From assembly GCF_006345805.1 (NCBI RefSeq), contig NC_042998.1, positions 164,548,001 through 164,612,000 of the forward strand: DNA of 64,000 bases, in the 5' to 3' direction. This stretch comes from Octopus sinensis (Eukaryota). The notes beneath the pieces were generated by a model, which worked only from the letters and a program-made list of their open reading frames with translations, did no database searches and was not told where the DNA came from. Shown here piece by piece: positions 1-64,000 of this stretch (position 1 is its first letter; every line of letters begins with the position of its first letter). A program made the translations under genes and the position numbers.

Positions 1-23
1 CCATACTTATTTTTTATGGTTAA

Positions 24-428
24 TCTATATATATAAAAGTGAGGTTGTGTGGTGTCTGTCTCCTACGATTTAGATTCCTACCTACTCCCACATTTTGCGG
101 TGCAGTGTAACCAAAAGCGGGTATCTTATAGTCGTGATTCATATCGAGCCCTTCTGGGGAATTGGCGCGCGTCTACGATGAGTCTACGATTTTTAAAAAA
201 ATTACCATCATTTTTTCCCATTTTTAATGCATTTTTGTTTTGCTATTATATAAGGGAAGTAACTCTCTAAAAATGTATTATTAAATCTCAGAACGTAAAA
301 AGCTACAGTAACACCCCCCCCCCTTTGTGGTTAGCCATATTGAGATGGCTATTATACTTTACATCTCTAAAAATGCTTATATAGTTATTTCCCTTACAAA
401 CCCGAGCAACGCCGGGCGATACTGCTAG
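24..428 (+). mobile_element. Non-autonomous Helitron-like element
   Basis: Starts A^TCTATATATATAAAA (24) and ends CTAG^T (425-428), so it sits between A and T with no TSD. GC-rich hairpin CCCGAGCAACGCCGGG (401-416) lies 8 nt before CTAG. These are the canonical Helitron termini. Confidence 0.8.
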
Positions 429-1187
429 TACATATATAAACTGCAAAACAAAATATTTTTTATACTGTATAACGTGTCCAAAATGAAACGAGCACATTGC
501 ATTGATACAGTTTTCATTGATGTGGAAACTGTATCAACCAAAATTTCGGGATACGTAAATTGTAAATGAGGCTTCAATATCTCAAGGATATTCTATGAGG
601 TAAATGTTTGGGTAACCGTACGAATGGGAAATACAAAATATCATCTTTTATTTTTCAAAATAAAGACAGCATATGAGCAATTACGAAATCTAGAATGAAA
701 TCGGCAGTCGCGCTCTGTTCCGCTGCCGACGCATAAAGATTTCCATTCTAGAATTAAATTGCAAATTATAACATCTGATACAAAGCATATTTACTACGAT
801 ATAGATACTGACATTGGAGTGTGCGTAAAGAAACTGAGAGTGCTTACACGCAAAAAGTTTGCTTTTCCTCGGTCTAATGTTAATTTGCTTTGAAACTGAT
901 TTTTAAGGATGATTTTAATTAAAGCAAAAATTCAAACGTGTCTGTATCAAGATTCTTTTCTTTAAATTACGTTAGTACAAGCATATATACATATAAGTTT
1001 GTGGGTTTGCGTATGTGTGTATATGTGGAAGAATGAGTGCACAATGCTACAGAAAGAGTTAAATTATTAAACTTGTCGGCCGAATAAATGTAACAGCTTT
1101 TTTTTTCTGCTAGCAGATGTCCTCATGTAATGCCATGTAATTCTGACTAAATATTATATAAACCACACACATCCAACTACATATGTA

Positions 1188-1270
<83 letters not shown>

Positions 1271-1594
1271 CACGATCAAGGTACGCACGTACATAGGACT
1301 AGTTAACCTAATTTAATGATTGCTATAAATAAAAGAAATACATTTTAAATTAATTTGTAAATGGAAACTACAGGTGTTGACTTACGTCCTTCTCGAATTA
1401 CAAAACTCGAAAGGTAATGAAAAACTAAAGTTAGATAAGTAAATAGAACAAAGCAAGGAGAAGCTTGTCAATATTTACTTACGTAAATTCCACTCAGTTC
1501 TTTAATTAAATGAATGCGATTTAATAACATCATTAAAAATATCAAAGATCTATAAAAAACAGTCGTGCCATAGGTAAAATAATAAACCTTTTTT

Positions 1595-1817
1595 AATTTT
1601 GGCACAGGGCCTCAAATTTGGTGGGAAGACGAATAGTAGATTACATCGACCCCAGTACTTGACTGGCACTTATTTTATCTACCCCAAAATGATGAAAAGC
1701 AAAGTCGACCTCAGCGGAATTTGAACTTAGAATGTAAAGACTGACCAAATGCGGCTCAGCATTTTGTCTGGCGTGCTAATTATTCTACTAGCTCGCCGTC
1801 TTAAACAACAACAAAAA

Positions 1818-1871
<54 letters not shown>

Positions 1872-3900
1872 TGATGATGATTTCAAATTTTTATTTGCCA
1901 CAAGGGCAGCTTGGGGGAGAGTATTAAGTCGATTACCTTGATCCCAGCGCATAACTGGTAATCATTTAATCGACCCCGAAAGAAAGGAAGGCAAAGTCAA
2001 CCTCGGCGGAACTTGAACTCAGACTGTTAAGACGGGCGAAATACTGTTAAGCATTTCGCCCGGCATGCTAACGATTCTGCCAGCTCGCCGCCTTAAATAA
2101 CAATGATAATAACAACAACAACAACAACAATAATAATAATAATAATAATAATAATAATCCTTTCTTCTATAGGCAAAAGGCCTGGAATTTGTGGGGAGTG
2201 GGCCAGTCAATTACATCGATCCCAGTATTCAACTGGTATTTATTTTATCAACCCAGAAAGGATGAAAGGCCAAGTCGACCTTGGCGAAATGTGAACCCAG
2301 AATGTAAAGACTGACCAAATGCCGCTAAGCATTTTGTCTGGCGCGCTAATGATTCTGCTAGCTCACTGTCTTAAACAACAACAACAGCAACAGCAATGTG
2401 GATGAAACCATCGCATATATCAAGCAACTTACCACACAGCCACTCCTGCTCCTATATTGAGAAATGATTTACCGAACCACGTGGGTTGAAATACGACATA
2501 CATATTCATTACATAAAAGGCGGCGATCTGGTAGAAACGCTTGCACGCTAGGCAAAATGTTTGTGGCGTTTCGTCCGATCTTACGGTCTCTTTTCAAATT
2601 CCGCCATCAATAAATTAAGTACAAGTTGAATACTGGGAACGATGTAATCGATTTACACCCACCCACGAAATTGCTGACCGTGTGCTAAATTTTAAAATCG
2701 GTATATTTGAAAAGATTAAGGCAGCGAGTTGACAAAATCATAGCAAGCCAGGTGAAATGCTTAGCGGCGTTTCGTCTGCTTTCACGTTCTCATTTCAAAT
2801 TCCGCCGACGTCGACTTGGCCTTTCATCCTTTCGGAGTCGATAAAATAAGTACCAGTTGAGCACTTGGGTTGATGTAATCGACTTACGTCCTCTCGCTGG
2901 CGGTGCCTCAGTATGGCTACGGCTTTTGGGTTGAAACGCATAAACGAATGAAAGAATAATTTATTCCTGATTCTCATCGTCCTCTATTCCTTAAGCCAAT
3001 ACCCCTTCCATTTGTAACAGGAGCACCGTTAACGCAAATATTAACGCCAACATTCTTTGACTACGATCACCATCATCAACAACAGCAGAAATTTCCAATA
3101 CCACAGCACATCTATCACCACTATTACTTCTAATAACATCACCACTACCACTATCATCAATCTTAATACTCCCATGCGTATCGCGACTATCATATCAACC
3201 GTGACCACCATACTGATAATACCATCAACATGAAAACTATCAATATTATTATCACAACTACTAAGGTAGCGAGCTGGCAGAATCGTTGGTACGCCAGAAA
3301 AATGCTTAGCGGCATTTCGCCCGTCTTTACGTTCTGAGTTCAATTTCCGCCGAGGTCGGCTTTATCTTTCAGCCTTTCGGGGTTGAGAAAATGGGTATCA
3401 GTCAAGCATTGGAATCGATGTAATCGACTTGTCCCCCTCCCACTAAGATTTCGAGCCTTGTACCTATAGTAGAAAGGAATGTTAATCGTGAAGTGAAGGC
3501 GGCGAGCAGGCAGAATCGTTAGCACACCGGGCGAAATGCTTAGCGGTATTTCGTTTGCCGCTACGAGTCGATAAATTAAGTACCCGTGAAACAATGGGGT
3601 CGATGTAATCGACTATCCCCTTCTCCCACAATTTCAGGTCTTGTGTCTATAGTAAAAAAGGATTATTATTACAACTAGTTGGCAGTGACCTGGCAATATC
3701 TTTTAGCACGCCGGGCAAAACGCTAAGCAGTGTCTGGTACGTCTTAATGTTCTGAGTTCAAATTCCGCCGACTTTACCATTAATCCTTTCGAGGTCTATA
3801 AAATAAGTACCAGTGGAGTGCTGGGGTCGATTTAATTGAATTAACCCCGCCACCTCGAAATTACTGGCTTAGAGTCAAGATTTGAAACCATTATTAATTA
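1595..3900. mobile_element. Cluster of about 8 tRNA-derived SINE copies (group A; three on minus at 1595-2372, five on plus at 2516-3900)
   Basis: Repeated head AAGGCGGCGAGCTGGCAGAATCGTTAGC...GTTCTGAGTTCAAATTCCGCC (A and B boxes) and body GCCTTTCATCCTTTCGGGGTCGATAAAATAAGTACCAG, interspersed with (AAT)n/(AAC)n. The body resembles my recollection of the MetaSINE central domain (unverified). Confidence 0.85.
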
Positions 3901-5329
3901 ACATTACTCCTACCATCACACTCCGACATTACACTAACAAACACTCAAACTACCACCACAACAACCACCACCACTACCACTACTACCGTCACCGTGCAAC
4001 TACCACTATAATTATCATTACCATGAATACTAGCATCACATCATTGTCGTTATTTATAGTCAATAGGTTTCTTGTTTTAACGTTCCCCCTCTCCGCTGGA
4101 TATTCTAGCAATGGAGCGAATGTAAGATTGTTAAGGACAAAAAGGCTGGTGAATGAGAAAAGACAAATAAATATGAAATGATGAGGGCGAAAGGATGACA
4201 GCTTGAAATAATTGCATTTCATCTTCATTTGGTAGTTTATTTATCTAACTCCATCTCAGCTATGTCACCTCGTTAAACCGAACGTTTCTCACACAACATA
4301 TTCGTGTGTGTGTGTGTGTGGGTGTGTGTGTACAAATATATAATACATGCATAAATATACATGCATATATATATATACACACACATACGTGTGTGTGTGT
4401 AATATATATATTCATAATATTTATTATATATGTATAAATGTATATATGTTGTGTCAGTGTGTTTCTTAATTTTTAATTCACAGTGTCTGTGCATATTTCC
4501 GGCAGTGGTTTTTCAGGATCTGCTGTCGCTTCTTTGTCAAATCCATACTCACTGATTTCCTTTTCGGTTTCATAAACGAAACGAATCTCCACGCATCTTA
4601 TTTTTAATATAAAGGATCTTTTTAATCATTTTCTTTCTTCTAAATTTTCAAGGATATGCTATGAATATTTCTTTATGTTATACGTATAAAGTACATATTC
4701 ATTATATATTCAATATACTTCAGGCAATTTTCATAAGTGAAACGAGAGAAATTTAGCGCGAATTATTTTACTTATTCTGAATTCTGCGAAGACATCACTC
4801 TGCTTCTATCCTACATCCGAATTGGGAAATGCTCATGAATTTATAACGAAGGAGAACACTAAATCTGTAGAGTTGTATGATAAACGAGCATTTTATTCTT
4901 CCCGTAAACTAAAAAGCAAATACTGGCGTTACTACGAACCACAAAATATCGAGTGAGTTTGGATGTTATTGTTCTTGGTATAATTGTAGTAGTAGTCACA
5001 AAGTTAGCTGATGCTTGCGCTGCGGCCGCCGATCGTGCATTGTGGTTGTTGTCAGCACAGGTCAGCAGTTGTCCGTGTTTGTTCTCCACCCGTGTGCCGT
5101 CTCGTCCCTGCTGTCACTCAATGCTAATGTTCTCTGTCAAGTAGTCAATGTACGCCGAATTTATACTGATGCTTAATTAGGTGTTAGGTTCAGAAAGAAG
5201 AGCGCCAAGAAATGAAGTCTTCACTGGAGCCTGATTTTGTTGATCACGTCGGTAATATTGCCGCAAATTGTGACGTCGAGTATAGTGACCTGAGTGTTGA
5301 ATATTCCCACTACAAATTAAATAATTAAT

Positions 5330-7082
5330 TTTTGATTTTGTTGACTATACAGTATAGCAGGGTCAGTTGGGCAACCTCTGTGAGAAAATCAGCACCATGA
5401 TGCAATTCACTCTACCAGAAACTTAGAAACGACATGCTGTACTGCTTGGCATTTGCACCGGAAGCTCCAATACAAACATTTCAAAGTGTTTGGGCGTCAA
5501 TGTGAGGATAGTGCAGAAGATTCGGAAAGAGTTGGATGAGTCTAATAGTGATTATGAAGGTATGGCAGCTTGGAAAACTCATTCAGATCGTTTTGATAAC
5601 AAAAGAACACCTGAATTTGTTGGTGAGATCCAGGCCATGATTGACAACGATCCTTCCAAGTCAATCAGGTCCATCACCAGGGACACGAGAGTGTCTTAGT
5701 TTCTTACCAAGCAAGTAGTGTATGCAGGCATTCAGTATTCCTCATACAAGGTGAGAAAGGGCTAATTTTTATCCCAAACCCTTAGGACAAGAGAAAAGAG
5801 ACACTACAAAGTTTTTGAACAAACTCAAGCATCCCCTCCAACCGAACACGCTTTGGTTTTTCTCAGACGAGAAAGTTTTCTACCAGGATCAGATGGAGAA
5901 CACACAGAACAACCGTTGGCTTGCCGTGTCCCCAAAACATGTACCGAGAGGGATAAAAATCAAACATCCTGTCAACATCATGGTGTTTAGAGTAATCATT
6001 AGTGATGGCGATGTAATGCTTCTATTCATCTTCCCACACGGCCTCATACTCAACACGGAAGCCTACATCAAGTGCCTGGAGGAGGTAGTGCTACTCTGGG
6101 TCAAGAGAGTGGCTGCTGGAAGACCATATGTCTAGAAACAGGACTCTCCACCATGTCACACAGCAGGAGAACCCAGTCACGGCTGTAAGACAATTTCTGC
6201 GACCACACCACCCCTAACATCTCGCCACCTAACTCCCCAGACTGAACCCCCCTTGATTATTATGTGTGGGGCGCAGTTGAGCGAGAGACCAGCAACACTC
6301 CATGAAACACCGAAGGTGATCTGAAGGCAAGGATTATGGCAGCATTCACCAAGTTAAACAAGTAGACCTTTCAGAAGAAATGCAGGAGATATCGAAGTCG
6401 TCTGGAGGCGGTGGTTGAAACTGAAGGTAATATTGTTGAATAAATATACTTTTTAGTACTGTAAATCCTCGAGTATAGTTCGCCCTTGAGTATAATACGC
6501 AGGGGATTTTTAGGGGGCTGTACCCCTGAAAAACCTAAACCTTGTGTATAATACGTTCCTCTTCTCTAACTTGAGTCGTGCGTAATTAAGCCAGCAGCAC
6601 CTAGTCGAACAAACGCTTCCGCACATGCGTAATACAATAAAGGTGATGTTCTTAACTGTTATATGGCAATGTAAATATGTTTGCAAATTGTTTTTGTTAC
6701 ATGTTATTCTGTGTTCTGAATACTTTTATTTTGATAAATGTTGCTTACTGCAAGTTATGGATGATTCTTTTATGACTTCATTGTTTCAGGCTTAGCTTAA
6801 GGTATTTTCGCACCCGACATCACAAAATGCGTCTGAATAACATTGCCGGACAGCAATAGAGACTCGGACATTGCTTAGAAAATATTTTTCATTTTTAACC
6901 TCGTATATAGTACGCACTAGGGATTTTGACCTTTCAATTTTGGGGGGAAATGCGGATTATACTCGAGGATTTACGGTAGTTCAAGATATTTTAATGTAAT
7001 TTGGGTAAATATATCTGTTAAAATGAGATGTCAGTATTATTTTCATTTTTGCATAATTTAGACAATTTATTCACCGCACCTG
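5330..7082 (+). mobile_element. Degenerate Tc1/mariner transposon, maT/DD37D-like; transposase pseudogene about 5398-6442
   Basis: Translated fragments WFFSDEKVFYQDQMENTQNNRW, IMVFRVIISDG, KQDSPPCH and LDYYVWGAVE match the maT/Bmmar1 pattern. Stops and frameshifts present. Homologous to the copy at 17358-17924. The left TIR is not visible. Confidence 0.8.
6459..6976. mobile_element. 518 bp MITE (Tc1/mariner superfamily, TA TSD) nested in the maT element
   Basis: TIRs CTGTAAATCCTCGAGTATAGTTCGC and reverse complement CCGTAAATCCTCGAGTATAATCCGC (22/25 match). TA at 6457-6458 and 6977-6978. Confidence 0.85.
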
Positions 7083-7207
7083 AGTGAACTGGAGCGACAT
7101 GAAATCAAGTGTCTTACTTAAGAATACAACACACTGCTCAGTCCTGTCCGGGAATCGTACTTACAGCCTAATGATTGTAAACCGAACGTCTTAGCCACTG
7201 AGCCCAT
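7083..7207 (-). mobile_element. Truncated tRNA-derived SINE (group C, V-domain-like)
   Basis: Minus-strand head GGCATGGGCTCAGTGGCTAAGAC...TACGATTCCCGGAC followed by GTATTCTTAAGTAAGACACTTGATTTCATGTCGCTCCAGTTCAC, as in the copies at 11918 and 39730. Confidence 0.7.
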
Positions 7208-7245
7208 GCCTTTTCAGGAGCCAAAACCTGTAGAATTTGTAGTGA

Positions 7246-7330
7246 CGCCATCTTGGAAATCTCCAGCACGCATGCGCAGGGTTGGAGTCTTCCAGTACCC
7301 CTGCCGGAAGTTCCCTCATGCGCATGCGCA
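7246..7330. promoter_or_regulatory. Candidate housekeeping or bidirectional promoter (YY1 + 2x NRF1 + ETS motifs)
   Basis: CGCCATCTT (7246-7254, YY1), ACGCATGCGCA (7268-7278), CCGGAAGT (7304-7311, ETS/GABP) and perfect TGCGCATGCGCA (7319-7330, NRF1), within 85 bp of a locally GC/CpG-richer non-repetitive island. Confidence 0.5.
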
Positions 7331-7859
7331 GAAAACTAGCAGCAGCGAAATTCCCTCGTATCGCTCTTTTGAACAAAACAGTCGTGTTTTATCAGCTCTC
7401 TCAAGCTGCTACCTCATGGCGTATCTCCGCTATGCTTGAACGGACAGGATTTGGCTCACTCCACTTGACTACTGCGAAAAGCTCCTAGGCTGCCGATTCA
7501 CCTAGAAAGAAGAATGTATATATTGCGAATCGAGAAATAAATATCTATACTGTTGAAGTTGATCGGAATTCTTGACTCTTTCTTCGATTAATATTTAATG
7601 TAAAGGATGCGAGCTGCACCCATCCAATGCGGGGACCTCTCATCCTGTTACAAATTCTTCTCGGATTTGGCTTATAGATAGACAGGGACCAGTGGTTTAA
7701 CACCGCGGTCTGTATAAACATAAGGCTACTGGTATGCTTACTAAGTGCACATGTGTGAGTTCAAACACATTTTATACATACAACTATTTATCATATCCAT
7801 CGCGATTGCTGACACCAGATACATGTGTGTGTTATGTAAGTGTGTGTATAAGAATACAT

Positions 7860-8220
7860 GTATGAGCATGTGTATGTGTTTATAAGTGTATGTGTATCTA
7901 AGCAGATCAACTTACATATACAAATATACACGCACATATAATTTATACTTATATATATATGATTCATACATATACATCATGGATTATATATATATTTATG
8001 TATATTTGTATGTATACTTATATATACACACACATACACACAGGTATATATAAATTTATATGATGTATATATACATACACATATATATATATATATACAT
8101 ACATACACACACCATATATATATATATATATATTTCCATTTCCTGAGCGCCTATTAATAATAATACTGTAATTGTTCCATTGTTGTTGTTTTTTTTGTTT
8201 CCCGTTTGATTAAAATATAC

Positions 8221-8263
<43 letters not shown>

Positions 8264-8363
8264 CATATATATAAATCCTTAAATCCTTAAAATGTTTTAG
8301 CCCGAAGGCCGCGGCCATGCTGGGGCACAACAAAAACACACACAACACACATACACACACACA

Positions 8364-8447
<84 letters not shown>

Positions 8448-8825
8448 GTATTTGCCTGGCACTGTAGCTGTCCGGTTTAAATTCTTTTTTACTGATATCA
8501 CTTAAAATCTCCCAACAATAATCACTTACTATCCCAGGAACACACAGACACGACACACACACACAAGCACACACTCACGCACACACCCTACATACACACA
8601 CAAACAGAAAAACGCACACGCATACACAATCTCTCTCTTCGCCTTTCACTCACTCTCTTTCCCTTTCTCTCTCTCTCTCTCTCTCTTTTATCTCTTTCAC
8701 ACGATCTTTCATGTGAACTCGATTCCTTCATTTTTGTAACAAACATTCATTTAAGTAATCATACAATACACACACACATACACACAGATATATAAATATA
8801 TATATGTATACATACATATACATAC

Positions 8826-8877
<52 letters not shown>

Positions 8878-9551
8878 CATACATATACTATATATACATA
8901 TACATATATATGTGTGTGTGCGTGCATACATATATATATATATATATATATAAAGATATATTCATACACACACATATAAGCTATTCCATTTCAACATTTT
9001 TTCAACAGTTACTCACGCGTTTGTTCATATTGTTGTTGTTGTCATTGTAGTTGTTATTGTTGTTATTGTTGTTGTTGATATTCTTCTTCTTCTTCTTATT
9101 ATTATTATTATTATTATTATTACATCATTATTATTATTATTATTATTATTATTGTTATTGTTATTATTATAATTATTATTATTATTATTATTATTGTTAT
9201 TGTTATTATTATAATTATTATTATTATTATCATCATCATATCATCATCATTTGCTATGTTCATGCCTGTTATTGTTGAGACTGTTAATCTTATTGGTGTT
9301 TGCAAATTTATCGTATACTTCACTATTTACATTTGACACTTAATTATTTATATCTATATATCTCATAGATATCTCATACACACATACACACACACGCATA
9401 TATATATACATATATATCTATAGATACATACATATACATATATATTATATATATATATATACATATATATATATACACATAATATATACATATATATACG
9501 CACATGCATATGCATACAAGTAAATGTATATATGCATGCATATACACATAT

Positions 9552-9612
<61 letters not shown>

Positions 9613-9630
9613 AACATATGTATACATGTA

Positions 9631-9691
<61 letters not shown>

Positions 9692-9866
9692 TATATATCA
9701 TTGGCTGTTGAGCAAACCGAGCTGTAAGTAATGAACAGATGGTTTGAATACGTGACATCTAGCTCTCTTCTGATACATGCCTGCACATATGTACACCCGT
9801 AAATAAATACCTACACATATGTAAATGCAAACGCGCACGCACGCACACACATACACCCACACACGC

Positions 9867-9898
<32 letters not shown>

Positions 9899-10053
9899 TC
9901 CACGATAAGCAGATATTATTATTCCTTTTCACACATGAACTTCACTAATGTAGAACGAAATCTGACACTTCAGTTGTATACAGTGTGTGCGTGTGCATAT
10001 ACATACATGCATATATAAATATAATTGTATTCATACACACACATATATATGTT

Positions 10054-10087
<34 letters not shown>

Positions 10088-10277
10088 CGTATGTATATGT
10101 ATGTATTCATACAAGCACACACACATACACACACACACATATATATGTGTATATACAAATATATACATAAATATACATATATGTATGTACGTATAGAGAT
10201 AGATAGGTAAATAGACAGACAGACAGACAATCAGACAGACAGACACACTGATAGATAGATAAATCGATAGATAGATG

Positions 10278-10327
<50 letters not shown>

Positions 10328-10695
10328 CAACGCATTTATGTTTGTATGTATATATACATGTATTCACATAAACACACACGTACACGTATATACATATGTG
10401 TGTGTGCGTGTGTGTGTATGTATTTATGTATGTATATATGTACTTACAAGTATCTATATACATTTATGTATGTAAACACACACATGTATATATACATCTA
10501 CATATATATACATATCAACATATATGTGTGTATTTTGCGTATGCGTATATATATATATATGTACATATATATATATATATATCGTATGCTTGCATTGTTA
10601 TTCTCAAATACATGCATATACAGACATTCTTGTTATCACACACACACACACACACACACAGAGAAACACGTACAAATACACACAAGCACATACAC

Positions 10696-10741
<46 letters not shown>

Positions 10742-10790
10742 TCTACTTCCCTCTATGTCTCTCTCACACATAGACACATATATACACCTA
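7860..10790. repeat. Compound microsatellite region: (TA)n, (CA)n, (ATT)n, (TAGA)n, (CT)n
   Basis: Directly visible simple repeats. They generate the YI/HT/CV-rich ORFs in the track. Confidence 0.95.
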
Positions 10791-11699
10791 TATGAATGTA
10801 CTTATTTCATTACTCCCGAAATGCAAGAAGCCTAGAACCGTTCTTTTTCTATGCTGTCCTTTTTGTTTGTTTGCTTTTATGTTTGTTGTTTTGTTACTTT
10901 TGGTATTTCGTTTTGATTTTTATAAAGAACACAAAAATCCAGGGAGTATATCACGTTCATATTAATGCTACAGCACATCACAAGTTTTTCCATCCTCGAC
11001 GTTTTCTTCGTGTATCTTCCACCAAAGGAAAATTCCAATGATTGCCAGCGTTGATTTCAGCAACCCATTATATTTGACCTTGGATTAAACTAGGAAATCA
11101 AGAGTTGACAAATATAATGACTAACTTTATGACAGTCATATGAAAAATCCTCAACAAAACACGCAGGCCGACGAAGGAACCTGTACTGTTGTCACGACGT
11201 TGAAATTAGCAGCCATTTCTCTCCTAAATCACATGCTGAAATGAAGTCTCCCTGAAAGATTTCTCGACAGAGTGCGTGGCACGGAGATCAGAGATTCTCT
11301 TGCAGGCCGACCTATACTTTGCGAGTGAATTTCGTTAACAAAAATTGTGTGGAAGCCCATCATATGTGAGTGTGGGGGCGTTTGTGTGTGTGTCACTATT
11401 TGTCACTACAGCTTAACAACCAGTCTTTTTTGCTTATTTATGCCTCAGAATCTTCGCCATTAATTTCCAATAGAATAAGTGCCAGACTTAAAACTAAAAG
11501 AAACTCAAGTAATGGGGTAGATTTCTTTGACAAAAACCCTTCCAGGTGCTGCCCCAGCATGGCCGCAGTTCAATGACTCAAACACGTTAAAGATATAAGA
11601 TCGAGAACGAGATTCTGGCTCACCAGAGAAGGCCAGCTTTCCGATTCGCGAAAAAAAAAAAAATACCACGTTAAGAGATTTTCCTTAAACTGCGTGGGA

Positions 11700-11842
11700 A
11701 GAAACTTGCTTCCCAACCACATGGTTCTGGGGTTCATCCAAATGTCTTCTACTATAGCCTTTCGCCGACCAAAGTCTTGTGAGTGGATTTGATAGACGGA
11801 AACAAAAAGAAACCCGATGTGTGTGTGTGTGTGTGTGTGTGT

Positions 11843-11879
<37 letters not shown>

Positions 11880-12590
11880 ATGTATGTATGTATGCATGCA
11901 TGCATGCAGGTGTGTGAAGGCACATGGCTTAGTGGTTAGGGCATTTGGCTCATGATTGTAAGGTCGTAGTTCAATTCCTGGTGACGCGTTGTGTCCTTGA
12001 GCAAGATGCTTTATTTCATGTTGCTCCAGTTTAGTCAGCTGGCAAAAATGAGTAGTACCTGTATTTCAAAGGACCAGCCTTGTCACACTCTGTGTCACGC
12101 TGAATCTCCCTGAGAACTACGTTAAGGGTACACGTGTCTGTGGAGTGTTCAGCCACTTGAACGTTAATTTCACGAGCAAGTTGTTCCGTTGATCATGTCA
12201 ATTGAGACCCTCGTCGTCGTAACCGACAGAAGTGCTCCTATCGTTATGATGTGTTTGCGTGTGTGTGAGAGAGTGTGTGTGTGGTGTGTTGTGTTGTGTT
12301 GTGTGTGTTGTGTGTGTTGTGTGGTGTATGTATGTATGTATGTATGTATGTATGTCTGCCTTTGTGTCTGTGTTTGTTCCTCTCCACCGCTTGAAAGCTG
12401 GTGTTAGTGTGTTTATGTCCACGTGGCTTAGAGGTTCAGCAAGAGACCGATAATATAAGTACCAGGCTTGAAAAAAAAAAGTTTTGGGGGTCGATCCATT
12501 CGACTTAAAATTCTCCGATGTGGTGCTCCGGCATTGCCGCAGTCTCACGACTGAAACAAGTAAATCATAAAGGATAAAACATACAATAAA
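11700..12590 (+). mobile_element. Group B (CORE-like) SINE interrupted in its internal microsatellite by a group C SINE (11918-12238)
   Basis: Group B 5' half 11700-11820 and 3' half about 12380-12590 flank a complete group C copy (head GGCACATGGCTTAGTGGTTAGG...GTTCAATTCC; tail ...CCCTCGTCGTCGTAACCGAC). Confidence 0.75.
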
Positions 12591-13184
12591 ACATAAAGAA
12601 ACTAATGCTAAATTACTATTTACATCGCTTACTTATACGTGAAACTCTTGAAAATACCAAAGAAGGACCACCATTACGAACCGATTATCATCTCAACATT
12701 ATGAAGCACGCGAAGGAAAAATAAGCCTCCAAATCAATTGCATAATTATCTCCCTTGTAATATGTGGCCTTATGGAGAAAATAGGTTGAGTTATATGTGG
12801 ACTATATATTGCTAGATCATATTACCTAGAAGAGGCATAGAGTAAATATTGAAGAAATGCTGTTCTTATCCAACCATGTCCGCTCTACTGTTTATTTTTT
12901 TTTAACATTTCGCTGACTGTGCTAAATCCTTTTCTAAAATAGGTGAGATGTCTGCCTCGCACTTTTACTTCTTAAATAGTATAGAACCTTTGTTTCTATT
13001 TAAAGCACCTAATACATTCACAACATATATACATAGTGTGTATGTGTGTATGTATGTATGTATGTATGTATGTATGTATGTTAGTTTTATTTCAAGATTT
13101 CATTCCAATACAGAAAGTGCCGGTTTCTAACCTAGATCCAATGTATGCATGTACGAAGTAGCTTATACACGATTTTTTTTTACT

Positions 13185-13640
13185 TGTTTCAGTCTTTGGA
13201 GAGTGGTCTTGCAGGGGCAACATCTTATAGGGTTTAACTGAATAAATCGAATGAGTACTATTTATCAAAAAGAAAATTTAGTACATATCCTATCATCTCT
13301 TGCCGAACCGTTAAGTTACAGAGATGTAGGGAAACCAACAATAATTGTAAGCTGAAGACAAAGATGAAAACAAACAAATACACACACACACGCACACACA
13401 CACACACACACACAAACACACATAACGCACACACAAACGCACGCACATACATACGCACGCATACATGAACACATATATGTATGTGAGATGTGCTTCCACA
13501 CAGATTCCGTCAGCTAAATTCACTTACAAGACATTGGTAAATCCGGAGTTATTGTAGAAGACATTTGCTGAAGGAGCTGCGCCATGAGAATGAACCCGAA
13601 ATCACATGGTTGCAAAGCGAACTTCTTAACCATGCACCCA
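13185..13640 (-). mobile_element. Group B (CORE-like) SINE, degenerate
   Basis: Reverse complement of the head GGTTAAGAAGTTCGCTTTGCAACCATGTGATTTCGGGTTC, internal (CA)n and the 3' tail seen in the copy at 48083. Confidence 0.7.
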
Positions 13641-14132
13641 AGATAGCACCTGCGTTTTACTGTCTATACTAAACAGCCTGTATGAAGGGCCCTATATGTA
13701 GCATTGTAAAAATAGAAGAGTTTAAATATTCACTGCAAATCACAGTGTCATACATGCTATCGTACTGCCATATTGAATTTGTGTCATAAAGTTTCTGAAG
13801 AGCTTTTCCTTGAACTCATGAGTTCTCAGCGTACTTTCTTTTCCATTCGAATCTCATCGTGAACTTCAACCAAATACTACGATATTAGTACAAATTTTGC
13901 TATATATATATATATATATATATATATAGGCAAATCAAAAAGAAAATCAGGAAAGCAATGAAAGTCAAAGTCAATTAGACGTACATGGTGAATATATTAG
14001 ATTGACACTCCAAGAAAGTTGTAGCTAGGTAAATATGTGTAGAAATGCCGTTTGGAGCATGGCTCTCCATCGGAAGGAGGAAACGTCCAGAGAGGAAGGC
14101 AATGGAGGAAAGAGATAATCCTGAGAATATAA

Positions 14133-14178
<46 letters not shown>

Positions 14179-15926
14179 TATGTGTGTTGTGTGTGTGTAT
14201 GTATTAGATAATAGATATATAGATATATGTATAACTTTAGTTAGGTATTAAATAACCATCTAAGGGTTATTAAATATAAAAAAAAATTTACTGTTTTTTT
14301 TACCTATATAAATAATAATGTTGTGAACTATCGCTCATCACATATAGTTAAAATTTATAAATAAAATAAACATACAATTTATCAATAAAAATTAGAAATG
14401 GAAATCAAAATAATAAATTGAATAATTAAATAGTTTAATCATTAAATGATAAATTCAATTAAATTTTATTATCTTATACAAACAAATGACACATGCAGTA
14501 AATTACTGTTTCTACACTATTAATAAAAACAAGTTTTTCAAGAATAAGAAAATATCGTTTTAAATTAAATGAGGTTTCATCAGACAAACATTTCTTCTTA
14601 AATATATTACGAAAAATAGCAGCTGAACATTTTTATGACTGCTAACGCTCTTTCGAAAAAAAACAAAAAAAAAAAAACGCTTTTTAAGCGCGAGATTAAT
14701 CATAAATAAATAATCTAATTGAAATTTCGTAAATTTAAATCTATTAGTATCTTTTTCTATAACCAATTTTGCCACATAATACACGCATTCATTCATATAG
14801 ACATTTATATATATATTTACACAAATACACCTATCCATTTTTGTATATATGCATACACATACAAGTACATATGCATACATGCATATTCACATACACAAGT
14901 TTATTTACTCATATATATATATATATTCAACATGTATACATATACACATGTATACATATACACTTGTATATGTACTCCATACACAGATGTATATACATTT
15001 ATGGTAAAACACTAGTTTATATATCAATTCAAATCTAAATAAAGGAATTTATAATATAAATCAAATTTACAATTTATTCATGTTTTAGTTTAAGGTAAAT
15101 ACGGGGAAGATAATTATTTTTCCATTTTTAGAAACAACGAAAAACGAAACCAACTTGATACGGACAACGAAAAACAATCTAAATAAATGAAACAAAACCA
15201 AAGTAATACGAATACAAACGAAGTGTCCCAAATACGAACAACGAGCTTAAGCAGCAAATTAAACAAGATAAACACGCTATATCTTCATGTTATAATACAT
15301 TCAATCACATACATATACATATCCATACATATACACCCACACTCAAACGTGTACATATACATACACACACACACACATATATATATATATATCGGAGTAA
15401 TATCGAGATTAAATAGCCGAAATTACTAAGATGATCCGGTTCCCGACTGAAGATTAGAGGCTTCGAGTGATCCGTCTGTTTTTTTGTGTCGTCTCTTTGT
15501 GTGTTTTGCGTTCTTGTCCCACTTTGTAATTTATATTTTATATTTAATTTCTATACATATATATATACATATATTTATACATACATATACATACCCTCAC
15601 AAACATGACCCAATGCATACATACATTTTTAATAAAAAATTATATATATATACATATATGTATATATACGTATGTATATATACACTTATCCATATATATA
15701 TATTGATATATATCACACAAACATACACAATTCTATATGTATAAATATATACATGTATCTATCTGTAAAATAAGTTTTATATATTAATTAATTCAAAATA
15801 AAAGGTTATAAAATAATTTAACATAATTTCTTAGTTCATAATTTATAAATAAAGGCGAGATAACATATATATGTTCAATTTATCATTTTGCTTCCCATTT
15901 CTAATTTATATTATATATATGTGATA

Positions 15927-15980
<54 letters not shown>

Positions 15981-16085
15981 CACATATATAAACATACATA
16001 CATACATACATACATACATACATACATACACATATGTATAATGCACTTATGATTGTGCATGCATAAGTATATATATATATATATA

Positions 16086-16456
16086 CTAGCAGTATCGCCC
16101 GGCGTTGCTCGGGTTTGTAAGGGAAATAACTATAAAGCATTTTTAGAGAGTTATAGCCAAAAAATAGCAAAAAAATGGAAAAAAAATTATGGTAATTTAT
16201 TTTTGAGAGTTAAAAAGGTCGAGTTGCGTCCCCTAGACAGTCTGTGGTTTGTGTTTTCTGATTCTCGACCCCATTTCGAATTTATCGATTTTTTCAGAAC
16301 TGGGGGAACTTTTCAAAATTTTCGCTGCGTTAGTTTTGAATTATGACATTGGGCTATGTATGTGTCAAGTTTCATCAGAATCGGTTGAAAGCCGTGGTCA
16401 GGGTGAGGGTACAACCTGACAGACACACAAACTGCCGTTTATATATATATATATAA
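16086..16456 (-). mobile_element. Non-autonomous Helitron-like element
   Basis: The minus-strand 3' end is near-identical over about 63 bp to 365-428, including the hairpin and CTAG^T. The 5' end is TATATATAAA...TGTGTGTCTGTC like copy 1 (the terminal TC appears mutated). The interior differs. Confidence 0.75.
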
Positions 16457-16585
16457 ATTAATATGTTACCATTATTCAATAGTCAAGATAAAACTCGGAG
16501 TTTCAGATGCCGAAGTGGAAATCCACAACACCATCTCTTTACATAATATTGAGTCTGTTCTTTCTTTTGCTATCTTACCGTTTTT

Positions 16586-16648
<63 letters not shown>

Positions 16649-16871
16649 TTGTATGCTTATATAAGTATCCCTATATATATGACGTAATGCTTATATATAC
16701 CTGTATGTGCATGCATACATGACAGACACAAATACATACACACACAAACACACAGATACATACATACATACATACATACATACATTTTATAAATCATGAT
16801 TCATAACTTGCCTGAAGAACCTAGGCATCTTGAAGTGAAACTCAAGCTAGCAACCAAGTTATAGCTCAACC

Positions 16872-16917
<46 letters not shown>

Positions 16918-17357
16918 ATACAGAGAAGGGAGGGAGAGACACACACAAAGACAGATGAAAGAGAATGGGTGTTTTAGATAGATAGACTGACAGCTAGATA
17001 CTGTAATAATGTATATAACATAAGATAGCTGGAAATGGAGTACAACAGTTTTCCACGAATTTGCTACTAAGATGAATAAATTCCCTGTAAAATTCAAAAG
17101 ATATATAACACCATGAAGAATATACAGTACAGTGGAACGTTAGGAAAGGGCTGCCCATCATTATATATAGAATATACCTAATCCATTGGTCTATATGATA
17201 TAATTTAACAGCACACATACGTGTCTGTGTGTTTATTATGTGCAATCAGATTTACGTTAGTGAATGTATATGTATATATGTATACCAATATACATGCGCG
17301 CGTGTTTGAGTGTGAGAGAGAGAGAGAAAGTTTACATATACAATGTTTACAGATATG

Positions 17358-17924
17358 CAGAATGCAATGGGTAAATTGTCGCCATTTTATATTTTCAATT
17401 TTTTGCATGTGCATTGTGTGTTTTTGAGTTTGTCGACTACATAGTATAGTAGGGTCAGTTTGACACCATCTGTGAGAAAACAGCACCATGGCGCAATTAA
17501 CTCTGCCAGTGATCTGGAAATTATATGCTGTACTGCTTGGTATTCACGCTGGAAGATCCAATACGAACATTTCAGCATGTTTGGGTGTCAATCTAAGGGC
17601 AGTGCAATCTGAGGACATGTACCAAGAGTGATAAAAATCAAATATCCTGTCAACATCATGGTGTTTGGAGTGATCACTAGTGATGGCGACGTTATGCCTC
17701 CATTCACCAACTAAAACAAGGAGATTGTACAGAAGAGTTGCAGGGGGTTCCGAAGTCGTCTGGAGGCTGTGGTTGAAGCCAATGGCGATTTTATTGAATA
17801 AATTTACTATTTAGTATTTCAAGATGTTTTTATGTAATTTTGGTAAATATATCTGTTAAAATGAGATGTCGGTATTATTTTCATTTTTGCATAATTTAGA
17901 TGATAATTCACTCACCATACACTG
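17358..17924 (+). mobile_element. Internally deleted maT-like Tc1/mariner copy
   Basis: Collinear with 5330-7082 at both ends, with two large internal deletions. Imperfect TIRs (CAGAATGCAATGGGTAAATTGTC / ...CACCATACACTG) and TA at 17925-17926. Confidence 0.75.
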
Positions 17925-17948
17925 TATATATATATATATATATATATA

Positions 17949-17998
<50 letters not shown>

Positions 17999-18341
17999 GT
18001 GTGTGTGTGTGTGTGGTGTGTGGTGGTTGTGTTTATACATATACACGCACATACATACATACATACATACATAGGGACCCTGGAATATGTAACACACTGC
18101 CTCAATATCAACCTTAAGAAATTAGGCGTCTCAAAATCAGGAAGAAGAAAGCAAATTTGAAGGCTACAGATCCCATCTACCGCTGGAACTGTAAAAATCT
18201 GTAAAACTTTCCGAAGGTTTATGATTTAAGTATATATGAGCATGTCAAGATATGTAACTCTATGCATGAGAATACATACATAAAGCAAAACATTACAAAA
18301 CTACACATTTACACACATACCTACAAACAAACAAAAATACT

Positions 18342-18450
18342 CTGTTATTGATGTTGAAATTCCAATGAAGGAGCCTTGAATCTATGTTAGATACCGGCTC
18401 TTTCTCTATTGGGAAGAAATCTAGAAATAAAACTGAACAATGACATACAT
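18342..18450 (+). repeat. Unclassified ~110 bp interspersed repeat (also 34986-35085 plus, about 13080-13143 minus)
   Basis: Shared GTTGAAATTCCAATGAAGGA.CCTTG.ATCTA.GTTAGA.ACC.GCTCTTTCTCTATTGG.AAGAAATC. Confidence 0.7.
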
Positions 18451-18699
18451 ACAGGTATGTTGATGCAATAAAAACCCCTCAATATATGAGTATTTGTATT
18501 TTTTTTTTGATATTTGTTGATACTTAGTAACAGAGTGACTCAAGGTCTGAGTGTTTCGAGCGTTGGCACATATCAAACTAGTCACAGGTCGAAGGCCTGT
18601 GGGTTTTTATCAGCAACTGTATAAATCTACAGTCCTTCGACCTGTGACTAGTTACAGAAGTGCCAACGCACGAAACTCTAGAACCTTGGACTACTCTGT

Positions 18700-18938
18700 T
18701 AGTGTGTAAGTATGTATGTACACATGTATACATGAACACTTACTCAAGAACATGTATATACACACACACATGCACACACAAACGCACACAGACACAGACA
18801 CACAAACACACACACACACACATATACATGTATACATATATACAGCACAAAATTTCATCGAGTGTCGATCACATATATTTAATATACGTCCAATTGACTT
18901 AGGTTGTTTTTTTCCTTTTTCTATTTGTTCTTGAATTT

Positions 18939-18971
<33 letters not shown>

Positions 18972-19359
18972 CTCACACAGACACACAGATATATTTATGT
19001 ATATATGGATATTTATATATATATTTCTTACATATATGGATATATATATATCATATATATACACATACATATGTATATATACCTATACTTATCTATCTAT
19101 CCATCTATCTGTCTATCTATCTTCTATCTATCTCTCCACACAAACATACATACACATATATATATATATATATACACATGCATACATACATAGCAACTAT
19201 ACTTATATCTATCTCTATATATTCATATATATCCATATATACACGTGTATACTTATAAACATATAGAGGTATACATGCATATACATGTAAAGACAGATGA
19301 TTTTGTGTGTGTGTGAGTGTATGTGTTTACGTGTGTGTCTGTGCATTTGTGTGTGTATG

Positions 19360-19437
<78 letters not shown>

Positions 19438-19682
19438 TATGTGTGTGTGTATATGTGTTCTGGAGACAGGCGTCCTGAAATACGTGTGTCTCGCAATGAT
19501 ATCGTCTAGGCCAGTGAATTAGGTTTATATATAATGCCTATTTAGTCGTCTCACTTATTTACCCTCTCTTTTTCTCGTTATCTTCTCACCAAACAACCTC
19601 TCTCTCCTACACGCACGCATACATTCAGGATATATACACATTCATACATACATACATACATGTATGTATGTATATGTGTACG

Positions 19683-19721
<39 letters not shown>

Positions 19722-20080
19722 GTGTATATATGTATATATGCATATATATATATATATATACGTATATATACATGTATATATATATGTATATATGTGTATA
19801 TATATGTATATATATATGTGTATATATATACATGTATATATGTATGTATATATAGATGTATACATATATATTACATATATACGTATATACATATCTATAT
19901 ACATATATATATATATACGTATCTATATACATATATATAAATACCTATATATATATATAAACATATGCATATATAAATATATACATATACATATATACAT
20001 ATATACATATATGTATATATATATATACATACATGCATATCATATATATATATATATATATATATATTAATGTATGTATG
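18700..20080. repeat. Compound (CA)n/(TG)n/(TA)n microsatellite block
   Basis: Directly visible. Confidence 0.95.
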
Positions 20081-20943
20081 TATATTATAGACTCCAATTT
20101 AAGACGTAAATGAACATACGTACTGCGAGAAGTCAAAAATTACCTTGAAATCTAAAAACATAACGTCTAATGGCAAAATAAAATGTGTCAGAAACTTCAG
20201 GCTGTCTATAAAAATACTAAGAATACAAAAAATAAAATTCAAATAAACAAACATGAATAATAAGAAACATAAAAAGAAGACAGCAAGAAATTATGAAGAA
20301 AAGATGGCGTCGCCTAGATTGTAAATATATTTACAGATGAAGTGACTTTCTTGACTTTTGTTAATCCCGTATACATAATGGTGCCGTCACTTCATTGCTT
20401 TTTGTATTCTTCAACGCAAAGGACAGCAGCGTGCTCCAATTTTTTCGTATTTGGTCATGGTGAAATGGAAATTATATATTTTATACCAGGGGACTAGGTG
20501 CAAAAGACTCTCAGCTGTTGCAGTAATCAACATTGGTTTTAGCGTTTAAAGTATGGTAGTTTGCCGTTCTGAGTTCAAATCTTGTCGACATCAACATTGC
20601 GTTTTCATCAATTTGGAGTTGATAAAATAAAGTACCAATCATATGTTGGGTTGATTTAGTTAACTGCCGATCTGTATTAACATGCAACGGCCTAACAGGC
20701 TACACTAGAGACACACCCTAGCTCAAAGAGTACGGGTACAATTGATAAAATGGCACCAAATTTGGAGTACACAGTTATCACAGCTTGTGGCTGTGTGGTA
20801 AGAAGTTTGCTTCAAAGCCACATAGTTCAGTGTTCAATCTCACTGCGTGGCACCTTTGGCAAGTGCCTTCTGCAATATCGTCGGGCCGACCAAAACCTCG
20901 TGAGTAGATTTGGTAGACAGAAACTGAAAGAAACCCACCTCTT

Positions 20944-21320
20944 TTACTTGTTTCAGTCATTTGACTGAGTCCATGCTGGATCATCGCCTTTAGTCGAGCA
21001 AATCGACCCCAGGACTTAATCCTTGTAAGCCTAGTACTTATTCTATCGGTCTCTTTTGCCGAACCGCTAAGTTACGGGGACGTAAACACACCAGCATCAG
21101 TTGTCAAGCGATGTTGAGGGTGAGGGGCAAACACAGACACACAAACACATACACACATACATATATACATACATATATACAACGGGCTTCTTTCAGTTTC
21201 CGTCTACCAAATCCACTTACAAGACTTTGGTTGGCCTGAGGCTATAGTAGAAGACACTTGCCCAAGGTGTCACGCAGTGGGATTGAACCCAGAACCATCT
21301 GGTTGGTAAGCAAGCTACTT
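20944..21320 (-). mobile_element. Group B (CORE-like) SINE, body and 3' part; its head continues at 23572-23610
   Basis: Matches the reverse complement of the 48083-48450 copy. Its tRNA head (TGGCTGTGTGGT^AAGTAGCTTGC) is split by the 21321-23571 insertion. Confidence 0.85.
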
Positions 21321-21607
21321 TATTTCATTTAATTTGCCACAAGGGCAGTACACAGATAGTAGCTACGGGCTGGACATAGACATTAATGAATGATGGTGAT
21401 GGAATGAAGATGGTGATGGGAGAAGACGAAAGCGCCCCCGACCCCCGCTTCTCTAAAACAATGTTCTTATTTCAATAAGTTTACAAAATTTTCAAAATTT
21501 CACAAAAATACAAAAATTTCACAAAAATTCCAAATTTTACAAATCACAATTTCAAAAGTTTTTCCAGAGGCAAAAAACCTCCATCACAATATAACACAAA
21601 TACAGGT

Positions 21608-22805
21608 TCACGTTACCCGACCGATGAACGCTCTTGCTTTATTGACGCAATCGTTCGTCGTCAGGCCCCCGCATACAGGTATAATTTGATAGGAATCCTC
21701 CGGGAAAGATTTCACGAACCTGCACCGATCGTCATGGAGTAGGACCTCCGCAGCCAGCTGCGAAGCCACTCGGGATACTCCATGCAGGACCGAAGTCCCT
21801 CCCATTGTTGGTTCTCTTCCTCATTTTACCTATTTCATTTTCTATTGTTCCTCCTTTGTAGAAGAGGACTACATAATATTTCTCCGGCCACACAATCACA
21901 AACGGCGGAGGAGACATTGGAGACGCCGTCTGCGTGTTACAATCCGCTGGCGGCGTTCCGTTTCTCTTCTTTCTTTTTTTCTTTTTACCGTGGGCCACGG
22001 GAGGTTGAGGTTCCGGTGTTGCACACGCCGGATCCACTCTGTCTCCCGTAGCTTCCTGGTCTTTTAGTGGGTCACCATTGTTCCCCACTTTTCGTTCTCG
22101 TTGAGGAAGTCTCCGCTTCCTCGTTCTGTTTCTCTCCCTCTATTGGTGGGGCAGGGAGAGGCTCCGATATCAACTTCTCCAGGATCCTACTTTGGTCCCT
22201 GGGGCATTTCTTCTTAATGTGGCCGGTCTCCGAACACAGGTGACACTTGGGGGCGCGTCCCTCTAGCATCACCGGATACTTGGACCCGGCCATCTTCAGG
22301 AAGTCCGGCAAAACCAGACTCTTGGCCGACTGGGTCCACAGAGTCAAAGTAGCCTTTCCTCCTTCCCAGTTAGCCGCAGGCTGCATTTTCACATTCAGGA
22401 TCTTGGCGCTACCACCGCTCAGACCCCGGCGGATGGAATCTTCCACCCACTCGGGCTCAAAGCCGGGCGGCAGGCCACAGACCCATAAACGTAACAATTT
22501 TTCCCCCTTGTAACTGGGGAGAACAGAATCTCATCGCCCTCAATGGGCTGGCTTGCAAATTTGCAAGCTGCTTCAGCGGAGTCAAATAGCAACCATACCG
22601 TTGCGTATTTGACTCCCCGTTGAATATGTTTAACGGCTGGCATATAGTCTGCCAGCTCGTTCACAATGGTGTCTCTCGGAAAAACCATTATGGTGTCGAG
22701 TGACTTTGAATATGTCCTCAACACCACGGTCTTTTCCTCGAGTTCGTGCAAATATTTTTTGGGAGGTGTTAATTCCCACACAGTGAAATTCTTTGCCTTT
22801 GCCAT
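21608..22805 (-). pseudogene. Frameshifted L1/Tx1-type ORF1 (two RRM-like segments, CX2CX4HX4C knuckle, basic linker, extra C-terminal region; about 400 aa reconstructed)
   Basis: ATG at 22805 (MAKAKNF...). Second frame LRLWVCGLPPGFEPEWV...VMLEGRAPKCHLCSETGHIKKKCP, then GKKKKRKKR and a final frame ending ...NKARAFIGRVT*. Three frame changes near 22500, 22080 and 21820. Confidence 0.75.
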
Positions 22806-22970
22806 AACTTAAAATACAACAGTTCAAAATGATAAACTAAAATTAGCCACAGAAAGGAGAATGAAAAAATGCAACAGAAGGGAAGAAATAAAATTAAAAA
22901 TGGCAGTTCAAAAAAGTTTTTACAAATAAATAATAGACAGAGAAAGAGAGTTCAATTCAAACAAAGGAAT

Positions 22971-23002
<32 letters not shown>

Positions 23003-23141
23003 CCACTTCTTCGGCCAAAAATTGTAATCCAGGCCAAATGCACTGTTGGTAAAACCCTTGGTAAATAATCCTTGGTAATCCGTGGACAACACAACGACAA
23101 TTTCAACAATAATTTTTTCAGACGGACTATGCCGCTTCAAA

Positions 23142-23536
23142 AATACAATTTCTTTTCACTCGACACAGGCAGAAAAATTATATCTGGAGCAAAGTGGAGC
23201 CTTATTATTTGCTAAAAAATATTAAATGCTAAAAAACATTCATGCAAGTAATAAAACTTCACTAAACTCGCAAAAATAAAAACGCCTACCCGTAGTCGAT
23301 TCGAACGTTCAACAATTCACGTTGAAATAACGCGACATCAATACAATTTTCTTTCCACTCGACACAGGCAGAAAAATTATATCCGGAGCAAAGTGGAGCC
23401 TTATATCTGCTAAAAATATTAAATGCTAAAAAACATTCATGCAAGTAATAAAACTTCACTTCGCTCACAAAAATACAAAATTCCTACCTTTAGTCGAGTC
23501 GAAAGTTCAACAATTCACGTTGAAACAACGTTCATC
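23142..23536 (-). repeat. Two tandem ~198 bp monomers in the 5' UTR of the ORF1-only element
   Basis: AATACAATT(T)TCTTT.CACTCGACACAGGCAGAAAAATTATATC.GGAGCAAAGTGGAGCC starts at 23142 and 23340, and the similarity runs the full unit. Confidence 0.9.
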
Positions 23537-23692
23537 TGGAGCAGCAAAAAAACACGTCCGAACAGTTCAGAGGTTAGCGAGCTACTTACCACACAGCCAC
23601 TCCTGCGCCGTTAATTTTTCCTAGTGTATCATGCTTATTAATTAAAGTCGAAACGCCAAAACTGTCTTTGCTTCCCAGCACTGAGAAGTCTT

Positions 23693-24040
23693 TATTTCTT
23701 TATTACGATTATACAATCGTTACATAGAAGGACAAATACAGGACATACATGCAAAAAACAGTTAAGAGGTTCGATTAAAAATTTTCCATAACATTTGGAT
23801 TATTCATTATAAAAATTCGTCTATAAATTGTCCTTTACGTGACCAATAGAATATTATAACATTTCATAAACTTTCGATCTTACCGAAGTTTTAAACCCCG
23901 GCAATTTATAAGGCCCCGCAGCTTTTGTTTCCTCTCCTCCCTCCATAGTTAAGCTGGGTTTCTGACACCCACCTTTTTTTCCACTTCCTTCCATCTTTTC
24001 TCATACACACCCCGTGGTAAGATTCTCTTTTCCAGCCCCA
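23693..24040 (-). mobile_element. 5'-truncated LINE 3' end (probably L1/Tx1 ORF2 C-terminus plus 3' UTR)
   Basis: Perfect 16-bp TSD AGCACTGAGAAGTCTT (23677-23692, 24041-24056). Minus-strand frame EKRILPRGVYEKRWKEVEKKVGVRNPA*. The 3' end is hairpin ACGATT-GTAT-AATCGT followed by AATAAAGAAATA. Clade assignment is by recollection. Confidence 0.65.
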
Positions 24041-24399
24041 AGCACTGAGAAGTCTTGCTACGTCGCTGGATCGAAGGCTTTTTATACGAACTGCAACCAT
24101 TTCCTTTTCTTTTTTTACACGCTTTAATTCTTAGTAGACTACCCAATATGTCGTTCCATTATTAAACACGGTAAGGAGACCAGCTGGCAGACACTTCAAC
24201 ACGTAGAACAAAATACTTAGCAGAAATTCCTCCGACTCTATACGTTCTGGGTCCAAATCTCACCCAGGCCAACTTTGCCTTTCATCCTTTCGAGGTGGAT
24301 AAAACAAAGTACAGGTAAAATAATGGAGTTGATGTAATCGACTAAAGCCCCCTTCCCCAACATTCTGTTGAAATTCGAAACCATTATTAAACACTGTAC

Positions 24400-24996
24400 A
24401 GGCGGCGAACTGGCAGAATCGTTAACACGCTAGATGAAATGCTTAGCGGTATTTCACCCGTCGTTACGTTCTGAGTTCAAATTCCGCCGAGGTCGACTTT
24501 ACCTTTCATCCTTTCGGGGTCGATTAAATAAGTACCAGTTACGCGCTGGGGTCGATATAATCGACTTAATCTGTCTGTCTGTCCTTGTTTGTCCTCTCTG
24601 TGTTTAGCCCCTTGTGGGTAGTAAAGAAATAGGTATTTCACCCGTCGCTACGTTCTTTGTTCAAATTTCACCGAGGTCGACTTTGCCGTTCATCTTTTCA
24701 GGATCGATAAATTAAGTACCAGTTACGCACTGGGGTCGATGTAATCGACTTAATACCTATGTCTGTCCTTGTTTGTCCCCTCTATGTTTAGCCCCTTGTG
24801 GGTAATAAAGAAATAGGTATTTCACCCGTCGCTACGTTCTGAGTTCAAATTCCACCGAGGTCGACTTTGCCGTTCATCTTTTCAGGATCGATAAATTAAG
24901 TACCAGTGGAATACTGTGGTCGATGTAATCGACTATCACCCTCCTCCAAATTTCAGGCCTTGTGCCTATAGTAAAAAGGATTATTAAACACTGTAC
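24400..24996 (+). mobile_element. Tandem trimer of group A SINE (one head, three bodies, period about 184 bp)
   Basis: GGTATTTCACCCGTCG at about 24448, 24632 and 24817. Flanking direct repeat ATTATTAAACACTGTAC (24383-24399, 24980-24996). Confidence 0.85.
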
Positions 24997-25400
24997 TGCG
25001 TGACATAAGAGAGATAAGGCTGCTATTTGTAAAAAGGTCAAAAGATGAACTAGAGACATTTTTATGGGCAAGGCTATTTTCAGCTTGTAAGTCCGCACAG
25101 TTGATTTAAGTGAGTAAAATAAATAAATAAATAAATAAATAGAACTGCCACCATACTGAAACAGTTGCCGGAAGTAATTGTCAGTTAGAAAAGCCGTTGG
25201 TTGTTTCCCTGAAACCCCACATTTGACAGGCAAACAGCTACTGAAAGTATCACGGCGACATTTCTAACAGACACGTCCTGATATCTTTCGCACCATATCT
25301 GATCCAAAAGCCACTACTCACCGACATATTCTTCTTCCTTGCTATTCTACTTTATTTCTTTCGTTTTACTGCTCTCCATATCTATCTATCTATCTATCTG

Positions 25401-25483
<83 letters not shown>

Positions 25484-25497
25484 GTCTGTCTGTCTGT

Positions 25498-25591
<94 letters not shown>

Positions 25592-25596
25592 CTCAT

Positions 25597-25635
<39 letters not shown>

Positions 25636-25644
25636 TCTTTTATT

Positions 25645-25850
25645 CTTTTACTTGTTCAGTCATGTGATTGTGGTCATGCTGGAGCACCACATTTACCCGA
25701 AGACATCGACCCCAGGACTTATTCTTTGTAACCCTAGGAATTATTCTATCGATCTCTTTTGCTGAACCACTAAGTTTCAGGCACATGAACAGACCAGCAT
25801 CGGTTGTCAAGCGATGGTGAGGGGACAAACAGAGACACCCCCCCCACACA

Positions 25851-25925
<75 letters not shown>

Positions 25926-26065
25926 CGACGGGCTTCCTTCAATTTCCGTCTACCAAATCCACTCACAAGGCTGTGTTCGGCATGAGGCTATAGTAGAAGA
26001 CACTGGCCCACAGTGCCACGTAGTGAGACTGAACCCGGAACCATGTGGTTGGAAAGCAAGCTTCT
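25645..26065 (-). mobile_element. Group B (CORE-like) SINE
   Basis: Reverse complement of the head/CORE-like segment, the internal (CA)n(TA)n and the 3' tail. Preceded by a (CTAT)n/(CCTG)n tract at 25375-25630. Confidence 0.8.
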
Positions 26066-26214
26066 ATATATATATATCTTTTAGCTATTATATTTTAATT
26101 GTTTCAGTCATTAGACTGCGGCCATGCTGGGGCACCGCCTTAAATTTATAGTCAGAGGTATCGACTCCAGTACTTTTTTAAAGCCTGGTACTTATTCTGT
26201 CGATCTTATTCTGT

Positions 26215-26262
<48 letters not shown>

Positions 26263-26790
26263 CAAATAAGAAAATGGAGAAACACAATAGTTGGTTCATC
26301 AACTTTAGGACATATATATATATATATATTTATATGTATGTATGTATGTATGTATGTGTGTGTGTGTGTGTGCGTGTATGTGTGTGTGAGTGGGGTGTGT
26401 ATATGTGTGTGTGTGTTGTGAGCATTTTTTCTCTCTCCGGTTTTCTTCCTCTCAGTCCTCTCTGTCGAAGAGCGTAGGCTCAAAACGCTTCGAAACTTTT
26501 CGAGCCTACGCTCGAATATGACATGTGTTTTGTTAGACTATCCGTTTAAATGGAACCAACACCGGTCTTTTTGTATTACCATCGAGTAGTATTAGTTATA
26601 ATAAGGAAGAGAAAGCGAATAATAATAATAAGCTGATATATTTTGATACCATTTCAAAATACTTTGAAATGCTTTAACTGGGGAAGTAATGAATTCAGGT
26701 AATTATGTATTACGTAAATTTTAAACATACACATTAAGTGATACCAAAATATCACTGCTTGGATTGATTTCGTTAATACAACTTATATAT

Positions 26791-26836
<46 letters not shown>

Positions 26837-27631
26837 AATATACATACACATATGTACATTCCTACAAATATATGTATATATACATGCATATATGCGTCAA
26901 AAATACATGCACACATATGTATGTATATAAAATGTGTATGTATATGTGTGTGTATATGTATGTATATAAATATGTATATATATATATGTATATATCCTTA
27001 AATCCTTAAAAATGTTTTAGCCCGGAGGCAGCGGCCATGCTGGGGCACCACCGCTGTATGTATATATATTATATATATATTATTTATATATATTTTATAT
27101 TATATACACTGTAGCGTTTCTCCCTTCCCATTTATCTCTCACTCTACACACACATACACACACACATACATCATCCTCATCACCACCACCATCATCATCA
27201 TCATCATTATCATCATCGCTGCTATCTTCGCCGATGTCGCCAACGTCGTCTTCGTTACCCTGTCTTCGACGTCTTCGACGTCTTCGCGGTTGTTGCCGTC
27301 ATATTCGTCGTCATGTACATTGTCTTCATCAATATTACAATTATCGTGGTTATCACCTTGTTATTATTAGTATCTCACCTCCACCGCCCATCTCCTTTCC
27401 CATCGGCGTCTACGACATGATAATCAAAGTGAACTAGCTGTTTAACGTTATCTTGGCGGAAACACGTATTATATGAGAAGAACGTGGCTTACGAACAGAA
27501 ATCTCGCAGAATCTGTTCTGTGTTAACGTTATCGTAAAATAAGCTCTACCTAGTCTATAGATAAGATAGTTTGTTACCACGATGCAGCAATACACTGCTG
27601 CTACTACTACTACTACTACTACTACTACTAT

Positions 27632-27679
<48 letters not shown>

Positions 27680-27772
27680 ACAGATGCAAGTGCATACACA
27701 AACACACAGAGGTACATAAATAATACATATGCATATAGATATACGTATATATACACATATGTATATATAATA

Positions 27773-27813
<41 letters not shown>

Positions 27814-28100
27814 CAAGGAATCTAATGCGATTGGCTTAGATTTCCCTTGGCGGGCTGCCCAGATTGGAGCAATCTCAAGATTAATCAGCCGAAATTGCGA
27901 AGATGATCTGGTTCTTGACTGATGACTGAGAGCTTCTGTGTGTTTTTTTGTCGTCTTCAAAATGTTTCACGTTCTTGTCCCAGTTTGTGTTTTTTAACGT
28001 TTACATATATATATATATATATATAATATATATATATATATACCACTCGTGCGGTACCGTACAACTTCACTTTGTTACACACACACACACACACACATAC

Positions 28101-28157
<57 letters not shown>

Positions 28158-28299
28158 TATAATAAAGGCTAAAATTAATTAATTAATTAATTAATAATTA
28201 ATAATTTTACCAAGTAGTTCGGTTATGTTAAAAGAACCATGTCCGTGAAGGTGTCCTCATTGCAATTGGATGAATTGGCTGGCTGCGTATCTGCACGTG

Positions 28300-28810
28300 A
28301 ACCAGCTCTACAGTGTTGGTGACACAACCAGTGTCTCAATGTCCAGAAACTGCTTGAAGCTACGGAGGTAAAGGCATCGAGCAGCCCCTCTTCTTTGGAG
28401 TTGTTGTTCCAGCTTACTCTGCCATAAATCTGTGTGCTAAAGAGCTACGTAGACTGCAAATCTGCGGCGTGCCGTTAGCATACCGTCCTTCTAGACTCTC
28501 GCAGTGAGCATAACTTGTATTGACGCTGCTCTTCAAATAAGTTTTCTTCAAAGTTTTCCGCAGTGATGAAAAAATACTTATTTCAACTGGTTTTATCTCA
28601 CGCTCGCAGTTGCTGATTGCAATGATAGGTGAGTGGCTCAAACTTTGTCTCAACACACTGATGGTCAAACCGAAGACATCTAAAATTGTCCTTTCTGTGT
28701 TGCTGTTGTTTCTTGTGTGTGCTCCACCATCTGCAAACATCTGCAAACATCATGCTTTTGATGAGTACTTCGCTTACTTTGTTTTTAGTTCTCGGCTGAC
28801 ACAAACTAGC
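28300..28810 (-). pseudogene. Degenerate RTE-clade LINE reverse-transcriptase fragment
   Basis: Minus-strand peptides KVSEVLIKSMMFAD, VFGLTIS, HSPIIAISNCE and GRVSWNN follow the order of RTE RT motifs. A 10-bp tandem duplication (28731-28750) disrupts the FADD motif. Confidence 0.6.
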
Positions 28811-28987
28811 AGTTTCCTGTTCGAGCCTGTGTAGATGTAAACACTATCAGTTGGTGTTTCAAGGGCGTGTGATGGTGAAGAAAATGGGAGACGGGGATAT
28901 GGAAGGGAAAATTAACGAGCAGGAGAAATAGAGCTCAATACATGAGTATATATGGTTTTAATGCAAAAGATACCATGACACCTCATT

Positions 28988-30903
28988 CCCGGAAAACTCA
29001 TATCGGACTAGTCATACCTGATCAATTGATATCATGGACAATTTATAACAAGTATAAAAATTTTCACTTAAAAGGAATAACCCACTCAAATACAGTTATT
29101 GATAAAGTAAAATGGCAAGTTTTTAGCTTTTAGGCTAACATAGTTCATGTTAGTTACTGTTCGTCCAGCAAACAACTCACAAACGGTCGTCATAGCTTTT
29201 CGATGAAATTGTTCTATTTTTATATTTTGTACGTGTCAAGTCAGTTGGTTTTGTACTTGTCAACTTTTCAACTGTTTTAAAATTTCCTTTGGCCCTCTCA
29301 ATGCCATATTATATAAAATCTCAGTGAGGAGATAATAAGCTTGTGGATGATAATAACTACGTATATAATCTTCACAGAGAGAATGCAGATAAATCAAGAA
29401 AAGTATGGCTACGTGAAGTAAAGATGTGCGGAGCGCGCGTTCAGACGATGGTTGAGGACCCATTAGAAATAGTATCTTCAACAGGAGAACACTTTCACAG
29501 CGCTGATGTGAATAAAGTGAAATCGATAATTATCCTCGGTTCTATAAAAGCCAAAGCCTTGTCATCAAAAAGAGACCGCGAGAATTGTGACTGCGACAGA
29601 ATGTTCTTCTCTGCAAGAGGAGGCGTTGGCTGGACTGCCAGCAACATCAAGTTTATCACGAAGTATTCGTCGGTGGCGACAGCAGAATAGTAGTGCTCTC
29701 CATATTCCATCAGAAAGATATTGTTTTGATATTCCGCTAGAGTACTGCAAATTTGAATCAAGGCAAGTATTGTTGCAATATGATACTGGCGTAGAAGATA
29801 AGGAAAGAATGCTAATTTTCGCCTCATCAACAGGGCTGGATGATCATGTTAAAATTCGTGATTGGCCAGGTGATGGCACTTTTAAAGCTTGTCCGTCTAT
29901 ATATTACCAATCAGCATTCAAATAGGTAATTTGAATGTACCTCTTGTTTTCGTATTGTTACCCAACAAGGTGGCAAGCAAATTATGATCGATTGTTTTCT
30001 CAGCTAGTTGCTCTTCGCCCAGATATTCAGCCTAAAAGGTATATGATGGACTTCAAAACAGTCCCCATGAGTAGCCTTATTTCAAGATTTCCTGACATGG
30101 CGGTAACTGTTTGTTTATTTAATTTTTTTCAAAATCTCAACCGAAAACTTGTCGAGCTAGGTCATAAAGTCCAATATAATAGAGATAAAGTATTTTGTCT
30201 AAAGATAAAGTACTTTACAGCACTTGCTTTTTCACCAGCGACTAATGTTATTGCTGCATACGAAGATCTGTCCGACGACGATACTTTGCAACAAGGATTT
30301 CTGTCGTATTTTGAAGTGGACTCGAAAATAGGACCCGAAAAAGGAAGAGGTGTTACAAGACGTCATCTGGCTCCAATAATTCCAATTGAAGCATGGAATA
30401 TTTGAGAGAGGACTTCAATTGGCATGACTAGAACTAACAATAGCCTTGAAGGTTTTCATAATACCTTATAAAATTCAATTTCATGCCAACATCCAAATAT
30501 CTGGAAATTAATACATACACTAAAGTTGGAAGCGATTTTGGCGCAAAAAAAGAAAAATGATTTGGAACGGGGAGTGCAAATAACTTCAAAACAGGTTTAC
30601 AAAGACAGAAGCAAATACTGATCACTTTACTTGAAATGTATGGTCCTTGCCAGAAAATGTTTTTCTTAAAAACTGTGGCATATAATCTGCACTAAGACTC
30701 AGTTTTAGTAAATTCTTTATAAATTGACAGACTGTAATGTTTTTAGTGTTCATTGTTCGCCGCCCCCACCGCACCAAAAAATTTTTTCTTTTAATATTTT
30801 TTATTCTATTCTTACTTGATATTTCTTTCAAAATTAAATCTTTTATGAGTTGTCCTAGATATCAATTGTCCAGGTATGATTTGTCCGATATGAGTTTTCC
30901 GGG
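28988..30903 (+). mobile_element. Mutator-like (MULE) DNA transposon with FLYWCH-MULE transposase pseudogene (about 29343-30620)
   Basis: 60-bp TIRs (28988-29047 and 30844-30903, 52/60 match). Peptides YNLHR...W...C.ARV...H.H (FLYWCH), GDGTFKACPSIYYQ, MMDFK, CLFNFFQ and RTNNSLEGFHNTL. Frameshifted. No clean 9-bp TSD. Confidence 0.85.
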
Positions 30904-30989
30904 CTCAAGGGCTCAGAATTTCATGATAAGCACCATACACGAAACTACCAGGATTTGAATCACTTTTCTAACTTTCTCCCAAAATCATA

Positions 30990-31101
30990 CACGCGCACAA
31001 ACCAAACATACATATATATATACACACACAAGCATAAATGTATCAATGTATGTAAGTGTGTGCATATATACGTATGTACATATATGTATATATATATGTA
31101 C

Positions 31102-31134
<33 letters not shown>

Positions 31135-31178
31135 AGCGTAGATATATATATATATATATACATTTACATGGTTATATT

Positions 31179-31220
<42 letters not shown>

Positions 31221-31752
31221 CACATATATATGTATGCATACATACGTATGTGTATACATATATATATATATACACATACACACCTACACACACACATACA
31301 CACAAACACACAAATACCACACTCACACACACAAACACATGCACATACGCACGCACATATGAGGAAATTAGTTCACTTTATCTATCAGGTAAATTAAGGT
31401 AATTATCAAAACATCCACTTAGTGACCACCACTCACACTGCACTGTAGCGAAAGTATGGTTTACAGTAAGAAGAAAAAGACTCTGCGAAGCTCTACCTAC
31501 GCTTGTGGAAGTAATAATTTTGATAATCTGACTTGATAACATTTAACTGACGAGATAACAATTAACGCTAATGACTTTAGAAATAGTTGATTGTACATCG
31601 ACATATACACACATATATACACTCATGATAATGCAGACACACATATTCACACGCATACATACAGACACTTATACACACACGCATACCCGCAAATATGCAC
31701 ACACACACATACGGTATGTATATGTGTATAGATATTCCTATATATATATAAA

Positions 31753-31788
<36 letters not shown>

Positions 31789-31939
31789 TGTATGTATGTA
31801 TGTGTATAATGCATATATGTATATATATATGTATATATATATGTATATATATATGTATACATATATGTATACATATATAAAAGTATATATACACATCTTT
31901 AGATATGTGTATATAACCCTTTTTACATGTATGCATATA

Positions 31940-31984
<45 letters not shown>

Positions 31985-32730
31985 GTATATATATATGTGC
32001 GTATGTGTGTGTGTGTAAATATATTTATATATGCATAAATATATGTTTGTAAGCATACACACACATGAATGAGTTTATATATGTGTGTATGTATGTAAGT
32101 ATGTATGTATACATTTTTATATGTACACGTGTTTGTGTGTGTGTATGCTTGTGTGTGTGTGCACAGAAGCACGTATTGTGCCTGATATACTGTACGTGGT
32201 AAATACAACCTCGGTTTCACCCAATTAACGACACCAAACAACAGATAAATAAGAAAAGAAGCTAGTAACACTTGAAGGCTAATGAAAAGCCTGAGATAAG
32301 TGTGGCTAATAACTGATAAATTTGAGTAGACAATTAATAAACATTGCCCTTACATATATCTACATAGATGCTTACGCGCTTACATACAAACGCATCAATG
32401 TATTAGCGTGTGTGTGTGAGCTTGAACAAACGCGGGAAATGGAACTCCAGTATTAGAATGTTTACTAAATGTAACGTTAGCCTAAATGTATGCATACATA
32501 CACATGTGTGCATACATACATACATTGTATACACATACATACATACATACATACATACATACATACATACATACATACATACATACATACATACATACAT
32601 TGTATACACATACATACATACATACATACATACATACATTGTATACACATACATACATACATCATACATACATACATACATACATACATACATACATACA
32701 TACATACATTATATATACATACATATATGT
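30990..32730. repeat. Compound (TA)n/(CA)n/(TATG)n/(CATA)n microsatellites
   Basis: Directly visible. Confidence 0.95.
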
Positions 32731-33207
32731 AGTCTAGGAAAAAATTTAACATTTAAGGTGAATTAATGCGCAACTTGCATCTCTTGTACCCTGACTATGT
32801 AGTCTCATTTTTATCTATTATCACAGATGCATTAGGTTATGTGCCAAAAAATTTGCACTAAAACCTAGAAATACTCTTGTTCACGGAAAAAGAGTAACAG
32901 AAACTGATGCGTATTCTCCCAATCAAACCTGTTAGTGGCACAGTGAAGATTTGTAAGATATCCCCCAAAATTCTCCATCTGAGATTCTTATATGAATAGA
33001 TGCACACACTTCGGCGTATGCATCGATAGTTCAACCAACACACTAACTCAACCACATATTCACAAAAATCAGGAACTCTCTTGACTCAAAAATCTTGTTG
33101 CTTTGTTAGGAACCGGCTTGAACTCTGTCAGGAAGAACATAAATGAAACTCGAAGAAAAATCATACATACATACATACATACATACATACATACACACAC
33201 ACACATA

Positions 33208-34456
33208 TTGGATCAGCCCATAAATAATGCGGTTTTTCAAATGCATAAGCTAAAAGTCGGAGGGGGACGGGATAAACTACCTGCATCAACTTGCTATAAA
33301 AGCAGGTAGTAAGTTAACCTTGTACTTATTCTTAGTGCAAGTTTTGAAGAGTGCAGCTTGATTTTTATAGTTATTTTTTCAAAGCTATAATAGAAGTGAC
33401 AAAGGAGCATTTTCGGCATATTTTTTTTGAGTTCAATAAAGGCAACAACATACGGGGAAATGCGGGGAAAGTGCAGTATATGAGGATCAGACAATAAGTG
33501 TAAGCTGGTGTCAACGGTGGTTTCAGAAATTCCGAGCCGGAAACTACACCTTAGAAGACGAGCCACGTGCTGGAAGATCTGTAGAGCTCGACGAGGACGT
33601 CCTGAAAACCCTGGTGGAAGAAAATCTCTTCGTAACTGTTGAGGAAGTAGCAGAGAATCTTGGATTTTGTAATTCAACCATTCATCGACACCTGCGTGCC
33701 ATCGCAAAAGTCAGAAAATTGGGTCAATAGGTTCCTCACAAACTTTCCGAATCTAATCGCGCGCAGAGAGTGAATGTGTGTTCTTTGCTGTCACGTTTCC
33801 CGAATGAACCTTTTTTGAACCGAATAGTAACGGGTGACGAGAAAATGGTTCTCTATAAAAATGTCAAGCACCGAAGACCGTAGGTAGGGAAAGGAGAAAC
33901 ACCGACATTCCAAGCTGAAGAAGATGTTGCTATCTGTTGGTGGGATATGAAAGGTTTAGTCCACTTTGAACTATTAAACCTAAACCAAAGGATAACGAAG
34001 GAGATCTACTGCGAGCAGCGAGAGCGGCTTAAGCCAGCGCTAGAAGAAAAACGACCATTTTTGGTTTCAAGACGAAAGGTGTTCTTCCATCAGGATAATG
34101 CTCGGTCACATACAGCGAGGATGACATTCCAAAGGCTGGAGCAGTTTGAATGAGACACACGCACCATATTACCCGAAGGTTGTCCCATCTGATTATCATT
34201 CATTCCGCAGTCTTCAAAATCATTTGGACGGAAAAAATATGAATTCTGTAGACGGGGTCAGAACAGTACTGGAGGAATATTTTTCGTCGCGGACTAGTGA
34301 ATTTTGGAAGAGGTGCGTTGCACGTCTACCAGGTAGATAGAAGAGCATTGTAGAAAATGAAGGAGAGTATATTTTAGATTAAAAAAAACAACTTTATCTT
34401 AATTTTGAAAAATAAAATTAGTATAAAAAAACCGCATAATTTATGGCATGGCTCAA
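33208..34456 (+). mobile_element. Full-length but inactivated mariner (DD34D-type)
   Basis: Imperfect ~30-bp TIRs (TTGGATCAGCCCATAAATAATGCGGTTTTT vs reverse complement TTGAGCCATGCCATAAATTATGCGGTTTTT). TA TSD at 33206-33207 and 34457-34458. Motifs WFQKFRAGN, IVTGDEK, FHQDNARSH and PSDYHSFRSLQ. Stops and frameshifts. Confidence 0.9.
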
Positions 34457-34625
34457 TACATACATACATGCATGCATACATACATAGTCTAGGAACAAAT
34501 TTAACATTTAAGGTGAATTAGTGCGCAACTTGCATCTCTTGTACCCTGACTATGTAGTCTCATTTTTATCTATGCATGCATGCTTACATACATACATACA
34601 TACCATACATACATACATACATACA

Positions 34626-34656
<31 letters not shown>

Positions 34657-35089
34657 GACTCCTTAACTCATATGTTACAAATGAACTCGATATTTGGGAT
34701 TAAAAAAACTGTAAGATATTAAGATTTAAAGGATGATGGTCAAAAGAAAATACTTTCCCTCACAATCTTGCTACCAAGTAGGTGGCCAACCAAAATCTAC
34801 TCTAAGATTTAAGAGAAAGATAACATACATACATATACACACACGCACATACATACATGCGTACATAAAACAAAATATACAAATCTGCACGTATACATAC
34901 ATACGTACATACAAGCATACATACATACATACATACATACATACATACATACATACATACATACATACATACATACAAACATGTCCTGTTGATGTTGTTG
35001 AAATTCCAATGAAGGAACCTTGGATCTAGGTTAGAAACCAGCTCTTTCTCTATTGGCAAGAAATCTTGGAATAAAACCGAATAATGTTA

Positions 35090-35335
35090 TCCGACTGGCA
35101 TTCCGTCGCTTACGGCGACGAGTGTTCCAGCTCATCCAACCAACAAATCAGCTTGCTCATGGAATTAATATGTAAGTGGTCGAGCACTCCACAGACACGC
35201 GTATCCCTTCACATACTTCCCAGAGGGATTTAGAGTGTGACAAGGCTGGCCCCTTCAAAAACGGGTACTACTCATTTTTGCCAGCTGAGTGGACTGGAAC
35301 AACGTGAAATAAAGTATTTTGCTTAAGCCACACGC
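35090..35335 (-). mobile_element. Group C SINE, degenerate
   Basis: Homologous to 48656-49039 and 11918-12238. Confidence 0.7.
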
Positions 35336-35865
35336 CTTCACAATAATGACATACATACATACATAGATGGTGGCTGTCAACTCGTTGACGTATATGACCA
35401 TAACTGACATCTCTTATCCTAGATGTTAAAGACAATGGTTGCCAGCAATGCCCGTGCTGCAATATAAAGTCAGTAACTACTTGCACAACAGGGATAAGGC
35501 TATCACCTACAAAATCAGGTAGTCCGGAAATAAGCAAGAACCAGATCTCTGGCTCACAATGCGGGGTTATTTTGGAATTTCCTTCTCCTAGAAGGATGTC
35601 TTAAGAAAGATTAGGGGGTCACTTACGCCCATATACATACATACACATACATACATATATGCATACATACATATATACATGCATACATACATGTATGCAT
35701 ACATACATGTATGCATACATACATGCATACATGTATGCATACATACATGTATGCATACATACATGCATACATACATACATACATATATACATACATACAT
35801 ACATACATACATACATGCATACATACATACATACATACATACATACATACATACATACATACATG

Positions 35866-37230
35866 AGAGTCCGAATGTTATTAATCTACTAAGGAAAACA
35901 TTAACCGGTATTGAAGTGAATATATTAATTAAAGGACTGAAATTTACATCTACTTCCAATATCTAACTTCCCCCAAATTAAAAAACTGCTCCAACAATAG
36001 AATTTTTTTTTTTCGAAGGAAGTGATTAAAAGGATATTTGTCCAACAAAAAGCCCTTGATATACTCTGGGTACATCGTGTAAATTGAGTTGATTAAATAT
36101 AGTTGTATAAAACCAAATTTCTCAAAACAAGATTGTAAAAACTACAAAAAAAAACAAAAAAAGAAAGACTTTGAGATTACAATGAAAGAAGCTAATAAAT
36201 TAATGTTATTGTTTTCATGAATACAAATTATTATAAAGAAACCGAACTTAAATATATTAGAAACAAATAATTACTGTGAAAAATAAACAATTATGAACAA
36301 TGAATAGGCTGGAGAAATCTACTAAATTTTATTGACTAGATATTGTACGTATGAGATTGTTAAGGATTTTAAGTATATCAGTAACTTCAAACGTGTATCC
36401 AGAAGTTTCAATGGCCTACGAAAAAATACAGAAAAATAAATCTATAATTGACGTTTCTATAAACTCTTAAACCAAAATATATTGAAAAAAACATTTCCAG
36501 ATAATTTGAAACAATGGCCAATTATAGGAAGCCTGCGTGTGAAACACACAGATGAGCTAATCTTTTTTTTAAATACTTTAAACAAAATTAAAACATATAC
36601 AGAATTTTATTCGAGAAGATCTAGTTACAAAAATAGAGACAAAAAAAGTTATTGCTACCTTTTTGACATTGTGAACTTACTAAGATTCCTTACGATTAAC
36701 GAATCACTGAGATTAAATAGTTGCTTTATAACTACTAATCTGAGCAGCCAGAACACATTGAAAGAAAACTTCAGTGTTGAAGGACTAGGACTCATATTAA
36801 AACACAAGTATTTCATTTTCGATGACTCAACCTACCGACAAATAACAAGGACAGTGATGATCACTAAAGTTGCACCAACTTATGCCATTTAGTGAAGGGA
36901 TACAATGAAGTAAATTTTAGAATGAACACTACAAATATTTAACTCTACATCTTACCCATTTAAAAGACAACTTAAAAGGATATCTAGGTATCTGTTTTAT
37001 TTTTAAGGCAGCATAATTTGATAAGCTTATAGAATTTGAAAATCTTATTATTGGCATATACCATAACATTAAAACCACTATGGATTCAACCAGAATAGTT
37101 AATTTTAAATAGTTTACTGATTAAAACAACTTGAGATATCGGAATAGATATCGACTATAAACCAGCGGATTCAAAGAAATATTTTCTGTTCATATCTTAT
37201 CACTCTAAGCATACAAGAATGATCATTACC
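35866..37230 (+). pseudogene. Penelope-like element reverse-transcriptase remnant
   Basis: Peptides NVINLLRKTLTGIEVNILIKGLKFT, LILKHKYFIFDDSTYRQITRTVMITKVAPTYAI and DIDYKPADSKKY resemble PLE motifs (VINLS...L.KGL.F; Y.Q..G.AMG...AP.YAN; IY.KPTD). Heavily decayed. Confidence 0.75.
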
Positions 37231-37476
37231 CTACCACCATAACGCATCGTCCGATCCAGGGATCCAAACCACAGTCTTACGATAAGTCCAACACTCTAAT
37301 TATGCCACATGTCTCCATATGTACATACATGTGTGTGTATGTGTTTGTGTGTTTGTGTGTCAACCCCAGGACTATTTCTTTGCAGGCTTAGTATTTATTC
37401 TATCGGTCTCTTTTGCCGACGTAAACATACCAACATCGGTTGTCAAGCGATGGTGGGGCGGCCAACAGACACACAA

Positions 37477-37524
<48 letters not shown>

Positions 37525-37562
37525 TATATATATACATACATACATACATACATACATACATA

Positions 37563-37597
<35 letters not shown>

Positions 37598-39729
37598 TAT
37601 AATATATATTTACTGGTATATAAATTCAGGTGCATGTACTCACACAAGATATATACAACCATAGATGTACGTACATTCAATAAAATTATTGTAATTATCT
37701 ACATTAACTCTATTTGCTGCCAGCGTTTGTGTAAATTCTGTGGATGGCGAACCCCAGGTTAAAGTTAGCGCGGTGAAGTTTCTATTCTTATGTTCTATTT
37801 ACCAAAACAATTGGTTTTCTGTGTGCTCACATAGATGTTAAAAGCGAATTATTGTTGTTGGGCTTGCTTGTTATGATTTGAGCCGAAATGTCAGAACAGC
37901 TTCAGTTCATGTGGGATTCAAATTAGAAACTTCTGACAATAACTTGGAGGAGTAATTTGTATTACATTCAGTATACGATACCGCGTCAAAAGCGTTGCTC
38001 TACAGGAACCGTTAAACGCTCTTGAAGTCTTCGTAATAGAGAACTGATTTCAAATTTTGGCACTAGGCCAGAAAGTTTGGATGAGGAATAAGTCGATTGT
38101 ATTGGCCCTAGTGCTCAACTGATATTTATTTTATCAAATCCAAAAGGATGAAATGCAAAGACAACCTCGGCCGAATTTCCTTTCGTAATAGAATATTGAA
38201 TAAATAAATAAGGAGTTTATACGTGCTAAAAAAAAATGGTTATATGTATTGTGTACTAATACTGTCTTAATATATCACCAACAATTGCAGAAGGCCCCCA
38301 TGAGGGTACATTACACTGAATCCCGAAGGATGAAATGCAAAGTTGATTTCCAAATGTTTTAAACTGAAAACGTAAACTATCTTTACAAAATCTTGCAGTG
38401 TATTTTATCCGATTCTCAACCGATTTTGCAAACTTACCACCTTATTGTCTTAATCAAATTTAAAATCATTGATGAAGTCTTTTTTTCACAGTGGAGCCTA
38501 TAACAATTGCATCTTATCACAAATAAACAACTTAAAAGAAACATAATGCATTAGTTATATGAATGACATATATACAGATAAGTTTACTCGTTACACTAAA
38601 TCTAGCGGGATAAAATTATAAAACTACAAATAATTTCCTTTCATGCACATCAACACATCCAGCCCCCCTCACACACACACACCATATGTACATCTGTTTA
38701 TAAAGAAATTATTGTGTTGTGTTTTTATCGTAGAACGCTCTCCAACAAAACAGTTTGCATTAGCCTACTTAGTATGAAAACAAGCACTTGCTCCACAGAC
38801 CTAGAAATTACGGCTCCATAGAAAACAAATGAGGCTTAAAACTAATAAGGGTACCTCTACGATGTAAACATGTTAGAAATAGTAAGCAAATATCCCTCAA
38901 ATAACACCCTTGCTGTCTTATAAATGAAAGGGCACATTGGATAATGAGGTCATTATATATTGTGATTGAAAGAAAAAAGACGATATGGGCAAGACTGTAA
39001 AACCTTTCATTATAGGTTTACTTGCCTAAGGCTGATACGAGGTGAAACACAAACAGTAAGTGGATATTAAAACTACAGATGTAATGAAGAATCTAAGCAT
39101 TTCAGAGGGACTTAGGATAAAAATAAATATGCCCGAATTTTACGTTAGAAAAAATATATTAAAAATACTTTATCTTATTGTTATATTTCGGAAAGGTCAT
39201 CTTTTTCTCCAAATAAACACATGCACTATATTACTCGTTCTTCACTACAGCTTTATTATTATTCTTATTTTAGAGTCCTTTGTCTGAAGTCTTTCGCCAC
39301 ACACCCCGTGACCTCTTCAGCGACTCTCCATCCTACGTGTCTCCTTCTGTCTGGTTTAGTCCATTGTGTCTTTCTGTGGTGTGTCAAAGACAAAAAAATG
39401 GCCATCCTGAAATATAACAATATCTGTTTCAACACACGATTTAACATCAGGAATCTTGCAAAAAATACATTTGTTTGTTTTAATTTGATAGAATTTAGTG
39501 TGGTTTTCGATTATTGAATTATCTGCAATCATTATGAATTGATTAACCGTTGGGTGAGGTGGGGTGGGGATTAGAGGTGGATTTGGTAGTGGAGATGGCA
39601 GAAATGGTAAAGCACCAGGCTAAATGGTTTGCTGTATTTGCTCCAGCATTTTATGTTTTGGATTCAAAACCGATCGGGTTTGATTTTGCATTTCGGGGTC
39701 GATTACATAAATACTTATCAAGTACCGGG

Positions 39730-40055
39730 AAGGCGCATGGCTCAGAAAGTTAGAGAATCGGGCTCAAAATCATGCAGTAGTGAGTTCGATTCCCGGACCA
39801 GGTTTCGTTCTTGAGCAAGACACTTTATTTCACGTAGCTTCAGTTCATTCAGCTGTAGAAATGATTTGCGACATCACTGGTGCCAATCTATCGGCTTTTG
39901 CCTTTTCTTTGAATAATAGAGGTGGCGTGAAGAGGGAACCTGATATGCATGGGCGACTGCTGGTCTTCCATAAACAACTTTGCCAGGACTTGTGCCTCGG
40001 AGGGTAATTTTCTAAGTGCAATCCCATGGTCATTAATCACCGAAGGAGATCTTTA
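39730..40055 (+). mobile_element. Group C SINE with an alternative tail (second copy 60826-61176, minus)
   Basis: tRNA head, GTTCTTGAGCAAGACACTTTATTTCACG, and tail GGGCGACTGCTGGTCTTCCATAAACAAC...GCAATCCCATGGTC. Confidence 0.8.
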
Positions 40056-40185
40056 CCTTTTTTTTACGGGTATTTATTTAGTATAATTAAAAATGTGGTG
40101 AGCTGACAGAATATCTAGGAGCGGGACAAAATGTTTAGCAACATTTCTCCAGCTTTACGTTCTGAGTTTAGATTAAGTAACAGTT

Positions 40186-40285
40186 NNNNNNNNNNNNNNN
40201 NNNNNNNNNNNNNNNNNNNNNNNNNNNNNNNNNNNNNNNNNNNNNNNNNNNNNNNNNNNNNNNNNNNNNNNNNNNNNNNNNNNNN
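40186..40285. other. Assembly gap (100 N)
   Basis: Run of N. Confidence 1.
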
Positions 40286-40614
40286 TGTCATACTCAGTGA
40301 CAAATGAATTTTTCCTACACACACACACACACACATACACATATACATAGGTATGTGCACGTCTTTCTGTTGTCTCTGCGACTTGTCAACCGGTGTTGGT
40401 TTGTTTAGTCCGCGTAATCTAGCGGTTCGGCATAGATACCGATAGAAGTAGTACACTAAAAAATAGTAGTCGATTTCTTCGACTAAAATAGAGAAACCTT
40501 CATGCAGCTCTCCAGCTTGGACGCAAGTCAATAACTGAAACATGTAAAAGATTTTTTTAAAAAAACTGATGTTATAACATGTTACCAAGTAACATTTTAA
40601 GCATTGGAAATAGC

Positions 40615-40782
40615 CGCAGGCATGGCTGTGTGGTAAGACGCTTGCTTTCCAACCATATGGATCATTTTCAGTCCCACTGCATAGCACCTTGGGCAAGCGT
40701 CTTCAACTATAGCTTCCGGGTCGACCAATTTGGTAGACGGAAACTGAAAGAAGCCCATCGTATATATTTGTGTGTGTGTGTG

Positions 40783-40829
<47 letters not shown>

Positions 40830-41045
40830 ACCGTCCGTGTTTTTGCTCCATCACCGCTTGACAATCGGTGTTGGTGTGTTTACCTCCCCGTAAATTATCA
40901 GTTCGGCAAAGGAGACTGATAGAATAAGTACAAGGCTTAAAAAATAAGTCCTGGGGGTCGATTTGTTCGGCTCAAATCTTCCAAGGAAGTGCTCCAGCAT
41001 AGCCACAGCAGCCAAATGACTGAATCATGTAAAAGGATAAAAGAA
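40615..41045 (+). mobile_element. Group B (CORE-like) SINE
   Basis: Head GGCTGTGTGGTAAGACGCTTGCTTTCCAACC, CACCTTGGGCAAGCGTCTTC, internal (TG)n and the standard tail. Confidence 0.85.
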
Positions 41046-41354
41046 TAAAATGTTTGTATGACGTTCAAAGGTATTAGTTGTCGAATAACAAATTGTCTTC
41101 AAGTGGAAATTGAAACTTACATGCTAACTCTCCTCAGCAGCTGTTCACCTCTCCTCTACAGCTTTCATTGTCAGTGAATCGTAGATTAAGACAAAGAATA
41201 AACACCGTCTACATAGAAACCAAGTGGTTGCTATGACGTTAAGTTCCATCTGAGGCGAAAGAATCGGAAGATTAATTCGAAGTAATTCCAATGTTCATGA
41301 GAAAAAAATAAATGCACAACAGAGCATATATCAAGGCAATATTGTTACACTTCT

Positions 41355-41890
41355 AAGGCAACGAGCTGGCAGAATCGTTTGCATGCCGGACAAACTGTTT
41401 AGTGGCATTTCGTCCGTCGTTATGTTCTGAGTTCAAATTCCGCCAAGGTCGACTTTACCTTTCATCCTCTAAGGGTCGCTAAAATGAGTACAAGTTGAAC
41501 ACTGGAGTCGATGTAATTGACTTAGCCCCTCTCCCGAAAATTTCTGGTCCTGTGTCCAAATTGGAAATCAATATTATTACACCTCACCCCTAAATGGCGA
41601 GTTAGCAGAAACGTTCGTGGGAAAGACAGCTGTCCAAAATACAGATTAATAGAAAAAAATGTAAAATACATTAATCTTTTTTACTGATTCTTTGCTTATA
41701 AATACGCTTAGCATTTTGTCAGTCTTTACGTTGTGAGCTCAAATTTCACTAACGTCGAGTGTTTGCCTTTCATACTTTCGAGGTCGACAAAATAAGTATT
41801 ATTGAAGTAATTGGGTCGATGTAATCGACTACTCACTACCTTCACTAAAAAAAAAAAGAACTGCTGGCAATGTGCCAAAATTTGAGACCA
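41355..41890 (+). mobile_element. Two group A SINE copies; the second carries a ~97 bp foreign insert in its head
   Basis: Group A consensus at 41355-41575 and 41592-41890. 41613-41709 matches 42664-42762. Confidence 0.8.
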
Positions 41891-41923
41891 TTATTACACC
41901 TCACTAAACAAGTATAGCTACAA

Positions 41924-42051
41924 CTAGAGGACTTCCGGTAAGTTCACCGCAAAAAGATATCCATAGTATTACACCATTAATTGATAAAAACTATTTTATC
42001 GAAAGAAAAAAAAAACGGTGAATTGATGACTGAACTTACCGGACATTCTAG
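41924..42051. mobile_element. Small foldback or MITE-like element
   Basis: Perfect 13-bp inverted repeat TCCGGTAAGTTCA (41934-41946) / TGAACTTACCGGA (42031-42043), with CTAG near both outer ends. Confidence 0.45.
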
Positions 42052-43150
42052 AGACCGCTCCAAATATTAAGCTTTACTATCCAAGTACATCTCTTCATAT
42101 TTTTCATTCAAAGATAGGAACTTTTCTTCAGACGTAGGGAAAAAAAATCAGCCCTTAACTACAAAACCTCAATGCTTACAAGTTAAACATACAAACGTCC
42201 TAAACTGTATCCAGTGAAAGCCCACTAGTTGGTCACTCAGACATACTGCAGTCTGACAAACTGACGCCCAGATATACTGGCTCACCCTCCTCCGCTAGTT
42301 TATTTGTCTTTACACCGCTCCTGGAATTTAGATGGTCTTGTACTACATCCATTCACGCTCCCCCTTCTAAGTTCAATTCGTTCTCCTCGGAAGTCGGCCT
42401 GCTGGAGTTCAATTCCTGATGTCTTTATTCAGAGTTTGATCGCAACAATTTAACCAGAGCGCCAACGGTATCAAATCTCACCAGTGTCCGTTGTGAGATC
42501 TGCGAAGTACATGAACAGTTTCAAGCACTTATGGAACTAATAATTTTTTTTAAATTGTGAGGGAGACAACCCTGTGTTTTTAATCAAAATTTCCAGGTTC
42601 CCTACATTAAGTATATCAGCACCGGCCTTTAAACGTCGCTTTCTTTCCATAAACACTGGCTCTGTTCGTGGGAAAGACAGCCGTCCAAAATACAGATCAA
42701 TAGAAAAAAAAACGTAAAATACATGAATCTTTTATACTGATTCTTAGTTTATAAATACGCTTTGTTCTAGTTCAATATTAAGTAAGCTTCGGGGAACCTG
42801 AGGAAAATGTTGGTTACAACTCCTCATAAGTCTAACGTCCACATGAAGGTTATGTCATTAATATGTATTTTTCCCCGCCAATTGTTTAGTATTTGAGTAT
42901 TCATTTCTATCTAATCATTGCATGTTTTATACATGGCGTTACATAGAATTTCACATAGGTGTATAGGTGTGATAGGTGATAGGTGTAAAAAAAAAAAAAT
43001 ATTAATAAAAACTTGGGCGATCGATTTGCCAGGAACTCATAGATCCTTTACCCTTTTGAAAAGATACAATAGATAATCTAAAGATATGTATGAAAATACG
43101 GGAATGCCAGAGCTGGAATACATACAATCACAGGTCATCTCATTCAAAAG

Positions 43151-43747
43151 AATGGAAGTAATACCACCAGCAGAAACAAGAAAAGGGGAGCGAATCAGAT
43201 GGCGAAAGGGAAGCAGCCGGAAAGAAAAGAAGGAAAAAGCCAAGCAAAACAGATACAGAAGCCCACCCTCCCCCTACAGACGCTGAACCTACCCACCCAC
43301 CTCTGACATACAAAAAATTGCATACAGACAAGCTCTCAAATTTCCCCACCTCTGGACAAAAAATTATGCACTAAAAGTACGAGAATTCAAACAGAAAACT
43401 ATGCGAAGAGATTAAAACACGGAAAGATATCAGAGCAGTTGAAACAAATATGATGATATTCAAGGATGGCATTGCGATCTCTTATTGAACGAAGAACACA
43501 AGGGGAAAAACAAATCTACAAAATTTGGGAAGTGGACTTGAACATTTTTGGTAATTGACGTACGTACAGTTGTTGGAGGAGTACAAGTTCGAAGTATAAA
43601 ATGTGACTAAAAGGTGAAGCGACTCAGAGGTGGGGGGCTGAGGAACTTCATTCCATTATCACTCATCTTGTAACATGTGTTTTTTTTTTAACTTTGTTCT
43701 ATGTCTCCACATATCCTTGAATTGTCCCCTTGTGGACAATAAAGAAG
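43151..43747 (+). mobile_element. Probable 5'-truncated non-LTR retroelement 3' end
   Basis: Ends in hairpin ATTGTCC-CCTTGT-GGACAAT plus AAAGAA. Possible 10-bp TSD CATTCAAAAG (43141-43150, 43748-43757). Decayed Lys/Pro-rich coding-like interior. Confidence 0.5.
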
Positions 43748-45862
43748 CATTCAAAAGTTAATCTCAAGGTAAAACAATTAGGTTAAGATTCAGGGTATCG
43801 TTGTAAATGACAAAAATTCAAAGGAAAACTTTCAAACGAACTATTTGCTAAGATTTGAAATCGTCCCTTTCATTAAGACGAGTGATTAGTCTTAAAACCT
43901 GCAAGTTTAATTGAAATAATTACTGACTTGTTACGACTTATCTAAGCTTGTCTCAGAACCCTCCACACTCCCAATTCATTTCAATTAGGATCTGAAAATG
44001 TATGAATGTACTAACTTCAACAATTCTCGGTCGGAGGATCAATAAAAAAATTTTTTTTTTAATTAAAACAGTCGAATAGATGTTACGTTACTCTTAAAAT
44101 GTTTAGATTTTTATGAAAACACGTTTGAGTACCTCAAGCAGAGTGAAAAGAAAAATGACATTTGAAAAATATTTTATTTCAATAAAATTCCCTTATTGAA
44201 AGTACAATGTACGTCTTGAATTTATGAAAGAAAATTTTTATTTATATATAAATGTATGTGTGCATGCGTACATGAACAGTATAAGTAAAGTCTTCGTAAA
44301 ATGCTGAAACCACTTCAAACGGCTATTTGCGACTCGGTAGCAATTAAATATGAAAAGTAAAAAGAAAGTGTTGGTGATAAAAGAGCAATAAATCACTAAA
44401 CCCAGCTAATTTTTCATATAAAAATTCTTTGCTTATAACTGCTAATCTTGATGACCTGCTGACTATTGTTACTTGGCAAGACGAAAAATCTGTTCGTGGA
44501 ATGTAGTTTTTTCGCATAACACGATGCCATAAAACTACAAACACGACCCACTTGAGATAACATATTTCTTAACCATAAAATAAATATCTGAGAGGAAGTA
44601 CCCGCCTCCGATTTGTCTTCAGCTTCATTTTATTCTCAACATATCTTCACTTTGGTCTATCGCTAAATTTGATAGGTAGAATGTGGAGCGGAGATGGGGA
44701 TGGGCTATAAATATGTAAGAAAAAAAAATAGCTCCATCGCAGGGGTGTTCACTTGTTCATAGAAACCATTCAGCTGTTACTTGAAAAGAAAATAAAGAAT
44801 AGTGTACATACACACACACTAAAATATTCCAATGATGTTTCGACCATGTTTTTCTACGTAGTTTGCACTGAGCCACGTTATAGTTAACACATAAGCAAAC
44901 TTATGTGCAAGTGCTTAGGCAAGACGAGTGTTAAATATACTGTAGAGGAAACAAAAAAATGGTGAAAACCTTAGTTCTTTCCGAGAGTTCAGTATTTGCA
45001 GATTTTAAGAAATGACGTAGGAAAGCAAGACACATTTTCAGATTTCAGCAAAAATGCATTCACTAAGTGATATCACCGAGAGAAATTGCAGGCTAACAAA
45101 AGGTTTACCTAAATTTAACTAAGTACTATAAAGTACACTACACAGTTTTCACAAGCTTCTTTACGTTAGGTCCCGTAATCGGAATACAAAATTGCTTTTT
45201 GATAAGGTTATTCTGGGTAAATGTAATGCAGCTATTTACTACCGAATTACAATTAGATTTATATTTTCCTTTTTAGTTAAAAAAAGTTTAATCAAATCTT
45301 ATGCAATTCCTTTCGGAGATTACTCTCTCCCCCACCAACCAAAAAAATAAATCCAAGATATTAGATCGAATTTTTAAGTAATACGAGATGCAATTAACCG
45401 AGTTTCCATTTCACTGTATCCGAGTTACTAAGTTTTCACGAGAGAGAAATGTCAGCTTTCTCTAAAAGAGCTTAGGAACAGGATTTTAAAAAGGAGGCAA
45501 AATGAGAGGAAAATACAAAATTTGTTCAGTCCAAATTAGTTAATCGGCTCTCGATGAGCTTTATAAAAGTTCATCACAGACTAGTCAGACTGTAGAAATT
45601 CTGTACCAGGACAGTTGCAGAAATATTAATCTTCAAGCAAAAGTTGTGGGTTAACGTGATATAGAGAAATGAATAAAAAGCTTTGTAAAATAGGCAGCCG
45701 ACAAACGTTCTAGTCTAGACAGCCACCATAATTTTAAAGAGTATAATTATATCTTCGATAAATGTACTGGCTATAAATCTTGCAAGCCACGTTTAAATAT
45801 TAAAAGAAAAATAACTTTCATTGAAGAAATTCTTGAAAGTCGTTCGGCAAGTGCCAATTCTG

Positions 45863-46204
<342 letters not shown>

Positions 46205-46268
46205 TTAAGATGCCGTGACACAGTAGTTGCTACCAAAAATTATTTTTCTATGATACCTAAAGAACTGA

Positions 46269-46311
46269 TATTTATATGACTTGTTTAGTTGATGAAATCA
46301 AATCGTCCAAT
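46269..46311 (-). promoter_or_regulatory. H4 core promoter: TATA box and CCAAT box
   Basis: TATAAATA on minus at 46269-46276, about 95 bp upstream of the ATG. CCAAT (plus strand) at 46307-46311, about 30 bp further upstream. Confidence 0.65.
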
Positions 46312-46533
46312 CAAAACGTTTGTTTCAACTTCAGCAAATACATAAAAAAAATATATATATATATATATATATATATTAAATAAATAAAAAAAAACGCCGA
46401 TCCCATTTCCTTCAGCAAGGCAGAACAGTGTATCATTATTTTGATATTCTGATCTCTAAATTACAAACATTGAAAAGATGAGTTCAAATTCTAATATCAG
46501 TGAAAAGGAACACATGCTTCATTCTAATGTATA

Positions 46534-46969
46534 TTGTTTGTTCCTTCTCGAGCCATGCCTGGCTCATAAGAGACAGTTTCATTGGTGTATAGGTTTCCCA
46601 CCTGGACAGGATGCCGGTCTGTCGCAGGTGAGATGCAAGATGCAGGGGGAAAGAGTGAGAGAAAGAGTCGGCAGGAGTTTGCCATTACCTTCTGCCGGAG
46701 CCACGTAAAACTTATGTGTTTCGCTTATAAACACACACATCACCCGGTCTTTACTACCCACAAGGGGCTAAACACAGTGGGGACAAACAAGGACAGACAA
46801 AGGGATTAAGTCGATTACATCGACCCCAGTGCGTAACTTAATTTATCGACCCCGAAAGGATGAAAGGCAAAGTCGATCTCGGCGGAATTTGAACTCAGAA
46901 CGCCGGGCGAAATACGGCTATGCATTTCGCCCGGTGTGCTAACGATTCTGCCAGCTCGCCACCTTTCCA
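46534..46969 (-). mobile_element. Chimeric SINE: complete group A copy fused to a headless group C body
   Basis: 14-bp direct repeat CATTCTAATGTATA (46520-46533, 46970-46983) flanks both parts. Confidence 0.7.
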
Positions 46970-47514
46970 CATTCTAATGTATAGTTTAATTTTTCTTCGG
47001 CAATTAATTACAACCAATGAATAGTTTCTATTCTATTAATTAGTAACAGTCAAAAAATGTAAAAAATGAAGAAGGGGGAGTAGGGGCAAAAAAGTCTTTC
47101 CGAAAGTAGTAGCTGAAACACAGGAAAAAATAAAAAATAAAAGCAGTAGAAATGCACGAACGATTATGGTAGTGCCATGAAGTAAACATGCTTCAGATAC
47201 ACTCATTTATTCATACAAACGTAACTGAGATGAAATATATCGTAAATAACAGTGACAAACGAAATATACACCGCCGGAAGTTATTGTTGACAAACAACGA
47301 CAGTAATTTTATTCAGCTGAACACACGTCATTGATTGGTTGAAATTAACGAAATACGACAACTTTAACATGAAATAACATCGTAAATAGCAACTTTTCTC
47401 AAAAACGCTAAGAGTAAAAGATGTTTTATATGACACATTCTACCAGTGTCCGAAGTTTGAAATTGTTTAGTTACAAAAGATTAATTTCTCAATCTGCCGT
47501 TCAAAGGGAAAAGA

Positions 47515-47890
47515 TCCGAGGTCAACTTTGCCTTTCATCCTTTCGGGGCCGATAAATTATGTACAAGTTTGGTACTGGGGTCGATCTAATCGACCTGCCC
47601 TCTCCCCCAAAATTTCGGGCCTTGTGCTTAGAATATTTATTAGAATAAATAAAGATTATTTATTAACTGCTCAAGGCGACGAACCGGCAGAATCGTTAGC
47701 ACGCTGGGCGAAACGCTTTGCGGTATTTCGTTTGCCGCTACATTCTGAGTTCAAATTCCGCCGAGGCCGATTTTGCCTTTCATCCTTTTGGGGTCGATTA
47801 TATAAGTGCCAGTTACGCACTGCGCTCAATTTAATCGGCTTACCCCCTACCCCAAGATGCCCTTGTGGCAAGAATTTGAAATCATTATTT
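47515..47890 (+). mobile_element. Two group A SINE copies
   Basis: Group A consensus. The second copy ends TGCCCTTGTGGCA (47858-47870). Confidence 0.8.
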
Positions 47891-48082
47891 ACTGTCCGCT
47901 TTGAAAAACACTATACATTAAGGAAATTAGAGACTAAGAAGTTGTGAGGTTCATATCTAGTGATCGTTATTATTGTTTAATTCCACGTAAAATTCCATTT
48001 CATTCGGTGTATCTAGGAGTATATTGTCTAACGTGCCCTTCGTTTGTAGGTCAATAATGTGTGACTAGATAAATTTTTTTCT

Positions 48083-48450
48083 GTTATAACCACATAGTTC
48101 CGGGTTCATTCCCACTGCGTGACACCTTGGGCAAGTGTCTTCTACTATAGCCTCGGGCAGACCAAAGCCTTGTGAGTAGATTTGGTAGACGGAAACTGAA
48201 AGAAGCCCGTCGTATATATGTATATATATATATATATATGTACGTGTGTGTATATGTTTGTTCCCCCAACATCGCTTGACAACCGATGCTGGTGTGTTTA
48301 CGTCCCCGTAGCTTAGCGGTTCGACAAAAGGGACCGATAGAATAAGTACTAGGCTTACAAAGAATAAGTCCCGGGGTTGATTTGCTCGACTAAAGGCGGT
48401 GCTCCAGCATGGCCACAGTCAAATGACTAAAACAAGTAAAATAGTAAAGA
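48083..48450 (+). mobile_element. Group B (CORE-like) SINE, well preserved
   Basis: B box GGTTCATTCCC, CACCTTGGGCAAGTGTCTTC (CORE-like by recollection), internal (TA)n and tail GTGCTCCAGCATGGCCACAGTCAAATGACT. Confidence 0.85.
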
Positions 48451-48655
48451 GACAGATAAAATAGAAACGCTCTTTTTTGGTCCTGTCTCTATTCTTTGTG
48501 ATCGGTTTGGGGAACACTACACATTATTGGGTTAAAGAAGATAAGAGCCTGACAAGTTGTAAAGCCTATCTCTTTCTTTCGTATTTGTTGTATAACTCCA
48601 GGTCAACTTTCATTGAGTAGACACTTAATCACTCGAACTCGTATTTAGTATAGCT

Positions 48656-49039
48656 GATGGAAGCACTCCGTCGGTTACGACGACGAGGGTTCCGGTTGAT
48701 CCGAATCAACGGAACAGCCTGCTCGTGAAATTAACGTGTAAGTGGCTGAGCACTCCACAGACACGTGTACCCTTAACGTAGTTCTCGGGGATATTCAGCG
48801 TGATACAGAGAGTGACAAGGCCGGCCCTTTGAAATACAGGTACAACAGAAACAGGAAGTAAGAGTGAGAGAAAGTTGTGGTGAAAGAGTACAGCAGGGAT
48901 CACCACCATCCCCTGCCGGAGCCTCGTGGAGCTTTAGGTGTTTTCGCTCAATAAACACTCACAACGCCCGGTCTGGGAATCGAAACCGCGATCCTACGAT
49001 CGCGAGTCCGCTGCCCTAACCACTGGGCCATTGCGCCTC
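48656..49039 (-). mobile_element. Group C SINE, full length
   Basis: tRNA-like head GAGGCGCAATGGCCCAGTGGTTAGGG...GGTTTCGATTCCC. 9-bp TSD AGTATAGCT (48647-48655, 49040-49048). Confidence 0.9.
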
Positions 49040-49816
49040 AGTATAGCTAAGACTACATAGTCTAATGCGTCATTCCGTTTTTCATGACTGTCAGGTGTGA
49101 CTTGAGAAAGCTTTCTATGATAGTTCCAGCAGGCAGAGACCAACAGAAGCAATCGTTTTTGGCTCGATACCTTTTTTGTGGATATTTGCAGCTTATGTTC
49201 ACCGAAACGCCTTCGACCAGAATTGAAACCTTACCACAATCTAGCATCACTATTTGCTTTTATTACTACTTTTTGCAAATGTGAAATGAAGGTGTGACAG
49301 AGTTACACGTAGAGATCAGTCACAGACTGTTTAAGTTATATAATGTTTAGAGTTCAACACTGCTAGAGAGCAGAATTTATTTTTCATTCATCCAAATTCG
49401 ACAAAACAAGTACCAGGATTGTACTGGATTCTTCGGAATCGAATTATACCATTTGCCACCAAAATGTTTCGTCCTGTCCTAGTACCTATAATCAATATTT
49501 TTTATGTAAAAAAACATGAAGCCTGAAACCTGTTGAGCAGTAAAAGACTACATGTGCTTTATAATGTAACCGCTTAAATTTATTAGATATTGGTTTTAAA
49601 TTTTGACTCTAAGCCAACAATATCGGGATAGACGATTACATTGATCCCAGTGCTCAACTGGTACTATTTTATTGATTCCGAGAAGAGGAAAAGCAAAGTC
49701 GACCTCAGTGGACTTTGAACTCAGAACGTAAAGACGGACGAAATGCAGCTAAGCATTTTGCCCGGCGTGCTAACGATTCTGCCAGCTCACCGCATAATTT
49801 AATAAATATTAATACC

Positions 49817-50051
49817 AATTTTTTTACTACTCACAAGGGGCTAAACACAGAGAGGAAAAACAAGGACAGACAAACGGATTAAGTCGATTACATCGACCCC
49901 AGTGTGTAACTGGTACTTAATTTATCGACCCCGAAAGGATGACAGGCAAAGTCGACCTCGTCGGAATTTGAACTCAGAACGTAGCGGCAGGCGAAATACA
50001 GCTACACATTTCGCCCGGCGTGCTAACGTTTCTGCCAGCTCGCCGCCTTCT
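49817..50051 (-). mobile_element. Group A SINE with tail B
   Basis: 14-bp TSD TAAATATTAATACC (49803-49816, 50052-50065). A second group A copy lies at about 49600-49795. Confidence 0.9.
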
Positions 50052-51670
50052 TAAATATTAATACCTATTGAGGACTAGTTACAAAATTATTTCATTTTAA
50101 ACAGGAGCTACTTTTAAAATCTTCCAGTCACCGAGTAGGTAATGAACGGAATGTTATTCCACGTTACTCATGTCTCCTCAGTTGAACATGAATTGTGTCT
50201 ACCGTAGAAAGGAACGGACAGACCATTAGCCTAAATCTTGAAAATGATTGATGTCATCGTCCCTTGATGCTACGGTACCTTACGGAATAACGATGTGATC
50301 CGAACGGATTCAGTACAAACATAAGTAATAATTTTCTGTATTACAGACACAAGGCATAAAAGTTTATGGGAGGAGGCTAGTCGGTTACATCAACCTCAGT
50401 GCTCGACTCGTACTTATTTCATTGACTCCGAAAGGGTGAAAGACAAAGTCGGCCTTGGCGGAATAATATAATAAAACAAGCGAAAAAACAAGTTTACATA
50501 CATAAGGAAAAAAATTATAAGCTTCATTGATAAATTGTTGGGAAGAAAGAGAAAGAAGACAACACCGAAACCCAATTTAATCTAAGATTGAATTGCGATA
50601 TGTTTCAATCTTATTAGATCTCAACAGGGCAACATTGATACTTGTATTTGTCAGGTACTACGTGACTTAGAGATTATAAAGATTTTAAATAGAGCTCAGT
50701 TAGTCTTACACCCTAGTTAATGCGAAATGTAGTTAATTAGCATTAGAATATTTAATGCAGAAAACATACTATCTTGAGGTTTGCATACGGCCAAATCAAA
50801 TTTCAACGACTCACAAGGCATGTTAGACTCTCGTTTGAGGAGAACTTGAATTCCTTGTTGAAACAACACTTTATACCGTGTGTCACTTCGAGTGAAAATG
50901 TGATTTGCTGAACAGGTGAACGTTTGCGTTTTGACGTGACAGCACAATGAAATGTCAAGTATTTGCAGGAACTTTGCATACATTTTCTGAGCTGTTGTTG
51001 TCGTTTTCAGTCGTGGTGGCGATGGTGATGGTAGTGGTAGCAATGGTAGTTGTGTTAGTAGTAATGCTACTGTAATTGTTGTGTTGTTTTATTTAGTTTT
51101 AAGCATATTTGATTTTTATTTTATTTTTGTTTCATTATCGTTTCGTACATTTTCCTATGTGAAAGCAAACCTAGATTTCACTTGTCAGTGCGATCTTTTG
51201 TAAGAAAGTGGCATCTAACTTCATAGTTTGAGACAGATTTTAGCTGTTATTTCTAGCAGGTCGAGTAGCCATGCTAAGGTTCCCTCTTTGGCTGGTTTCA
51301 ATCTATGGGAAAATAGTGGCTTCAAGTTTTGGCACGAGACCAGCAAATGCTTGAAGTGGGATGGAACAAATCAATGACATCGACAGCCTGTTCTCGACTG
51401 GTATTTATCTTATCGACCCCAAAAGGATGAAAGACGAAGTCTGCTTCACTGGAAGAAATGCCTCTAAACATTTTGTCCGGTACCGTGACGATTCTGCCGA
51501 CTCACCGCCCTAATCTATATGAAAAATAATGCTTTCATGCGTGTTTTTGTATGTATTTGTTATATATGTACCACTTACTACTAAGTCGATAGAATTATCA
51601 TACTGATTTCAAATTTTATCACAAGGCCTGCAGTTTTGGGGAAGGTGACTAATCGATTACATCGACCCCA

Positions 51671-51904
51671 GAGGGCGGTGAGCTGGCAGAATCGTTAGCA
51701 GGCCGGGCGAAATGCGTAGCCGTATTTCGTCTGCCGTTACGTTCTGGGTTCAAATTCCGCCGAGGTCGACTTTGCCTTTCATCCTTTCGAGGTCGATAAA
51801 TTAAGTACCAGTTACGCACTGGGGTCGATGTAATCGACTTAATCCCTTTGTCTGTCCTTGTTTCTTCCCTCTATGTTTAGCCCTTTGTGGGTAGTAAAGA
51901 AATA
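51671..51904 (+). mobile_element. Group A SINE (tail B) inserted into an oppositely oriented group A copy
   Basis: 12-bp TSD TACATCGACCCC (51658-51669, 51905-51916). Host halves at about 51605-51670 and 51905-52020. Confidence 0.85.
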
Positions 51905-54900
51905 TACATCGACCCCTGTGTTCAACTGGCACTTGTTTTATCTACCTGGAAAGGATGAAAGGCAAAGTCGGCCTCAGCGGAATTTGAACTCGGAGCGTAA
52001 ACACGGACGAAATGCCGCTTTCATAAATCATTTTCTGAGATGTGTGTGTGTGTGTATTCGAATATTTTATAATAAAAACATAATAACAAATATAGACAAA
52101 TAAAGAAAAGAAAATCTAGTTTAGCCCCATCTTTATCAACAACAGTTCGTCCTCCACCACAGGTTAACAAGCGATGGTGAATTGTTAATGTCATCTTAAC
52201 TTAGCGGTTTGGTAAAAGAAACCGATCGAATAAGTAATGAGCTTCATATAATTACTGGGCCGATTTCTTCGATTAAATCTATATGGCGATGCAACAACAT
52301 GGCCGCAGTCCAATAACAGAAACGAGTAAAAGAACACACACACACACACACACATAGATATGCATGTATTACTTTTTATTCCCATATTTTATGAAAACTT
52401 AATATTCGTAGAAGAGGATTTTCACAAAAGGCAGTATCATATAACAAAAGATGTATATTAGATTTATACAGATATATAATCACTCCACATCACTCGTTGC
52501 ATTAAGATAATATTTACATATAACTTAGAGGTGTTACCAAACAACTATCACCGCCCACAAGAGCATTGTTTGAAATCTTTCATCAGAAGACCGAGCTACC
52601 AGAGAAGTGGATTGATCTCCCCTACCCTACCTCTCCCCGCTCCTTCTCTTAAATCCTTTTTTATTCTCTACTATGTTGAGCATTTTCCAGTTGTTTGCTT
52701 AGTATCTTAATAGTGCGAAATTCTTCACTGTCGTAGAGGACGGAATAAAGATTTCTATTAGTTTACTTTCACTTGGAATTCCTAAAATGCTGACTGAGTC
52801 ATAAAATACAATTGTAGCTCAAACGCACTTCACATAATGGCATCCTGTAAAAATGTTATTTTTATGTATCCGAATTCTTAAGAAGTTCTCTCTGTCTACA
52901 TAAATCATTTTCTGAAGTGAGTTATATCTATTCCCGCTGATAAACAATAGCATTGACAAGTCATTTTTTCTCTCTCTCTCTATTGCTTGCTGTTGTTGAT
53001 AAAGATGGTGCTAAACTAGATTTTCTTTTCTTTATTTGTCTATATTTGTTATTATGTTTTTATTATAAATTGTACACAATGTTATTTCGAGGAGGATCTC
53101 CGGAATAGCAAAATGTTCTTACATTCCTTAATTCTAACAATAAAATTTTGTTTTTCCTTTTTATAGCTCCCCAGTTTCATAATTTCTGTCCAACGATTAA
53201 TTTGTTATTTATATTGTCCGTTTAAGTAATTTGTATAACGGTGATGAACTAAAACAATATCTATCGCTGAAAACTCAGAGAAACTTTAAGAAAAGAATAT
53301 TAGAAATATATTTTCTAAGAACATTGAAGTAAATTACAGAACGAGTAGTTAAACATATGCTTCTGGGTTCAGTTCCCCTATGGAGCGTGTTTGGTGTCTA
53401 CTACCAGAGTCTGAAGTCAACCTAAGCCTTGTACTTAGGTAGTAAATACAACTTATCATTTAGTTTAGCTCCAACATCTAGCAGCTCAGACGTCGGCTCG
53501 TAAATAATGGTTCACTCAATAACTCCGTAATGAAGGTTGTCGATTTTCATGACTTAATTTCTGGAACTCCAATACAGGAAAGGAAGAGAGGAAGGAACTG
53601 GAAACCTGCTCCAGTGGACTCTGCAAAAAGTATCCCATTATTTGGTGGAGGTGTTAAAACGGGCTTGGATTAAGTTTACCCCTCAAGAGCAGGCAGAGTC
53701 CAACTAATAGTCCTCTACTTGGTTTCCGTTCAACTCAATCTCACTCACAAATGTTTGAGTTTAGCCGATATGGTAGAAAACACTTACTCATGATTGCATC
53801 ACACTGGGATCGAACGTGGAACTACACGAGTGCGAAGCGACCTTCTTAATGACATCACAATGTCTGTGCCCTTGTTAGCTAGAAAGTGAAGTTGAAAGGA
53901 ACAATGAACTTCAGCATCCAAAAAAACGTACCAACTTTATGCTGTAACTCTAAATACTTAGTATGGCGTATTCGCATGTCTTAAAATTACAAGGAGAAGA
54001 AAACGAAGAAAATGAAGTAAACGAAGAATTATAAGAAGAAGAACGGAACTATGCATACTTTGACGCACACACACCTAATAAACAGTGTTCCTTACAAGAT
54101 ATTTCTTATCTAACTTGAAACACATCTCTCATTTCTCTTATCGAAGTTTCCTCTCTTTCTCTCTCTCTCTGTTTATCCGTTTTTACCCCTCCTTCAGTAT
54201 ATCTCTATTTCTCTGTTTCTCTTTCTGACACTCCCACCAAGTCCCGCCTTTCTACACTCCTCCACCCCTGTTCTTATTTCCATCTGGTTCCGTAAGTGCT
54301 TGGCCGCAGCTGAAGATGGCCAGGAGATGGAGAGTTGGTGAGTTTGAGAGAGAGAGATAGAGAAGGGAGGGAAGGAGGGAGAGAGAGGAGAACTAACAGG
54401 CGCCAAATGTGTAATCAAGCATAACACAGATGTAGAAACGTACAGATATACACTAAAATAACATAAATTCCTATAGTTTGCTATCATTTCTAGTTATCCC
54501 CTCTCACTCACCCAACAACCGCGTTTAAACACCCTCCCCCTATGTCATCACCAGCTTTTAAAATTTATTTTGAAAACAAAAAATCGTGTTTCTCTCTTAT
54601 TTTCTCCTTTGCACCAGAATAAAGTTTAAAAGGGCAAATTTAGCACGTTTAACCCTTGACAATATATCACTCTCTATTTATCTGTCTCCATCCCTCTCAC
54701 CCAATATCTATCTATCTAAATACAAACACGCACATACACATAAACACACACACACACACACACCACACACACACACACACACATACATAAACTCTCGGTA
54801 ATAAAACAAATACGTACTCCACAGGATACATCAAAATTAGTCATTGCAAGGTATTTTTCGCCTAAATTTCTCCCCAAATAGTCACACACACATACAGGCA

Positions 54901-55064
54901 CTTACATATGTGCATATGTGTGTATATGTGTGTATTTATATATTATATCATGTATGTGTGTGTTGTGCGCGCGCGCGCGTGTATGTACATGTGTAATGAC
55001 GTGTGTATATATATGTATATGCATATTATATTTATACATATGCGCACGTCTGAATGTATGCATG

Positions 55065-55163
<99 letters not shown>

Positions 55164-55587
55164 CACATATGGAAATAGAGACGAAGACTGAGAATATTCA
55201 GACAATGAACATTCGTGTATAAATATATAGATATTTATATATTAATGGAGCAGGCTTACACAGAGTACAAAAACACAAAAAAGTAAGGGGAGAAGGTATG
55301 GTATTACATGTCCGACAGCTGTTTCTGGGGCCTCGAGATTACGTAATAATACTGGAGATGTAATTCGCATAAAGATACTAGTCTCTCCACTCTGAAGATG
55401 GAGGCCGGATTTACTGTAATGTTTATATGCATTCACTATATTCTGTATATTGTTGACTTTGCGCAGAAATCCAAGCTGAACTTCAAACTTATTCAACTTA
55501 TAAATTTGCAAGTGCATGCTATGGTCACGAGCACTACCACCATTTCTAAATTTTTTCCATATCAGACGTATAGCAACTATCTCAATA

Positions 55588-55790
55588 TGATTGGGTGCTG
55601 AGAAGTTCTTGGTATTGGGTAAAAGAAAATACAGGAGGATTTTATTCATCATATTCTCCTCTCATATTCACGCACTTATTGCAGCAGTCCTTCAGTTTTT
55701 CTTAACCCTGTAAAAGAACTCGGAAGGCTGTGACTCCAGCCAAGCCTTTTGCAATAACCTTAAAGCCAGGAACTTTTCAGTACCCCCTCG
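55588..55790. mobile_element. Mariner-derived MITE (~210 bp)
   Basis: TIR consensus CGAGGGGGTGCTGAAAAGTTCCTGG, TA flanks. Same family as 55862-56079 and 63120-63346. Confidence 0.75.
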
Positions 55791-55861
55791 TACACGTGTT
55801 TCTCCCAAATAAGTACCTTAGAGCCTTTTGATATAGTAGTTTTGCACATATAATCGATTTA

Positions 55862-56079
55862 CGAGGGGGCGGGCTAAAAAGTTCTTTGATTTGAGTAAAA
55901 GAAAATTCTATAGGATCAATAATTATGATCTTATTCAACATATTGCCCTCTTAGGTTCACACATCTACTGCAGCGGTCCTTCAAGTTTTCTAAGTCCTTA
56001 AAAAGAACTCAGAAAGTTGGGCCTCCAGCCTGGCCTTTCACGACACCCTTAAGGCCAGAAACTCTTCAGCACCCCATCG
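55862..56079. mobile_element. Mariner-derived MITE (~210 bp)
   Basis: TA^CGAGGGGGCGGGCTAAAAAGTTC ... GAAACTCTTCAGCACCCCATCG^TA. Confidence 0.8.
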
Positions 56080-56816
56080 TATATGTTGCTATACCCCAAG
56101 AACAGCCCTGATCGAACAGCCCTATGATGAACAATATTTTAGTACTTGTGATAACTGTCTCCTTTGTAATTTTCTTCAAATCCCGCTTATTGAAATTGTT
56201 GATATGGGATATAAAAAGCTCGTGTTGATCTCCGGCGAATGAAGCAGCTTCAAGGCAGTTATCAACATTTATACCGTGTAACTCAGTAGATATTTGAGCC
56301 TCATCGGAACCAAGTGGTTCAGCAAGAAATTGCACTCTTTCTCGGAATACGAGAGACTTCCACCATGCCTAATACTATACACACTGCGGCATGCATGCAA
56401 CAATATCTAAAAGTATTTTAGTTACAAATTACTGTTTGGCGTGTCTGGGGTGTATTACTTTTGTATATACTGTACATGATACGGCATATACTGCGGAACA
56501 TGTGCGGTTCTTGCAGTCAGTACACTAATGCACTATTATATCTCACTTTAATTAATATTGGATTTCTCTGTGATATCTAGATATCCCGTGATATAATTTG
56601 CAGCATATAGTCCATATTTCAGGTTCATTTTTCTTGTTTATATAGTTAACATAAAGTCATAGCCCCGACAATTGTTGAGTCTTTGTGAACTTTCATTGAT
56701 TAAATACCTCGATTACACGATTTGAAATAATGATTCAGTTTACTTTCGTGTAGATTTATCTACTATACACAAATATATGCATACAAAACATATTCATGAA
56801 CATACACACAAAATTG

Positions 56817-56864
<48 letters not shown>

Positions 56865-56965
56865 TATGTGTGTGTGAATGTATGTATTTATATATTAGAT
56901 ATGTATTTACGTATGCAAGTATAGATGTATACATATATTGTATATGTATATATCATACAGATTTA

Positions 56966-57001
<36 letters not shown>

Positions 57002-57164
57002 TGTATGTATGTATGTATGTATAAACATATATATATGTATATTGTATATGTATGTATGTTTGTATGTATATACATATATGTATATATATATGTATATATA
57101 CATTATATATATATATGTGTATATATATACATATATATATATAATTTTAATCCAAACGGAAAAA

Positions 57165-57380
57165 CAAAAAAACAACAACAATGGAACAATTACAGTATTA
57201 TTATTAATAGGCGCTCAGGAAATGGAAGCAGGAGGGTATGACGTTTCGAGCGGAGCTCTTCGTCGGAAACATAAAGAAGGAAGAGAGAGGAAAGAAAGAT
57301 CCCAAAGCGGGCAACAGGGATAGAGAAAAAAAAAAAACGACTGATGTTTACGAGTTACACATGGTGAAAGGCGGAAGGTT
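57165..57380 (-). mobile_element. Probable Penelope-associated non-autonomous repeat carrying a hammerhead-like motif (57240-57266)
   Basis: Minus strand CCGACGA-A-GAGC-TCC-GCTC-GAAACGTC. Related degenerate motifs at 14049-14073 (minus) and 26461-26487 (plus). Confidence 0.45.
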
Positions 57381-57387
57381 ATATATA

Positions 57388-57423
<36 letters not shown>

Positions 57424-58122
57424 TGTATGTATGTATGTATGTATGTATGTATGTATGTATCACCATAGTCATATGCACCAGCAACTCTTTGTTCTGCAGT
57501 TTAAAATTTGCTCAGTTTATTCGAGTCATGTTTTTCTCAGACGCCGATTTGTCTTGCATGATTCAGTAGCATGGCGAATTTTAAAAAACATAAACTATGA
57601 AAGTATTATATATTTATATGCAATTAATTATATTATATGTGTGCGTGTGTATGTGTGTGAGTATATGTGTGCGTGTATGTGTAATTAGTTTATACATTCT
57701 GAATGAAAAGCAAAATAATAAATTCATCTCCTAAAATAGTACATTTATCTGCTAAAACATTATTTCACAATATTTAAATAGCGAAAATATAATGGTTGGT
57801 GTGTGATAGATTTAGATTGGCGGAATTGGTAAATTGTCGATTGAAATCTTGGCTTGTCAGATAAATTTGTTCGTTTTTTCTGCTTGACAGTTAATTCTCA
57901 TATGTCTGAAAAGAAGAACAATTTGAAGTTTCCCAAACGATAAAGAAATATTGGAGAGGAAGAATAGAGCTAGAAAGTAATAAAATAAAATAAAACACTA
58001 TGATAAAAATATTTTTCATGTTAATTCAAATAACATTGGAAAAATTTTTTAATGCGAAAGGAACGAAAGAATTTATCTGACAAGCCAAATTTTCCATTGT
58101 TTAGGTATGTCTATCTACACTG

Positions 58123-58370
58123 TGGAGGCGCGTGGCTCAGTGGATAGGGTGTCAGCATCATGATCGTAAGATTGTGGTTTCGATTCCTGGACCGGGCGAC
58201 GCGTTGTGTTATTGAGCAAAACACTTCATTTCACGTTGCTCCAGTCGGCTCAGCTAGCAAAAATGAGTAACGCTGCGATGGACTGGCGTCCCGTCTAGCT
58301 GGGGAACACATACGCTATAGAAACCGGGAAACCGGGCCAATGAGCCTGGCTAGGCTTTAAAAGGACGCAT
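58123..58370 (+). mobile_element. Group C SINE (related copy 61555-61835)
   Basis: Head GTGGAGGCGCGTGGCTCAGTGG...GGTTTCGATTCC and tail GAGTAACGCTGCGATGGACTGGCGTCCCGTC.AGCTGGGG shared with 61555-61835. Confidence 0.8.
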
Positions 58371-59161
58371 TTATTATTTTTAGTATTATCTACATTAAAA
58401 TGGGAGGAAACTCAACGCTGATTTTTAACCTTTCGATTTCGAATAACTACCAGTCGACTGAATCGACGAGAAGTTATTTCATAAAGAGAATTTTTTGTGG
58501 CTGTGTGGTAAGAAGTATGCTTCCCAACCATATAGTTTTGGGTTCAGTCCCACTGCGCGGCACGTTAATCAAGTGTCTTCTACTATAGCTCTGGAACGAA
58601 CAAAAGTTTGTGAACGGATTAAGTATGCTTTCCGCAGCTAAGGATATTAAAATTTTTGAGGGATATATCTGATTTCTGCAGTAAAAGCATCGTCAAATGA
58701 CATTTTCTTCTTTAAATTTCAGTCACTGCTGTACTTCATATATAAAAAAACAGACAGCTTAAACGCGCAAATGACCTTTTGTAAGATCTGTAATGCGCTG
58801 GTTCTTAAGATGGCTGCCTTTACAAACTGCAAGAAGTAATCTCTTTCAAGCATGAACTTCAGAATTATGAAGAAGAGACACCAGCTATACACTGTAGTCA
58901 CAAGTCATAGTAGTGGACTAAGCAATACCGTAACTTTAAACGAGATAATGAAATAAAGAACTTAAACAATTGTAAGTAGCTTATTTACAGCAATCTTAAA
59001 AAGCTAATACAGTTTTAAACCTCTGAACTGATTTGCCTGTATTAGCTTCTTATGATTACAGTAAATAATGTTTACACTGTCCGCAAATGTGTGCTTCTGA
59101 TCTCGTAAATTTCGTATATCATAAAATAGCGCTAAGACAGATGTTTGTAAAGTGAAATATA

Positions 59162-60329
59162 TTAAGTCGTCAAGTATGACATTTGTAGAAAAGAAAAAAA
59201 GTTTGCTAATGTTTTATAAATACACGGATTTATTCCTTAAAGTATGCACCCATATTGTCAATACACTTTTCCCATTTCAGCGGTAGCTTGTCCAGACCAG
59301 AACTAAAAGCCTGGCAATCTAGAGTCAATAAAATCTTGGAAGGCCTAATTTTTTCGTATCAAAACGTTATCTAAATTCTGAAAGAAGTGGTAGTCACTTG
59401 GGGCAAGATCAGGTGAGTATGGTGGATGATGGAGAACTTCCAACTCCAAGTCCTGAAGTTTCGCCAATGTAATTTTTGCGATGTGTGGTCTGGCATTGTC
59501 TTGCAATAAAATAGGAGTGGATCTGTTAACTAACCTAGACTGTTCTTTTTTGTATGTTTCTGCATCATTTAGTCCAGTTGGCTGCAATATACTTCGGCCG
59601 TGATTGATGACCCAGGTTTAATGAAATCATAATGGATCACACTTGCGCCAGACCACCAAACGCACACCATCAGCTTCTTTTGATGAATTTTGCTTTTCCG
59701 ACTGTATTTTGGTGGCTCGTCTTTGTCCAACCATTGTGCTGAACGTTTACAGTTGTTGTATTGGACCCATCTCTCTGATTTTCATTGAGTTCATGTGGAA
59801 CCCATTTATCCAACTTTTTCACTTTACCGATTTGAACTAGGTGAATCAATATTGTTTGCTTGTTAACACCAAACAACAATAATTCACGGGCACTTTGAGA
59901 TGGATCTGACTCGACGGTGGCTTTCAGCTTGTCATTATCCCCCTTTGTTTCTGGTTGACCGCGTTGCTCATTTGTGAGGTCAAAGTTACCAGAACGAAAC
60001 TTTGCAAACCATTTTGATACTGTCTGCTGTGTAATAACGATAGAATGTAATACTCCATTAATATTCCGAGCTGTCTGTGATGCTATATTTCCAAGAAAGA
60101 ACTCATATTTCAAATCTGTACGAATTTCCGACTTATCTATCTCTAAACAGAAATAGCAAAAAATGATTTATAAATACTTTACAAGGTACAAAAGGATTTA
60201 GAATAAAGAAATAGATGTATCCGCTTTCTTACAAAAATAAAGATTGTCAAAATATAATAATGACGCAAAATGAGCAGCTGTCAAAGTTTACCATATACCT
60301 TACTACAAATTCCATACTTGACGACCTAA
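59162..60329 (-). mobile_element. TIR-bounded inactivated mariner (DD34D, Hsmar1/cecropia-like)
   Basis: TIRs TTAAGTCGTCAAGTATGACATTTGTAG vs reverse complement TTAGGTCGTCAAGTATGGAATTTGTAG. TA TSD at 59160-59161 and 60330-60331. Motifs WFAKFRSGNFDL, WVPHEL, LLQDNARPH and HPPYSPDLAPSDYHFF. The central catalytic region is deleted. Confidence 0.9.
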
Positions 60330-60349
60330 TACTTAAAAAAACAATTACC

Positions 60350-60790
60350 TTTTACCAGTTTCAGACGTTGGACTGCGACCATGCTGAGTCACCGCTTGAA
60401 GAGTTTTTAGTCGAACAAAATGCCATCCCCAGCACTTATTTTAAGCCTGGTATTTATTCTCTCAATTTCTTTTGCCGAACCACTATGTTACAGGGACGTA
60501 AAGTAACCAATGCCAGTTATCAGGTGTGGGTAAACAATCATAAAGAAACAGGCACACCCACACACGTACACACATACGAACATATGCATGTATATATGTA
60601 TATACGTGTATGTATGTATATGACGGAATTCCACACAGTTTCCTTGTACCAAATTCGCTGACAAGGTATTAGTCGACCCTGTGCTGCAGCAGAAGATACT
60701 TTTCCAAGATGCCACGCTGTGGGCCTGAACCCGAAATAACGTGGTTGCAAAGCGAGCTTCTTAATCACATAGCCAAACCTGCGCCTATAA
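60350..60790 (-). mobile_element. Group B (CORE-like) SINE
   Basis: Reverse complement of the group B head, internal microsatellite and tail. Confidence 0.75.
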
Positions 60791-62109
60791 TACTATATAT
60801 TTCCTTTGTAACATTATCACCTGTAAAGGTAAAAACCTCCTTCGGTAATAAACGACCATGGGACTGCACCTAGAAAGCTCCCCCCACCCGAAACACAAGT
60901 CCGGGCAAAGTGGTTTATGGAAAACCAGCAGTCGCCTATGCATACCAAGCTTCCTCTTTCCATGCCACCGATGTTATCCAAGGGAATGGTAAAGGCCGAT
61001 ACAGCTTCGCACCAGTGACGTCACAACTCATTTCTTCAGCTGGGTGAACTGGAGCAATGTGAAAATAAAGTGTCTTGCTCAAGAATACAACACACAACCC
61101 GGTCCGGAATCGAACTCACAACTGCCCGACGTGAACCCGATTGTAAACCCGTCGTTCTAACCGCTGAGTCATGCCATCGCTCAGCGTATTAGAAGCAGCA
61201 TCAAATTTCTTTCAATATATACCATACCACCTTCAAAATAGAGGGATGTCGAAAAATGTAGTTTAAATCATACTACGTCTAGGTAAAAGATGTGATAGTC
61301 GCTACTGTTTTACAAAATCAAGACGTATTAGATAAAAATACTCTTAAATATAGTATGCTTCAAAAAGAAAAGACAGGCTGATTACAGCTAGACCTAAAGA
61401 AATACTAAATCGACAAGCCCTATGATCGATCAAAAACATTCTCAAAATGTACTCTGGAATGTTTATTCTCAAAAGTTAAACACACTTGCATTGCAGTTCA
61501 CTTCAGTTTCATTATCATTTGATTAGATAATTAGTCAATTAGTATATAAATATGTGGAGGCGCAATGGCCCAGTGGTTAGGGCATCGGAATCGTGGTCGG
61601 AAGATCGCGGTTTCGATTCTCAGACCGGGCATTGTGTGTGTTTATTGTGCGAAAACACCTCGAGGCTCCGACAGGGGGTAGTGGTGAACCCTTTTGTACT
61701 CTTTCGCCACAACTTTCTCTCGCTCTCTCTTCCTGTTTCTTGAGTAACGCTGCGATGGACTGGCGTCCCGTCCAGCTGGGGGGAACAGAAACCGGGAAAC
61801 CGGGCCCATGAGCCTGGCTAGGTTTGAGAAGGGCGACGGTTATCGTTATCGTTTTTAGTATATAAATGTAGTTACACACACCTTGCTTTTTACGTTTTGT
61901 TCTGTGTTGGATTCCAATTGTGATTTTTGGTCCTGTTCTCTTGTTTATTTAGATTACATGTATATGTATGGTTTTAATTGCAGCAGTGGTGTTGTGATTT
62001 AAGGAACGTTTGCGTTTACTCTTAATAGGTCGGGCAATCACCAACAGGCTTTTCTTTGGTTCGTAGAACTAGACACTTATACTTCTAGAAAATTATCCTT
62101 ACGTACATT

Positions 62110-62152
62110 GTGCGTGTATGTGTGTGTGTGCTGGTGTATGTGTGTGTGTGTT

Positions 62153-62202
<50 letters not shown>

Positions 62203-62250
62203 GTGTGTGTGTGTGTGTGTGTGTGTGCTGGTGTATGTGTGTGTGTGTTG

Positions 62251-62303
<53 letters not shown>

Positions 62304-62305
62304 AA
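62110..62305. repeat. (TG)n microsatellite with internal higher-order duplication
   Basis: Directly visible. The unit GCTGGTGTATGTGTGTGTGTGTTGG occurs twice. Confidence 0.95.
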
Positions 62306-63119
62306 AATGGTATACGATAAAAGTGTGTCTATTGTGCACGTGTGGTGATATGTTTTGTTGGACGGACGTCAAACTCCGATACTATAATAAAAGTGAAATG
62401 AAATCCAATCGCTATGCGAGTTACAGCAGCATGAACATCTCAAAGCACAACAATATCTGTTTTAATAGTTGATGTCACATCAAAAACCTCGAAAAACAAA
62501 CGCAAAAAAAACGAAATTCTAAAGCTGAACGCTACAATAGCCTTCGTTGTTCTCAAGCGCCAGGTGAAACTTGATCAAATAGACCAATGATCAAAGTAAT
62601 TTCAACTGTGCCCCATCGCCATAATTTAGAATTATATACGATTGAATTATTTAAGGTGGATTAAATTTATTCCTAAAAGGTTGAGCAATCACATACAGGC
62701 TCTTCTTTGGTTTGTAGAACTAGATACTTACTCATATCGGCAATTGTTCCTATGTTTTCGGGGCCTTGTGCTTAAGATGCTGCACTCACAATCGTGAGAT
62801 CGTAGGTTTGATTCCCTGATCAGCTTTACATTGTGTTCTTGAGCAAAACAGTTCATTTCTCGTAACGCCACTTCACTCAGCTGCTGGGCAACTTTGCGAT
62901 GGAATGGCGTACAACGGTAAGATGGTTACCCAGGAAAATAACACAAACGGAGGTCTCACGACGTACGTTTTGTATTCAGCAATCGAAATGATGAATAGTA
63001 CAACCCGTAATATGAATCCCGACTTCTTGGGATAGGTTGTTCAACCACATCGAAGGTCAACAATAACGTCCGTTAGGTTTCATATATTTTTTATTAATAA
63101 CGTTTAACTAAATTAACTT

Positions 63120-63346
63120 CGAGAATTTACTGAAAAGTTCCTGGCTTTAAGTAAAGGAATACACGGGAGAATCAGTTAATTATAATTTTATGCAACATAT
63201 GCCCTCTCAAGTTCAAACACTTATTGCAACAGTCCTTCAGTTTTTCTGAGCCCTGTGAAAGAATTCGAAATGTTGGACCTCCAGCCAGGCCTTTCGCGAT
63301 AACTTTAAATCCAGGAATTTTTCAGCACGCCCACCCCGCACCCTCG
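63120..63346. mobile_element. Mariner-derived MITE (~210 bp)
   Basis: CGAGAATTTACTGAAAAGTTCCTGGCTT ... CCAGGAATTTTTCAGCAC...CCCTCG^TA. The interior is homologous to 55588-55790. Confidence 0.75.
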
Positions 63347-63938
63347 TACAACTTTAAACTAATTTCCACACTATAACTTCTGGTAATTATATACTAAAAA
63401 AAGTACAATTAATAAATTAACCATATCCTACAATAAACGGCCACATAATTTGCACACAATGTTTTAATTCACTAAGTACAATTTATTTTTGACATGCTGA
63501 TGGATTATAGGCTAGAAGTGGATGAATTTACAAGAGTTTTTATTAACCGCCCAAATTGGATTATCGTATTAGAAAAAATATTGTGTTCTCTGCTTTCCAG
63601 TGTGATCGTAACTATTAAATCTACATTTGTGGTGTAAATCCTCGTTGGCCTGTGTTTACGGATTACAGGGCTTTTATTTGACATGTATTTATAGGAATTA
63701 CAAAGTGACTATGTTCCTAAACATATACATTTATGCATCTTCAAACAAACACGCTATGTATCTGCACATGAACCTATTCATAAGCAATAAGTTAATTATA
63801 TTTATGCACACACTGCTTATTATTAAGCAGATACTTTCCTTGGGTGTATTAATACATATAGACACATGATACGAATAAAACCTATATGCACATTATCCCT
63901 AAATATATACGTCTGAGTATGTGTATGCACATTAGCAC

Positions 63939-63972
<34 letters not shown>

Positions 63973-64000
63973 GTGTGTGTGTATGTGTGTGTGTGTGTGT

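What the first reader, a model, noticed from the sequence alone, without database searches (positions are those of the whole stretch)
21332..21348. Shared 3' hairpin with a CTTGT loop and compensatory stems across unrelated retroelements
Seen, just before the A-rich 3' ends: TGCC-CTTGT-GGCA in the ORF1-only element (21332-21348, minus; 17 bp identical to the SINE end at 1893-1909, and also at 47858-47870); AGGC-CTTGT-GCCT in SINE tail A (24955-24967); GCCC-CTTGT-GGGT in SINE tail B (about 24607-24619, 24791-24803); ATTGTCC-CCTTGT-GGACAAT at 43721-43740. TGCC/GGCA versus AGGC/GCCT differ by two fully compensated pairs. Established: stringent LINE RTs recognise a 3' stem-loop that SINEs copy (e.g. 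eel UnaL2/UnaSINE1). Inference: one RT recognition signal serves several SINE subfamilies and ORF1-only elements. TSDs of 12-16 bp around several of them fit a common machinery.
Basis: partly seen in the sequence, partly recalled or inferred. Interest (0 to 1): 0.7.

Follow-up and report, generated by a model that had tools for sequence, protein, structure and literature searches.

The report
Octopus retroposon shared 3' tail hairpin
A four-base-pair RNA hairpin about a dozen bases before the end of an abundant octopus SINE and of small ORF1-only retroposons is real and is kept by compensating mutations; it is most likely the handle by which a still unidentified LINE reverse transcriptase copies them, which is a known kind of signal found in a new host.

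Summary
The window is Octopus sinensis chromosome CM016860.1. It is far commoner than chance, and all the excess lies in two element classes.

- **Elements carrying it.** One class is the 3' tails of a single tRNA-headed SINE ("SINE-1", about 25 copies, tail types A, B, C, D, F). The other is the 3' ends of ORF1-only non-LTR retroposons of 1.6-2.3 kb.
- **Position.** The hairpin lies 11-14 nt before the true 3' terminus. That terminus was fixed by TSDs of 8-18 bp and by an empty site in O. bimaculoides.
- **Covariation.** Stems differ between tail types by double, compensated changes: 89% of cells pair against 61.5% in shuffles. One O. bimaculoides ORF1-only element has both arms exchanged between conserved flanks. 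Old copies decay.
- **Homology.** The tails are homologous over up to about 60 nt, so this is one shared tail module, not convergence between unrelated elements.
- **Correction.** The 7-bp stem at 43721 results from a deletion specific to O. sinensis.
- **Gap.** No RT-encoding LINE carrying the module could be reached with the tools, so RT recognition remains an inference.

Verdict: a real, selected 3' stem-loop. It is a new member of the known SINE/LINE shared-tail kind, and the ORF1-only partner family is the more interesting part.

The parts
21335..21347 (-). Hairpin TGCC-CTTGT-GGCA (type C stem) of the ORF1-only retroposon. It lies 14 nt before the element's 3' terminus.
21321..23579 (-). 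ORF1-only non-LTR retroposon, 2259 bp. It comprises a 5' UTR with a ~205-bp tandem repeat, a frameshifted ORF1, a ~750-nt 3' region, the hairpin, and the end ...AAATTAAATGAAATA. It is inserted in a CORE-type SINE.
   Evidence: Flanked by an 8-bp TSD. No RT ORF.
23580..23587 (-). 5' copy of the target-site duplication AAGTAGCT of the ORF1-only element.
   Evidence: read
21313..21320 (-). 3' copy of the target-site duplication AAGTAGCT.
22075..22805 (-). ORF1 coding region with a CCHC zinc knuckle and a frameshift near 22500. It is 62% identical to O. sinensis LOC115225585.
1896..1908 (-). SINE-1 tail type C hairpin TGCC-CTTGT-GGCA, followed by AAATAAAAATTTGAAATC(ATC)n(ATT)n.
47858..47870 (+). 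SINE-1 tail type C hairpin. The element ends 13 nt downstream, with 8-bp TSD ATTATTTA. The copy is present in all three octopus species.
24955..24967 (+). SINE-1 tail type A hairpin AGGC-CTTGT-GCCT, followed by ATAGTAAAAAGG(ATT)n.
3636..3648 (+). SINE-1 tail type A hairpin with two G.U pairs (AGGT-CTTGT-GTCT).
47617..47629 (+). SINE-1 type A-like hairpin GGGC-CTTGT-GCTT.
24607..24619 (+). SINE-1 tail type B hairpin GCCC-CTTGT-GGGT, first unit of a tandem B-B-A array.
24791..24803 (+). SINE-1 tail type B hairpin, second unit of the array.
46751..46965 (-). Complete young type-B SINE-1 copy, hairpin at 46756-46768. It is absent at the orthologous site of O. bimaculoides. In O. vulgaris it is flanked by the 18-bp TSD TATACATTAGAATGTGGA and ends ...GGGTAGTAAAGAAATA.
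49829..49841 (-). Type B hairpin with one post-insertion mismatch (GCCC-CTTGT-GAGT). TSD of 14 bp, GGTATTAATATTTA.
51880..51892 (+). Type B hairpin with a mutated loop (TTTGT). TSD of 14 bp starts 12 nt after the stem.
38058..38070 (-). Type D hairpin TGGC-CTAGT-GCCA, followed by AAATTTGAAATCA. This is the best covariance-model hit.
41545..41557 (+). Older type D hairpin (TGGT-CCTGT-GTCC). TSD of 14 bp starts 11 nt after the stem.
41865..41877 (+). Type D hairpin TGGC-AATGT-GCCA: stem intact, loop changed.
51617..51629 (-). Decayed type D hairpin (AGGC-CTTGT-GATA). Its O. bimaculoides orthologue reads TGGT-CTTGT-GTTA.
3865..3877 (+). Type F hairpin TGGC-TTAGA-GTCA: stem kept, loop UUAGA. The same variant occurs at 49604-49616(-).
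43725..43737 (+). Remnant 3' tail ('E') of an old ORF1-only-type element, with about 60 nt homologous to the SINE-B tail. The long stem seen here was created by a deletion specific to O. sinensis.

Best explanation
**What it is.** The motif is the stem-loop of a 3' tail module of about 60-70 nt. The module consists of:
- a pyrimidine-rich stretch (...TGTCTGTCCTTGT..GTCCCCTC...);
- a 4-bp G+C-rich stem closing a CUUGU loop;
- an A-rich spacer of 11-14 nt that ends in GAAAU(A/C) at the RNA 3' terminus. In types A and C this is followed by (AUU)n or (AUC)n.

**Who carries it.** The subfamilies of one abundant octopus SINE carry it, and so does a family of ORF1-only non-LTR retroposons of 1.6-2.3 kb. 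Neither encodes a reverse transcriptase.

**How it most likely works.** It is a cis-acting signal that a stringent-type LINE reverse transcriptase recognises, and that positions the RNA 3' end for target-primed reverse transcription. SINE-1 and the ORF1-only elements would then be mobilised in trans.

**Shown.**
- The structure is under selection in the source copies.
- Its distance from the 3' end is fixed.
- It is shared between the two element classes.
- Both classes have inserted recently, with TSDs.

**Inferred.**
- That the binding partner is an RT.
- Which LINE supplies it. RTE is the leading candidate on circumstantial grounds.
For: **Enrichment.** The excess over chance is confined to these two element classes.

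**Covariation on 25 aligned tails.**
- 89% of cells pair against 61.5% in shuffles (0 of 500 reach it).
- Covariation score is 0.71 against 0.25.
- Slid registers give 22-52% paired.
- 3 of 4 pairs change on both sides.

**Stem variants.** Subfamily stems are AGGC/GCCU, GCCC/GGGU, UGCC/GGCA and UGGC/GCCA. The O. bimaculoides-specific ORF1-only element (L002 13076-14715, 15-bp TSD) has GGGU/GCCC, with the arms exchanged. Its flanks are otherwise nearly identical to the SINE-B tail.

**Decay after insertion.** Old copies and orthologous copies accumulate uncompensated changes, as expected if selection acts only on source copies.

**Fixed spacing.** The 3' terminus lies 11-14 nt after the stem in types B, C, D and the ORF1-only elements. 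It was fixed by TSDs and by an empty site.

**Specificity.** Covariance-model hits with E<0.05 fall only on these tails in 125 kb.

**Precedent.**
- Individual stringent-type zebrafish LINE ORF2 proteins recognise their own 3' tails (PMC4176376, abstract only, listed).
- Compensated stem-loops are shared by mollusc SINEs and CR1 or L2 LINEs (PMC4824008).

**Candidate partner.**
- RTE-BovB is the expanded and active LINE of octopuses (PMC8967140; PMC9115989).
- RTE 3' ends carry AT-rich simple repeats including (ATT)n (PMC2887409).
Against: - No RT-encoding element with this tail was found, so the key link is missing.
- The stem is only 4 bp. Folding energies of the tails are not better than shuffles (z from -0.2 to -1.9).
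- The loop is not invariant. UUAGA occurs in two copies, CAUAGU in the O. bimaculoides element, and AAUGT in one copy.
- Copies within a subfamily are not independent, so the number of independent compensated events is small, about 5-7.
- The register of decayed copies was chosen partly by a pairing score. Ungapped flank homology does support that register.
Confidence: 0.6

Rival explanations
1. The hairpin is the binding or packaging site of the RRM-like + CCHC protein that the ORF1-only elements encode. SINE-1 parasitises that protein. The RT comes from a separate ORF2-only LINE such as RTE. This would be a two-component (split) retrotransposition system.
For: - The ORF1-only elements are discrete, TSD-flanked and recently mobile, with no room for an RT.
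- Their protein family has 47 clusters. The 10 looked up by name include seven from octopods (O. sinensis, O. vulgaris, O. bimaculoides, Argonauta hians). Family members carry a nucleocapsid-type zinc knuckle.
- The octopus RTE has a single ORF and no ORF1 (PMC9115989).
Against: - There are no binding data.
- Many ORF1 copies are broken: the window copy is frameshifted and the L002 copy has stops.
- Known stringent systems place 3' tail recognition in ORF2p (PMC4176376, abstract).
- No RTE 3' end could be compared.
Confidence: 0.15
2. Several related LINE lineages are involved rather than one RT. Each stem variant (A, B, C, D, H) matches the tail of its own partner lineage, and each SINE tail type records a successive tail capture.
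For: - There are five discrete stems, each with its own flanks and terminal sequences.
- Type B copies are absent from the orthologous O. bimaculoides sites, while the A, C and D copies compared there are shared by all three species.
- SINE superfamilies of bivalves use multiple LINE partners (PMC11481361).
Against: Compensated stems with a common loop and common spacing would also be tolerated by a single RT that reads shape rather than sequence. No partner is known for any type.
Confidence: 0.3
3. The hairpin acts in 3'-end formation or RNA stability, for example as a protective terminal structure beside AAUAAA-like sequences, and not in RT recruitment.
For: A-rich sequences resembling AAUAAA follow the stem in several types: GGCAAATAAA, GGGTAATAAAG, GGACAATAAAG.
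Against: - AAUAAA is not conserved. Type B is mostly AGUAAAG and type A is AUAGUAAAAAGG.
- The elements end 11-14 nt after the stem without a poly(A) tail.
- SINEs are normally Pol III transcripts (general knowledge).
Confidence: 0.08
4. The palindrome has no function. It is simply inherited with a shared tail, and the apparent compensation is chance plus relatedness.
For: The stem is short, the energy z-scores are weak, and related sequences inflate shuffle tests (tool caveat).
Against: - Every difference between the subfamily stems is compensated.
- The arms are exchanged outright between flanks that are otherwise nearly identical.
- Slid registers fail.
- Uncompensated changes appear only in old or orthologous, post-insertion copies.
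Confidence: 0.07

Closest known systems
Stringent-type LINE/SINE pairs of the L2 clade (eel UnaL2/UnaSINE1, zebrafish ZfL2)
   Same: - A stem-loop close to the 3' end is shared between a SINE and its partner.
- The 3' end is not poly(A) and has a short terminal motif or repeat.
- Recognition is by the LINE's own ORF2 protein (PMC4176376 abstract; the rest is my own knowledge).
   Different: - Here the stem is only 4 bp and the loop is CUUGU. The UnaL2 loop is GGAUA as I recall it, on a longer stem.
- The terminal motif is GAAAU(A/C), sometimes with (AUU)n.
- The RT-encoding partner is unknown.
- The element sharing the tail encodes only an ORF1-like protein.
CR1- and L2-derived 3' tails of bivalve SINEs with compensatory stem changes (Nishihara et al. 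2016, PMC4824008), and multi-partner SINEs of bivalves (PMC11481361)
   Same: - A mollusc SINE with one conserved body carries exchangeable LINE-type tails.
- Conserved stem-loops show compensated changes.
- Tandem SINE multimers occur.
   Different: - Those tails were matched to identified CR1, CR1-Zenon, L2 or Nimb LINEs. Here no such match could be made.
- This tail module and its octopus hosts did not appear in the papers I could read.
HAL1 (half-L1), the ORF1-only derivatives of mammalian L1
   Same: Non-autonomous non-LTR retroposons that keep an ORF1 and lack ORF2, and are presumably mobilised in trans (own knowledge).
   Different: - HAL1 uses the relaxed poly(A) route of L1 and its L1 parent is known.
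- The octopus elements have a structured, non-poly(A) tail that they share with a SINE, and no known parent.
RTE-clade LINEs (octopus RTE-2_OV and RTE-2_OB, BovB) and the SINEs they mobilise
   Same: - Tails of types A and C run into (ATT)n or (ATC)n, as RTE 3' ends do (PMC2887409).
- RTE is the active, expanded LINE of octopuses (PMC9115989, PMC8967140).
   Different: - RTE has a single ORF with no RRM/CCHC ORF1.
- Type B and the ORF1-only tails end without a simple repeat.
- No RTE 3' end could be examined, so RTE is only a candidate partner.

Membership tests
SINE/LINE pair with a shared, stringently recognised 3' tail | 3' tail homology between the SINE and a longer non-LTR element | tested here: met
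   - A 17-nt identity, plus a similar terminal motif, links the SINE-C tail and the ORF1-only element.
- About 60 nt of homology link the SINE-B tail with the E and H ORF1-only tails.
- The longer element is not autonomous.
SINE/LINE pair with a shared, stringently recognised 3' tail | Conserved stem-loop near the 3' end, supported by covariation | tested here: met
   - 89% of cells pair against 61.5% in shuffles.
- 3 of 4 pairs have double changes.
- Slid registers give 22-52%.
- Arms are exchanged in the L002 element.
SINE/LINE pair with a shared, stringently recognised 3' tail | An autonomous LINE (EN + RT) carrying the same tail | tested here: inconclusive
   - No RT ORF was found in the window or in L001, L002 or L004.
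- Octopus genomes could not be searched by DNA.
- Metagenome scans were empty.
SINE/LINE pair with a shared, stringently recognised 3' tail | The RT binds the tail, and mobilisation depends on stem and loop | not testable with these tools
   Needs retrotransposition and binding assays.
SINE/LINE pair with a shared, stringently recognised 3' tail | Target-site duplications and a non-poly(A) terminus | tested here: met
   - TSDs of 8, 14, 14, 14, 15 and 18 bp were found.
- Termini read ...AAAGAAATA...TTTGAAATC and ...ATGAAATA.
tRNA-derived SINE (reported octopus classes tRNA-Deu and tRNA-Core) | tRNA-like head with A and B boxes | tested here: inconclusive
   - A B-box-like GAGTTCAAATTCC and a conserved head are visible.
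- ARAGORN and Rfam call nothing.
- Assignment to the Deu class rests on my recollection and on PMC8967140.
LINE ORF1p of the RRM + CCHC type | CCHC zinc knuckle | tested here: met
   - Pfam zf-CCHC is above its cut-off in relatives P0003, P0017 and P0036 (21-24 bits). It is below cut-off in the window copy (17.7 against 20.8).
- The family profile hits nucleocapsid knuckles in the PDB.
LINE ORF1p of the RRM + CCHC type | RRM fold upstream of the knuckle | tested here: inconclusive
   - There is no Pfam RRM hit.
- The AlphaFold model has pLDDT 37 and shows only a beta-alpha-beta-like secondary-structure pattern.
LINE ORF1p of the RRM + CCHC type | An ORF2 (EN/RT) downstream in the same element | tested here: not met
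   Both TSD-delimited elements (2259 bp in the window, 1640 bp in L002) leave 0.75-0.9 kb or less after ORF1 and contain no RT.
HAL1-like ORF1-only derivatives | Descent from an autonomous LINE that encodes a homologous ORF1 | not tested
   None of the 47 homologue clusters is longer than 802 aa, and none of the eight scanned has an RT domain. Their genomic contexts could not be fetched.

The most novel reading that the evidence does not exclude
The ORF1-only retroposons are not decayed LINEs. They are one half of a split retrotransposition system. In this reading an octopod-specific family of ORF1-only elements and the ORF2-only RTE LINEs cooperate in trans through a common 3' tail module, and the hugely expanded octopus SINE parasitises the same module. 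The hairpin would be the shared address label of a three-party system.
Probability: 0.12. Interest if true: 0.8.

Novelty: new member of a known kind. Interest (0 to 1): 0.45.

Why it matters
SINEs make up a very large share of octopus repeats, about 40% of the TE complement according to PMC8967140. Their expansion has been linked to cephalopod genome evolution, yet I found no paper that identifies the partner LINE of these SINEs or their recognition signal.

A defined tail module gives a concrete search key for the machinery behind that expansion. The module is a hairpin, a 12-nt spacer and a GAAAU end.

It also brings to light a family of ORF1-only retroposons that is recently mobile and shares the SINE's tail. 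That offers a natural system for asking which LINE protein, ORF1p or ORF2p, reads a 3' tail.

Tried and rejected
1. **Protein route to the partner LINE.**
   - The ORF1 query found a single homologue, P0001 in O. sinensis. Its locus L001 shares only the coding region and has no hairpin.
   - A full HMMER search gave 47 clusters. The 10 looked up by name include seven from octopods, and none of the eight scanned carries an RT domain.
   - Two profile searches returned only P0001 and P0031, so the relatives' loci could not be fetched.
   - Look-ups of the window's 128-aa ORF and of P0031 found nothing on record.
2. **DNA scans.** JGI metagenome scans for the SINE-B tail and for the SINE body found nothing.
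3. **Databases.** Rfam and ARAGORN on the window found nothing.
4. **Transcriptome supplement of PMC9115989.**
   - Exact-motif searches failed, probably because of line wrapping.
   - One transcript, comp2533_c0_seq1, carries a related tail. The tail lies antisense to what I read by eye as a Dong/R4-like endonuclease fragment, so it says nothing about the partner.
5. **Structure.** The ORF1 prediction has pLDDT 37, so no fold search was run.
6. **Rejected ideas.**
   - The 43721 element is not an independent long-stem variant. It is a deletion artefact.
   - The copy at 24358-24370 (CAAC-ATTCT-GTTG) is not clean covariation. It can equally be a deletion of the inner hairpin that brings the outer CAAA/UUUG arms of type D together.
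   - The sites at 62761 and 42333 are not members. The covariance model does not hit them.
   - The CORE-type SINE ('OK'-like, for example 20960-21320) ends ...GAAACAAGTAAAAGAG without the hairpin.

Full report
**Source and material.**
- The window is eukaryotic: 31-41% G+C, with no tRNA or Rfam hits.
- A divergent histone H4 gene at 45863-46174(-) gave exact protein matches in three assemblies.
- Locus L003 (Octopus sinensis GCA_006345805.1, chromosome CM016860.1) is 100% identical to window 35863-56174.
- L004 (O. vulgaris) is the orthologue at 94-99% identity. L002 (O. bimaculoides) is the orthologue at 85-94%.
- Together with L001, these loci gave about 60 kb of extra octopus DNA and a three-species comparison.

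- TGCCCTTGTGGCA occurs three times against 0 expected.
- 13 of 144 CTTGT pentamers have flanking stems of at least 4 bp, against a 2.2% background for all pentamers.
- Nine of the 13 lie in the tails described below. The other four equal the chance expectation.
- Among 4-bp-stem pentaloop hairpins with at least 3 G:C pairs, CTTGT is the commonest loop in the window, with 7 of 58.
- The site at 62761 lies in the tRNA-like head of a different SINE.
- The site at 42333 lies in a non-repeat context conserved in all three species.
- A covariance model of the tails hits neither site.

**What carries the hairpin: SINE-1.**
- A self-comparison shows about 25 copies of one SINE of roughly 230 bp. It has the head GGCGGCGAGCTGGCAGAATCG... 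and the body ...GGGGTCGATAAATTAAGTACC...GGGGTCGATGTAATCGAC.
- The same body carries different tails:

| Type | Stem-loop-stem | Sequence after the stem |
|---|---|---|
| A | AGGC-CTTGT-GCCT | ATAGTAAAAAGG(ATT)n |
| B | GCCC-CTTGT-GGGT | AGTAAAGAAATA |
| C | TGCC-CTTGT-GGCA | AA(T/G)AA..TTTGAAATC(ATC/ATT)n |
| D | TGGC-CTTGT-GCCA | AAATTTGAAAT(C) |
| F | TGGC-TTAGA-GTCA | two copies |

- The second SINE of the window is CORE-type and ends without the hairpin.

**What carries the hairpin: ORF1-only retroposons.**
- The window element spans 21321-23579(-), 2259 bp. It is inserted in a CORE-type SINE and flanked by the 8-bp TSD AAGTAGCT.
- It has a 5' UTR with a ~205-bp tandem repeat and a frameshifted ORF1 with a CCHC knuckle. 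It has about 750 nt of 3' region and no RT.
- Its protein family has 47 clusters in 1.8 billion representatives. The 10 looked up by name include O. sinensis, O. vulgaris, O. bimaculoides and Argonauta hians.
- None of the clusters exceeds 802 aa, and none of the eight scanned has an RT domain.
- A second, independent element lies at L002 13076-14715(-). It is a 1.64-kb ORF1-family element with the 15-bp TSD AACCTACCCACCCAC, present only in O. bimaculoides. The family has therefore been mobile since the species split.

**The tails are homologous.**
- The SINE-B tail, the E tail and the L002 tail ('H') align over about 60 nt: TGTCTGTCCTTGT..GTCCCCTC...hairpin...A.TAAAGAAATA.
- The window ORF1-only element shares TTAATGTCTATGTC..., the 17-nt block CTGCCCTTGTGGCAAAT and a ...TGAAATA end with the SINE tails.
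O. vulgaris and O. bimaculoides read ...GTTGGCCC-CT(T/A)GT-GGA(C/A)AATAAAG.
- O. sinensis lost about 14 nt, which by accident placed ATTGTCC next to the loop.

**Evidence that the structure is selected.**
- On an ungapped alignment of 25 tails, 89% of cells form pairs against 61.5% in shuffles (0 of 500). The covariation score is 0.71 against 0.25.
- Slid registers give 22-52% paired, and 3 of 4 pairs change on both sides.
- At the subfamily level, every difference between stems A, B, C and D is compensated.
- The H tail has GGGT-CATAGT-GCCC where SINE-B has GCCC-CTTGT-GGGT. The arms are exchanged while the flanks stay nearly identical.
- Uncompensated changes occur in old copies. They also occur between orthologous copies: AGGC/GATA in O. 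sinensis against TGGT/GTTA in O. bimaculoides. That is what neutral decay after insertion predicts.
- Caveats:
  - Copies within a type are not independent.
  - The stem is short.
  - Folding energies are not distinguishable from shuffles.

**Position relative to the 3' end.**
- The young B copy at 46751-46965 is absent in O. bimaculoides. In O. vulgaris it ends ...GGGTAGTAAAGAAATA, directly followed by the 18-bp TSD.
- Other TSDs (8, 14, 14, 14 and 15 bp) place the terminus 11-14 nt after the stem in types B, C, D and the ORF1-only elements.
- The terminus always follows a GAAAU(A/C)-like motif. Types A and C then run into (ATT)n or (ATC)n.

**Ages.**
- The type B copies compared across species are shared with O. 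vulgaris but missing at the orthologous O. bimaculoides sites.
- The A, C, D and E copies compared are shared by all three species.

**Mechanism.**
- The anatomy matches that of stringent-type LINE tails and the SINEs that copy them: a selected stem-loop at a fixed short distance from a non-poly(A) end, shared by two non-autonomous element classes that insert with TSDs.
- Precedents are the zebrafish L2 elements (PMC4176376, abstract) and the CR1/L2 tails of bivalve SINEs with compensated stems (PMC4824008). Multi-partner SINEs are described in PMC11481361.
- I therefore take RT recruitment and positioning for target-primed reverse transcription as the most likely function (0.6).
- The partner is not identified. 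RTE is the leading candidate for two reasons.
  - It is the expanded and active LINE of octopuses.
  - RTE tails carry AT-rich simple repeats including (ATT)n.
- Against RTE as a parent, it lacks an ORF1, so the ORF1-only elements could not be its deletion derivatives.
- That leaves open a more unusual reading, in which ORF1-only and ORF2-only elements cooperate through a common tail, or in which the hairpin is read by the ORF1 protein.

**Novelty.**
- Shared SINE/LINE 3' stem-loops with compensatory changes are well known, including in molluscs.
- This module, its octopus hosts and the ORF1-only family that shares it did not appear in the papers I could search.
- I rate it a new member of a known kind, of moderate interest. 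The ORF1-only family is the part most worth following up.

Noticed in passing
window 45863-46174 (-): An intact, divergent histone H4 gene. It reads ENII, HARRK, MDIV and YSLK where I recall the canonical H4 as ENVI, HAKRK, MDVV and YALK. The protein is identical and annotated in O. sinensis, O. vulgaris and O. bimaculoides. No other histone gene lies in the window.
   Followed up: partly
window 24400-24985 (+): Head-to-tail array of three SINE-1 units with tails B, B and A. The second and third units are 5'-truncated and joined at ...AAATAGG|TATTTC. This resembles the SINE multimers reported in bivalves (PMC11481361).
   Followed up: partly
L002 13076-14715 (-), O. bimaculoides: Species-specific insertion of a 1.64-kb ORF1-only retroposon with the 15-bp TSD AACCTACCCACCCAC. 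It sits inside an older element of the same kind. Its ORF1 already carries stops.
   Followed up: yes
window 23150-23470 (-): The 5' UTR of the ORF1-only element contains two copies of a ~205-bp unit (GGCTCCACTTTGCTCC.GATATAATTTTTCTGCCTGTGTCGAGTG...). This is reminiscent of the monomer repeats of LINE promoters.
   Followed up: no
window 46750 versus L004 9382-9447: O. sinensis has lost about 65 bp that O. vulgaris retains. The lost stretch holds the last bases of the SINE-B tail, its 3' TSD copy and the head of the neighbouring SINE.
   Followed up: partly
window 42333-42345 (+); L002 15703-15715; L004 13868-13880: TGGT-CTTGT-ACTA hairpin in a non-SINE context, conserved in all three species and not followed by an A-rich end. 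It is consistent with chance, but its surroundings were not identified.
   Followed up: no
window 62757-62830 (+): tRNA-like head of a third SINE type (GGGGCCTTGTGCTTAAGATGCTGCACTCACAATCGTGAGATCGTAGGTTTGATTCCC). It happens to contain the bare motif GGGC-CTTGT-GCTT.
   Followed up: partly
window 1800-1880 and 2100-2150: Long (ATT)n, (ATC)n and (GTT)n microsatellites start exactly at the ends of SINE-1 type C and type A tails. The SINE tails seem to seed these microsatellites.
   Followed up: no
window 51748-51991: A type-B SINE-1 copy is immediately followed by an inverted partial copy of itself, forming a palindrome. The B copy inserted into the body of another SINE-1 (TSD TACATCGACCCC.G).
   Followed up: partly
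window 59348-60167 (-) and 5427-6132 (+): Remnants of mariner/Mos1-type transposase. At 59348-60167, Pfam HTH_48 scores above its cut-off and DDE_3 scores below it. The 5427-6132 ORFs look mariner-like by eye but have no Pfam hit.
   Followed up: partly
window 40186-40285: Assembly gap of 100 N.
   Followed up: no
O. vulgaris transcript comp2533_c0_seq1 (supplement of PMC9115989): One end of this transcript is the antisense of a related tail (...GTCCCCTCATCCTTCATCCTTGTGGCAAATAAATGAAATCA). On the other strand it lies next to a decayed fragment that I read by eye as a Dong/R4-like restriction-type endonuclease (motif NRPDI). Members of the tail family are therefore present in brain transcripts.
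   Followed up: partly
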